Shown: positions 1 to 64,000 of the stretch, piece after piece
Layout of the letters: every line of letters begins with the position of its first letter
How positions within the stretch are numbered: position 1 is the stretch's first letter
Source: Botryllus schlosseri
Lineage: Eukaryota
Assembly (NCBI GenBank): GCA_051294905.1
Contig: CM119371.1
Span: forward strand, 24,740,001-24,804,000
Direction of reading: 5' to 3'
DNA length: 64,000 nucleotides
The notes under the pieces: model-generated
Seen by the model: the letters and a program-made list of their open reading frames with translations, nothing else
Told to the model about the DNA's origin: nothing
The model's database searches: none
Translations under genes and position numbers: made by a program

Positions 1-356
1 TGTTCAATGTTAAATTTTCATACATGAGTGCCGTACCTCGGCATGCGAAATATGCCTGTGAATATTGTGGATATTCGGCATACCCGCAATTTCATCATCA
101 GCACAACCTTGTTGGCCAATTGTATACGGTTCGAAAATAATGATCACTATGCATTACGCGAAGAGGGAGAGAGGATAAAAACGTTATTTCGTTGCACATG
201 TCGATACGACGAGCACGAGCCGAGAAATTCTTATCGTTGCTGTGAATCGGATGAGCAAATATTCGTTCTTTCGTGATAGTTCTTTAATCGGGCCGCGAAA
301 TTGGACAGTGTTATTGAGTATGCAATTATGCATGCTAATTGGAATTCATTACTGCG

Positions 357-518
357 CATCATCGTTATTCACTCCAGTAAGGATTTTTGAGCGTAAATAG
401 GGGATGGCAGAAGAGTAGCCCACAACCCCATGGTATTCATCATCGTTATTCACTCCAGTAAGGATTTTTGAGCGTAAATAGGGGATGGCAGAAGAGTAGC
501 CCACAACCCCATGGTATT
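357..518. repeat. Exact 81-bp tandem duplication (357-437, 438-518)
   Basis: catcatcgttattcactcc...ccccatggtatt occurs twice, head to tail, with no visible mismatch. Confidence 0.95.
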
Positions 519-1074
519 TTATGTTGGAGACAAATTACTGATTTGATACGCGATTTCCAATATGTAATCATCCGTTCCGTTAATTCATTCTTGATGTCTG
601 GTTGATACTCTAGTACAGTGCTTTTCAGCCTGTGTGACGGTTCGCTCTAGTGCGAATGAAAAGAATTGCAGTGCGAACGACGGAGGTAGTGCGAATGGTG
701 CGAACGAAAATCCGGATCAAGTGCGAACGAAATTCGTGAATAATTGTTACTTTTTCTGACGTGGAATAATTCAAAGAAAACTAATCGGAAATTTGAGGTC
801 GGTGTAAATTTTGTAGTTGAGGCGTAAGTGGAAAAAGTTGTTTAACTTACGACGCACCACTAATCGTATAGCTCCCGCAAGCCGTAGTAAATTAAAATTT
901 TCGCACTTTAATTATCACGTAACGATAGCCTGGTTTGGACGCTGGTGCTGTGGCAGACATACGGTATATCAGTCCATCTGAGCCTGCCACAGGCTGGAAA
1001 GATGACGTCAAATTGACTTCTGCTTTCTTTCGATAAATAATTATCATATTTTTGTAACAACTGTTCGACTAGAG

Positions 1075-1442
1075 CAGTGGTTCTCAACCTTTTTTGACTC
1101 ATCGCCCCCTTTTTAAGCTCAACGCCTATCATCGCCCCCCTAATTTTGTGAACCGAAAAATCGGTATACAAACTGTAATCACCGGCGTGTTGACTAAAAA
1201 AAAAGGTCAACTTTAACGTTCGATGTCGAATTTTACACTTTTGCAACTGAATTTTCATGGGATGACTGAAAAAAAAGTTCATTTCTCCGACTTGTCTCCA
1301 ATATAGCCGTTTTAACGTATCATCGCCCCCTTCGCTATTTTCGCCCCCCCCCCGTCGCCCCTTTGTCCATTTTCGCCCCCCTATCGCCCCCTTTGTCATT
1401 TTCGCCCCCCTGGGGCGATATCGCCCACGTTGGGAACCACTG
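1075..1442. mobile_element. hAT-type MITE nested in family A
   Basis: CAGTGGTTCTCAAC...GTTGGGAACCACTG; perfect TSD gactagag (1067-1074, 1443-1450); subterminal tcgcccc repeats. Confidence 0.92.
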
Positions 1443-1450
1443 GACTAGAG

Positions 1451-2624
1451 CAGGGGTGGGCAAACTTTTGAGATCGCAGGCCGCATTCAACATCTGAATC
1501 CATTCGCGGGCCGCACTATACAAAATTGATATTATGAACCAAAACGCAATATTGCATGGTGTTTGATTATATAGTGAGGCCGTGGAGATAATATATATGC
1601 ATATTTAAAACAAACCAAAGATTGCTTTGATGATATCGTACACACGCCAGAAACAGTGGCGGGATTCATAGGCTGGTCGACCTCAATAACCAATTTGTCA
1701 AAACTATAGGGATGAAAGTCGGTTATCCCGATCTTAGAACTCAATTTAAATCTGTGAAGAGCGAACTGTTCATAGATTTAATAATTCCGCTTTTTGTTTA
1801 GTTCCAGGACACACAATGCTGACAGCATCTTAACCATGTTAGCTCCAAACACGCTTCTACTATATGTGTAGATAAAATATAAATACCCTAATTTCACGCA
1901 CACAGAGAACGAATCTACCTAATTAGGACACGCGCGAATCGTATTTTATAAGCTCCTCACTGAAATAATTAAAACTGGACTGGTCAATCTGAAATCACAC
2001 TCGTGTCGTGATCCGAATTATGTCAATGTCGTTTAGGATTTCTGTGATGTTTGGCAGTTGAAACCCTTCAAACTGCGTGGGCCTTGACATCGGGCTGTCG
2101 CGCCAGAAATTAAAATTGAGAAATAATATAGTATTTATAAGTATTTAATAGAGAACAGTGGGTATTTTTAAGACTCGACCCCCTTATGATGGCGAAAGAT
2201 TTCGCGCCCCACTTATCGTCATATCACAAGACGCTACCAGGACGCTAGCAAACATAGCGGCTAGTTTGATGTCATGGAAGGTTACGACTGGATGAGAGAT
2301 TTTTAAATATGAAATTCAGACTAAAAACAGAGCAAATATCAGGAATTGAGTGTAAATCGCGCGAAGCGCGAAAAAAATTTCACTCGAGCTTCGCGACGAC
2401 CTTCAGATGGGAACGGAGCGCGCACCCCAATTTGAGAATCACTGCCTTAGAATTATCATGGCGAAATATACTAAGAAAAAAATTTAATCACGTCCCTGCA
2501 TTAATTCGATTGTTAGTACGCTTTTTATCAATATTTTTAATAAATTTCTTTAGACTCTCGCGGGCCGCACAGAACGGTGTTGCGGGCCGCATGCGGCCCG
2601 CGGACCGTAGTTTGCCCACCCCTG
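1451..2624. mobile_element. hAT-type non-autonomous element nested in family A
   Basis: TIR CAGGGGTGGGCAAAC / GTTTGCCCACCCCTG; TSD gactagag/gactagtg; gcggccc subterminal motifs; a related left end starts at 62903. Confidence 0.92.
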
Positions 2625-4271
2625 GACTAGTGCGAGGCACGATGATAGTAGTAAATACCATCATTATACAGACTCACACCCTTAAGTTACTATAACGCAA
2701 ATTTTTACCCCTTCAAGGGTTATTTATTTACGGACCGCAAAGAGTATAATTTATAATAATGAGTCGGCACAGTGCCCTAGCTATCTGTTAATATGTTTGT
2801 AATATTTGTTGAAGTTATTGCAAACAAACATGTGATAGTTTGCACATATCCATGGTCATTGTGTTGGGTACTTTAGCCAATAAGCGAGGCACGCACAAAA
2901 TATGAATTTATCATGAGTATGCAAGGCAAGATTTGTCTGACTGGTTTTTCTGGAAAATATGGTCGAAGACCATTGGGCTGTGCAACGAGCGAGTTCAGGC
3001 CTATGCGACTCATTCATGTCGAGGCTACCCCTTTCTGCGTCGGGACACATGAAGACGTCAAGTTTTGGCCAACAAACCGCTGATAAAATACGGTGCCGAT
3101 ACATAAGCGGCGACAAAACCTTTGTTCAAAAATGACCAATGATGGATGGCCGAACTTTTCAATATGGATATGCTCTGTTGTCAGCACGGAATAGCCCTAT
3201 TCTTGCAATCTGAGTATACAGAATAGTACAATTGCGACACGCAGATGAATTTAATACCCCCTAATTTGAAATCGCGTTCGTCAGACATGTTTTGTGTTGG
3301 GTAGAATTGTGGTGTGCGCGTTCTGTATGTAATAGCCTACATGCCCGTAAATATTAACATGCAACTATAATATTAACAATGAATTCGCTCTTATGGGTGA
3401 GGCTCGGATCGCGAGATGCCACAAAAACTCAGATTTTGGTGGTAGTCTAAAAGCTGCTTTACCGTTATTAAACTGTTGTGCATTCTCAAGTTAGATTGAG
3501 CTAAAGAGCAGAACACAAAGTATCGTGAGTTTATTTGCACTTATCATATACTCGCGGGACAGAAGTTGGAGCAACGTATCATAAGGTAGCGAGCTCTACT
3601 GTGCCTACTCTCCTTGACCGCTTTAAACCTTATGTTCCAAGACATAAGGCAGAAGCCTCAACACAAACATGTGGATTTTTCATCCCTTCGACAAACTTAA
3701 GCCTCTGGGACATTTGTGTCAGCTCTCAAAAACGATTTCTGCCAGCAAGCATTTTCCCTCACGAAAACTACGCTGTATTTGGGATAGGAGTGCGGAACAG
3801 ATTTTAAGACCTGGCCATCCAAGCACTAGTAGACGTCATTGTTAAAAACCCAACAACATGGTTTTACCGAGATGTAATTTGGTGAAACAGTTGAAATCAA
3901 AACGAGCGAAAAAAGGTGTCTTTGTAATGAGTCACTTGACAGCTTAAGTATCTTCATCTCATTTTTGTACAACAATTTTCTATTTGTTTGTGCGAATGAA
4001 TTTTTTTTTAATGTGCGAACGGAGCTCAAAAAGGTTGAAAAGCACTGCACTAGTATTCCCGATTATCGCGCACTTTGACTTGTAAATGTACATTTGTACA
4101 ATGTGCAATGTGCAATGTGTAATTGTGCATACTACATACTTCAATCCGTTATGTGCATGGCGCATTGTGCATAGCACAGTGTTTAATTCGATTATTCGAT
4201 TTGTTTAGACCGGAAAATACTATATTCAGATAAACTTGATCGGCACCGGATGGACTGGTAACGAGTGCACC

Positions 4272-4700
4272 AATATTATTAATATTATTATTATCACAAA
4301 CATGAGTGGTGCTTTTCGCCATTTATGGCCTTGTGCGCCACGGTCGTCAGGAAATTCAAATCAAGCAGTAACTAAATGAACTTATTACAACTTATCACGA
4401 ACTCAGCGACGGCAGTGGACAATTGCGATAACGAGAGTAGGTTGCGTATGGTGAACGGTACATGTAACTGATTGCAATAGGTTATTAAAAATGATCGATG
4501 AAAGTCGTATTTTATGCACGATATCAAAAAGTGTTCGACTGTTTCGATGACATCGCATTCTTCGCACATCGGAGAGTCCGAGCATAGTAGTGCACCAATA
4601 TCGAACGTCAAAACATTGGCCATTTGGTACAAATCGAATTTGCCATATTGCTCTTACTACAGTTACACTTGAATCATAATCGCACATTTAAGAATTGAAT
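4272..4700 (-). mobile_element. 3' fragment of a non-LTR retrotransposon (C-terminal CCHC zinc knuckle, I-group-like)
   Basis: Minus ORF 4372-4632 contains DSPMCEECDVIETVEHFLISC, typical of a LINE ORF2 C-terminus; it is followed by a short 3' UTR and a (taa)n-like tail near 4272-4295. Boundaries are approximate. Confidence 0.75.
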
Positions 4701-4871
4701 TGAGCTGTATGGCTTAATGTTAACGAGTACAGTACCAATGTTAAAACGTCGCATCAGAATTTAATGCTGTACGTACACAGCGGAGTAAAGTGCGTTCTAG
4801 TGCAACTATGATGTTATCGACAATTGACAAGTATTCATTATGTCGTCACAAGCGGGTACGGCGGCACCTAT

Positions 4872-6051
4872 TAGAGATGTACGGATCATGGTTTTTTGGG
4901 ATCCTGATGCAATCCTGTTTCATGATATCATAATCCTGATCCAATCCTGATCCTGTAGCAATCGCATATTTCAGTATCCGAGTCCAAAAATAATCCTGTT
5001 TTCAAAAAATTGCTTCATTATCCATGTTACTATGAGCAGGGAAAATATTATACTACCATATGTGATTTCTGGAAAAAATAAACATCATCGGAAGCTGAAG
5101 GCAGGATGAACTTACAAAATAATAGTAGTTTATATACTGCAAACAGTCAAATGATAACTGAAATTGTATTCAAGAATTGCAACAAGGTCATCGTTAAGAT
5201 ATAGACTGAGAAAGAAAAAATTATGACAAAATCAGCCTGACCTCACAGGAAAACATCGTCACCAGAACTTTTCACTACAACTAAAGCATCTAAGCTGTCA
5301 GCTGAGAGTAAGGATCTTTTTTTGTCAATAGTATTCCCACACAAACTGAACGCCTTTTCACTATGGATGCATTTGATGCAGCAATACTGATTTTGATTAC
5401 CCCAACAGCAAGTCTACTGAGATTTGGATACCTGGCAATTGCACTGGGATTCGTCCAATACTTCAGTAAGCCGTTGTCATCTCCATTCTCTGATTCACTC
5501 AAAGGACTCTTAATCTAATATAGTCTTCGATCTCATCAGTTGAACTTTGAGATGATAATGACAGCACAAAACATACACAGCATATTTCCCATCTTGCTTT
5601 TCTACCAAATGTCGGAGCTGTCACCAAACATAACTTATCGTCTTTTTGACGGTATTTTCGTCAGCCGTGACAACGTCATTCCGAGCTATCAATTATAAAA
5701 TCTCTGACATTCCGAATAGCAAATGAAACCCAAATGATATCAACCAACATCAAGATCTCAAGAACTCAAGACGTCTCTGCCGCTGAAATCTCCTTAGCGG
5801 AAAATATATATAGTCAGACTTTTACATGTAAAAAAGATAGTTTATAAACTCCTAGAAGATAAGTTTTACCTTTTCTGAATCTAGACATGTTGGACATGAT
5901 TCTAAACTGGTTTTCGTCAAAATAAAAATCCTGTCCTGATCCGGATCCGGCAAAACAGTAAAATTTGGAATCCGGATCCAATCCTGTTGCCTAAAAATCA
6001 CCCGGATTTCTGACCTGTTAGAATCCAAAATCCTGATCCTGTACATCTCTA
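4872..6051 (-). mobile_element. hAT deletion derivative with a dimerisation-domain remnant
   Basis: TIR TAGAGATGTAC / GTACATCTCTA; perfect TSD gcacctat; atcctg subterminal repeats; minus ORF 5290-5502 LLKYW..YPNLSRLA..ASNAS resembles the hAT C-terminal dimerisation region. Confidence 0.92.
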
Positions 6052-6437
6052 GCACCTATGTCTTAGTCAGGGTTGTAACCGAGCCACAAGGCTCCGAGTC
6101 ACAAGTCCACTTGGTGGTATGATAGAAGAAAGCTCCGGAGCCGGAGCTGGAGCAATGCAAATTTACGGCGGCTCCAAAGCCCTGGTTGTGTCACAGTCTC
6201 CAGTTTCAAGTTCAAAATCCCCTATACGTTTTTCCGAGACCGAATTTCCAAGACTGCTATCCTTAGTTCTTCAAAGATCATTAGAAATGATGTTTTGAAT
6301 TCAATATGACAGGCCCAATCTATGAGATAACAATTGCGTATGTGTCCGAACTCGTTGACCTTTCCAGTTATAGGCTTACGCAATCTCCCGAGTTCTAGTC
6401 ATTTCTGCAGATAATTTAGTCAGGTCAAGTGCGAACA

Positions 6438-6989
6438 TGAATCTTGTTGAATCTTTGCTCCGTTCCCCGTTAAAGCAGTTTCCTTTAGAACGAAAATTAC
6501 AGGTAAAGCGACTAGGTCTTTTTCAGCCTAGCAATTGTCCATTGATCCAATCGTACGCCGGGTGAAATCGCTTTGGTTGCCTATCACCTGACCGAAACAC
6601 ACCAGGATCGTGTAGGAAACACTTTCGGACGGGCTTAGAAAAACTAGGGCCAATCGATTTGGGTAATCTCCACCATGAAATCATAACGCATGCAACTAAG
6701 GATGCCCTGATGATTGATTCGTGGCATAGGGTCGATTCTTAGTTCACGTACTTTTTGTAAAAATTATCCTTTGAATAAAAAAAATGAATCATTTTTTACC
6801 ACACTTCATGTCACGGCTCACCGGCAAACTTCTCGCGGCACCTACGTTAAAATCACTGTTGTCGGGAAATTCAGGTGACCATCATAAAATTACTCTTTCA
6901 AGTTGGAAAACGCCACTGTGACGTAATTTTGATAAAATGTCGCTTGTAGCCCTTGTCCCACCACTCGATATTGTCACGAGCCGCCACTG
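6438..6989 (+). mobile_element. Degraded hAT relic (ZMYM1-like N-terminus and right end)
   Basis: 6438-6560 reads MNLVESLLRSPLKQFPLERKLQVKRLG, resembling the N-terminus of ZMYM1-like hAT transposases; the end ...AGCCGCCACTG (6989) and ~120 bp before it resemble 32312-32431. Confidence 0.5.
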
Positions 6990-7051
6990 TTTTCTAGCCA
7001 TTCGAAGACACAAGAGATTAAATCGACTTTAAGCTACATTTATTGTAAAGT

Positions 7052-9042
7052 CAGTGCTTTTCAACCTTTTTGACCTTCATTCGCACTTTTTTTAGAAAAT
7101 AAATTTCATTCGCAGAAGCCACCGAAAGTTGTTATACAAAAAGAAAATGAAGATATTTAAGAATATTCTGTTCAGATGTGCAACAAATTGGCTAGTATAG
7201 CTTTTAGGCCATGAAGTGTCTCATTAATAAGGCAACTCTTTTCCCTCGTTTTGATTTCAACTATTTCACTAAAGCGCTTCTCGGCCAAACAAGTTGTTGG
7301 ATTTTGTATAATAACGCCTACCATGGTGCTTGGATGGCCAGGTCTTAAGAACTGTTCTGCACTCCTATCCAAAACACAGCGTATTTTCCACGAGTGAAAA
7401 ACGCTTGCTGGCAGAAATCGTATTTGAGAGATGACACAAAGGTCCAGGAGGGTCCAGTTTGTCGAAAGGGTGAAAAATACACATGCTTATGTAGAGGCTT
7501 GTGCCTGATATCTTGGAAAATAAGTTCCAGTAACATCAAGGATAGGACGTACATTAGAGCTCGCTACCTTATGATACGTTGCTCCAACTTGTGTTCCATT
7601 TTTTTCGGTTTCCCATTTCCTGTCTCGCGAGTATATGAGAACAGCAAATAAAGTCACGATACTGTATGTTCGGCTCTTCAGCTAAATTTAACTTGAAAAT
7701 TCATGACAGTTTAGTAACCTTAAAGCAGCTTTCCAGACTACCAACAAAATCTGAATGTTTGTGGCATCTTGCGACCCGAGCCTCACCCATGAAAAGAAAT
7801 TCATTTTTAGCATTACAGTAGTGTGCTACGATTTTACGGACATCTATGACATACAGAACGCGCACACCACAATTCTACCCAACACAGCTCTATAACATAT
7901 GTCTGACGCACGTGATTTCAAATTAGAGTGAAGTAAATTCCTCTGCGTGTCGCATTTGTACTACTGTCTACTTAGATTGCAAGAACGGGACTACTCCGTG
8001 CCGACAACGGGGTATATCTATATCGAAAGGATTGGCCATCCAATGACGGCCATTTTTTAACCAAGGTTTTGTCGCCGCTTATGTTTTTGTGACCGCATTT
8101 TTGGGACCGGTTGGTAGGCAAAAACTTCACGTCTTCATGTGCCCCGACACAGCTAGGGGTTGGCCTCGAAATAAATGACTCTCATAGGTCTGAACTCGCT
8201 CCTTGCACACCCCAACACTAGTTCATCCCAACGGTCTTCGACCTTGTTTCCAGAAAAAACAAACGGACAAATCTTATTATGAATTCAGACCAAAGGTCGG
8301 CTGTTTCTCATGCTAAAGCCATATTTTCTGCGTGTCTGTCTTATTGACTATAGTACCCAACACAGTGACCTTGGATATATGTAAAAACTATCGCAGGACT
8401 TTTTGCAATAAATTCAACAAATATTACATACATATTATCAGATAGCTCTCGCACCGTATCGACCCAAAATTATACTCATGCGGTCCATACTTGAATAACC
8501 CTTGAAGAAGTAAAAAATGTGCTTTACAGTAACATGCAAATGTGAGTCTGTAATGATGGTATTTACTACTATCCTCGTGCCTCGCGCTAATCGAAGAGTG
8601 ATTACGAAAATATGATGATTGTTTAGCGAAAGAAAGCAGAAAGCCAATTTGACGTCATTTTTTCAGCTTGACGCTGGCTCAGACGGGCTCGTATACTGTA
8701 TGTCTGCAACAACACCAGCTTCCCAACCTGGTTTTTGATTACGTAATAATTAAAGTGTGAAAATATTAATTCACTACGGCTTGTGAGAGTTACGATGAGT
8801 GGTGCGTCGAGTTAAACAAGTTTTTACAATTGCGCCTCAACTATACAGCAGTTACACTGCCTTGAATTTCCTATAAGGCTTATTTAAATTATTCCACGTC
8901 AGAATAATTAACAATTATTCACAATTTTCATTCGCACCAATTCGGATTTTTCATTCGCACCATTCGCACCACCTTCGTCATTCGCACTGCATTTTTTTTC
9001 ATTCGCACCAGTGCGAACCGTCACACAGGTTGAAAAGCACTG
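7052..9042 (-). mobile_element. Non-autonomous hAT-type element (family A), second copy, inverted
   Basis: TIR CAGTGCTTTTCAACC / GGTTGAAAAGCACTG; flanked by ttgtaaag at 7043-7050 and 9043-9050; reverse-complement similarity to 616-4047; lacks the two nested inserts. Confidence 0.9.
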
Positions 9043-9084
9043 TTGTAAAGCAATATAGGTTATTGTAATAATTCTGTTTCGAAG

Positions 9085-9200
9085 CTCTCAACAGTTAAAG
9101 GAACGCTGTGAAAATGTAAACCGAAGGTTACAATGAAATAGCAAATTCACTCAAGTTCATCGGTTGCTAAAAGGTGTGCTTCAAAATTGAGAATTTACGG
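9085..9200 (+). pseudogene. Decayed copy of the 168-bp LRR-like exon
   Basis: After ...tttcgaag it reads LSTVK/(frameshift)NAVKM*TEGYNEIANSLKFIGC*KVCFKIENL, alignable to the exon at 23817; the upstream flank (7011-7050 joined to 9051-9084) resembles 23740-23816. Confidence 0.7.
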
Positions 9201-11754
9201 TGGGGTAGCCCAATATATCAGATTCTTAATTATAAATGAGCTTAGTATTTAATGATAGGAAAGCTGGTTCTTATTGTGCATAAAGCAATGATCTCGCTTC
9301 CACATTACGAGGTTGAAATTGCATTATTGTGGTCTGATGCAAACGTAATTTGAACATAACAGTAATGGCTCAAATTCTTTGAGACTTGAACAGAATAAAT
9401 CGACAAAATTCCAAGATATGATGTGCAATGTAATTGACATTGTCAAAACTTGAATCGACGCTGAAACTCTGTCGACGCGAGTATTTCTGCACTTTCAAGC
9501 ATCAGCTATTCTCAAATATAACAGTTAAATTCCTCTGATCTGGATATCAGTTTCATTGTGCGACAACCTCTCTATAGTTCTGCTTCACTTGATAAATTTA
9601 TTCTCCGTGTCAATTCAACTTGTGGATTCTATACTAATATCATCGTGATCTATTCCCGAGATAATATAACTCGATGAACGCAATGTAAATCTCACTGGCG
9701 AGGCGATACTGTGTATAGCACTGGGACTGTACATTCGCATGAACTGGCCAATTAGTTCAAACTACTTGGTTTCTGATAAGAACGACCATCTTCGACTATA
9801 TCATACGACGAACTCTTGGATTGGCCCATTACACACGTTAGTGTCAATTGGTGTTTACCTGCCGTGTGTCGCAAAGAGAATCACAGATTACGAGTAATCT
9901 ACAACCTGAGATGGAATGGGAGAAATGTCGACACGAAATCCTATCAATTGGACAATCTATTTATCCCAACGCCAGTTAAAACCTAATTACTTAGTACGGT
10001 AAACCGCATTGAATTCAGAAGTATACGCGCAGCATTGATAACACAATGCTTCCCGTCAATACTTTCTGCAATTTCATTGTACTTGCTACGCAACGTGACC
10101 CGGGATCTATTATAATTTTTTGTACGAGGAGTTGGTGTTACTATATCATGTGATGAGACATATCGATCGGTTATAATTATTAACTAGAAGTGCACTAAAC
10201 TTTGAAAGACACCACTACCAGCAGGTTTACCGATAGCTGCTTGTGAATCGAAGATACGAAGCATGCTGGAACCATAGTGTTCTAAGGTGGTGTGAACACT
10301 AGCGATCGTTCCGTTTCGGCAGTTTGGGAAGGCCGTCGCCAAGATGCATTCTCTGCCGCTTGAGCATGGGGAAAAGTTGCGTTCTAATCAGATGTAGGAA
10401 GTTAATTGGTTAGCGCGGTATGTTTTCTGTGCGCAATTCTTGATGATGAGATATCAATTTATAAATTAAGATGTCAAATTTTGCTGCCGGTAAGGTTTTT
10501 CAGGCAGTGTAAGCGGCATGTTATCGTGTTACATTGCAACTGGAGTAACCTGTCATAGCTTCCTTCTTAATGTTATCGTTATCATGCTATATGTACGCCA
10601 ACATGTCTTTTGTATCATATCAGGCAAGTAATATAGCCGACGATTCTATAATTTTTTTAAATGCGAGCTGTGACTGCAACCAAGAATCCTATTCGTACAG
10701 TCAGACACTTCAAAGAATTGCAAAGTTCAAGGAATTTATTGAAGAGCTAGAAGGTGTGGTGCAATATGCTTATCGGATAGACGAATTCCATGCCATTGAT
10801 CGCTTATGAGAGGAAATGAATTGATTTAATCAACAGAAAGGCCCATTACTCCTTAATTACTGATGCTTAATGAAGACATTTTGCGGATGCATTCATCGTG
10901 GAAAAATAAATATCTATGCCGGAAGTAACTGACGACGAATTTCTTTTATGGAAGTCAGGGTTCATCTTAACACTTTGAATTGAAACCGTTTGGACTACAA
11001 AATGTCAAAATGTGAATGCATGACTATGGTCTGGCACAAAACCGTGGCTTTTTACTCAGCAAGAGCAAAGCAAGCTTTACCTTGAAGCATTCGTAATATC
11101 TTAAAGATACTGATGAACATAATGATGATCCTCTTCATTCTCTACTTCTAATCTCTAAAGCAATTTCCAAATATCTATGCTCATTAGAATCAATGAAAGA
11201 CTTATGGAAATAGAGGCGAATGAATGTGACAATCTTCTACATCTACACTCAAGTATCCGCATCCGCATCTGGCTAGTTTGAACTGTCAACCAAAACGTGA
11301 AAGCTCAAATCACATTTATTGAATCACCAATCAGCTTTTGAATAAACTTTATTGCATAGTGGGTGCGGATTTCAAGAAGAGAACTGCAAGATTGATATCA
11401 CTATCTTCACAAGTGAATTCACGCAGATGTAATTTGTATTACATGTATGAGTATGCTGAAAGGCTACTATCATGGCTTCAAGGCAGAGATTATATTGCAT
11501 GTTGTTACCATGGTAATTCCTCTTGGGAAATGGATTTGCAAAAACATATTTCAGCACGTATGTAGTAAATGCTTTCATTCTCATCACTTGAGAGATGAGA
11601 GGGTGTCTCTAATCGCAGGTCTAGCGGTATAGGTCTTCTTGACATTTTTCATAGTCATACGAACAAGACTTCTAAGTGATGAGCTTCCAACTAGAATCAC
11701 TTTATAGTTACCTGTACTCTATTGTGATAGCATTGGATCAAGCACCAGTCATGG

Positions 11755-12657
11755 CAGTGTTGGGATGACTCGAGTCACCTTTTTCGTATGACTTGACTTG
11801 ACTCGAGTCACTTTGCTAAAATGAATTGACTTGACTTGACTCAGCGTACCAGAAATGTGGATTGACTCGTGACTTGAAGCAAAATTCACGAGTCAATTTC
11901 AAGTCATCAAATAAACGGTGTTGATAAAAGTCACCGTATCTTGCATATGTTCAGATTGTTTGCAAAACGTTGGTGTAACCCGTGCGAGCGACCAATCATT
12001 CAATGATCGTGTGTTTCATTGAGCCTCCATTGTTTTCACACAATTAAATTGACCGCAAACGAAGTGATCGAAGCTTAAAAGCTTAAATTGTCGTAAACTA
12101 TAGTGGTAAAGTAACATATTGGCAAAATGTCTATTTCTGTTCTCTGATCTTACCTTAACCAAACCTCTTCTTCAATTGAAACTGAATTCGAATATAGTTT
12201 ATATAGTTCTCAACCATTGGCGCAGGCTCTAATTGTATCATATCAATTTGTAAATGGGTAATGTATTTCATCTTGCCAATTCGTTTCTCTAGTCTCTATT
12301 CTCTATTCTCTACGTATATGTGAGCGATACAGACCCTTTTTGCGTGTATATTTAACTCTATATTCGTTCATGGGTTCAGAATCAATGACCACTCAATCTG
12401 TATTTCAGACAGCTAGTAAATTACAATGACGCAATCATGTCTCATACTTCGAAAATGCAACTTGACTTGAATTGTGACTTGACTCGTGACTTGACTTGTC
12501 TTGCCTCGACTTGACTCGAGTCACCTCCAAAAATCGAGTGACTTGACTTGACTCGAGTCACCTTCGAAAATTGATTGACTTGACAGGACTCGAGTCAAAA
12601 TTTGCAATGACTTGAAATGACTCGTGACTCGAAGGTAATGACTTGATCCCAACACTG
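11755..12657 (+). mobile_element. hAT-type MITE (gactt/gactc-repeat family)
   Basis: TIR CAGTGTTGGGAT / ATCCCAACACTG; perfect TSD agtcatgg; dense gacttgactcgagtc subterminal repeats; inverted paralogue at 60515-61805. Confidence 0.93.
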
Positions 12658-13491
12658 AGTCATGGTTCATATTGGCTTTATTAAATATATTCAAGAGATA
12701 TTGCAACGAGTCAGCAAAATAGTTGAGAACAGAGACATACTCAGCGTTGCAAGTTGTACGAGGAAATTTCAATTAACATATCTATAAAATGTATGATACA
12801 ATCATAATGATCAAAATGCAATACTTCTTTTGAACTAATCTGACCAAAATTAATGCTCTTTTCTGCACAGTTTTGGACAATAGATTTATGCTGCGGAGCT
12901 CTAGCTCCCTCTCTCCTATCTGTATGGAGCAATACTACATCACGTGACTTATCGCATAGTTATAACCGAGCGCATATCGCATATCACCCCTTTTGATATG
13001 AGACTCCTGTACGCCGTATAACCTACTGCTTGAATTAGTAACCATCCGTACAATACATATGGAAAAGGCAATTGTCGTCTATTGAACTACCAGTCAAGAG
13101 CTACACGCAGGACGCTCGTACCCGCTACTGCCAGTCAAGTATATTGGAAGCCGCTATCCGTAACATACGGACCTGCTGTATATACCATCGCAGAATATCA
13201 GACGTACAGCTCCTTTCACCGCTTGATGCCCACGAGTGAATGACTTAGTTCAAACGAAAAGACTCTTCGCTACTCCATCAACGGATCATTAATACTCACC
13301 TGCGACGATACGGAAACTCACTGAGAACACCAGGACTGCATGACACATCCGGTATTTACCCTTCTATACGATTTCTGGAATTGTTTGACGGTCAGCAGTT
13401 CGCACATACCTTTCAGTTTAACCTTCAATGTTATTCATTCCATGCTTTTGCCAATTACCATTTTCCTAAATTTATTACGATATATATTAAT

Positions 13492-14955
13492 ATGGCAACC
13501 AACAGCAACACAGACGCAAGTGAAGCTCAAAAAATATTACATAGTCACGATCTTAGAAACCGCAGGGATGAACCTGCTACTGGATCCGGCCTGTCCGATG
13601 ATAATGTTCAAGCAAACATTGGCCTACTTCGTGAAAATCAAAATGTCGTTGTCATAACTCCCGAAATTAACGCGCCTGTCACTCAGACGGACGCCGAGGA
13701 TAATGATGAGGCATCCCGGGGCGCGAGTGGTGAGATTCCCCGGAATGCACCACCTACCCGTGATCCGGTTCGCACGAATTTAGTTGTTGAAACACACCAC
13801 CGTTGCGCTTCTCGCCAACGCGAGAACCGGCAGACTCGCTCGTTCGGCTTGACAAAGGAATATTGCGACATGTGTATTGAGGAAGCTGGACGCGCTATTA
13901 GTTCGTTTAAAGATGCAACTTTTGATCGAACGCGCCCGCTTTATACTTCATTAATTTGAATAGATTGTTTGAAAATTTCAAAATTACATCACAGTACGCG
14001 CGCTGTACATTTCTAGCGAGTGTTACGCAGATCGATGTGCGTATGTCGGTTGCTGAAGTAGACGATACTGATCCCTGGCAACCGGATTCCTTCGATATCG
14101 TGAAAACCGCGCTTTTAAAAGTTTTTCAAAAGAGCATTGATAGGGGGGGTCAAGATATTCGCACGCTTTATGAACAGAAAGGTCTTCTATTGCCGTTGCA
14201 AGCTCACGCCGCGGTAGTCAACTTCTACAGTTCTGTAGCACCGGCGCATCGCCCGGTTGGTCAAATGAAACGTATTTTCTTCAGTATATTGCCCGATTAC
14301 TTACGATACTCTCTGCTAATGCATTGCGAATCCGCTTCCATGAGCGGCCACATTGATTTCAGACGCTAAAGACGCTGATAATTCTCTACAACAATAATGC
14401 CTAACCTAACCTAATGCCTCCTATTTGCTGTTTGTCTTTGACTACGGAACTAAACATGTATTTTTAAATGACTCGGGAAGTGAAAAGAGCTTGATAAAAG
14501 CCCTGACTGATTCATTGGGTAGTCCTTCGGTCGCGTTCCGTTGTCCCAATGACACAATACTTCTCGGCTATGGTCTATCGAAATTGACGCTGTCATTCGG
14601 TTCTTCGGTCCAATATACGTTCAGTTATGAGATCGCATCGCTGCCCTATTCCATAATTGGCGCGGGCTTCCTTCGCCATTTTGGTTGGAATGTAAACATG
14701 CGCGAGCGCACGATTAGGGATGAGCACAATCAAATAACGATCTAAGCCGTTTCGGACGTTCAGAAGGCAGGTTTGGTATCTAACGTGACATCATGTTGTA
14801 CAAATGACGGCATCGCATCACTGCTATCACGCCACCAATCACTTTTTCATTCTGAACTCGACAGACCTCCTCTGCATGGATTTGAATTTGATACACATCA
14901 CGCGTCATTTGTTGGATCGTTTATTCTGTCGATTCGCCTTACGCTATTGTACTAA
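13492..14955 (+). mobile_element. Ty3/Gypsy LTR-retrotransposon relic: gag (frameshifted) and aspartic protease
   Basis: ORF 14425-14745 LFVFD..FLNDSGSEKSLI...YSIIGAGFLRHF matches the Gypsy protease pattern (DSG motif, IIGxxFL); ORFs 13492-13959 and 13956-14369 are gag-like. RT motifs and an LTR pair were not found. The element may span ~12960-16580. Confidence 0.8.
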
Positions 14956-17900
14956 ACGGGTTACCTAAAAAAAACTAAGGATGACTGTTGTACACAAAAC
15001 TTCTACTTTCGGACGACGCTTGACGGCGCCACGGAATTTGCGAGAATATGATCCGTCATTCATTTTCGCAGAAAACTAGCTGCACATTTTATATCAATTT
15101 TTCCTCAATGACTTCGTCATTGTCTTGATGACAATAGCGTGGTCTCGGTTTTCTTTCATCTTTTGTTCTAACGCTATATTCATTATTCGACTTCGTTGCT
15201 TGAATTTCCATTGTGCAGATATGGTCGCCATGCAATTTTAGTGCATCGCTACTGATATCTGGTCACAGAGATCCGTGAAACATTTTTGTATACTCACGAT
15301 TATCTTAACATTGCCTATGCCCATTACAGCTACTTGGGGAACTCGTGAATTTGAAATTGGCTACGGTTGAAGTACGGGGTCTGTAGGTCTTCGCTTCCGC
15401 TCCCGGATCGTATATGTAATGCAGTGAGCACGGGGAAATTACGCTTCCGAGTAATTTACCTTGTACTGGCTTTGATATCTCGCCAAACCGTTTTTCGATA
15501 TGGGGACTGCTGGTGGGCGATTCAGCAATTCTAATGCGCATGGAATTTGTGATTTACACCCCTCCAGTTTAAACTCATACTATTTAATGTCACGATTGCA
15601 TAACGAAGCATAAGTAGAGTTCCGCCGACTTGCGTCTCGCCCGCGTGCCATGTTCTCGAAATGATCCACTGACCGGACGTTATCATACGGTTTTTGGATA
15701 AAATAATTATCCAGCGTTTATGCAAATTAGTCCTAGCACAAACTGTTCTTAAGGCGTATTCCACGGTCGATACGCCATTATTATTGATCAGCCTTCGAAG
15801 CACACGAAAGTAGCCGGGTGCACGTTTCCATTTGCGATATGTTAGGTGTGCGTGCTGTGATTATAACTTATTTGTTATTCCTTATCTATCGATTCATTAG
15901 CTGACCGAGTTATTGATTAGCCCGCGTCGACATTGCGATTTGATATCGACACTCGATTTAGTGCGCCAGCACAATGCACGTGTTTCGACATGTCTTCTTG
16001 ACCCGTTTGATTTCTATTTCTATTCTACATCATGTATATTATGTCACCACTACAAGTAGAAGTAGTTGCAACATATAACAGTGCTAGGATTCCACCTACA
16101 GAGCTGAGCCGCAATCTGCTTCGCTGCCTACCATATCTGCATTTCCCAATTTTGTGTATACGTTTGCTTGCTACCAGTGTGTTTACCATTTTATTTTGCT
16201 CCCCTGTTGTTAGTATCCAATTTGCGACTGCTGCCGGCTTGTCTTACAATTCCAGAAACTCGTACCCGACATTCGTGCCGCCCCCACCGAGAGTCGCACT
16301 AGAGTACCGGATGCCGGAGACGCTCATACGAACTTTCACCTGCAGCCGATACCAGAAACTGCATCACCACTTCGAATTGGAACGCTACACCGATTGCGTC
16401 CTATATCCGATCGCGCGCTGGCTACGAATGCGTCTCGTACCAGAAGATTTTTACGGCTTCCGCGACGGTTTTCGCATTTCACGTAAGTCGACCACCTCCG
16501 CTCGAGGGTCGTGAAGAGACAGCTGCCACAAATGGACACGGGCAGTTCCCGCAGGCAGGTTCCCACCATCGGCGGTGTTATGAAATATTACGATGAGCAT
16601 TTGACATTGGTACAGCCCGGCATCCTCTCGACCCCACCACGCTATGTAAGAATGTAACTATTGGAATTCTTCAAAGGGCCAGTTTTCATTAAAATGAAGT
16701 TTTCTCATGTAAAAATTTGTCAGTTTATGAGGCCAAAAAGTTATGTTTCTGGCCAAACTACTTCGTAAGGACAGACAGTTCCGGCCAGAAATGAAGACGA
16801 GTATTACAATTCTAATATTATGTGGGTAAACACCTAGTTTTTATAGACTAGGTCAATCAAAATCAAGATTTTTAGGGTCAAAAATGAAAAAATTAATATT
16901 TTTTACATCAAAATCTTCCGTTTTTAAGGTAAAAAAATCGCCCTACTCATAACATTTAGTTAGTGGTGGTCAGGAACGAAGTATTTCTACATTTTCAAAG
17001 TAGGCTACATAAGTAAACGTTTGCCTATCTGCACTATTTATTCAGGTGGATATGTTTTGGGATACTTCCAGTTTTACCTGGAACAGTTTTCAGTCAAAAG
17101 TCCTTTTCACAATATGGATTTCGAAAAGTATAAATTTGATTTGGGAAAAGTTTGCATCACATTTTCAAATTTTCTTAAGAACCACGTGATATAGCCAGCC
17201 GTATCAAGGTAACTGAATAGATTTTCGAGGAATCTACCTGTAACATCATGCCGGTATTGAAATTAACTCAAATATTTTCAGCCGGCACTCTCGTCAGGGA
17301 AAACCGTCTGTAGTCGAGTAGATATTTACATCGTTATCTCTATTTCTACTTGAGTAGCAGGGCTGACTACTTTGTACACCTCTGCACACAGTACTTTAAG
17401 TACTGGGGTAACCGTATTTTGCATATGCTCTATTGATCTCTCTTTGAATTCCACTTGTAAGATGTCAGAATTTTGCGACAAATCTTCCCAACATTATCTG
17501 TTTAAAGCAGGGGAGCAACCGTTTTGCTATTCACGGCCGTATTTCGATTACTTATGTAGCCTACGACCGCATTCCAAGTCATGTCTATCAAATAGGCCTA
17601 CCCATGTTTACGGCCTCCAGCACATGAAAAACCTTACTAGCAGCACAATTTGACATCTTAATTTATAAATTGATATCTCATCATCAAGAATTGCGTACAG
17701 AAAACATACCGCGCTAACCAATTAACTTCCTACATCTGATTAGAACGCAACTTTTCCCCATACTCAAGCGGAAGAGAATACATCTTGGCGACGGCCTTCC
17801 CAAACTGCCGAAGCGGAACAATTACTAGTATCTACACCACCTTAGAACACTATGCTAGAACGTGAACTAGAATGGGAGTATTTTAGACTTGGAATCCTCT

Positions 17901-18681
17901 CAATCGGGTATTCGATTTTTGCATCGCTAGCCAAAACAGGAAGTGCTTTAGAGTCGAGTCATGACTCGAGTCATTACAACCCTGCCAGTTGATGATTCGT
18001 GACAAAAAATCCTGTTCGGTGCGACCTTCTCGTAAAATTAGTCGATTACGGATTGACTGGGTGTTTAATAAAAATGACCCGAGTTGAGTCGGATCAAACG
18101 TTGAAATCTGAGAAGGACTTCCGACTCAGGGCGGTAATCCTACGGACGCAACAATCTATGAAACTGGAATGGGGAAAAGTAATATATCAAAAGTTCGTGG
18201 CTTGCGTTGCGTAGGATATATAGCTATCAAATCATGTCAGAATGGCAACCATTGGCATTATGTGAACTCCATGACGTATAGTTAGTTACATGCTGGGTGT
18301 CGCTTGTTATCTTTATCCATGTTATCATCGGTGGCGAGTAAGGTAGTAGTGCGCTCCACAGCTCTAACACCAATGAATTCTTCGCTGATTGGACATTTCT
18401 ATTCCAGTTTTTTTTTAACCAGGGTCCCTAGACCCCATCAGGGCACGAAGCACCACATCAGGGTGTACGCAATGCATTGCGGAATTAGGCCTATATGCTG
18501 CGGAGTGTTTTCTTGACCAATTTATTCAACTGGAAAATACTTTCGCGCTACGCTTGATTTTATGTGAATGGGCTTTCTGATTTTAATATAGGTACCATAA
18601 GAAATTGTGTTGAAAATGGACAGGGGCTAGAATAAATTTTATTGGAAGCACAACGGGTACGATCGCTAGAATGGTTAAGAA

Positions 18682-19964
18682 CAGGACCGTAACAGCACTT
18701 AGTCAGGCCCTACCCAAAACGTTGGTCTTGGGCCCCCATAGGGTGATAAACTGGACTTCTGGGGCGCTTCGCTTCCAGACCCCACCCCCAGGCTACACGC
18801 TGTTTACCGCTTCTTATTATCTAAATTGGGTGTCCGTTTCATGAGTAAGCCTATCTCGCCTGAACGCGTCAGGCCCGAAAAAATTCTATAATACATGATT
18901 CAATCGGTCAATATGATGGGGAATTGCATATATATTGCTACGAATTGTTATCCTCTCTCTGCTCACGTAATCACACGTAGAGCAGACTGAGGTGTGTTTG
19001 AAAGGTAGGACCACTCAATAATAATTAAACATCTTCGGGCGTATACCCGTTGGCAGGAACGAAACAGCACTTTGTCAGGCCCCCAAAAAACCTGGGTCTT
19101 GGGCTCCCGTAAGGTGATAAACCGACACAAGTTGTTCGCTTTTGCCACGAAACTATTTGTACTAGTTAGTTAGCAAGCGCTAAGCGCGAAAATTTTCGAT
19201 AATTCATGATAAAATCGGTCAATAAGATCGGGAATTGCATATATATTGCTTTCAATTTCTTGTCCTCTCTGCTCACGTAATTAGATGTACCGGTAGAGCT
19301 GAGTGAGGTGTCGTGGAAACTGTAGGGTCCGTTGGTATGACTCCGTAACATGATGTTACTTCGTGACCTCCTGTCTGCCTTATAAAAAAAAAATAGAATC
19401 CCCCAAACGTAGGCTACTAAACTAAAAGACGCACACGATTTCAAATTGGTATTTCTTCACTGGCATATAATTTTTCCCTGTGAGATAGTATTTGTCTTTG
19501 AGGTTCCAACTGTCAAGATAGGAACATTCGACACCAATCATTTAGGCGCCCATGGACAATTAAACCTATATGTATTTTGTACATATAACGAAGTTTTGGG
19601 TGATCATAAGGGCAGTCCTTTTCGGCCAAGGTTTTCTCGCTGTCGATCGTTCTGGCACACTTCTTGAAGTCACATGTTACATGGTCTAAAACTTTATATG
19701 TCTTGGTGCATCGTGTTGCGGTAATGGCCAACGCCTATATGCCCATTTCTAAAAATCTTGCGTATTTTTTCTTGGCGCAAGAGTACCCCCCAATCAAGAT
19801 ACTTGGCAACTAGAAATTTAGCGACGCGCGAAAATCTTTGAAAAAGTTGCATAAATTTTCAAAAAATACTCAATAATTTAATTCACGAAATAATTTTGGG
19901 CCACCTTCGAGCTCAACACCACCCCCCCAATTGGGGGGTTTGGCGTGCGGCAGTTACGGCCCTG
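18682..19964 (+). mobile_element. Non-autonomous hAT-type element (family B) with internal partial duplication
   Basis: TIR CAGGACCGTAAC / GTTACGGCCCTG; perfect TSD gttaagaa; homologous to 31091-32311 and, inverted, to 55404-56329. Confidence 0.92.
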
Positions 19965-20569
19965 GTTAAGAAGCAATGCTATTACTATGGCTCAATAATG
20001 ATTATATTGAAGTTGGTATTGATATGTTCCAATAATAATCGAAGGTAAATCTAACGCTGATTTAATTTGACTTTGCCAATGACAGTACCGATATCCTATA
20101 CTTTTCACGACTATCGAAACCAGGATTAGGCTACACCGCTCAAAAGCTCTGATATCAGATCAATCTTCAGTCGATTTTAAAATATTCTACATAATATTGC
20201 GGCACATCAAAGGTCCACTTGCTGCAATATTATAACGCGGCAGTTGTACGATGTCATGATGCATCCTCTCGCATGATGTCTATAACCCATAGAAGAAAAA
20301 AATTATGCCCGGCACAAAAACAATTTTATTCCAATATTTGAAAATGTTATTTTTTCGTGTCAAAACGTGAATAGTACAATAGTAAATTACATTTCCACGA
20401 TATTTTTTGAATGCCTATCTGCAAGGTCCCGTCACATAAGGCCTACTTGGAAAATATACATTGAATATCCCTATTATTGATGCTGCGGCCCGAGGCGTCA
20501 TCAAAAACTAGGAAATTGGCCCGCGAGGACATTTGAGTTTGAGACCTCTGTCCTAATACTAAATTAAAC

Positions 20570-21105
20570 TCTGCAATGAACTCAAAACAACGCAATTTTT
20601 CTTTCAAGTTGAGTAGGCAACTTTACGTGATAATCAAGCGTTGCTTATGGCGTATGTGCACTATATTACATCCACTTTTTAAATTGTAGAGAATTTTTTG
20701 TTTGCTGAGCAATTAGAGGTCCAGACCAAAGGCTCAATCATTTATAAGACAGTCGAATTTGTTTTTAAGCAGAAACAGATTCCCCTTTCGAATTTCATTG
20801 CGTGTGCAACAGATGGAGCATCACCAATAGTTGGACGGCATCGAGGACTCATTGCACATTTGAAAAACGATATTCCTGACATATATTCACGATACGTGTC
20901 ATTTGCAGACAGCATCTAGCTCCAAAGCACCTCAGCGACAGATTACGTGACACCTTGCAAGTTTTTGTTAGAGCAGTAAACAAGATCAAAGCTCATTCAT
21001 TGAATGACCGCATATTTCGCTAACTTGTCGTTACAATGACAAAGAATTTGAGTGGCTCTTGCTTCATACAGAGATCCGGTGGCTCTCAAAAGGCGTATGT
21101 CTGGA
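20570..21105 (+). pseudogene. Buster/Charlie-type hAT transposase fragment (SCAND3/ZBED8-like), disrupted
   Basis: Translations include ALLMAYV, FAEQLEVQTKG, IACATDGASPIVGRHRGLIAHLK, AVNKIKAHSLNDR and LLLHTEIRWLSKG, with stops and frameshifts. Confidence 0.9.
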
Positions 21106-23816
21106 AAATATATATTTGATGAGTATACTGAGAGTATTAGCACTAACTTCATATTGACTATGAGCTTTGATGTGGCATCAGCAGTCAATCATTTGTACAG
21201 AAGGCACTCGTTTTGCTATCTCACTGCATATTATATACAATTCAGGGGCGGGTCAACTGCGACTCCTTCAGCCTTTGATTGCGGCACTTTAATTATATTG
21301 CAGACGGGTTTCGCTATTTACGCGGATGCAATCAATCGCGGATTGTTGCCGTGTTGTTTCTTTATGGTTTACTCAAGACTTGTAAAATTTAGGAAGAGGT
21401 GGCACTACAGTTAAAACTTGGAATTGCACCCTCGAATCTATTTCACAAACGTTTCACCCTCAACGTTTCACCCCTGCCTGGTCATCAATCTATGATAAAC
21501 TATTGTGTTCAACAATGAACTTGATAATTGATCACGCCAACGCGGGTCACGATCATTTCTGGACTTGCAATGGCGGCACTGCTCCTCGATTTGTATTGCA
21601 AAGGCTAACAATAACTGCAGAGTCTGGCCAAGAAAGTGTCGTCTAGCGATAATTGCAAGAAAAGAAAGTATGAACAGGAAAATAGAACGGTAACTAGAAA
21701 CGTTAATACGAAACCAAACAACAAAATTTTGTAACGAGTTACCCAACAGAGAAGGATTTACGGAAAATAAAATTACCGAGCTGAGTCTTTCCTTACATTC
21801 TAATTAGAACTTAAAGGGACTACTCCACACTGCTTCGTTGCCATATCAGTCAGATTTCATACACCTTGCAGCCCAGGTGGAGACGCATTGTATCACCACA
21901 CACCATTGAGCTAAATTCGGTAGCCTAGATTTCATTTGACGAAATATATCCGTTTTTCATAATTTTGTTGTTGTGTCTATTTCATCACGTATGAAGCAGG
22001 TCTTTCCACCCTGATATTTATATGTTCGTATAATACTTATACGCTCTGAAGGAACGGATTTCAGGGGTGGATATTTTCGTCACAACAATTTTTAGCCTTC
22101 ACCAAATTGAAAAGCCTTGAAGAGCACCGATTTAGAAAAATACTCAAAACATTGCATCTACAATATAAAGTCCCTTAAAAATAGGAATTTCCCCATTATT
22201 TTTCTGCTACAATTTCGGCAAATCATTATGGATTACCGTTCTTGAATTTACGTGTCTAATAACTGATCTAATAACAAATCAAAACGATCTTATGATATCA
22301 GATTGCCTTGTTCAAGCACTGTGGCATTTGTCGACCACATTGAAACTCATTTCTATGTTAGCCAATACGCAGTCAATCATATGATGAAATTTTGTCACTT
22401 CGTTTTGTCGACAAAATGAGTGTACACAATGTCAACAAAATGAATAAGTGAACGACTCTTGGACTATTGTAATGCATTTGATCACTACAACCAAATCCCT
22501 GCAGGTCGGGAACAGAGTAATTGAAAATGACAAAAGTATCGACTGGCATGGAAATAAGTTCTGAATACGCCACAACCGCCAATACGTATTGTACACTAAA
22601 TTGTTAGATTTCCCAGATTGAAGTCTGATCCCGCAATTTCACAGAAAATGCCTACAATGAATATTTGCGGGGGTGGGAAGAGTGTTTTTAGTAGTTGTCC
22701 TTCATCAGAAATTTCTGACATTGGAATGGACAGATAAAATCGACATTATACGTTACTCTTGCTGTCGACGCAAGTAGCCCTAAACAGAAAAAAAACATCT
22801 GGTGTTCTCAAACTTGGCATTTACTTTACTTTGATTTTGAGCTATTTTGATCCATCCAAGTTAATTTGATGTAGGCTACAGGAAACTTATAGATAATGAA
22901 TATTAGTTTTCGCCAATTTGTTGACATATTTGATATTGGAATTCCTATATCATCGAAAATAGAACTATTTCTTGCTCACGACGGCGAATATCTCTACACT
23001 CGAAAAGCATCTCCTATTATAAAGCATAATAGTTACAATACTCTTATGTTGGTATCAATTTGCATTGTGCTACGGCCAAAGGTGGTCAATTTAGGAGTAG
23101 AAACGCAAAACCCGACTGAAGTAGAACAAGCACAAAAGAATCAAGTTCTATATTGGACAAGCCAGTATCGAACCGTGCATTTGTATCGAATGCGATAAGA
23201 ATTGTTTCGGAGCAGATCAGCACGGATGTACCGTCTCAAATTTGCTAGTCTGGTTAGTAATGCATTCCCACGTCTAGGAAATAGCTTTATACGGAGCATT
23301 GAGTCGCTAATACACACTCGATAATCTTTCAACCATAGAAATTCACCGACTTAATATTTTTTGCTATATTTTCGTTCGATGATTTGCATCGACTCTCTCG
23401 ATTATTTTTGGGTGACTACGCGAAATGAATGTCGGACATTCCAGCGAGCAATTATATCATGGTTTCGACTAATCACTACTGACAAGTTGCATCATTATAA
23501 TTCAGCTTGCCAGTCTGTTGTTATGTGATTGTACGATGACGCCAGATATCTACGGTTTCGTTGCGGATATTATCAGCATCACGGGATGCTCGACAATATT
23601 TTTTGTAGAATGTGATTTGACGAAACAAAAGTTGCAAAGTTTCACGGAAACAGGCAAGAATATTAAAATATCTGTAAGTTGCAAATTTTGCTGATTGATT
23701 TGTTTTGATATAAATAATTCGTATTATGAAAGGAAGTACCAAGAATTAAATCGACCTTAAACTATACACTGTAATTGTAAATAATTCGGACATGATGATT
23801 ATATCTTATTTCCTAG

Positions 23817-23984
23817 CTCTCGAAGCTCCACATAAGCGATGTCAAAATGCCCGCTGAATGTTACAGCGAAATCGCAACTACACTTAAGTCAATCAGTTGC
23901 GAAGAAATCGTGTTCGGAAACTGTGAATTGACGAGTCGGAAGCTTTTTGAATTCAACACTGGATGTAAAGACAACGATCTATCT
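23817..23984 (+). CDS. Intact 168-bp phase-0 internal exon, LRR-like (copy 1)
   Basis: tttcctag|CTC...TCT|gtaagt; 56 open codons: LSKLHISDVKMPAECYSEIATTLKSISCEEIVFGNCELTSRKLFEFNTGCKDNDLS. Confidence 0.72.
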
Positions 23985-24395
23985 GTAAGTTTGATTAATG
24001 TTCAGAAAACGTGCATTGCTTGTATCACGAGTGCTTGCTAATTTTTCATTTGGTTTCTTATTCCTCTCCGCATATCACACAATAATACTAATCGCAGAAT
24101 ATAATGCGTTTGACGATTGATATTGACAGTAGGCTACTTATTCCGGGGATTGGCCGTTCAAAGTGACTTCTGTGATGGATAAATAGTCAGAAATCCCTCA
24201 AATTAATGAGCACACAACAGAAATTGACAAAATGAATTACTGAACAACTCGTGGACTCTTGCAATGCGTTTGAGCGCTGCAAGCTAATCCCGCATCTTAG
24301 AAACAATTGGAAAATGTAGTTGACTGTATAACAACGCACTGATAAGAATTGCGATGATAGTTTGGGGTAGCCAGTAAATGAGACGGGTAAGTTAA

Positions 24396-26298
24396 AATGA
24401 AATTAGTATAGAGAGCTATGCAAATTTGATCTGGATACGTGGCTAACGATAATACAGCTTGTACACTACATCGGTGGATTTCCTAGATTAAAATGCGATA
24501 AGATCATAATTTCATGGAAAGAGTTAATGACGACAATAACTGCGGGGCGTGAGATGAATAAATCAGCAAAATCGTAAACATTATGCTTATTTATTTCTCG
24601 ACATTTGTGACACTGGAAGGGACAGATAATGAGAATGAGAATGTTTTCGCGCTGTGTAAATATTTATCCTTTCTCAGCCCATGTGCACATATTCACCGGT
24701 ACAAATTGGTATTTCTTTATGGTGTGCAACCCTTTCCTCTGGTGTTCGCATCTGTACTGTAGGGCTCAGATTACAAATGACACTACTATATTAAAATCGC
24801 AAATCAACTCGCATTGAATCACGAGTAGCGCGATGCAAATTTCAAGCAAAATTCAATCCTCTAATTAATTAGGGAGTCAGTTCGTAAATTCAATTTACAT
24901 ATTGACGGCCGACATCACATCCAAATTGAATTAAGCGTCGGCGGCCGCATCATTTTCCTTCTACTGCAGCAGATTGACTAACCCAGGACTAAAGAATTGA
25001 TATTGGGGTTAGCTAGAGACTGTTCTTGCTGGAAACTTATTTCTTCGTAAAGCTTGGCCGTTTTTCACGCGTCTCGGTCTTGGCAGTAAGTGGGCCATTG
25101 CACATCAAGGCAATATTCCCATTCGTATCAGCAAATTCGAATGATATTATCATCGCCGAAGCCGTATCAGCTAGTGATATTGTGAACAAGAGAATGGCTT
25201 ACTTTGAACAGCAACAACAATTTGTATAAACTGAAATCAATTTCAGCATTTCAAAATGCTTTATCAAGCGTTCTTCCGAAATTCAAAGCAGGTCGCGGGC
25301 CACAAAACATGACCTTGCGGGCCGCGTGTTGGTGACCCCTGGCTTCGAGTATGTTACCCTAGCTTTGACAGAAAGTCGAATAATTAGTTTGCACAACATG
25401 CCCAAATACACTGGTTTTTCGTTATGACACAGAGCTAACCTTTTAATTTCAGAGGAATATATATAGACATAGTCCAAGTACGTAGAAGTACCGAAAGCGA
25501 GTTATTTAATTATTAGGAATTATTATGGTGTGATATGTCAAGCAACGTTATCGAAATTGTTAAATATTTATTAAGTCGCAATTTACCTCTTAGGTTTGGG
25601 TTAAACTTCCATTGCTGTCATCCCGGTGCAGTTACTATCTCAAGAATGTTTACGTTTACTGCTAAGATTATGGGAAAATACTGGTACTTCAAACAAAACT
25701 TTCACAGGGGAAAACCTCAAATATTAGTCTGTGGACATGTAGCTCACGGTTCCCATGCCGGAAACCAACGTAAATAAATGTTTGCAACATCTCTAGTAAA
25801 CTATATTTTCATGAACTTCTTCCGAGCTCGTAATGAAAAAAAATATTGGAGTCCCGTATTTATGCGAATCTCGGCCGTAGCTTGAATGAAATTAGTATAG
25901 AGAGCTATGCAAATTTGATCTGGATACGCGGCTAACGATAATACAGCTTGTACACTACATCGGTGGATTTCCTAGATTAAAATGCGATAAGATCATAATT
26001 TCATGGAAAGAGTTAATGACGACAATAACTGCGGGGCGTGAGATGAATAAATCAGCAAAATCGTAAACATTATGCTTATTTATTTCTCGACATTTGTGAC
26101 ACTGGAAGGGACAGATAATGAGAATGAGAATGTTTTCGCGCTGTGTACGTCAGTATCCCTGCAAATATAGTAGTGTCATTTGTAATCTGAGCCCTACAGT
26201 ACAGATGCGAACACCAGAGGAAAGGGTTGCACACCTTAAAGAAATACCAATTTGTACCGGTGAATATGTGCACATGGGCTGAGAAAGGATAAATATTT
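24396..26298. repeat. Inversion with a 263-bp direct duplication and a 135-bp inverted duplication
   Basis: 24396-24658 matches 25885-26147 directly (1 mismatch seen); 24658-24792 matches the reverse complement of 26164-26298 (1 mismatch seen); the DNA between them is inverted relative to paralogue 28765-29060. Confidence 0.88.
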
Positions 26299-26853
26299 GA
26301 TAATAATATTTGAAACTATAATAATATTGACGAAATTCACCCATGAATACCAAAAAATTTTCGCGCTTCGCGCGACTCCGGTACGATTCCCCGTCACTGT
26401 TCATAACTTGATTACTCACGGTTTCGGTGCGAAGTGTAAGCCGATATGAGTAAATAGATTGGACCGGAATTCAGTGGCAAAGGGCATGGTACGTTATACG
26501 CCTCCAGTTATTACATCACGACTATGCACGCGGCCGTAGGCTACAAGTAATCGAAATGCTGCCATGACTAGCAAAAAGTTAGCCCACCCATGTTTTAGTT
26601 GCTGAAGAGTGTTGTCCGGTATCGTGCGCAGCTCACAGTTCAAAATAGAATGGAATTGATGATTCTGATATTTTTTTTTGTATTTGCTTTTCTTCAATAA
26701 AATATTATTTCCTATGCCCGTCAACCATGTTATAGAGCACAGAGTTATATACTGACGTAGGGTTATCAAATTGGGGTCGCTAAACTGCATTGTCTATTGA
26801 AGTCATGCGGCCCGCGGCCTCTGCAAATTTAGAAAAATGGCCCGCGACCCCTG
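24988..26853. mobile_element. hAT-type element (family C) split by the inversion: left half inverted (24988-25341), right half 26593-26853
   Basis: Both halves align to the intact copy 32885-33865 but in opposite orientations; TSD halves are ctcgaagc (reverse complement of 25342-25349) and ctctaagc (26854-26861). Confidence 0.8.
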
Positions 26854-26919
26854 CTCTAAGCATTCATTCAATACTTGCATTAAATTCTTAGCAGTTGCGG
26901 CGCAAAATCACCATGGTTG

Positions 26920-29900
26920 CATTATAATTTCACGTACGAGTTGTTGGTATTACTATATCATGTGATAAAACACTCCGTTCGATCAATAACTATTCCTGCG
27001 CTAAATTGTAACGACACCACTACCACAGCAGCTCCGCCGATGACGCTGATAACGCGAGGTGACAGATGATATAAATTCAACAGTAATATATGCAACTATC
27101 ATTACTTTTGTTAAATATACATCAGTTTATTTTGGAGTAATTTCCCGATCGCGCGGCTAAGAAAACGAAGGTGACTCATCTGAAAAGTAGTGTTGTTGTG
27201 TGCGCGTATGCTGGCAGTTTTGGTACGTTCATCTAATCGACTTTTACATTGCTACATCAGTAGGCTATTTTTCTGCAAGCGAATTCGCCTTGTAACCTCG
27301 TTGTCAATTATATAGATATTTAAATACATCTGTTTATGGCGCGATAAAACAGGGGAAGGGGTGCGTGCATTCGTCACAACAGCTTTTTGGGATCACTAGA
27401 TGCAAAAATATTTTAAAAATATCGCATTTATATTAGAGGATCAGAATTTCGTTAAACACCGAAATTTCATTGTTATTTCCAGCTACGAATTAGGCAGGTG
27501 GGGGCGCAAATATACTAAGACACTTTATTGACTATTTCCTATTTGACTCAATTGCTCAATATGATAAGTAAAATATAAACAAAAATCGTAATCGCCAGGA
27601 CATCGCTACGTGTATTGGTAATTCCAGTTTCGCAACCTTTATTAAACAAAAGAGTAAAGAAATAATAATCCACTTTATAGTATATAGTTGCAAAGCAATC
27701 GGTATTGGAAAAGAATGTTTATTTTTTAGCTCTCGACTCTGTTTATAATCGATGCCCAAATGCCTGCTGAAAGTTTCCGTGAAATCGCAATCACACTGAA
27801 GACCACATGCTGCAAAATGATACAGTTCCAAAACTGCGAATTGACGAGTCGCAAGCTTTTTGAATTCTACACTGGATGTAAAGACAACGATCTATCTGTA
27901 AGTTTATTTACTGTACAGAAGACGTGTATTGCTAATTTCACGAGTGCCCGCGAAGTTTTCGTTAGGTTTCTAATTCCTACCCGCAGATCACGCAACAATA
28001 TTAATACCAAAAATAATGGGTTTGACGAGTGATACTAGCAGTTCTTATTCCCAGGACTGGACTTATGACTGACTGACTGGCTGACTTATGTGCTGGGTGC
28101 TGGAAAAGTATTTAGAAATCTCCAAATAATGAGTAAACAGCACAAAATTGGCTAATGAATTAGTGACCCACCCGTATAATCTTGTGATGCTTTTGATTGC
28201 TGCAAGCAAAGCCCGCCTGTGGGGTACAGTTGAAAAAAGCAGTTCACATCATTACAACGCACTGATAAGAATTGCAATGATAGTTAAGGGTATCCCAGCG
28301 CATGAGACCGGTACGTGAAAATGAAGTTAATATCGAGTGCTATGCAAATCCGTTCTGCATACGCCGCCATCGATAATACAGCTTGTACACTACATCGTTG
28401 GATTTCCTATATATTAAATAGGAAACAATCGTTATTTCAATAAAAAGGTCATGGCTACAAGAGCTGCTGGTGTGAGAAGAATGAATCAGCAAATTCGTAG
28501 ACATGATGCCTTTCATTTAGCGTCATTTTCTCGACATTATTTACGCTGTAAAGGACAGCTGTTAAAATTGAAATAATTACGTGCTGTCTACGTCAGTATC
28601 CCTGCAAAGAAACACATCTACTATTCTAAAACTTGACTCAGAGATCCGTTTTCATTGTGTGACATCTTCCTGAAATTCTTTACTATGACGTAATGTTTGA
28701 AAATTGTGATTTTTCATACATTCTTGGCAAAATTGAACCTGTTAAGGTTTCGCGAATAGCACAATAAGTTACTGTCGAGACTGGCATAAATACTGAGTTT
28801 AAATATACTATTAATTTACGATTTCGGAACGTCTTGATAAAAAATTAGTTTACTAGAGATGGTGCCAGCAGTTATTCCCGCTGGTGTTAGGCAATGTTGC
28901 TTGACATATAACGTCATACTAATTCCTAATAATTGAATAACTCACTTTTGCTACTTCTACGTACTTGGACTATGCCAATATATATTCCCCTAGAATTGCA
29001 AAGTTAGCCTGTCTCATAAAAGGAACCAGTGTATTCGGCTATGTTGTGCAACTAATTACCCGGCTTTCTGGCTAAGATGTGGTATGGTAGCATTTTCCAC
29101 CCATTCCTTCGATGCGTGCTATAAATCCATGTCACTTGCAGTGCAAAGTGGATATGGATGCTTATAAATTTTACGTATGAGTTTTCGGTATTACTATATC
29201 CTGTGATGAAACACTTCGCTCGCTCATTAACTATTTCTGTGCTAAATTTTAAAGACACCACTACAATATCAGTTCATCGATAACGCTGGTCACCCGGGGT
29301 GACAGATGATTTGAAGTCAACGGTACTACATGCAACTATCAGTTACTTTTTACAAATATACAGCAGTTACTTTGAGTAAATTTTTCGGTTCGTGTGGCTA
29401 AGAAAATGAAGGTGACTCATCTGAAAAGTGATGTTGTCATCTGTGCGTATACTGGCAGTTTTGGTACGCTCGTCGAATGGACTTTGATCTGCAATATTGC
29501 TACAGCATTCGGCGATTTTTCTGCTGGAAATTCGCCTTTTAACCTCATTGCCAATTATTTTATATATATGTTTATGGCGTGGTCGTTGTTGTTTGTGGTA
29601 TTCATGGTGTGTCGACTACTATGGTCATTTACACCTGACCGATATTGGGCCTACTTAATTTTGATTCCGTATTTGCCGTCTTGTAGTACTGACCACTTTT
29701 GAGCTTTTTATAAGACGCCGCTTACGCGTCAGAGAACAAGGTGACGGGTTGCATGCGTTCGTCACAACAGTTTTCAGGTATCGTCAAATACAAAAATATT
29801 CAAAAATCATCACATGTACATTAGAGAATCAATGTTTCAATAAATACCGGGATTATATTGCTATTTCCAGCTACCAATTGGACAGATCGAGTCGCAAATA

Positions 29901-29980
29901 TAGTAATACACTGGATTGACTATACTCTCCTCTTTGAAACATTCGCTTACGAAAGATCCTCGTGGATATTAGTCAATCTG
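26920..29980 (+). repeat. Core of a tandem segmental array of a ~2.2-kb host module
   Basis: 26920-27550 aligns with 29165-29950 (offset ~2245 bp); 27730-28605 aligns with 23817-24658; further pieces lie at ~22070-22680, 32450-32610, 35300-35550 and 10110-10225. Confidence 0.82.
27730..27897 (+). CDS. Intact 168-bp phase-0 internal exon, LRR-like (copy 2)
   Basis: tttttag|CTC...TCT|gtaagt; LSTLFIIDAQMPAESFREIAITLKTTCCKMIQFQNCELTSRKLFEFYTGCKDNDLS. Confidence 0.72.
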
Positions 29981-29985
29981 ATAAG

Positions 29986-30534
29986 TAGGGCGATTTTTTT
30001 TTGACATGCCAAAATTTGTCAAAGTTTTGTAAAAAATAGTAGAGTTAGGAGAAAATTGGTCAAAATTGTTCACAAAGTCAAATTTTTTTGACGTCTGCAT
30101 TTCGTTTCTTTCGTAGATTTTGTGCTGTCGGTGAAATTATTTGATATTTTTAAGCTTGTAGCCTACTTCAGAGGCCTACAGTTGTAAACGGCCAATTGTC
30201 TGCTCATTGTGAGTCATAAACGGTCAAATAAAGCAAATGGTAGACATGGTGTTATGGTCAACGTACCGCAATATCCTAAAGAAAGACTTCTTGGGCATTG
30301 CAGCATTCTTATATCAAGAAGCGCATGATGAAAAACTGTGATGTAGCCAACATTGTCAAATTGAATCAACACGGAGTGTCACGAGTAGTGAACGCACAAC
30401 TTGAGCGTTGTCAGTCAACAACTGCTGCTGTTGAACGTTCGTTCTCCATTCTTGAAAACTTTCTTAGTAAGGACATGCACTTTCTACCCAAGAATGTAGG
30501 AAAGTATCTCTCGTTGTGCTACGACAAATTTTAA
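29986..30534 (+). mobile_element. hAT left end and dimerisation-domain fragment
   Basis: Starts TAGGGCGATTTTTTTTTGAC; ORF 30298-30534 contains CQSTTAAVERSFSIL (hAT VERSFS motif). Confidence 0.75.
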
Positions 30535-31090
30535 TTCGGTATTTTTACGCAAGACTCGGCCCGTATCAGATTAGAAATTTTCCATCGATCTAACCGTACG
30601 TGGGAGGAAAGCGCACGAATGTCGATAAAAATGAATTGCTGACGTATAAGAGAGGATAAGGACGCCTTGTTATTCACTTTTACACTGCTGGTGCCAGGGG
30701 CAGTATCTCTAGTTCGACCGAAATTCGGCGTCGTGATCCGAAGCATGTGGTCTACTGCAAACGGTATCTCGATATTACCAAATGTTCGACATTGCTCGGC
30801 TCCAGTTGACTTGTTTATATTCCAATACATCTTTTTCTGAAGTAGTAACCACTAGTGAGCTTTTAAAATTTCTAAGTTCAAAAATCGCTTACCATAAACT
30901 TTGCAGCCGTAATTAAATTAGGCTCGATGCGATAAATGTGCTCACGATTTTCATTCTGGGTATTCCAGATTTCAATGAACTCATCACTGAACATTTTGCG
31001 ATTATGAAATCACTCCGCGCGCAATAGGCCTATTGATACGAACGTTAAAATATGCAGGTATAAACTACTGTACTTTATATTTTCTTTTCG

Positions 31091-32311
31091 CCACTCCCCC
31101 CCCAAAAAAAACGCTGGTCTTAGAACCCCCATATGTTGATGAACCGAACTTCTTGACCCCCCTCAGCCTCTTCGCTGTTTACTGCTACTTACTTAGCGTC
31201 TGCATTGGCGGCCGTTGGGGGGGGTCAGCTTATCTCGCCTAAACGCGCCAAGCGCGAAAAATTTCTATTATTCATCATGATTCATTCATGAATTGGTCAA
31301 TATGATCGGGAATTGCATATATGTTGCTATCAATTTTTATCCTCTCTCTGCTCACGTAATCAGATTTACAGGTATATATATCTGAGTGAGGTGTGGTTGA
31401 AAAGGTAGGACCCCTCAATATTATAATTAAACATCTTCGGGCGTATACCCGTTGGCAGGAATGAAACAGTACTTGGTCTGGCCCCGCATAAAATCTTAGG
31501 TCTGGGGCTCCCATAGGGTGATAAACCTACCCCCCATCACCTTGTTCGCCACGAAAATGAGTTTTACTGCCTAGTGAGTCAGCGCGAAAATTTAAAAAAA
31601 TTCATGATAAAATCGGTCAATAAGATCGGGAATTGCATATATATTGCTATCAACTTCTCATCCTCTCTGCTCACGTAATCAGATTTACCGGTAGAGCTGA
31701 GTGAGGTGTCTTGGACACTGTAGGGCCCGTCGGTATGACTCCTTAACATGATGTTATTTCGTGACCTCCTGTCTGCTATATTAAAAAATATAGAATCGCC
31801 ATAACGTAGGCTACGAAACTAAAAGACGCACACGATTTCAAATCGGTATTTCTTCACTGGCATATAATTTTTCCCTGTGGGATGATATTTGTCTTGTGAG
31901 GTTCAGATTGCCAAGACAGTATTTTGTATATAGCGAAGTTTTCGGTCAGCATTAGGGCAGTCCTTTTCGGCCAAGGTTTTCTCGCTGCCGATCGTTCTGG
32001 CACCCTTCTTGGAGTGGCATGTTACATGGCCTACTTTATATGTCTTGGTGCGTCGTGGCGCATTAATGGCCAACGCCAATATGCCCATTTCTATAAATCT
32101 GGCGTATTTTTCTTGTGTGAAGAGAACCTCAAAATCAATATAATTGGCAACTTGAAATCGCGCGCAGCGCGAAATTTTTTTTTGAAAAAGTTGCGTAAAG
32201 TTTCAAAAAATACTATAAAATTTATTCTAATTCACGAAATAATTTTGGGCCCCCTTCGCGCTCACCCCCCCCCCCAATTGGGGGGTTTGGGGTGCGGCAG
32301 TTACGGGCCTG
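31091..32311 (+). mobile_element. Family B hAT-type element, left terminus degenerate
   Basis: Long similarity to 18700-19964, including the internal duplication; ends GCAGTTACGGGCCTG. Confidence 0.82.
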
Positions 32312-32884
32312 GGTGTGACCACCACCAAGTCTCATTTTCCCGTCGGAATACACTATTGTGACGTCATTTAGACAGTTAAAATCGCGTACACTCCTTGCTT
32401 CACCACCCTATATTTTCACTAGCCGCCACTGATAGTAAGACAACGGTCAATGGATTGACTATTATTCAATATGACCTAATTGTTTACGAAAGTTCCGGGT
32501 GCATTTTTGTCATGAAATTACTCAGACCAATAATTAATTCTTAAAAGTAAACCGTAAACGCAAGCACATTGCTACGCATGTTGGTAATTCATGTTTCGCG
32601 ACCTTTCTAATATGAGCAGGCCGTGTTAGTTTTGGCATTTCAGGAGCCAGATGCCAAAACTGCCAAAAAAAAAATTTGAAAATGCCAAAAATAACACGGC
32701 CTGCCAATATAGTGTATTTCGTTCATGGTGTTGTGTTAACAGGACCGCGTTACAAGCGAGAAGAGCGTGTGTCAAGGGCGGGTTTCTTAATCTGGGTCCA
32801 ACCAACCCATTAGGGGTGAAAGCATGGTGTCCTAAATGGTGTGGGCACAGCGAGATTGAACAGCTGACTGCATTTGGTTAAGGT

Positions 32885-33865
32885 CAGGGGTCACCAACAC
32901 GCGGCCCGCGAGGTCATATTGTCCGGCCCGCGACTTGATTTGAGATTTTGGAAGAAAGCTAAGAAAACCATTTTGAAATGATGAAATTGACTACCGTTCA
33001 ACATATTGTTGTTTTTGTTGTTTCCAACTAAGCTATTCTCCGTTGCCCAACATCGCTATCCGTCACTATAGCTAAAATGGCTGTGGCGATAGCCACAGCA
33101 TTCCATCGGAGAATCAGGTGATATGAATGAGCTATTGCCTTGACATGCAATGGCCGAAACACTGACAAGACCGAGACGCTTAGAAAACGGCTTAGGGCAG
33201 TGATACTTAAGCTAGGGGTGCATCCCCCTTGTGGGAGCGTGAAAGCCTCTGACGGAGCCACGGAGCTGCGCCCAGCTGAATTTTTTTCGCGCTTCGCGCG
33301 ATTTCACTCATTTTCGTAGTTGTTGCTCTGTCTATAGTCCGGAATTCATATTATAGAAGTCTCATCAACAGTCCCTTCCCGGCCTACAAACTATACGTTG
33401 GGATTGCTAGCATTCTGGTTGCATTTTGTGATATGACGATAAGGGGGGCGCGAAGTTTTTCAGTATCACAAATGGCGGCTGTCTAAAAAAGTTTAAGAAC
33501 CACTGGCTTATGGCTTCGCCACAATTTCAAGCTTTTTCTGAAGATCGTCTTTCAGCAAGTAACGTATCTTGCTGGCCCCAATATCGATTCCTTAGTTGCT
33601 GAAAAGCGTTTCCAGGTATCCTGCACAGCTCGGAGTTCAAAATAAAACAAAATTGATGATAATGATTTTTTGTTATATTTGTATTCCTTCAATAAAATAT
33701 TACTTCTTTAGGGCCCCTATGCTGTTGTTAGGTAGCACATAGTTGTGCTGAAGTAGAGTTTTAGAACGTGGTTGCCTATTTATATCGATATCGAGTTTGT
33801 GTGGTCCGCGGCCGCTACGAAATTTGAAAAGTGGCCCGGGACCCGTTTTGAGTTGGTGACCCCTG
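32885..33865 (+). mobile_element. hAT-type element (family C), nested
   Basis: TIR CAGGGGTCACCAAC / GTTGGTGACCCCTG; TSD gttaaggt/gtttaggt. Confidence 0.92.
33198..33505. mobile_element. hAT-type MITE nested in family C (third nesting level)
   Basis: CAGTGATACTTAA...TTAAGAACCACTG; TSD gcttaggg/gcttatgg; absent from the family C copies at 25050 and 40350. Confidence 0.85.
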
Positions 33866-34510
33866 GTTTAGGTCATACTTTCCATTTGTTCAAAGGCAAT
33901 TTTACGACCATTTTTGACCGACTTGCCGAGCGCTAAATTTGGTAAAACGGGTATCAATAGAAAGCTGCCGCTCTACTCATTATCAAAATATAAATTCTAT
34001 TCTGCTCATGGATCTGGAACCCCAAAATCAACAACGATTTTTGCATTGTGATCGAGTTGAACATTGTGACGCAGCCAACTTTCTGGTTATTTCTGTCCGA
34101 GCTTCAGTCTCGCTTTGGCAGACAGTCTTGTTGCGTCAAGGTTCTTAAACAAGCTACCCTTCCCAGGACTCTTCCGTGTGAGTTGGTAATATTAAAGTCT
34201 TCCGAAAATATCTCGGTAGACTGAAGGAGATGGGATGGCCGGGCTACAAGATAGAATGTTTTGAGAGACATCGGGAAGAAAATTCTTTCCGCGATGAGAT
34301 CGATGACACTAACGAAGTGATCTCTTTTCATGATGCTTGGAAGCCGGTTCGGCCCTGCGAAAATTTTGAAGCTCTGAAAACCTTTTGTGGAGGACTGGCA
34401 ACATTCTTTCCCTGAACGGCTACTGTAGAAGCCGATATTTCCCAGATTCATTGGGCGAAAAATGAATTCAGGAGAAACTTAGCTGACCTGAGTTTGGAAG
34501 CACTGTTACA

Positions 34511-34902
34511 TAGGATTACCATACGTCCTCGTTTAAGAGGATTTGTCCTCATTTTTGACTTTCTTGAAAGTGTCCTCGGAGGACGCCCTTTTGTCCTCTT
34601 TTTTGAGAATTCAGGTCATATTTAATATTTATAGCAAAATGCGACTGACATGGCGTAAATCAGCACCAAAGGGACGCTCGGGCGGGTATTGCGGAAGCTG
34701 GTTGGAAAGTTGACTCTTTTTTTTAGTCAACCACCTGCCAATGTGGAGTGAAAAACGGTATTTTGAGCTCTTCTTTTTTTTAGTCAACCGACCACAAAGT
34801 GGGAAAAATTCACCGTTTTTCGAGAATTCTTCTCTGGTTTTGCAAGTCTGAAATTTCTGAAAAAGTGTCATCCTATTAGCTTTCCAAAATATGGTAACCC
34901 TA
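34511..34902. mobile_element. MITE with TAGGGTTACCAT-type termini
   Basis: TAGGATTACCATA / TATGGTAACCCTA; perfect TSD ctgttaca; interrupts the host transposase frame; a related right end lies near 44139. Confidence 0.9.
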
Positions 34903-35376
34903 CTGTTACAGTGCAAACAATTTAAGTCTATTCAACAGCTATAACCACCAGGTGTTGAACGTGTTTGTTAGGCTCTTCTTTCTGTTTGCTTATTGGCACC
35001 GATTCCGAGTAGATACTGGACATTTTGTGGTTTCGTTTGATATTATTAACCTATGAAATCGCTAGGTTTTTTCTTCTTCTTATTGTTTGTTGGCACTGAT
35101 TATAAGTGGATGCTGCACATTTTGTGGTTTCTTTTGATTAACTGACCCAAAAAAGCGTTTTTATAACTAATTCGAGTCTGAAACTATCTATTTAGAGGAC
35201 AATGCCAAAACTGCCAAAAATAAAAATTGAAAAATGCCAAAAATAAGTTATTTTTGGCAGTTTTGGCATATGCCAAAAATAACACGGCCTGAATATGAGG
35301 GAGTATAGAAACAGTCATCTACTGTACAGAAGTATTGTAAAATAATCCGTTATGGTAAATAATGCTTATTTTGTAG

Positions 35377-35544
35377 CTCTCAACTCTGTGTATAAGCGAT
35401 GCAAAAATGCCCGCTGAAAGTTTTCGTGAAATCGCGATCACAATCAAGACCACATCTTGCAAAACGATACAGTTCCAAAACTGCGAATTGACGACACGGA
35501 AGCTCTCTGAATTCTTCATTGGATGTAAAGACAACCATCTATCT
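35377..35544 (+). CDS. Intact 168-bp phase-0 internal exon, LRR-like (copy 3; not in the ORF track)
   Basis: ttttgtag|CTC...TCT|gtaagt; LSTLCISDAKMPAESFREIAITIKTTSCKTIQFQNCELTTRKLSEFFIGCKDNHLS. Confidence 0.72.
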
Positions 35545-36089
35545 GTAAGTTGAAAGAATGTCCCTTAAAGGCGAATTGTTTAGATTGGGTGTGAACATCA
35601 GGGCGATCGTGATCTGTCGGTAGATTGCAAGATCCAATCGAGATCCGCACAATACAAACCATATGACTTATTGGGTGTAAGGGCAATATTGTCATGAATT
35701 TTATTACTCGTGGGATTGATAGACCACGGAGAATCCTGCATCTGTAAAGTAGAAAGCGATTTACTGGTGATAACCTCCTGCTCTAGATCGGTATAAAATA
35801 ATCAAAGCTATTTCAATATATCACAGAGGTAGTTGAAAATTGGCTTGGATTCATTCTAAATGTACATCCGTCAATGATCCAGTTTGGACAATACACGATA
35901 TATATGATTTCCAATATTAAAGTTGCATATAATCGTAATTTGATGGAGAAGTTGAGTTTTTGGGCATGAGTACACCAATCCACTAATTACCGGACATGAC
36001 GATTTGTAGAGTCGCAATTTCGTCGACATATTTGGTGCTAGAATAGGCACATAATCGACACTGGAAACATGATCAAAATTTGCGTAAGC

Positions 36090-37521
36090 CAGTGGTTCTC
36101 AACCTTTTTGGCTTCGCGGACCCCTTTTGACCTTTACAAACCCTCGCGGACCCCCTCAAGTTTTATTTCGATTTAGCTCTATTATGGTGCAACCTTCATC
36201 TGTCTTGTGCAAATATGAACTGTAGGCTTGTGATAAACAGCAAAATAATGATTTTTATTGAAGATAACATGATATTATTAATGTAGAAATTGGTGGACTT
36301 TTATTATTTAAAAGCTAATTTTGCTGCTGCATTAATTGAAGTACGTGGTCGTGTCTTGAAAATCCGCGACTTCGTTTTGATATGAACGAGGAGTGCCGAA
36401 AACCATTTCAAAAAAGATAGTTGAAGGCTAATGCAATATTAACACATAACGCCTCCGACGATACTTTAGGTGTGATTGCAACATTTATGGCACCAAAATA
36501 ATGAAACAAGTATTTTATGAACATATCACGTCCAGCATCTAGCGCAGGGACGGGCAATATAGGGACCGCTGGCCGGATTCGGCCCGTGACGGCATTTGGA
36601 TGGGTCCGCAGAGGTTTCTACCGTCAAAGTGAAATCCTAATCTAAAAGAATAGACAAATTTTATGCTCCAAATAACGCATCCAAGTTTTCCAACCAGAGA
36701 AAGACTGTCATGAAACGATTTGTTCTGTTCTGGTTTACATATATATTTTACGAGCAAACATTTTCGAACATGAACAATTGAACATTAACAAGACAAGGCT
36801 GCATATCAATATAACTGGGGATATGAATTTCAGGGTTGGAGCGTAAGGCCTTGATAGCAACGAAACACTCCTTGTTCATCAAATAATCAGCTTTGTAGAT
36901 AGGGCATCCGCAATAAGAATGCGCAAAATCTGATAGCCGAGCTTTAAGAGCAGGTATATCATTGTCCGATTTATGACGAGTGTCAGCCGAAAATATTCGG
37001 GTTCATTTCCATATGAATATACTATTCAATTGTAAAATAAAGTTCTGTACCTCCAAGAAGCTGTTCCCTGCATTGGGACAAATTATGGAAATACTTCAGA
37101 AATTTTTATTTCAAACGACTGTTCACTAATTTGACGAGACTGTCAAGTTCAAATCGAAAGGGTATCGCAGACATTACGAAGCCACCCTGATTGATGTTAT
37201 TCTCCCCATATCTTAGTTTTTTCCACAAACCCCAATAAAACGTCTATAAACAGCAATATGTTTGTATCAGCAGGTTATTGGAAAACTGGCACTGGAAATA
37301 AGTTTACACACTACGATAGTCCATGTCAGACTATCATTATGATGATACGAGTCATGAGGTTTTAGCAGCTGTGGTGCGAAACTGCCTCCTGCTTTCTCAA
37401 ATTCAAAAATATAATAAAAATTAGGTTATCAGCCTTTTTGAAAATTTAGAGGTCTCGCGGACCCCCTGAAATTGCTTCGCCGACCCCTAGGGATCCGCGG
37501 ACCTCCGGTTGAGAACCGCTG
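36090..37521. mobile_element. hAT (Buster-like) non-autonomous element
   Basis: TIR CAGTGGTTCTCAACC / GGTTGAGAACCGCTG; perfect TSD gcgtaagc; cgcggacccc subterminal repeats; a truncated MITE end lies inside at ~36545. Confidence 0.92.
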
Positions 37522-37575
37522 GCGTAAGCCTATCATGCGACTTGGTTAACTTCATCTAGCATATACTCCATATAG

Positions 37576-38262
37576 CACGGGTGGGCAATTATTTATCCAG
37601 CTGCTCAAATTAAAAGCAGGAAATACGTGGGCGGGCCGTGTAAAAAATTTATATGATATTTTCGGGTATTAGTTGATTTTATGAATTGACACAGTTAATT
37701 ACATTAGTCACACATGCTGCTCAGAATATATAATGATATTAGGACAGGAGAAAGTGACGAGTAATCAACATAATAATTGAGGACAACGGTACCATCATAA
37801 TTTTACACTATATTTTATTCCACAGACCCGTTCTTCCAGTAAGACATTAACATGACTTTAGGATACCACTCAAGTAGTGTGCAGCTTGATGATCTAGCCT
37901 TGCTGTTGATGGAAACTAGCAGTGTCTGGCAAATTCGCCATCCCCTAGCGGAGTGTCTATCCTCATGTTTTTTGTCATCAAACCGACTTAAAATATACTC
38001 CACAGCGACCTGCTCGCGACAGACTAAGATGATGGGTTCACCACTGACTTCGGTATACAAATATTTAGTAGTCCGAATCTATTTTGGAATTGCGGCAGTT
38101 GGCCCGCACCTTCCATTTTTGACATGCCCGGACTTCATCGCTTATGGGCGGTAATGACTGATCAAGCACCGACACTGGACACTGATTGACTTGTTTTACT
38201 AATTGGGGATTTGCAAATGTATCACGTGACAGTTTGGGCGGGCTGGGTGCTTGTGACCGCTG
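37576..38262 (-). mobile_element. hAT deletion derivative with a GTF2IRD2/Buster-like N-terminal zinc-finger remnant
   Basis: Perfect TSD ccatatag; degenerate TIRs CACGGGTGGGCAA / TTGTGACCGCTG; minus ORF 37815-38060 GEPIILVCREQVAVEYILSRFDDKKH resembles the PxCLxCxxxxAVxKEYNLxRHxxxKH motif. Confidence 0.8.
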
Positions 38263-39987
38263 CCATATAGGGCTATAAGAAGACTATATCATAATTCTGT
38301 GTGGTATATGTGTCTCTGCGCACGTGTAAAAATAGACAAGTTCGAAATAATTATAGTAGCTAGCGAATACATTTGTTAAGGAAAAACATGAAAATTTCTA
38401 ATTCTGTAGCTAGCCCGTGTCAGCTTTGACCATTTTCTACGTTTGTCACATGCTGAAAATTACATATGTAAACTGCATAAAAAAGTATGTGGTGTACGGC
38501 AAACTGTTTCGAGGATTGGACATGATTTTTAACGAATAAAACGGCGTTTGCTGCCTTCGCTTTGAAGACCGCAATGAACAGATAGTCTCTGGAGTCAATA
38601 TTTACGGACCATGACTGTATTCGTATTGCTAAATCTACAGTTCCTTATAATCCGGAACTCACATTTGATTATTGCACAACGTTCAATCGTTAATATTCCA
38701 ACTGTAGACAGTTTATAAGCGATCATTATATTCTACTCGACATATCCTCAATAGTATTTCTTTTATTAAAAGTTCATGGCGATGCAAACATGTGGTAATG
38801 CATATATTTGTGCAATATGTCGGAAATGAAAATAAAAAAATATACAAATTCATTGAGTCGATCACGGTAACAATAACAACTATATTAGAAAGAATGCTAA
38901 CTAGCTTTATTACTTTGACATTTTTTTTTATCTGGAATGGTTGAATAGTTATATGCCTGGTTGTCAATTGGATTGGGTACCTTAAATGTATTTAAAAGAC
39001 GAACGATTGGTTCGAACTCACATCCATATGTCGCGCTTGATCAATTAATCATATGTGACTGTGTGGTGTCTTTAGATGGTTCTGCAAATTTTCAATATAG
39101 TTTAGAAATTATTGCCTTATTCTTTATTCGGGTCTGCATTTATATGAATTTGTTGATGCTTAGTTAGCATACAATTCATCACATCATTGGATATGTCGAA
39201 AGTATATTATATCAATGCCAGTTAGAATGATATAATATAACCCAAGCCAAAATCACTTTTCAGTATAATTCACACATATTTGTTTCGTACAGCTTTCGAG
39301 GCTGAACATCATGGATAGTACAATGCTTCCAGACGCTTATTACGACGTGGCAAATATCGTCAAAATCACCAAATGTACTATTTTGTATTTCCGATATTGC
39401 GATTTGTCAATGCAGAAATTGGAAAGCTTGGGTAAGGGTTGCAAGGAAAGTCACATATTGGTAAGTTGATAATATTAGGAAACCTAATTTTGACAAAATT
39501 TGGCGTTCAAGTTCAAGAAAAAAGAATTTAAATCGAAATGGCGTAGAACGTAGAGTAATCGTCGCAAAGTGACTTATGTCCAGTTTCCAAATTTTGAAGG
39601 TCCATTTATAAAACTTCCAAAAAAGCAAGTTTTTAAAAACTTTTCATGGTTATGTCTATTTCAATAATTCAAAGTCAATCGGGGCCAATATATGGCCGAA
39701 AGAAGATGAAAACTTTACGCAAAGTAAATTTCCCCAAAATGTGAAAAATGAACATAAGTCGCTTTGATTCCACTCCGACGATATGGTCACTTAAAGTGTA
39801 TTCAATTAGGACACATTTTGTAGAATGGCATTTTAGATTTTATGACCGCCCAAAGGCAATCAATTGAATTTGATTGTTCTCTTGCCGAACACCTGCGACC
39901 GGACAATAAAAATTGTTTGTCTCTCGAAGAACTGCAAAGTTTGAATGGTGTGCTATCCGTGACATTGGTTTTTGATCTGGATTAGGG

Positions 39988-40612
39988 CAGGGGTTGCCAA
40001 CTCAAAACGGGTAGAGGGCCACTTTTCAATTTTCATTGAGGCCGTGGGCCCTAAGAATGCAATATCGAGACAAAACAAACCACACTTTTAGCAACCATTA
40101 CTCATTTACGTCAGAACAACGCTGTGCTCTCTAACTTTGGCGACGGGCATAGTTCCAACAAAAAAGGTACTACTTTCATAAAGAAATACGAATATCATGA
40201 TCACAAATTTAATATTATATTGTACCTTTGAAACATGAGCTGCACACGATACACGACTAAGATTTTAAGCGAATAAGGAATCAATATTGGATGTAGCCTG
40301 TAGCGAGACACTGTACTAGCTGAAAGGCTATATCTCCCGGCAAAGCTCCATCTTGTGGGGAGTAAAATTCTCTTTTATAAGCGTCTCGGTATTTGCAGTG
40401 TCTTGGCAACTGCACGTCATGGAATTATATCGAATGGCCGATTCATATCAGCTGATTCTTACTCGATGGAATGCTGTAGCCATTTGAGCTAGCGAGGAAT
40501 AATGATGCAAGGAACAAGATAATAGCTTATTTTGCAAACAGCAACAACAATATTTTGAAACTGAAATCAATATCATCATTTCAAACTGCGGGCCGCGTAT
40601 TGATGACGCCTG
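39988..40612 (-). mobile_element. hAT-type element (family C), inverted diverged copy
   Basis: CAGGGGTTGCCAACTCAAAACGGGT matches the reverse complement of 33841-33865; ends TTGATGACGCCTG; degenerate TSD gattaggg/gttaagga. Confidence 0.82.
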
Positions 40613-41889
40613 GTTAAGGATAAGATACGTTTGAGCCATGCCCAAGTAAGGAAATATAAGAGATTTGGCAATTAGCTAAAATTCGGCACAAATTATCGAC
40701 TCATGCTGAAATCATACACTTCGTTTCGCTCAGGAGACATCGCCCCCTTTCAGATGTTTTCACGCCTCCACTTTGAGAAACACTGGGATGAAACCCCACA
40801 AAAAGGTTCGCGTTCACACGAACCAGAACGTTTCAAGGGTTCCAACCATCTCTACTTTTCTGCATTTCTGATTGGAACTGTCTGTCCATACGAAGGAAGT
40901 TAGCAAGAATAGAAAATAAATAACCACTATGCTATGATAACCAATATCGACAACACAGTCAATATTCAGATTTGAGATATTGGCGTGAACTTGTAAAAAC
41001 GTCAGACCTACTGAAATTTCGCTCCGTTATAGATGGGATTTTCATCGCGCCAAGTCAAATGATTTGTTTCATTTGGTGGTTTATCGTTCACTATGACTAG
41101 TTAATTGGTCATCTACAACAGCAGGCCTATAAACTGATACAATGTGTAAGATTTCAAATTATAAGTTCACCGAAAGGCAAAAAAACATTTGAATTCTTAA
41201 ACTTCGTTAAGTAACAACAGTTCCAAACAGATAAGCGCTCCACGTCTAGCATTTTGTGAAGCAATGCCCAATTAAATAGTTTATTATATATATTTTTTCA
41301 ATGTCAGAAAATGCCAAAATTCTAATTTTGATAGGTCAAAAAATAATCGCCCGATTTATAAGAAAGGTATATTTTATTACGTGAAATGAATATAACAAGA
41401 TCTATGCATGTTGATTTCAGATTCCTACACTTGGGATTGATTGGTCAAATATAACTGCAACTGATGATCATATATCAATTCTGTGCGACTTGATGGCGGT
41501 TGTTGGGGAGATGCTGGCTCTATTTAATTTGGAAATTGATGCTAAAAGAACGCAAAGACTAATAGATACACTTCACCTCGAAAAGTCTAAGGTCAGATAC
41601 TGATTCTGTACCAAGTGTTTAATATTTTATTCACTGAAAGCTTGCATTGGTAATCCCTCCATTTCTGGAGTCGGCAGGGAGTACTTACGTTACGTCCCGC
41701 GACGAAAATCTTTTGGATCTACAAACTGGAATCTATCAGGATTCCTCGCCTTGTTGCGCGTGTACCTGTACAAGTCGTTAAAACGTCGTTTCGAAAATCA
41801 CTATTATACAGCAACTGTTTTCATCATTTAGTACTGATGAACTTATTGCAACGCTGTCCTAAATATATATAAGAGATGCGGAAACTATA

Positions 41890-42625
41890 AATTTCCAAGC
41901 TTATGTATCAGTTCCACTGTGGTCATTGCCCCGAAAATTTCAATGACTTCTTTACCTCGGTATCAAAAATGCATAAGTACTGCACACGTGCGTCCTCGTC
42001 GTTCAAGCATCATATGATCGACGCGAAAGATGATAGATCTATCAAATATGCCGGACTTGAGGTATGCAAGACTATGCTGCCGTCTATCCGTCAGTCGACA
42101 AGCATGTCAACATTCAAGACGACACACAATCAACTTCTGCTGAATGAATACTTGTCAGCCCTCTACTTTACCGGACGACGACCTGACATATCGATCTCGC
42201 CTACCGTCACATGCCACCTAATTTTGTCGCTTGTCATTTTTTGTTAAATTCTTTATTTTTCATTCAGTGTGCATGCGTCCTCTTTACACCGCCTAGGCCC
42301 TGGTGGGTGCATGATATCAAAGACTACTCCAAGTCGTTTCGACACCTTCCTATCTTTTGATTGTATCGCAGCATTGTGGTGTTTTTCAATGATGAAATTT
42401 TAATAATAAAATGAATTGAACTGAACTGAACCAGTCCTTTTATATTATATTAGTTTACTTTTCATTCATTGTGCATGCTTCTTTTTACATCGCCTAGGCC
42501 AGAGGTCTGTTTGATTTCAAAGACCACTCCAAGTCGTTTCGACACCTTCCTATCTTTCATTGTATCGCTGTCTTGTGGTGTATCGAAATGATGAAATTGT
42601 TAGCGATAAATTGAATTGAATTGAA
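41890..42625 (+). mobile_element. 3' end of an L2/CR1-group LINE with a duplicated 3' UTR
   Basis: KLMYQFH...FNDFF...HKYCTR...SIKYAG...STFK resembles this group's ORF2 C-terminus; 3' UTR segments ~42255-42430 and ~42458-42625 are duplicates, each ending in (ttgaa)n. Confidence 0.8.
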
Positions 42626-45600
42626 CGTTACTAACGTTCCTTCTTTTAGCGCCAGGTTTCCTTTACTATAGTTTAGACACAACCAAATCGCACGCCTGAT
42701 TGCGCTTGGGTCCCAAACCTTCTCCATTATTTTGACCAAAGGCGATTTGCGCCAATATTTGGGCTGGCTTCCTAACCACGAAATTTGATAAAACCCCGGT
42801 CAATCGAAAGATATTGCGGTTATTGTTTCGGAATTGCAGGCTATGCAGTGCTCATAGTTCTCGGAGCCCCAAAATCATTGTGACGGATTTGGCATTACGA
42901 CGAACTAATGGTGTGGGCTTGTTGCCTGAAGAAAAGTGATGACGTCGGTGCGAAGTACAACATGCCTCGAAAAAACATTGCACTATTGATGACGATTTTT
43001 GATATATTTTATCGCTTCTATACTGGTGTTAAGTCCGGGAGCGATGAAGATGTGATATCCTTGTCTTGCAAGGTTCGCACTTGGTCCGCGACAGGGATTA
43101 CCGCGAATTCCTCAGCTTTCCCGGTTATTTATCGAGATCGTTCATTCTAGATATTTATAACATCCTCAAGTTATGATGTCGAATGACTTAGCTTAGAAAT
43201 TAGGCAGAAATTACTGATGGTGAAGGACGAACGCGAGATGTGCCGGTGGAGCATTGCACATTCCCGCGCAACCGAGTAAACCACTTCCTCTTGCAGGATC
43301 CCTTCACAATTCAAAATTAGAAACTTATTTTCCATGACCACGAGCACAATAAAATTTATAATTCCACAATTTGTAACGCTGTAGCTTCGGATGGGTACAT
43401 GTTTTTTTCCAAAATTTGTGGTCGTGCGATAAATTGTCTTGGTCAAATGGAGAAGGTTTTATGAGCCTGGCGATTGGCGTATGTCTACTATCTACGTCAG
43501 TGTAGGGCACAATCGTGAGTTCCTCTTTACAACTCCACTTTATTTAGCAGTGTTTTCGCACTTCGTCTTGGCCCATAAGTAATTTTACAATTAGATGTTG
43601 AGAATCATACCGTTTCGTGATAATTTCGAGATCAGAGATCTGCGAGCAGCTAGAACAGGGGTTCTTAGTCGTTCATTGCCCGTGGCCCATTTTCCGGTTT
43701 GAAAATGTTCTCTGGCCCACCTCCTATACTAGAGTCATAGTGTCGTTAATGGCGTGGTCATCGCTGGTGCCGATATGCCTGCTTCTCTGAAATATGTGCA
43801 TTTTTCACTTACTGATCATTACAAATGTGGACCTGCAAATTAATGAAATCGCGCGAAGGGCGACGAAAATTTTCAAGTTTAATAAATCTCCAACAACAAC
43901 CAAACGACCAAAGAATTTTGGCCATCTTTGAGATTCCCGCAATTGGGAGTTTTAGGTGCGGCAGTTACGGTCCTCATAGATCGTATAACTCTTGCGTACG
44001 TTGATATGGCCGCTGTTCCACTCACGGCGCGAAACCCAATAATCTAATCCCCGCATTCACTTTGATTTTTCTCCGGAATTCTGGGTTTCAAAATTTTGAA
44101 AAAGTGGCCCCCTTTCCGATTCAAAACTATGGTAACCCTAATTCCATGTCACTCCTTCATTATGTACAATGATTTCAAGGCCGCAAATTTTAAATCGACT
44201 CCAAACATTAATGTGTTGCTCTCAATTCTCAATACATTACGATTCGTTGCGGTGGTGCCGTATACTTCGATAAGAGCAGTAGTGTACGCAAAAGCAGTTG
44301 GGGTTCAAAATCGATACCTCGTCCTAATGATATGTGAATTATCTCCCCAATATTGATCATCTCACTTGCAATTAGGAAACTGGTGTCATTATGTTTCGTT
44401 TAACTGAACATGACCTTTCCAAGGTTATCTTTTTGTTTGAAAATTATATTTTAAAACTAGATACCAACTAAAGTCGACATCTTATCTTTCGAATACGGTC
44501 AGGACATTGTGGAGTACCTTCCCATTTATATGGAATCGGTTGTTCGGACTATCTAATTTGCGACGAATGCAGCGTGATCGACACAGTTAAGCACATAGTT
44601 GAAAACGAGCATTATATATGTCTTCCACATATCTTTTCAAATTCCTTATTGGAACGCTAACCCTACGTCGCCTATACTTTCGTTATAGGAAATGTCGACC
44701 GCCGCTGCACAGATCGAAAGAAGTTCATTTAGTTATCGCTTGATTTAAATTACGTCAAGACCGTGGGACAAAATGGCATAAATGGCGAAAAACAACACTT
44801 TAGTTTCCACTTATATTAATACCTATATTATTTATTGCTTTTCATCTCTTGACACTCTTTTTATGTAAAGGCCATTTTGTGCAATAATAATATATAGTAA
44901 TGTAGGCCGATTTGATGTGTTGATTTACATGTGTATTGGTAGATTTTTGTATTTATGACTCCGCGAAATTTGTGGATCCGTGGAGGCTTGAAAACTCGCG
45001 TGGGTGTTCTGCTTGTCAGTAAGGGTTAAGACCCACTGAGCTACAAATATGTCGTAATCCACCAATATTATAGTGCAAACTCATCGGTTGCAGTGCTCAA
45101 AATCGGGGAGTAAGAACTAGTTTATTCTCCACTTCGTAGATAATATGAATTTCATTTTATATGGATTATACACAATCACCATTAGTACTGCGATTTGTAT
45201 TTGTTCAGTCTGCATTTATATTCTCTTGCAGCAACATCCTGTACCATTTGACCATTCGTGCGTCACGGCTTGTTGCTTGACGTAAAGGGTGCATGGATGC
45301 TGTTATATGTGAAATCGTATTTACAACAGTACTCTTTTGATTCGGCGAATATCATTGCTGAACTGTTTAGTTCATGGATGGTGATTTCATATCTGGTGCC
45401 ATGTCTTCGACAACAACTACATCAGCTTGCTTCACTGTACTCAATCGTATATATTTTCATTGATAACTTCATGTATTTATTAGTTTTGAATGCCTCGAGA
45501 ATATATACCGGAATTACCTTTCTCTGCATTATGTATCCCTGATTTTGTTTTCGTGTGATTCTACAGATACAACGTATACAATTTCCGGACGGAAGTACCG

Positions 45601-47797
45601 CTTACAAGCGTGCGTCAATGCGGAACTAAATTCGCAACTTTGATGATATCAAGATTAAATGAGGGCAAAGTACCAATAATTCATCGACGCCGAATAAACA
45701 CATGAGACGGAAATTTCATACTGGGAAAATTTACGAATTGTGAAAAACTTAATGCCGCGAAGTAATTCCGAAATTCAAGAAAGGAAGATGCGTTGCGGTC
45801 TTCAGCACTTTCTCCTTACCTTCAACAATTCCAAAAGTATTATTGAACGATTTTCATGAATTCCAGTTTCCAAAATGTCACTTAAACTGAAGTCAAACTG
45901 GCGGGGAATGTTTGTGAATCAATATTACGAGATTGTATTGAAGGTACATGAAATATCATCATCTCTCTGCAATGTTAGATATCCACGTACAATTAATCAC
46001 TCTAGGGCCAGAACGGCTAAAATCAATGTTGATATTTTTGAATAGAACGTTGCAGAATTGTTGATCGAAAATAAATGAAGTCCCGTAAAAATGACGTCGC
46101 GAAAATTGCAAACTATATTATTGTGGAAGCGATTCATCATCAGCAACAAGTATTTGTTTGTATTTTGAGAAATGCATGGTAGCATAATAATTGTAGTGTG
46201 GTAGAGTTCATGAATTGCCGTTTCATGAATTAGTTTGAAATTTACTCATAGAAGTCGCTTGATTTTTAAAGTAGTCTTCCGTGCTGATTAACTTACTGTA
46301 CTGACATCGATTCATGATCTCTTTTCGTATAGCAAATTAGTAAACAAACATATCTGCAATCACGTGATGGTTTCACTGTCGTCGCCAAAGTAGTCAGAGA
46401 TTATCTGATCGCGTGGGATGTATTGCGCTTGTTGGATTATACTAAATAACTAATATTTAGGCATTTACTCTCTTTTGAGATCGTTATCTCCACATTTTAC
46501 TAGATATGCATGTAAAATTGGACCTATTCAGCTGTCGTCGCCACATATAATAATATTATATAATATACTGGAATAGAATCACGGGAGTTATATCCAGAAT
46601 TACATCAATAAATGCCAAAATCCTTTATTTGATGAACGATAAATATAAAAAACGGAACTGATAAAATTGTGTTTACTTTGTGAGTTTCCGAATCCATATT
46701 GTGATGTTCAGTACAGCCGTTTTATTAATCAGTGTGTATTGATCAATAAATGTTTAATCACCAACGCAATGACTTTTAGAACTATATCTCCAGGATTCAG
46801 GTTAGGCATACAATCATGAGGTATTTATTTACTTGTCCAACATTGTACCATATTGCAATTGGGAAGTACAGCTAGGTCTATACCAGGCGAACCAGAATTA
46901 TTTACAAGAATTCCTGAAATGCCAAACGTAATAACCGCAATTGTGGATGTGCCGGGCTTCCTTTAATCATATGTAACAGTTAAATGAAGGATAAAGTGGC
47001 GTTCCTGTCTCATACCATATTTTACTGGGGTGGCCAAACTTAAGCTCGCCAAGTTCCCGCGGCTCATTGAGCCTTTGATTGCGACTATTGAATGATTGGA
47101 CACGCATGCAATTGCCTACCTAGTCGAGAAGTTTACCTTCGCCGTAAAACAATGAATTTCATCCAATATCAACTTTTTGCGTTTAAGCAGTTAGAATCGA
47201 TGTGTACAGCTTCATTCCCGGGTACTGTTAAAGTGCCGACCTGATCACATCGTGTGATGGTCCTTTAATCTTGTGGGGTTGCTGGTGGAGTTATCTTAGT
47301 AGCGCTAGGTACACAGGCGTGCCTATGGTTAATTTCCGCGTCGGAATTTAATCTGGTCTCTTGATCCCCCGTCTCGCCGAACTAACTCAGTGAAAGACCA
47401 GATATCATATACCAGAATCAACTTAAAAAAGAAACGATTGTAAAGTAATGGAAGGGAGATCAACTTTAACATCGAAACACTGTGACTTTGGACACTAGGC
47501 CGAAATGGGTGCCGGTTAAGACACCGTAACTGGTCGTTTCAGCATCGTCCTATCTGTTTGTTGCGTCGCATTGTGTTGGTAGGTCGGTTTTGAGGTACTC
47601 ATGGTGTCTGTCGACTACTGTGGTCATTTACAGCAGGCCGATATTCTTCATTTTTATTCCGTAACTGCCGAATGATATATACGGCTTATATAGGCTTATG
47701 CAGGCTTAGGCTTTTTGTAATACACCGCTTACGTGGAGGAGGTGGCGAGGAGGAGCCTATAATAATCGTCCACAACTTAGGAATTGGAATACTGAAT

Positions 47798-47870
47798 TCG
47801 ACCTCATTCGGACTCGGACCCGCTACTCCTTGGTGTTGCAGCCGCGGATTATACCACTGCGCTATCTCGC
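47798..47870 (-). pseudogene. tRNA-derived sequence (pseudo-tRNA or SINE head)
   Basis: Minus strand GCGAGATAGCGCAGTGG...CTGCAAC...GCGGGTCCGAGTCCG has an A-box (TAGCGCAGTGG) and a degenerate B-box at tRNA spacing; acceptor and anticodon stems do not pair well. Confidence 0.55.
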
Positions 47871-49149
47871 TACATTCGCAGTGTGTCTTTGGTATCGCAT
47901 AGTACGTTGTGTGTGCCTCGAACGGATCGATATATATATAATCCGACGGATATTATAACTCTACATTGTTGACGATTCCATATTAATTAACTCCAAAACT
48001 GCATATCATTATGTGTCCTTATTTTATTGCCTGCACACGACAAGGTCGATAGCCACTGCATTTCACTAAAATGAGGCGGAGGACATTTATCGAAACTATA
48101 CTTCATTACTGGCTGAATCCATGAAAAAATCTTTTGTAAATTGATCGAATCCATGATTACATTCGCGTTATATAGCTTGACTTGTTAGGCTTTGCAAATT
48201 GCGAGTAGGCATAATTCAGGTAGTTCAGATATCTACGATGTTTGCATTTTGAGCTAACTAGAGCAATATTACTTCTAAAATTGCGATGAAATATTAAAGC
48301 ATGTTCTGTCGTCGGCGCGCGCTCTTCTAGGTCCGCGGTTCGGTTAAGATGAAGTTAAAACGTCTAAAATCACGACTGTGTTTTCTTGACGGCAACTAAA
48401 AGCGACTGGACCGCATTGGTTGATCATTGATCAATGATTAGCGCGGGTAATCAAGGTACTCAAGGAGCGGTACGATACACTAATCAACATGGATTACAGG
48501 AGCAAGGATTCCCATTCATATTAATCGACATCTTCAAAATTTTGGTATCCGTACCAGTATGTGTAAGCATTACCAGTTTTTGCTGCTGAAAAGAAGAGGC
48601 GAATGCCCTGCCTATACCTTTATTACCACTGACGACCTGAGGTGCTATAGTAGAGTTACTTTGGATTGAGTCATATTCGTTGTATTGTATTCCTTACCTT
48701 CGATTACTTGTATCGTTCAATTTTCTTTATAAATAGAAGGATTATTCTTTCAATCGACAATCTAGAATATATTCTAATTTACTTCATTATTCTTATCATT
48801 CTATCGGCTACACTTCCTGATTTTATGTTACATGATTATACCTCTAATTGTCATCAGAAATAGACTTTCGGCACTCGTTCATATTAAATGGAATGCGCGG
48901 ATTTTCAAGACAATAAGACAATAAATTTGGCTGTAAAATTAAGGGTGCGCGAGAACAAATATTTTAAACCCACTGCGATAGTTACAACAGCGAAGGTTTC
49001 CCGGGAATTTGACTGCACTGCACTTTGGCAAAACGCGATACCACCGCGATAATGGCCGGACCTGGACTCCTTCTTGGATGGTATCCATTATTGAAAATAG
49101 TTTGTGTACGTGTACGTCTTTTGCTCTACATTACGCTGACTAGATCGTT

Positions 49150-50105
49150 GTGCCTATGGATTTGAACGAAATGACTGTTTCTGTGAACATCAATCATAAA
49201 CAAATCGCCAAATGTGACTCAGCAAAATATCTTGGCGTCACCATTGATTCCAAATTGTGCTGGAAGCAGCATATTGAATGCACAATATCAAAACTAGCTC
49301 GGTGTGTGGGAATAATGACCCGTCTGCAATCTTTGGTTTCCAGATCAGTACTAGGAACCATCTACTTCTCTCTTTTCCACTCTCATCTGCAATATGGAAT
49401 CGTAGTATGGGTAAATACATGCGCAACATTTTTGTACAGAATTCGAACCCTGCAAAACCGTGCGATACGGCTGATCTCATCTGTACCTTTACACACCAAT
49501 TTGTCGCCTTACTACCGTAAGCATCGAATTTTGTGAGTTGATGAAGTAAATCGCTTCGAAGTATCAAAACTTGTTCACAAATACTTTTCCAATAGTCTGC
49601 CTCCTGTGTTTGATGACTTTTTCATACCTGCGAAAAATGTCCATTCCCATTACACGAGATCCTCGTCAAAGGGAAATATCTACTTACCCCCACCCCCATA
49701 GAAACCTAACTAAGAGATCTATCGACTACTCGGGACCTATCCTCTGGAATGCATTACCACCACATGTCCGTGAATTGCCTTATAATAGATTCAAAAAAGA
49801 CCTGCTTGATCACCTCCTGTCGTTATACTACTAACACTGTTGCCCTACCTTGCCCAGACATTGCTTCATTGATCAATTGCTACCATCGTTTAATTTTTAT
49901 TCTATTTTCCTTTTTTAACTAAACATGTTTTACAGCCATACTGTTCAGAGTCAAGTGTACCTGTTTGATGCTGGTGTGATCAAACTAGATGACCTTCACG
50001 GTCTTATCGATCATTCCTATCTAATACCGAATACTGTGCATGCATATTTTCTGTAAAACCATCACTGCCGTTTGTTATGTATTTTGGTTGGATGAAAATA
50101 AAGAC
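49150..50105 (+). mobile_element. 5'-truncated L2/CR1-group LINE (late RT region to 3' UTR)
   Basis: KYLGVTIDSKLCWKQHI...IYFSLFHSHLQYGIVVW...LQNRAIRLI, then an in-frame stop at 49534 and a frameshift near 49690, then GPILWNALP...FKK; stop at 49834; aataaa at ~50097. Confidence 0.9.
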
Positions 50106-50364
50106 TCTCCCTCTTTCTACCGGATTAATGGTTCGGTTACCTAATTAAATTATAATATCTTGGCAAGGGGCGGAAACACTGCCCAGTTCTCTGAATATCC
50201 AAGTAAGTGGTTTGACAACTTGTTCGAGTTCAAACTCGAAACGAATTCCCACCCCCTCGCATATTTACCGAGCCGAAACAGAGGATATATAAACGAATTG
50301 ACTAAAGAAAGATCATTATTCCGAGACGGTGCTCGGTAAACCGGTTTCTGGGAGTACTATTCAG

Positions 50365-51748
50365 TAGGGATGGCGTGAACGTAGGGTTCACGTTCGCGTT
50401 CTGTGTGTGAACCTCAGAAATTTAGAGGTTCACGTTCACAAATGAACCTTGGTAGGATCTGTACTGTGAACCTCTTTCAGAAATTACAATTTTCGCGTTA
50501 TTTTATTATTTTTCGTTGAAATTTATTGCATTCCAACTGCGGGCCACTCCATGCATGGTGCTGGTACCAGTAACCGTACATGCACCTTTACAATCTCAAA
50601 ATTTTTGCTTGCTTTGTTACAAAAGTTTGATCAAAATATCCAGCTTTCCGTTTGTGAATATTTAGTGACTCTATGCTATGAGCTTGACCCACAATCACAC
50701 AACATCAAGAGCGAAATACACAGGCTGGTAGCCAAGTCACAAGGCTCCGAGTCACAAGTCAGGCTCACTTTTTTGTTAAACCCACTGATATACCTCTGTT
50801 TGGTGATATCGAATAGTTCGCATTTATAATAAACTAATTTTCGTCACTTTTAATAGCTTCTGGTCGCATTTTCAAGTAGCATTACCAATAGACGAACTCC
50901 AAATAGGGTGGTTATACTTTACTACTCTTCGAAATTACAATGAAACGTCGCTCTTGGCCGTCTGAGTCTCGAGTAGGGCTGGGCACAATGATTCGAGTAA
51001 TCGAATCTGATTCGAGTATCAATTTTAATGATTCGAGTCAAGTAGTAAAAGACGAGTTTTTCGAGTACTGGAATTATACGCTTCTCGCCACTGAAAGTTA
51101 ATTTGTCAACAGCAATTATAGTGTCGAACTGTCGATACCAATTTTCACTGTTGAAGCCTCGAAACCTTGACTGGCCGTATCTTAGCATACGAAACATATA
51201 GTACAGAACAAAAACGCTACTGGAAATACCACATTTCCGAAGTCTTGGCCATCCCACAACATTGTCACCAAGTGTAATAAAATCGGTACGGTCGAAAAAA
51301 TACCAAAGTATCTTTAATGTAATGGATATCAGGTATTATATTCTTTGTGGTCGCAAAAAGGTACATATTTGAACTTCGACATATTAACTCAGTTATGGCG
51401 TCATAATGAGTGATACTCGATTACTCGACTCGACTCGAAGCAGATTACATGATTCAGAATCGAATCACTTAGGTACTCGATTTTGCCCAGCCCTAGTCTC
51501 GAGTCATGCGTAATTCGATTTATCTCCGTATTTTGAGAAAATGACTCGAGTCAAGTCGAGTCATCAGAAAATCGTGACTCGCGTCCGTGCACAATAATAT
51601 ATGCTATCACTTCACTGAAATGTATGGTTGGAATTGACAATATGACGTCACCTGTCGTCATGAGGTTCACGTTCGCGTTCACACAGAACCTTTCAAAAAG
51701 GTTCGCGTTCAAACGAACCTGAACCTTTCAGAGTTCACACCATCCCTA
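50365..51748 (+). mobile_element. hAT-type element with TAGGGATGG termini (family D), containing nested inserts
   Basis: TAGGGATGGCGTGAAC / GTTCACACCATCCCTA; TSD ctattcag/ctatttag; gttcac/gttcgc subterminal repeats. Confidence 0.88.
50974..51495. mobile_element. hAT-type MITE nested in family D
   Basis: TIR TAGGGCTGGGCA / TGCCCAGCCCTA; perfect TSD gtctcgag; tcgagta/tactcga repeats. Confidence 0.93.
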
Positions 51749-51753
51749 CTATT

Positions 51754-52720
51754 TAGGGTTGGAGCGCACCCTTGAAAGATTTCGGTTCGTGTACGTGAAC
51801 GTTTTTGAACGTTTCTGTGTGAATGCGAAGGTGCACACGAATCCATGACGTCACATGACGCCATATTTCCAATTCCAACTCTACATGTCCGGGTTATTGT
51901 TATTATTAATAATAATGTGCACGATAACTATAGCGATAGCTATAACTATAGCCACATTATGCAACAATGCTGACCTTTCAAACGTCGTCAGATGTATATA
52001 ACTCGAACAATAAAATGGCCTAATAAGTATATAAAATACTTATCTTCCGTCGCCTGGTCAACAATTTAGACGAGGACTTGCAAGGGGGTGTAAGCTTCCG
52101 CCTGAACCTTTCTGGCTAGACCGGAAAATGTTTAAAGCCTAGTCTGATTAATGCTACATTGATATTGAACAGAGTGAAAAATCGGATTCTGTACTTGCGA
52201 CGGATATCACCTCAAAAACATGTTGTACGCTCGCCAACACTCCAGTCGGACGCATTTGGATTTTATGATACTATAAACATATCAAATCGAGATATGTCAC
52301 GTATGTCTGATTCAATTATTACATTAGGCATGGATGAATTCTCTATATCAATTTTGTTGATGTAAATAATTGGTTGGTTTATTCGCTAACTACTGACATG
52401 TAGTGCATTTCATTCTTGCACCAGCGCGTCACTATAACTATTGATAAACGGACAACTGAATATTTCTAGCAAACTTACGAAAAAATATTATTTGAAATTG
52501 GCAAGTTGCATGCTCGTTTAGCGGCAAATACTTCCAGATTCTTGCGCAGAGTCATCCGAGGTTGAAATGCAAAGAGTTTCAACCAAAGATGTCGGATAAT
52601 ACATGGAAAAAGTATACAGTGCCGAACCTACCAAGGTTTCTTTTATCAACGCGAACCTGTAAATATCTGAAGATCACACACCGAACGCAAACCTGAAACT
52701 CACGATAACACCATCCACTA
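51754..52720 (-). mobile_element. Older inverted family D copy adjacent to the first
   Basis: 51754-51890 resembles the reverse complement of 51620-51748; 52630-52720 resembles the reverse complement of 50365-50455. Confidence 0.72.
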
Positions 52721-52897
52721 CTTTCCGTAGGATCAACTATTTTCGCCTCCTTGATTCTTGAAATTGCTCACTGGGGCTTTATCTACCAAGTTGAGAACCA
52801 CTGGTGTAAGTGAAGAAATCCCACTGAGCTACAGATAAACGGCGAGAGTAACTGGTAGACCGTAGCATTAATCAATACCCATGAAGTAGCTCTAGGT

Positions 52898-54580
52898 CAG
52901 GGGTTCTCAACCCGCGGCCCGCAGACGTTCTTTTTGCGGCCCGCGACATCTTTCATCATGAACGCAATTATTAGTGGCACGGTATTGTCAGAGGTGGTCA
53001 GTAACGAAGTACTTCTACTTTTGAAGTACTTGAAGTAGATTTTTCCTACTCACACTACTTTTAAGTAGTTATGATTTTAGACTACTTCTACTTCTACTTG
53101 ACAGTTTTTAGTTTTGTAGGCAAAATAGGCGTAGAATACCTACTTACTTACTTACTTATGAACCACCACTCCTACTTCTACTTGAGTAGAAATTCAGGCG
53201 TTATTTCTACTTCTACTTGAGTAGCGACGGTGACTACTTTGACCACCTCTGGGTATTGTTACATATCAATTTAGCTACTTGGCTCTCTCATCGCACCGTC
53301 TCTGTTTCACTTGATTACTCATTCTTTGATGTGTTCTGGATTCTTGATATACGCTCGAGTTTAGATTGTTATTGTTTTGAATCGCTATTCGGCTGGACTC
53401 TGGTTCAAGGGGACCCCGCTTCGTAGTATACTTTTATAGAGTGTTTCACTCACCGCGAATGATTTGAACAGAAACAAGAACAAGGAACGGGACATTAAAC
53501 GTCGAAAACTGGGTTTGTAACTCTGCGCGCAACAATGGATATAAACGGAAAACCAATGTGTCATATTTGTCGAAAAACACTTGTAGTAAAGAAGGGTTAG
53601 CGGCTTACAATGATACCACGACAGTTTTTTCTGGAGTTATACATATCACCTGATCTAAGAAAAAAACGCTGCTACCTAGGTGTCAAACCAAGCAATTCAA
53701 ATTTCGAGACATTGTTAAAATTGCCGACGACGTTACAGGCGCATCGTTCAAAATTGGTTGGAATAACGATAAACCGAAGAAATCTGCTAGAGAAGGTGTA
53801 TTTCAATTAAACTTTAATATACTGTGGGAATATTTGCTGTTTGCCAAGGACAACATCACCTGACAAATTTCGACGCTACAGTTGTCTGATTCAACCGTGA
53901 CCAGATGAGTAACAGCAATGTCAGTTGATCTTTTACCGCATGTTCTGAAACACGTTGCCGCGAAGACTACTCTAGCCTCGCATTGGACTAATCCACTGGC
54001 TCCACATACATTGCAGAGCTAATTATTTGGGTGCATTTATCAGAGGAAGCATATTTGCAGCAGAAATGCTGGCGGGGCAAAAGTGGGGAGGGACCAACGA
54101 AAAACATCAACTTGATACAGCCGACTTTTGTAACTATGGAATGAAAGGGGAAGGGTTGATTGGTTTGCTCAGAAATGACCCCGAACGCCAGACTTCTCAT
54201 ATATTTGCGAGCTTAAAGTGATAATTGCATCAGTACCGAAAAAGTGACAGTAATTTAATGCTTGCTCGCTCACGCATTGAAACAGAGAGTTCGGTTCTCT
54301 AGTGGAAGAGTTCGAAGGTCCATATAACGACTTGCACGCTCCATGAAGGGAGTTACTTGCGCCGCTGGAAGATACTTATTCTAACAAAAAACAGCAACTG
54401 CAAACTTACGAACGCCGTCCATCAATGCTTTAGAATTCATAAAAATGTCCTAAATGCCCGTATACGATCGGTAGATAGGGTACAGAAGCCCAAATTTAAT
54501 AGTAGCCCAAAGAGACATGGTAATAATGTTCTGCGGCCCGCAGCGTCATTTACTGTTGAAATGCGGCCCGTTGGCTGACG
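52898..54580 (+). mobile_element. Buster/GTF2IRD2-like hAT relic with a degraded transposase
   Basis: Left TIR CAGGGGTTCTCAAC after ctctaggt; gcggcccg subterminal motifs at both ends; fragments GKPMCHICRKTL, LQLSDSTVTR, ALD*ST and GLIGLL; right TIR missing. Confidence 0.78.
52989..53251. mobile_element. hAT-type MITE (agta/tact-repeat family), nested
   Basis: TIR CAGAGGTGGTCA / TGACCACCTCTG; perfect TSD ggtattgt. Confidence 0.92.
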
Positions 54581-55403
54581 ATGAACTGAAAAGTGTAACA
54601 TATTTTTCAAAGGCAATGAACCTGAATTGTAGAATTCGTTATTTCTAATTATTTCAACTAATCATAATACAAGTGAACCACTGTCAAGATTTCAATCATT
54701 AGATCATTTTCAATGAGGAGTTGACTAGCGACAAATGTATGAATTCATTGCGCTTCGTAAATAATGTCAGTATGCAGTAAAGCAAGGGTATGCAACTTAC
54801 ATATGTACTCATAGATTTACAATAACTTGAACTATAGAGTATGACTGGAGTGACGACTCGATTGTTCTCCCATTGTTAGCCGGCAGAATGGTCACGGTCA
54901 GATGGATGCACCCAAAACAAGATCGCTCAGTGCTTGTTTCAATGGCGTTCAAGGCGATTCGTCGTGTATTTCTTGAAATTGCGTCGGAATTAGTTATAGA
55001 AAGTTCAACATTTAGGTAGCGGTGGCGAGTCGTTATGACTAGTGAATAATACTGTGTAGCCTATGTTACATTTCTCACGAGATTGATGTGATATTGTGGC
55101 TTCGATCCTTTGTAGAGTTTGCTACGTATATGAATATAATGACGGAAGATACAGAATATCTGGTTCGTGTGCATTGGCTATTGTGAGATGAATTCATGGA
55201 AAGAAAGACTGAAGAATACTACAAAGTGAACAAGTGGAAAGATCTTGAACCATACCGATATGCAATTCACAATATCGTTGATTGAAAATATGTCCTATAT
55301 TAACTGCAGAAACTCGAGTATGAATATAACAAATAATATTGTAACTGTCTTGTAGTCTTATATAATGCCTGTCCGATAACCGCAGAAACTTGAGTATGAG
55401 TAG

Positions 55404-56329
55404 CAGGACCGTAACTGCCGCACCCCAAACCCCCCAATTGCGCAGGGCCCGAGCTCGAAGGGGGCCCAAAATTATTTCGCGAATTAGCATAAATTATGGA
55501 GTATTTTTCAAAAAATTTTCGCGCTGCGTGCGATTTCAAGTTGCCAACTTTCTTAGGTATTTGGTAGCCTACTCTTCCCAAGACAAAATACGCAGGATTT
55601 ATCGAAATGGACATATCGGCGAGACATTTAAAGTTTTAGAACATGTAACATGCGACTCCAAGAAGTGCGCCAGAACGATCGGCAGCGAGAAAACCTCGGC
55701 CAAAAAGGACTGCCCGCTTACGCTGGCCGAAAACTTCGTTATATATGCAAAATGCATATAGGTTTAATTGTCCATAGGCGCCTAAATGACTCGCGCCGAA
55801 TGTTCCTGTCTTGACAATCTGAACCTCAGAAGACAAATACCATTCCGCAGGGAAAAATTGTACGCCCGTAAAGAAATACCAATTCGAAATCGTGTGCGTC
55901 GTTAGTCTAGTACATTTGGGCGATTCTGTATTTTTTGATGTAACAGACTGGAGATCACGAAATGACATCATGAAACGAAGTCATACCAACGGGGCCGCCC
56001 GCCCGGATATGTTTAATCATTATTTACGGGCCCTACAGTTTCCAAGCCACCTCATTCAGCTCTACCGGTAAATCTGACAACGTGAACAGAGAGAACAAGA
56101 AATTGATAGCAATATAGGCCTATATGCAATTCCCAATATTATTGACCGATTTTATCATGAATTATCGAATATTTTCGCGCTTCGGGTAGACTCACCAAAC
56201 TGTGGCCCTTATTTCGTAACAAAAGCGAACAACGTGATGGGGGGAGGGCGGTTTATCACCCTATGGGGGGCCCATGACCAACGTTTTTTTTTGGGGGGGG
56301 GGGGCTGACGAAGTGCTGTTACGGCCCTG
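55404..56329 (-). mobile_element. Family B hAT-type element nested in the long-TIR element
   Basis: CAGGACCGTAAC / GTTACGGCCCTG; TSD atgagtag/atgactag; reverse-complement similarity to 19060-19964. Confidence 0.92.
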
Positions 56330-56591
56330 ATGACTAGAACAAGAGAATTGTGTAATGGTAATGTTCTGCTTGAGCTCGACTCACAATAGCCAGAGCTTAC
56401 TCCTTGAAAGTGTTCAAAATCGCACTTGAAGGGAACTCGTTGTCATTGCCAAGAACACAGGAAGACGTCTGCCGGTCGACATTAGTAGTAAGCCAATGCA
56501 CCACGTCAAGGTTTCGACCAACGCATTGGTTTCCTTTTTTAGGTAGAGAACCTCAATGTGGATAGGCAGCACTTGCCACAGAGAGAAAAAA

Positions 56592-57651
56592 CTACCATAC
56601 TAAAAGAGCATATTGTTCATTTTTTTTCAAGCCATCTCGCAAACTTTTGGGAAATATGTAGGACTTTTTTAGCTTCTCATGCAATGCAAACTTTGCAAAA
56701 TTGTGAGACAAGATGTTATTCAAGTGTCTCATTGCCTTGTCCATGACATCCTCAACCTCATTTAGGTCTGAGCCAGATTGAAGTGACACAGTATGAATTA
56801 ATTTGTTATAGAATGGATCACAGTGAATTGCGTCAAGTAGCCTACCCTGAAAAAATTGATCTTTTTCAGGGGTTTTGCCATTTCTTTACTGTGGATAACA
56901 TAAAAGCGGAGAACCATGCAATGAAACTGTTCAGACGGGCTCTTCAATCCACCGACATTCTTCTGCATCACTTTAATGAGGTTTCCCGATGGCGCTGCAG
57001 ATGTTAGGCATGTGGCAATTGCTTCGTTAGCTTGCTTAGAAATGGCTCCCAAAAGCACTCCACCAATATATTCAAGTATGTCTAAAAACATGTCTAAGTT
57101 TTTCCATGGAAAGGCAAAGTAGCAAAGGCTATTTACTTACCAGATTCCTTGCTGTTGACTCCTCCAATCTCTGCGATTGGATCCTGTTCTTTACCGCACA
57201 CGAGAGAATCAAACATCTTCAAAAGTAATACTGAAGCTGGTAATTGCGGCAAACCCAGCAACTTGTTAGCTTGGTGACAGATATTAGAATAATGTTGATA
57301 AAATCCGTCAACACCAAGTTTGCAATATTCAGAATGGAGTTGTTTCACCAATGCAACAGCTTTGGTCACGTCTAGTTCCTCGAATGATGGGGCGCATTCA
57401 AAGTATTTTTTGCTATTTACACAAGCCCTCTTCAAAACAGCAATTACAGCATCCTCAGATATATCCCAAGTACTGGTGGGAACTTTATGATTTTTGTAAT
57501 GTTTTTTCAGAGCTTTCACAGTCGGAAAGGATGCTTCGTATTCCTCACAAAGCACACCTTTCCAGTTATCGAGTCCTTCGAAACATTCTTCAATTTCCAT
57601 TTCAGTTAGTCCCTCCCAGTCATCCCAAAGTGATGCAGCTGAATCAGTCAT
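56592..57651 (-). CDS. Two-exon transposon-borne gene (~330 aa, one frameshift): degenerate C2H2 finger plus P-transposase-like C-terminal region
   Basis: Exon 1 is 57651-57141 (ATG start); a 59-nt intron gtaagt...tttttag (57140-57082) preserves phase (ES-D-ILEYIGG); exon 2 starts at 57081 with one frameshift at ~56850-56890. Motifs: CEEY-x12-HYKNH, LEYIGGVL, GGLKSPS, KSLRDGLKK. Confidence 0.68.
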
Positions 57652-58389
57652 GACACCGATTTTTATCCGTGACGAAATATGATCTAAATCTGGCGAAAAA
57701 TATAACAGAGGCTACACGGTATTATTCACTAGTCATAACGACTCGCCACCGCTACCTAAATGTTGAACTGTCTAACTAATACCCACGCAACTTCAAGAAA
57801 TAGACGAAGAATCGCCTTGAACGCCATTGAAACAAGCACTGAGCTATCCTGTTTTGGGTGCATCCATCTGACCGTGACCATTCTGCCGGCTAACAATGGG
57901 AGAACAATCGAGTCGTCACTCCAGTCATACTCTATACTTGAACTTCGCAAAATTGTAATTTGTCACATTCGTAGCGTCCGCGGTTTATGTTATTTAAAAT
58001 GCTGGTAATGTGTTTATGCAGGCCACAGTTCTAACGACAATTTGTATTTATGCTCTAGTTTCAAGGCATGTCAAGGCTGATGTCACGCAAATTAAAACAC
58101 ATGCTTCAAGTCGAGTCACTTCCAATTGTCTGATTTTGACTGAATTTCCTGTCACCAAATATTGATTTCTGTCTTTTGATGTAATATTATACGAAGGATT
58201 AAACACATATACGGATAGATCCCGACAAACCTTTCATTTCCCTACAACCAAGACTAAAGTAGTTGAAGGTTAATCATGTAGGTCGCAATAATTCTTTTAA
58301 CTTACTATACTCCATGCTGTCAATACCACGGTATTATAATTCAATGTAAGCGATGTTTATTGACTAAAATGCTGCATGAAGGATGTAGA

Positions 58390-58910
58390 CAATTCCTAAA
58401 ATATCTATGTAGAGTAGAAATAAGTATTCAGTCGTTACGGACTTGTTCGGCGTTAATACCGTCGAAATGGGCATCATTCATTTATTACCAGGAAATAACA
58501 TTTTATTCCATAAACTTCCAGATGAGCATGGGATATTTCTTATTTTGGAATTATTTGCACTCTTACCTACCAAACGCATGGTGGTCCACAGTTTCGGTTT
58601 ACGATCTACTTCCGAAACAGTCAGTATTGAGTGCCTTGTCATTCCAAAGCTAATGCACACTTTATTGCTGCACGTAAAAAAGATTTACTATGGCGGTCTC
58701 AAATGTAGCCCAAGTGGAATTCAGGCATGTATGAGGCAAATATGTTCACATACGCGCGGAGCGTCCGGTATAGTTTCACAAAGCAAAAAACATCATGAGA
58801 CATGTCCTACAGATTCCGGGTTACGTTCGATAAGGCATGACACAAAAGATCACATTACTGGGCACTGTGTATATTCTTCGGAAGGCCTTGAATGCACCAC
58901 TGGACTAAAA
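58390..58910 (+). mobile_element. Highly degraded 3' end of an RLE-type (R4/Dong-like) non-LTR retrotransposon
   Basis: One frame reads KNIMRHVLQIPGYVR*GMTQKITLLGTVYILRKAL, matching the QKxxLLGTxxILRKxL terminus of R4-like ORFs; GASGIVSQ lies upstream; (taa)n at ~59175. Confidence 0.6.
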
Positions 58911-60514
58911 TAACACTTGTGAAGCACAGCAGAATTTCTGTTATTTCGATTTTTCATTTTCAAACATCTCTACCGCTCTCTGTAACCCTTGCCAATTCTT
59001 CATATACTGCAATTCTGTAATCTGACTTCTCGATGTATTGCATAGGAATAACAATTTGACTGTATTACTGAAATTGTGAAAAATACCCCAATCTCGCCAT
59101 TTTCCTCTGGATGCAGGTTGCTCCTGAATTATATGTGTGTATTGACCAGTTTCTTACTGTCAATAAAGAAAAGTAATAATAATAACACATGAACCATACA
59201 AAATCGCTTTTCCTGCTTCCCGTACTGAAATTGTCGATAGGGACTTATGCTCCGATACAGATCGTAATAGAACTGGAAATGCAGTAACGGACTTCACCTC
59301 TACACTCTCACGTGACGACCTTTTCTTGGTTGATGGATTATTCGTAACAATTCGTAAATAATGATTTCTGTCGCAATTCTGTTACAATTTCACTCATTCA
59401 ATTATTGGGCGCTATCCAGAAAATAGCTTCTACTTTTTAGGATCAAAATTCTATTAAGTAATCAGTTCTGCATGGAGTGGCATACATATCCGGCAGTATT
59501 ATGATACAATAATCGTGACTTTAAAAAATCCAACATGAGTATTTTAGCGGTAACAAAGTAAATGATCCCAGCTAACCTACATATCATCCTAAATAATATA
59601 GTAATTCAGATACAAAACTATAACGTAGAGCTATGGGGACATTGCGAAGGGCGATAACTACGTCACAGAAATGACATGCATGAATATTCGTAGACTTGTG
59701 CATCATGTGTTTCGATGCAGAGTTACTGTAAACCGAGATTTCGAGGCCCATACAGAGGAAATGAACCGGGATTACTCAACTGTTTAGCATACGGCAGTAA
59801 CAAAATTTTAAGATTTGCTCAGGTCCGTTTTACCTATCACGAAAAACAAATATAATTTGGTGTAACGATATACAGAATTCCTCTCTTAATCTCCGATAGC
59901 GACGAATTGAAATGTAGATGAAAGCGTCACGACAGCCTGTGTCCATTGTTCTTGTATTTACACTCGTGTCACCATTCCTTAAATAGGAGGCGTGTAAATA
60001 GTCATAGTCGTATTTCGCGAAACTTCAAATATTGAGGGCAGTGCATATGCGCTATGGATATACGTATAATATAGATGTAGGTAAACCTATACTGTATATC
60101 GTAGAGATACGAACATATGATAGCAATCAGTTACGAAATAATTATTTTTGTGCAGTACCTGCACTGTGTTATATAAACCCAGTTTGTCAATGGACATTGA
60201 GTCATGCTAGCTGTTGTGTGTCGTGTTTAATCGGTACGTAATCTCTAGTCGATAAATTATCCAAGAGAGACAGCATTTCAATGGTAGTTTAGTTCTATAG
60301 TGTAATTATCATGGTCAAATTAAAATACGAAACCGTATCATCGCAGTGAAAATTTCTCCCAGAAACGATTCGGTTTTAATCATGCTTTGTAGCTATTCAG
60401 CATATCATTATTGGAAGTATCTTCTGTTATGTCTATTTACTTGAGTTAAAGCAATATGTGTTGAATAGCATGTTGACCTGACATCCCTACTGTAATTAGG
60501 AATACACCAGACGC

Positions 60515-61805
60515 CAGTTTTGGGATCAAGTCACTACCTTCGAGTCACGAGTCATCTCGAGTCATTTGCACATTTTTACTCGAGTCAAGTCAAGTCAATC
60601 GGTTTTCGAAGGTGAATCGAGTCAAGTCAAGTCACTCGTTTTATTGGAGGTGACTCGAGTCCAGTCAAGACAAGTCAAGTCATGTCAAGTCACGAGTCAA
60701 GTCACGATTCAAGTCAAATTGAATTTTAGAAGTATGAGTAATCAAATCATTCAAAGTCATTTTATTTTGGTAGCTGTGTTGAAGAGAGAGTAATTGACCA
60801 TTTATCTTGTATCAAATAACGAATATGAAGTTACATGTACATGCAAAAAGACGTCGCATCGCTCACGCACACATTGAACTGCAAATAAAATACGTCAGAA
60901 ACAGTATATAGCTACATCAAGGGTGTCAAATATACGTCCTGCCAAATGATTTCATCCGGCCCGCGAAGCAATTCTGAGCATATACTGAAAAATGCGTGTA
61001 TTTTATCGAGCACATTTCTCGAATTTGCAGTAAGAAATACCACTGATAAATATTCCTTCAGGGTAGCAAATATCGAGTATGTTCATAAGCAACATTATAA
61101 CCACCCGAAAGCGGTGTTGTTATTTTTAGTCATCGTCCGGCGCAAATCGCTGACATTATTGATTCAAGACGAGTTGGTAATATTTTGGAATCATTTGAAT
61201 GGTGCGGCCGGCGAGTGATCTGAATATTGGAATCCGGCCCGCGACGTCAGTTGAGGTTGACAATTAGCTACATGCTATATTCTCTTACTATCGTCCAAAA
61301 TAGAGGATCGAATACGAAGTCTCGAAAAGTTGAAACAAATTGATATTACCAACCATCTACACACTCGTGAAAATATATATACTCACAAACTAGATTCGTT
61401 CGATTTAAATCATACAAGAAGGTTTGTTAGGGTGAGGGTTGTGCAATTTCAGACAGAGCCGCCCAATAAACAGCGATACGGCGCTATTAGAATAATCTAC
61501 GTTCAGTTTATTTTTGATGTAACAATGAAGGATCAGCGAAACGTGCCATCTCTGAATGACTGATTGCTCTCACAAGTGACATCGGCGTATCGTGAATAAT
61601 CCGAACGTGTACAAGATACAATTATATAATCGACTCCGTTTACTTGATGACTTGAAATTGACCAGTAAATATTGCTTCGAATCACGAGTCAATCCACATT
61701 TTTGAAGCACCGAGTCAAGTCAAGTCAAGTCCTTTTTGCAAAGTGACTCGAGTCAAGTCAATTCATACGAAAAAGTCATGACTGACTCGAGTCATCCCAC
61801 CACTG
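60515..61805 (-). mobile_element. hAT-type MITE, inverted paralogue of 11755-12657, with a nested MITE
   Basis: CAGTTTTGGGAT / ATCCCACCACTG; perfect TSD ccagacgc; gagtcaagtc repeats; insert 60918-61265 is flanked by agctacat. Confidence 0.92.
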
Positions 61806-62257
61806 CCAGACGCGTAGTTACTGATGCAGGCGATATAATTTTCTATAGAAAGATGATCCGGAAATTGTGAAGTGATTTCAAAATGAAAATGAGCCCGACA
61901 ATAATTGACCTACGCACTTGTTTCCTCCTCTTGCTATAGTGGGTAGTAAAGATCCTTTGGGACAAGGCTCTTACCTGACCCTTTCTGTATCACGAAATTA
62001 TTCGTCCCTGCTCACGTAATGAATGTGCTGCATTAGGGACAATGAAAAGCATTATCAAACTTAAACATATAACTTATTCGAGTTAATGCGGATCCCGCCT
62101 CAGGAATATGTAGAGTTATTGTTCTGCTATATAATCGGATGTCCTTTTTACGCCATCTCCTGCACAAAGCCATACCGCCCCCAGAGCCCAGCGCCTCCCC
62201 CCCATTTCGCACCCTGAGCGTTTCCGCCCCTTCAAAATCCAAATCGCCCCTTGGCGC

Positions 62258-62705
62258 TGATGTGGTCTCAAAATGAAGGTAAAAACGAATAAAAATTTTT
62301 GGCCGCAGCCATTTCCTTCAGAACGCCACCGTAATGGAGCTGCAATTTATTGAAATTTTCACAAGACCAGCTGCCGCGGCTGCTCAACCCGTTACATGGC
62401 ACGATGTCTTCATCGTCGCACTTGCTCGACGCGATATGGCAGTCACTCAGAGAACGAACTTTAGACACATTGCCTTCATAACATCGGCTGACAACTATCT
62501 AAAATTCGTTCTCTGCGTGACTGCCTAATCGCGTCGAGCAAGTGCGACGGTGACGGTATCGTGCCATGTAACGGGTTAAGCAGCCGCGGCAACTGGTCTT
62601 GTAGAAATTTCAATAAATTGCAGCTCGATTACGGTGGCGTTCTGAAGGGAATGGCCGCGACCCAAAATTTTGGTACGTTTTTACCTTCAATTTGAGACCA
62701 CATCA
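62258..62705. repeat. Near-palindromic foldback element (178-bp arms, ~92-bp spacer)
   Basis: 62258-62435 is the reverse complement of 62528-62705 with scattered mismatches; no direct TSD was recognised. Confidence 0.88.
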
Positions 62706-62902
62706 ATTTTAGAGCGCAGTGCCCCTTTAAGGTGTTCAGTATGATGTAATCATGAAACTTGTTATATCCATAAGTGTCAAAAAAATTTCAAATTCTTTCG
62801 CGGCTATTTTATTATGTTCAATGGCAAGCATTTCCAAGTGGAAGGCCATCCATCGGCATGACCTACATTGGAACATGAATAATAATACTGTTTACTTTAG
62901 GC

Positions 62903-63000
62903 CAGGGTTTGGCAAACTTTTCAGTCTGAGTGCCGCATTCAACATCCGAGTCCGTTCTGGGGCCGCACGATAGTGAAATTCGGATAAGCGAAAACTGATC
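62903..63000. mobile_element. Left end of the 1451-family hAT-type element
   Basis: CAGGGTTTGGCAAACTTTT...GCCGCATTCAACATC..GGGCCGCAC matches 1451-1517; right end not found. Confidence 0.7.
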
Positions 63001-64000
63001 ATTTATATGTTCATATAGTAAACAATAAACATATGTTTACGACACATAAAATACTGATTTAATGATAACGCACACGCGTTAGCAACCATGACATGAAGAA
63101 ATCTACGTGTCATCCGGAAAAACACACTAATCAGAGGAATGAAAGTCAAGCATGCCGATTTTTAGAACTGGGTGCAAATGTAGATGCAGCAGATGCAGAA
63201 CGCACAATGCCGACAGAATCATAATTACGGTACCATTAAATACGCTTCAGCTTACTGTGCTACTGGGTAAAACTTGCCTTCCATATATTCGTTCTGAGAT
63301 ATCAACCAAATTTATTGTTTTCTCGAAAATTTTATAATTCGTTTGCCTTTAGATTTAATATATAGGCCCATCAGTCATACTTATTAAATGAACTCCGCAG
63401 CCGAAACGAAAATACTTTTTAGTCGATTCTTTAATACCAAAGAAGCATCCATATGCAACTTTTCGTTTTTTGTATTGAATGAGTTGTAACTAAAGTTTGT
63501 GTTGGTTTTTGTGGTATTCATGGTATTTGCCGACTGCTGTCGTCATTTACACCAGACCAATAAACTGCATTATTTTCCGTAACCGCCGACTCATAGCACG
63601 GCCCACCGCAAGGCTTTTGTAAGACACCACTTTTGCGGATGTTGCGGCGAGGAGGACCCCCAAAGTCTGTGAACGAGTTTAGACCTAACTGCACATTTAT
63701 ATGAAGCCCGCCGAATAGGTGTTTCCAAGTACAGCGCCGATAGCAATAAATTTGTTGGAGTTGACAATCCAAAATTCCACGCACATTATCCGAATTAGGT
63801 CATTTCGGTTTTGATTTTCTGGGATGTTTAGCAACCAAAACCTTTCAAAATTCGTAGGCCCCGAGTTTGGAGCAAGACTATTGCCTATAACTGTCATTCA
63901 AACGATCAAGCTTCATTTATGGTGGGTCCATGAAGTTAGTTGTTCATTGATGCAATAAAAATTTATTGCTTCGGTTACTATAAATCAGTGGTCCTAAACT

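Follow-up and report, generated by a model that had tools for sequence, protein, structure and literature searches.

The window analysed here, a stretch of 64,000 nucleotides of the Botryllus schlosseri genome, carries five intact copies of a 168-nt LRR exon on its + strand, as well as one decayed relic. Three of the copies were described in the original prediction, and the positions, lengths, reading frame and splice signals claimed for them are confirmed: unit 7 (e1; 23817..23984), unit 8 (e2; 27730..27897) and unit 9 (e3; 35377..35544), all B-type, are each 168 nt long in phase 0-0, encode 56 residues without a stop, and are preceded by a pyrimidine-rich tract and ag and followed by gtaagt. 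Missing from that list were the two outer units. Unit 6 (e0; 23506..23673; A-type, LASLLLCDCTM..., unit HMM 100.6 bits) is open and bordered by ag/gtaagt over 168 nt, and is separated from e1 by an intron of 143 nt. Unit 10 (e4; 39293..39460; LSRLNIMDSTM...) is the last unit found here and also the last in five paralogous loci; because it retains a gtaagt donor a further 3′ exon is expected, and a search 3′ of unit 10 for this terminal exon found none. The relic (9107..9199, + strand) matches only positions 24–117 of the unit model (nhmmer E 9e-12), has five stops in translation and lacks splice sites.

The paralogy of e1, e2 and e3 is far beyond chance. Within the window, blastn aligns e2 and e3 at 87.5% over 168 nt (E 1e-56), e1 and e2 at 81.0% over 153 nt, and e1 and e3 at 76.5% over 153 nt; at the protein level the three are 66–80% identical, and the unit profile matches them with nhmmer E values of 1e-43 to 7e-46. 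The differing flanks that had been reported were found as well, since the 400-nt stretches flanking e2 and e3 on either side are ∼50% identical and effectively unalignable, against a gap-free exon. Substitutions had been assigned to the beginning of the exon: 17 of the 22 residues variable among e1–e3 indeed fall in residues 1–34 and five in residues 35–56, but the variable zone extends beyond the first ten residues.

Multi-kb insertions account for further differences in the introns. Intron 8-9, which is 7,479 nt here vs 3,338 nt in a paralogue, contains an inverted-repeat (DNA-transposon-like) insertion (32617..35291; 22-nt TIRs, 95% complementary) with a second element nested inside it (32885-33865; 14-nt repeats, 100%). 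The sequence of the paralogue is uninterrupted at this site and lacks the element, which has at least 63 genome matches among those listed, with 15,852 first-look candidates; RNA reads at this position lie only partly on the sequence and thus come from other copies. The same intron carries a further repeat insertion relative to the paralogue (31088..32308), which is skipped by the collinear blocks and resembles dispersed repeats at 67–79% identity. In intron 9-10, a second inverted-repeat element (36082..37529; 23-nt terminal inverted repeats, 87% complementary) is also absent from the paralogue, and 38 of its 42 matches listed are near full length, with 88–93% identity on 14 contigs. Inverted-repeat transposons have probably inflated these introns.

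Predicted fold of the 56-residue unit

An AF2 model of e2, built with 71 aligned units, adopts a beta-alpha-beta-alpha arrangement (pLDDT 92.6) with strands at residues 3–7 and 30–34 and helices at residues 13–26 and 40–52. Each 168-nt exon would accordingly encode two beta-strand/alpha-helix repeats, one of 27 and one of 29 residues (56 in total), probably of the ribonuclease-inhibitor-like kind as in NLRs. The unit profile matches the designed RI-type LRR proteins 4r5d (E 5e-4) and 4r6g (E 5e-3), and Atlas neighbours of the unit carry LRR_6 and LRR_1 with scores of 0.92–0.97; LRR_6 occurs in 10–89% of the members of these neighbours, which we take as a lead only. Pfam LRR families including LRR_6 (PF13516) gave no match at E≤1 for five single window units, and none at E≤0.001 in Styela relatives. 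Neither Foldseek (best E 0.3) nor VIA (best Z 4.7) gave a significant match for the single-unit model, and among the hits LRR chains were interspersed with unrelated ones.

The multi-unit fold model represents a Styela relative, XP_077976001.1, and not the window gene: a 469-residue stretch of this protein folds as 17 beta-alpha repeats (pLDDT 89) and matches ribonuclease inhibitor, NLRP3, NLRC4, NLRP9 and COI1, with 81 chains at E≤1e-3. The single-unit AF2 model, the profile matches and the fold of the Styela relative together point to a C-terminal LRR solenoid in the gene. Alternating beta-strand/alpha-helix repeats of ∼28 residues are shared with the ribonuclease inhibitor class (3tsr_E, 2bex_A; designed 4r5d and 4r6g), to which the Styela model aligns with E 3.7e-7 and TM 0.48. 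Sequence identity of the unit to this class is 10–20%, Asp and a small residue take the place of the consensus Asn or Cys in its first repeat, and an rmsd of ∼10 Å indicates that the curvature differs.

An upstream NACHT exon and its paralogues

A search of the flanks for a + strand NACHT exon gave a match at C1:24714755-24716026, 25 kb upstream of the window (Pfam PF05729, 45.8 bits, E 7.4e-12, cut-off 26.7), in agreement with the proposal that the LRR-type exons belong to an NLR-like gene. This exon is open over 424 codons, its first Met is codon 3, and its Walker A motif, GEAGAGKS, is intact; NOD2_WH reaches E 0.031 only, below its own cut-off. Its best named relatives are XP_039248824.1 (2,508 aa) and XP_077976001.1 (Death-NACHT, 1,650 aa) of the ascidian Styela clava, automatic gene models labelled ‘uncharacterized’ in the source, with only 33% identity (E 5e-50 and 3e-51, respectively). 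Likewise, all 14 clusters with a name among 20 looked up are from Styela clava. Collinear tblastn matches to the Styela proteins lie at C1:24714779-24715978, 24718947-24719159, 24721015-24721347 and 24725503-24725793, followed by the units, so that the exon order of the window gene is collinear with these proteins; the exons at C1:24718947 and C1:24721015 align to their post-NACHT parts. Pfam gave no match for a 161-residue frame downstream of the NACHT exon.

The Styela relatives carry the same unit in tandem, with 33 copies of 56 residues in XP_039248824.1 (unit profile E 4.5e-230) and 12 in XP_077976001.1 (E 2.7e-87), compared to ten in the window gene; Styela and window units have L..L.I.D..M...F..IA...T....I.F..C.LT..KL..F..G in common. 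In contrast to XP_077976001.1, which has a Death domain, no Death region was matched over the 14.7 kb preceding the NACHT exon by tblastn with Death-bearing Styela proteins, and no start, death-fold or terminal exon was identified. XP_039248824.1, the closest long relative, likewise has no Death domain.

Strand, order and the way paralogues are built lead us to infer that the NACHT exon and the window units are parts of the same gene, and we assign a probability of roughly 0.7 to the reading that the window units are LRR units 6–10 of a single + strand NACHT-LRR (NLR-type) gene that spans 65 kb or more. Such a gene would begin at the 424-codon NACHT exon and continue with three exons collinear with the regions after NACHT and of the first repeats in NACHT proteins of Styela clava, then with five LRR units just upstream of the window, and, beyond a 24.3-kb intron that contains the dead unit and would separate units 5 and 6, with the five window units. 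All ten units are 168 nt, open, in phase 0-0, and bordered by ag and gt(a/g)ag.

Alternatively, the window units could be an orphan tail or an LRR-only transcription unit, with no splicing to the NACHT exon, which lies 49 kb 5′ of e1. The 24.3-kb gap with its decayed unit does split the window units from units 1–5, and at the paralogous locus C1:24164808-24249776 the e0–e3 block recurs three times, whole or partial, behind a single NACHT exon, indicating that blocks duplicate on their own. However, a six-frame survey between the upstream units and e0 found no NACHT exon or other + strand start, e0 starts with a phase-0 acceptor without a start codon context of its own, and the paralogue C1:23450101 has an equal e0–e4 block that begins ∼11 kb behind its NACHT exon. 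Moreover, the next NACHT exon, a paralogous one 14 kb downstream of the window (C1:24818034), comes only after unit 10. We thus regard such a head-less arrangement as improbable and retain the NACHT-LRR gene.

The NACHT exon has 30 paralogues at E≤1e-20, eight of which lie on C1 at 23.45–24.82 Mb, all on the + strand and seven of the eight open, and of 224 candidate NACHT exons in the genome, at least 94 exceed the Pfam cut-off. In line with this distribution, 30 of 40 DNA matches of e2 fall in C1 23.46–24.96 Mb, all on the + strand, and the remaining unit clusters (C3, C5, C9, C12, C14, C15) lie downstream of same-strand NACHT exons. The gene would therefore be one of eight paralogues in a 1.5-Mb head-to-tail cluster, and belong to a NACHT subfamily of ∼30 members that each probably have such units downstream on the same strand.

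Conservation across this family revises the picture of recent tandem copies, as each of the three exons clusters with its positional counterparts in paralogous genes: e1 in a clade of six rows (98/96) with those of five such genes, e2 in a 7-row clade (94/87), and e3 in a 4-row clade (87/88) with C1:23505311, C1:24030949 and C1:24247199. Clustering by position indicates that e1, e2 and e3 are old duplicates. Growth by module duplication is nevertheless borne out by a 1.9-kb intragenic duplicate of 91.5% identity that carries two units and by differences in unit number among the paralogous genes; a third, partial copy of the duplicated segment, without a unit, lies at 6185..7050 (+ strand) in the window and is 88.3% identical over 870 nt to C1:24731280-24732128. 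The family may thus evolve by duplication of units, unit blocks and whole genes. Decay is seen in some of its members, with a TAA in the NACHT exon of C1:24164808, a lost donor in C1:24247199 and stops in C1:24647728. To call the array decaying was an overstatement, as 50 of the 52 units examined in the chromosome cluster are open and keep both an ag acceptor and a gt/gc donor.

Constraint, transcription and use of the exons

Exon and intron divergence and dN/dS, which had been put forward as checks, both bear on whether the units are maintained. The five exons are 3.6–7.7% diverged from their nearest paralogues without an indel, whereas the flanking introns have 32 gap openings in 2,920 nt; at the intron rate ∼9.2 indels would be expected in the 840 nt of exon (Poisson P=1e-4). 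The pooled omega vs the nearest paralogue is 0.40 (Nd 32, Sd 20, Fisher p=0.002), and unit 10, which is 96.4% identical to C1:24033421, has an omega of 0.12. Compared to six same-position copies, e2 is 91.7–94.0% identical without an indel, and the introns around it are 77–92% identical with 2–8 gap openings per 400 nt. These values are consistent with purifying selection keeping the exons intact. For e0 and e1, exon divergence (6.5–8.3%; e1 is 92.9% identical to C1:24222476 and C1:24240665) is no smaller than the intron divergence from the closest copies (8–11%), indicating that part of the conservation simply reflects recent duplication. In addition, synonymous divergence is low in the 3′ third of e1–e3 (pS 0.18 vs 0.48), which suggests gene conversion or nucleotide-level constraint beyond protein selection alone.

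Within the unit, variation is concentrated on the predicted beta-strands. The ten x positions of LxxLxLxxN, a set picked from the motif after the sequences had been seen, have an entropy of 1.90 bits vs 0.83 elsewhere (Mann-Whitney p=0.003), and omega is 0.79 at these positions and 0.34 at the remaining ones. The extra amino-acid variation would lie on the concave face of the solenoid.

RNA mapping gave practically no signal on the exons: in four bulk runs, the depth over the five exon bins is 0 to 0.1 and none of the 11 joints listed is an exon–exon joint. This sample, from unspecified tissues, is shallow, with 6.9–10.0 million records or 1.0–1.5 billion letters per run, corresponding to ∼6–13% of each run; moreover, NLR genes are commonly low in expression. 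The lack of reads and joints would fit a silent or recently dead copy, a young untranscribed NLR duplicate that is intact only through lack of time, and so would the transposon-bloated introns (see intron 8-9 above), the dead unit within the 24.3-kb intron and the decay in other family members noted above. Against it stand the missing exon indels and the low omega at this level of divergence, the open NACHT exon with its Walker A motif, and the ten of ten splice-site pairs that are kept. We therefore consider a dead copy unlikely, and proceed with a maintained NACHT-LRR gene.

As all ten units are in phase 0-0, the frame survives the skipping of any unit, and this part of the original prediction, that the exons could be included or skipped in any combination without breaking frame, holds; no spliced read of any kind in the four RNA runs attests such use. 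The symmetric 168-nt exons of the gene and its sisters might then serve as exchangeable cassettes whose inclusion differs from cell to cell, giving many receptor variants per gene. Human NLRP3 skips one 171-bp LRR exon, according to Hoss et al. 2019 (PMC6642158), and the RefSeq isoform X4 from Styela (1,337 aa, compared to 1,650–1,651 aa for X1–X3) stops inside the unit array. However, X4 results from an alternative 3′ end after residue 1,323 and not from cassette skipping, and every unit has a strong gtaagt donor and a pyrimidine-rich acceptor, which suggests that the exons are used constitutively. Combinatorial splicing is thus very unlikely in our view. If it did occur, cassettes together with unit gain and loss and exchange between paralogues would let ∼30 genes yield a far wider set of NLR sensor surfaces in a sea squirt without adaptive immunity, with the concave-face x positions as specificity determinants.

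A probable lineage-specific NLR family among known receptors

Read as parts of one NACHT-LRR gene, the window units are sensor-tail exons of a large innate-immune receptor from a big family and of ordinary design, and the single locus is an ordinary member of this family. The encoded protein would act as a cytosolic sensor of the STAND ATPase class, with an LRR horseshoe that may recognise a ligand or keep the NACHT module switched off; activation would then lead to oligomerisation and a defence signal. The copy illustrates the build and upkeep of a lineage-specific NLR family, in which LRR exons of constant size and neutral frame persist as introns fill with transposons, and variation falls on the predicted binding face. 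A review of tunicate immunity (PMC5465252) and the Styela genome paper (PMC7540406) make no mention of NLR or NACHT, so that describing an expanded NLR family of tunicates, built on a 56-residue unit of its own, would close a gap in comparative immunology.

The layout resembles that of NLRP3, for which PMC6642158 describes ∼171-nt exons that each encode two LRRs, as the original prediction stated for animal NLR genes in general, with the border fixed at the beta-strand start, symmetric exons whose removal is frame-neutral, and NACHT in one large upstream exon. The NLRP3 exon has 171 nt (28+29 residues) vs 168 nt (27+29) in the window unit, and the exon skipping of NLRP3 has no counterpart among junctions in the four RNA runs. 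Unlike in vertebrate NLRs, Pfam LRR models miss the window unit, and a pyrin or CARD exon was not found. A large, clustered and lineage-specific family is also formed by the zebrafish NLR-B30.2 genes, where, according to Howe et al. 2016 (PMC4852459), NACHT and helical domains share the largest exon and each LRR occupies its own exon, with a gene-dependent number of LRR exons. In contrast to these genes, no B30.2 or Fisna domain was seen in the window gene, and whereas the zebrafish LRRs are described in the same text as varying little, the window family varies at the strand x positions.

A probable NLR-like gene with ten LRR units

Translation of the window confirmed three exons of 168 nt apiece, e1 (23817-23984), e2 (27730-27897) and e3 (35377-35544), each open, encoding 56 residues and bordered by a pyrimidine-rich tract with ag at the 5′ side and gtaagt at the 3′ side. 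The original prediction had correctly recognised them as LRR exons of an NLR, but it overlooked two more units that are likewise intact and on the + strand, at 23506-23673 (e0) and 39293-39460. A decayed unit relic at 9107-9199 carries five stops and is without splice sites. An antisense frame overlapping e2 (27559-27891, minus strand) was rejected as an artefact, since all family conservation tracks the + strand splice sites.

The proposed search of the flanks (40 kb examined on each side, in the 495.5-Mb assembly) revealed a + strand NACHT exon 25 kb before the window, an open frame of 424 codons at C1:24714755-24716026 (C1 is contig CM119371.1, of which the window covers 24740001-24804000) with a Pfam NACHT score of 45.8 bits (cut-off 26.7) and an intact P-loop, GEAGAGKS. 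Between this exon and the window, a unit profile detected five further units, starting at C1:24732380, 24732813, 24733524, 24738623 and 24739029, and tblastn with the nearest named proteins showed collinear exons at C1:24718947-24719159, 24721015-24721347 and 24725503-24725793. These exons are most simply explained as one gene of at least 64.7 kb, in which the NACHT exon is followed by helical exons and ten LRR units, e1 to e3 being units 7 to 9. All ten units are 168 nt long and open, with an ag acceptor and a gtaagt or gtgagc donor. No death-fold exon matched in the 14.7 kb upstream of the NACHT exon. A second, paralogous NACHT exon (C1:24818034-24819269, 47.1 bits) lies 14 kb past the window.

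Unit 10 (39293-39460) retains its gtaagt donor. Comparison of the frames 3′ of a compact family member on contig C15 with window positions 39461-47000 did not reveal a terminal exon, and a motif scan of the window and two paralogues for a half-unit behind an ag gave no credible candidate. Read-through of the donor would add Val-Ser and then a stop, so that unit 10 could itself end the coding sequence.

Pfam searches with single units and with the window frames returned no LRR family. In an Atlas feature search, e2 adjoins clusters carrying LRR_6 and LRR_1 (scores 0.92-0.97), and a profile of 71 units aligns, repeat for repeat, with two designed ribonuclease inhibitor (RI)-type LRR proteins, 4r5d (E 5e-4) and 4r6g (E 5e-3). 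Structure prediction is likewise in favour of the LRR assignment: an AF2 model of e2 as a single unit, built with the 71-unit alignment, has two strand-helix repeats (strands 3-7 and 30-34, helices 13-26 and 40-52; pLDDT 92.6), so that one unit is predicted to comprise two LRRs. Fold searches with this model were uninformative, because 56 residues are too small to discriminate: Foldseek gave nothing at E<=0.001 (best E 0.3), with NLRP1 LRR chains (TMq 0.63) among unrelated weak matches, and a wide VIA search reached a best Z of 4.7, with RanGAP1, NLRP2, NLRP1 and 4r5d at 3.9-4.6 interspersed with unrelated folds.

Decisive support for the LRR identity comes from relatives in Styela clava. When the NACHT exon was searched with phmmer against 1.84 billion representatives, no more than 140 matches reached E<=1e-3, the best 50% identical and unnamed; all 14 named clusters among the 20 looked up are from S. 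clava. A separate homologous-protein search, set to longer sequences and queried in turn with e2, the NACHT exon and the 71-unit alignment, passed no match, a negative of little weight. With the unit profile, tandem arrays of 33 and 12 units were detected in the uncharacterised NACHT protein XP_039248824.1 (E 4.5e-230) and the Death-NACHT protein XP_077976001.1 (E 2.7e-87), respectively. In the Death-NACHT protein, residues 1182-1650 are predicted to form 17 strand-helix repeats (pLDDT 89, pTM 0.84), and this model matches 81 chains at E<=1e-3, including COI1, ribonuclease inhibitor (3tsr_E, E 3.7e-7), NLRP3, NLRC4 and NLRP9. RefSeq isoforms X1 and X4 of S. clava have 1,323 residues in common, after which X4 continues with 14 differing residues and ends inside a unit, an alternative 3′ end by which the LRR array falls from 12 unit matches to 6.

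Duplication history and constraint on the units

The region 22879-42533 has a collinear paralogous counterpart at C1:24239731-24254268, where the same five units follow in the same order but span 9.4 kb, compared to 15.9 kb in the window. When 33 B-type units (the type of e1 to e3) and an outgroup were placed in a maximum-likelihood tree, e1, e2 and e3 fell into separate clades of six (98/96), seven (94/87) and four (87/88) members, each composed of same-position units from other genes. The unit duplications are therefore older than the gene duplications, and e1 to e3 are old duplicates. A younger module duplication is also present: the segment C1:24731618-24733482, which carries two units, recurs 6,229 nt downstream with 91.5% identity, and a third, partial copy together with a dead unit lies in the 24.3-kb intron between units 5 and 6. 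The unit number varies between paralogues.

The array had been described as decaying. This framing is not supported: 50 of the 52 examined units in the C1 cluster are intact, and e1 to e3 are the old duplicates indicated by the tree. The two exceptions are C1:24647728, which has stops and no ag, and C1:24247199, which lost its donor.

Among the window's paralogous exons, e2 and e3 are 87.5% identical over 168 nt with unalignable flanks, and e1 is 81.0% identical to e2 and 76.5% to e3 (153 nt each). Aligned with six same-position copies, the e2 exon shows 91.7-94.0% identity and no gap, whereas each of the 400-nt flanks has 2-8 gap openings at 77-92% identity. For e0 and e1, intron divergence does not exceed exon divergence. 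In line with constraint on the reading frame, we found no exon indel in 840 nt between the five window units and their nearest paralogues, where about 9.2 would be expected (P=1e-4) from the rate in the flanking introns (32 gap openings in 2,920 nt). Omega for these comparisons is 0.40 (Nd 32, Sd 20; Fisher p=0.002, pairs not independent), and Nei-Gojobori omega among e1 to e3 is 0.31-0.34.

Seventeen of the 22 variable residues among e1 to e3 lie at positions 1-34 and five at 35-56; the tail is thus nearly fixed, as the original prediction had it, but the variable zone is larger than the ten residues it quoted. At the ten x positions of the two LxxLxLxxN strands, the 33 B-type units show an entropy of 1.90 bits, versus 0.83 elsewhere (p=0.003), and omega is 0.79 at a 12-position set versus 0.34 at the remaining positions, the x-position set having been fixed after the sequences had been seen. 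Synonymous divergence among e1 to e3 is also uneven (pS 0.18 in codons 35-56 versus 0.48 in the first 34), which suggests partial gene conversion or nucleotide-level constraint in the 3′ third, e.g., by splicing signals.

A large, little-described family

At least 94 NACHT exons genome-wide exceed the Pfam cut-off (94 of 94 scored, out of 224 candidates). The NACHT exon of this gene has 30 paralogues at E<=1e-20. Eight of these 30 map to 23.45-24.82 Mb on C1, always in + orientation, and seven of the eight are without a stop; likewise, of 40 DNA matches to e2, 30 fall at 23.46-24.96 Mb on C1, again exclusively in + orientation. When unit 10 was used as a protein query, 150 matches were scored, clustered on contigs C1, C3, C5, C7, C9, C11, C12, C14, C15 and C17, and the unit clusters lie downstream of a subfamily NACHT exon on the same strand wherever such an exon is listed.

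The paralogous gene at C1:24164808-24249776 has a TAA within its NACHT exon, followed by 13 units that include the e0-e3 block three times in succession, in whole or in part, as well as the lost-donor unit at C1:24247199; it may be a dying copy whose tail still expanded. In the compact member at C15:13238110-13268000, a NACHT exon 45% identical to that of the window gene precedes some 24 units of 168 nt in a 26-kb stretch, several of them only 110-290 nt apart.

Hoss et al. 2019 (PMC6642158) describe 171-bp exons in NLRP3, each coding for a pair of LRRs (28 and 29 residues), with the exon border at a constant place in the beta-sheet and with exon 5 subject to skipping. For zebrafish, Howe et al. 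2016 (PMC4852459) report an NLR family arranged in clusters, with NACHT in the largest exon and one exon per LRR. The window gene is of like design but has a 168-nt (27+29) unit that belongs to a tunicate-type sequence family. In the library searched, neither a review of tunicate immunity (PMC5465252) nor the Styela genome paper (PMC7540406) contains any mention of NLR or NACHT, a 2024 survey (PMC11508797) notes ascidian NLRs only as NACHT-LRR or NACHT alone, and the search returned no paper on the present family. The window gene is an ordinary member of this large, little-described family.

Mobile elements and RNA reads

The extra intron length in the window corresponds to insertions absent from the paralogue. 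Two are inverted-repeat elements, at 32617-35291 (22-nt terminal inverted repeats, with a nested element at 32885-33865) and 36082-37529 (23-nt terminal inverted repeats); a first look at the genome gave 15,852 and 6,961 candidates, respectively, and the second element has 38 near-full-length copies at 88-93%, which bears out the description of the array as transposon-filled. In the Pfam search of window frames, a hint of hAT dimerisation (E 0.078) came from intron frames only. Two overlapping open frames of 236 and 147 residues at 13249-14366 (+ strand), in the 24.3-kb intron, are probably another mobile element; the shorter scores 20.6 bits against DUF7041, under the cut-off of 28. Another open frame, of 192 residues and with an acidic stretch, lies on the minus strand at 57136-57711 and matches no Pfam family (best E 0.061). 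A retrotransposon pol region (C1:24811800-24814965, minus strand) with RVT_1, RT_RNaseH_2 (103.8 bits), Integrase_H2C2 (60.9 bits) and a weak gag aspartyl protease match separates this NLR gene from the next.

Among the indexed RNA runs, none contained the stretch. Four raw-read bulk RNA runs, chosen by species label from 21 such runs and sampled at 6.9-10.0 million records each, were mapped to 22001-42000, where 279-1,115 reads per run were placed, all on transposon insertions (29.3-37.3 kb) and nearly all only partly aligned. Depth in the exon bins was 0-0.1 in this shallow sample of unspecified tissue, and expression is neither demonstrated nor excluded. Of the 11 joints listed, not one runs from exon to exon, and the proposed combinatorial use of the symmetric exons thus found no support. 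Reads from all four runs pile up at 29300-37350 (depth ~12) on transposon insertions and run into unlike sequence, and the elements are therefore transcribed from other genome copies.

Follow-up and report, generated by a model that had tools for sequence, protein, structure and literature searches.

What is a gene with no catalytic core doing as the only gene of a transposon with long terminal inverted repeats (TIRs)? The first-pass annotation of the window (by which we mean the whole 64-kb stretch of DNA analysed) had proposed such a gene inside a P-like element. Our analysis delimits this element at 54833-57936 (3,104 bp, ~3.1 kb), with a single gene inside on the minus strand. On balance, we consider it reasonably likely that it is a non-autonomous, multi-copy cut-and-paste transposon whose one gene encodes a separate P-type C-terminal domain (CTD) protein of 331 aa, equipped with its own zinc finger and predicted to act in trans on the tail-less transposase of two-gene relatives. 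The parts of this reading differ in strength: the gene is very probably a stand-alone P-type CTD gene, the element quite likely derives from a two-gene element, and a role of the product as a regulatory subunit, suggested by analogy, is plausible though somewhat doubtful.

Architecture of the element and its gene

The element and its gene comprise the following features (strand given where one applies).

54826..54832: left target-site duplication, CTTGAAC (7 bp; a 9-bp reading is possible)
54833..55095, plus strand: left TIR, 263 bp, starting TATAGAG, 92% alike to the right arm
55096..55395, plus strand: left inner segment, with an inward-facing ATG (55130/55139) closed within a few codons
55404..56329: nested non-coding CAGG...CCTG element, 926 bp, between 8-bp duplications (55396-55403 and 56330-56337, one mismatch)
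56592..57081, minus strand: predicted exon 2, CTD-like region, stop at 56592
56798..56858, minus strand: interval holding a frame-shifting 5-nt excess in the window copy, from contig overlap and open-frame count
56924..56959, minus strand: match to P-transposase CTD region 2 (GGL..PS..F), rank 1
57041..57079, minus strand: match to P-transposase CTD region 1 (LEYI.G), tied top score
57082..57140, minus strand: predicted phase-1 GT-AG intron, 59 nt (GTAAGT...TTTTAG), donor position conserved in relatives, retained in contigs
57141..57651, minus strand: exon 1, 511 nt (170 codons plus 1 nt), encoding an acidic N-terminus, a C2H2 finger and a helical domain
57487..57549, minus strand: C2H2 zinc finger, residues 35-55; Cys38 replaced by Tyr in the window copy only
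57676..57936, minus strand: right TIR, from arm comparison with 54833-55095
57937..57943: right target-site duplication, CTTGAAC, from flank comparison

The TIR arms were defined by comparing the window with itself, and CTTGAAC flanks them on each outer side, giving a 7-bp target-site duplication (TSD) read from one insertion site only. A 9-bp duplication around ATAGAG ends is also possible, because the match extends by one base at either end. Neither the gene nor the TIR recurs within the 64-kb window. Inward from the left arm lie ~300 bp of left DNA, the nested 926-bp element and ~250 bp of spacer, followed by the gene. No transposase frame occurs between the TIRs, where ~550 bp of inner DNA outside the nested element and the gene is full of stops. 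The annotation of the gene as non-catalytic is upheld. The region 55130-55290 and the spacer 56338-56560 (before the stop of the gene) are broken by stops and are possible 5' and 3' transposase stubs. The nested CAGG...CCTG element, which from its ends we take to be a hAT-like MITE, has ~70% alike copies at 18682-19964 and 31250-32311 and very high depth in the public runs.

Several other features were seen in the window. A second long-TIR element at 10274-17854 has CATAG-ended arms of ~230 bp (94% alike) and a 7-bp duplication that includes one mismatch; its TIR is unrelated to that of the element described here, and it contains decayed coding-like DNA (~10600-11600), a nested repeat (~11760-12660) and frames at 13249-14369 that are presumably gag-like. 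A fold-back at 608-9050 has nested inverted arms running from 608/9050 inward to ~3755/7398 with 80-85% complementarity, and 208-bp inverted arms 32 nt apart and 90% complementary form a near-perfect hairpin element at 62258-62705. To the right of the element, a stop-free frame of 166 codons (58413-58913) had no Pfam match and may be the opposite strand of a decayed transposon.

The gene begins with an ATG at 57651 on the minus strand, which was annotated as ~45 bp inside the right TIR and by our measurement lies 24 nt from the inner end of that TIR. The description of exon 1 (170 codons) and of a phase-preserving, 59-nt GT-AG intron behind it was correct (511 nt; phase 1; 57140-57082), and the exon-1 frame is one of only six stop-free frames of at least 150 codons in the 64-kb window. 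In exon 2, the two motifs singled out at first pass, YIGG and GGLKSPS, indeed share one frame (as ILEYIGG and VGGLKSPS). Spliced as it stands, the window copy encodes 264 aa and then meets a stop; an alternative frame reaches the stop at 56592.

Other copies in public sequencing runs

Parts of the element occur in 20 of the 24 public runs listed, and four runs were compared at 85% likeness. Among these, X1 is a DNA run, while X7 and X17 are only guessed to be RNA and may include DNA, and rare forms drop out of contigs. The raw-read RNA run X21 yielded 0 aligned reads, an outcome that carries no weight. Summed contig depth in X1 (which is not a copy number) was 7,700-14,400 over the gene versus 9-37 on the flanks, the mark of a family with many repeats to which the gene belongs. 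Other copies of the element contain the gene. They also share its inner layout: the left inner segment 55096-55395 is common to X7 and X17 contigs, and contigs of both runs carry the CAGG...CCTG element at the same site, entering it by ~30 nt from either side. Because they enter it from both sides, the transposase-less form, nested MITE included, is not a private accident of the window copy.

The copies also clarify the broken reading frame. Among the contigs listed, three (two from X17, one from X7) span 56742-56888 with 142 letters and 5 gaps, and removing the 5-nt excess yields an open frame to the stop at 56592 and a product of 331 aa. The annotated product of ~330 aa therefore stands, while its attribution of the frameshift to a T run at 56850-56890 does not: the excess lies mostly below that range, in an interval that contains a near-tandem 5-mer (~56839-56848), and since the other copies are 5 nt shorter and lack the frameshift, a homopolymer sequencing error is ruled out. 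Similarly, the finger was called degenerate for its Tyr, which is true of the window copy; at position 57539, the letter giving Cys38 accounts for the entire depth in X1, X7 and X17, and the family finger is intact. The frameshift and the lost Cys are private to the window copy, since related copies lack the former and keep the latter. Of the 11 listed differences that fall inside the gene, with 128 further differences beyond the listing, 10 change an amino acid, in keeping with a dead copy that has drifted ~2% from the working family sequence. The window copy is slightly decayed and dead; the intact gene of its non-autonomous family may have been kept by selection or may merely reflect recent amplification.

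Exon 1 encodes a conserved protein

A search of 1.84 billion representative proteins with exon 1 returned five matches: P0001 (95%, a 172-aa read-through product), the RefSeq-annotated Styela clava model LOC120329584 isoform X2 (35%, 172 aa), P0003 (38%, partial), P0005 (31%, representing 19 near-identical members on long contigs) and a Mytilus protein matching over the finger only. The Styela match is consistent with a sea-squirt-like host. Mytilus MB21D1 matches (P0004, P0007-9) were set aside for this finger-only similarity. A profile search of 2,518 candidates (46-354 aa) added 27 proteins, including P0024 (78%); no full-length spliced relative was retrieved within that size range. A word-indexed search with the exon-1 protein confirmed none of 472 candidates (299-2000 aa), a count that carries little weight. 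The relatives occur across many contigs as sets of near-identical copies, often broken. Proteins P0005-P0053 are distant exon-1 relatives on long ENA contigs, many of them truncated, in at least two multi-copy families, a pattern expected of transposon copies in another animal genome.

The finger pattern C-x2-C-x12-H-x3-H, broken in the window copy, is complete in P0001, P0024 and reads of other copies, and P0001 matched PF13912 (E 8.4e-05), below the curated Pfam cut-off. The exon-1 model reached a pLDDT of 60 overall and 70-83 in the helical core, and Foldseek gave no match at E ≤0.001. In a wide fold search the top hits (Z 7.6) were helical bundles of archaeal virus coats, which we do not take as kinship, and the match of the helical domain to residues 617-726 of 6p5a_B (Z 4.9, rmsd 3.5, 86 aligned, rank 21 of 48,161) is within the range of chance. 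The ESM Atlas offered only weak zinc-finger-type or unnamed clusters. Profile comparison gave no support to exon 1 being a duplicate of part of exon 2 (probabilities of 0.2% and 1.1%).

The gene is no simple internal deletion of a one-ORF transposase, since it possesses a conserved N-terminal half of its own; such a deletion was an outcome that the first-pass annotation had named as fatal to its proposal. A more elaborate version holds that deletion and repair of a one-ORF P transposase left its tail behind an unrelated exon, the result then multiplying passively without any role. P copies with internal deletions and rearrangements are common according to the available text of two reports (PMC7776569, PMC4168063), which lends this version some appeal, but the start, finger and donor of exon 1 are conserved across ~five lineages, including another species. 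Because these features are common to so many lineages, a one-off deletion accident is unlikely, and we regard this origin as very unlikely.

Exon 2 shares motifs with the C-terminal domain of P transposases

Three consensus regions have been published for the P-transposase CTD, which is reported to occur only in P/THAP9 homologues (bioRxiv 10.64898/2026.08.31.747927). We scored these consensus motifs, ungapped, against stop-free windows in all six frames of the 64-kb window. Region 1 tied for first place at the very start of exon 2 (3 of 62,763 stop-free windows reach its score), and the region-2 core ranked first of 66,228, in the same frame, in the right order and 40 residues after region 1. 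The region-3 core (13 residues, ungapped) was unmatched, with ranks of 92 and 121 inside the gene. This test is partly circular, because the gene was picked for these motifs; yet the motifs are published ones and the ranks are window-wide.

Other searches with exon 2 were negative. Pfam gave no P/THAP9 CTD match for pieces of 78-111 aa, a sequence search of the PDB likewise returned no such match, and the ESM Atlas held no usable match to exon 2a. A word-indexed search for exon-2a homologues confirmed none of 314 candidates, which is weak evidence, and a fold search with the exon-2a model, itself poor (pLDDT 52), found no P match in the top 50. The resemblance to the P/THAP9 C-terminal region proposed at first pass is thus upheld by two of the three motifs, which score best in the window, and left without confirmation by Pfam, sequence and fold searches.

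Intron retention and transcription

Contigs from the public runs keep the intron: an X17 contig covers 56978-57521 without gaps, and in X7, contigs run into the intron from either exon. The spliced joint was not among the 15 joints listed, of 139, from the compared runs. Depth in X7 drops from ~200 to 5 above 57746, which hints at a transcription start inside the right TIR, though the near-identity of the two arms keeps this from being proof.

Relatives of exon 1 offer a second view of the same junction. Similarity ends at [KR]ES-G[RK] in 39 of 53 exon-1-related proteins (~four independent lineages), a pattern that suggests, as judged from the proteins themselves, read-through into the same G|GT donor. 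At that junction the RefSeq Styela model differs in its residue and continues for three more, as if spliced.

The working product might then be the unspliced 172-aa exon-1 protein, with exon 2 a relic or part of a rare, tissue-restricted splice form like that of P-element intron 3. This would account for the intron-bearing X7 and X17 contigs, for the read-through protein P0001 and for the 172-aa length of Styela isoform 'X2', and it has a precedent in the P element, where retention of IVS3 yields a repressor (as given in the available part of PMC7776569). Set against it are a textbook donor and acceptor, a donor position conserved even at 31% identity and an exon 2 that is open to 331 aa in other copies; moreover, DNA or passively transcribed copies may be present in the runs, and rare forms are lost from contigs. 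We find this alternative quite improbable. From the canonical signals and the donor position conserved in relatives, we infer that the intron is spliced and the gene predicted to encode the 331-aa protein.

Classification of the element

The element has no transposase with a THAP domain, an RNase H DDE core and a GTP-binding insertion, the requirement for a canonical autonomous P element, and it does not qualify as one. It fits a non-autonomous P-type derivative: besides the long TIRs, its CTTGAAC flanks agree with the 7-8 bp TSD of the superfamily (with the 9-bp reading possible). In a comparison with CA...TG and CATA-type ends, its TATAGAG termini are one letter off the CATA of Pdre2.

Mutator-like elements also have long TIRs, with a 9-bp TSD and, as in MuDR, two convergent genes. 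The present element could accordingly be Mutator-like, its gene a mudrB-type helper and its P-like motifs due to chance or capture. The TIRs are long enough, and the flanks allow for a 9-bp duplication about ATAGAG ends, in an element without a transposase by which a MULE could be recognized. But CTD regions 1 and 2 are at the top of the motif ranking for the window, the YATA ends match Pdre2, and 7 bp suits the neighbouring CATAG-ended element better than 9 bp does, making a Mutator affiliation most unlikely. We also think it highly improbable that the gene is cargo, either captured from a host or a domesticated CTD gene: Styela clava does have a RefSeq-annotated relative and host genes often contain C2H2 fingers, but the relatives are multi-copy and often broken, the ATG is 24 nt from the TIR, and the CTD is reported only in P/THAP9 homologues (bioRxiv 10.64898/2026.08.31.747927).

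A putative two-gene ancestor and its missing partner

Under the preferred reading, that of a P-type derivative with a stand-alone CTD gene, the parent element would have carried two facing genes, one starting in each TIR. The left gene would have encoded a transposase without a tail and would have been lost from the left half, where the MITE now sits; the inward-facing ATG to the inside of the left TIR is possibly the 5' stub of this lost gene. The product of the remaining gene would combine the finger, the helical domain and the CTD.

No partner transposase was found, and no related locus appeared in the sequence collections scanned; the TIR pattern hit three loci in metagenome contigs, all chance matches inside prokaryotic genes; and protein scans of viral contigs and genome contigs confirmed 0 of 15 and 0 of 204 stretches, respectively.

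Work on fused CTDs suggests what the free protein could do. The fly CTD contacts strand-transfer DNA yet can be deleted without loss, the CTD is dispensable for excision and integration, and deleting it from human THAP9 lifts integration by ~60%, marking it as inhibitory (bioRxiv 10.64898/2026.08.31.747927). The CTD protein may thus bind DNA via its finger and CTD and join the transpososome in trans as an auxiliary subunit, tuning or damping the integration step without being needed for cutting. By analogy, because the fused domain is dispensable for both steps and inhibitory in THAP9, an auxiliary or damping role would be likelier than an essential one. A bolder proposal, which we think unlikely, is a 'tail-only' satellite: a split P transposase would have dropped its catalytic gene and kept the CTD gene under selection, hundreds of copies would supply a diffusible subunit that biases or switches P-clan transposition, and splicing of the 59-nt intron would decide between a finger-only and a finger-plus-CTD product.

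Novelty and implications

The literature searched, mostly at abstract level and outside most subscription journals, held no description of a stand-alone P CTD gene. A P-type transposon with a separately encoded CTD gene, as predicted here from sequence, is likely undescribed in that literature; Repbase or Dfam, both outside the search, may contain a catalogue entry. The role of the CTD in P transposase and human THAP9 is unsettled, and a natural version of it that stands alone, is conserved and has a zinc finger of its own provides material for a direct add-back test in trans. Such a gene also speaks to the ways in which transposases acquire or lose regulatory domains, and a family amplified with only a CTD gene raises the question of whether a subunit without catalytic activity can be of advantage to the element that carries it.

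Comparison with known systems

The canonical P element encodes one multi-domain transposase with the CTD fused, truncated forms of which repress, according to the available text of PMC7776569; zebrafish Pdre2 starts with CATA, as stated in the accessible part of PMC10983969. With the Drosophila P element (87-kDa transposase, PDB 6P5A/6PE2), THAP9 and Pdre2, the system described here shares a TIR element with a short TSD and ends that are CATA-like but for one letter, the CTD region 1 and 2 motifs and an intron just before the C-terminal part. It differs from them in that the gene lacks the THAP, HTH, RNase H and GTP-binding parts and in that a separate gene encodes the CTD-like region, preceded by an acidic N-terminus, one C2H2 finger and the helical domain. 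Its TIRs measure 263 bp versus 31 or 13 bp, and its TSD 7 rather than 8 bp.

Galileo, a member of the P superfamily with long TIRs and a 7-8 bp TSD, resembles the element in its long TIRs, a 7-bp TSD and many non-autonomous copies with nested elements; it has a one-ORF transposase, and no separate CTD gene is noted in the available portion of that report (PMC4168063). Unlike those of Galileo, the TIRs of the present element are not internally repetitive. The KP and 66-kDa P repressors are likewise non-catalytic proteins that come from non-autonomous copies, and suggest possible damping in trans. The parallel with KP drawn at first pass fits only loosely, however, in that these repressors are truncated transposases retaining the N-terminal part, whereas the gene described here is separately built and keeps the C-terminal end.

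Two-gene DNA transposons include MuDR (mudrA/mudrB), PIF/Harbinger and ProtoRAG. All three resemble the proposed system in having a non-catalytic partner gene that faces inward from a long TIR, and the gene layout of ProtoRAG is convergent in the available account of it (PMC7204232). In those systems the partners are unrelated to the transposase, whereas the partner described here looks like a detached transposase domain.
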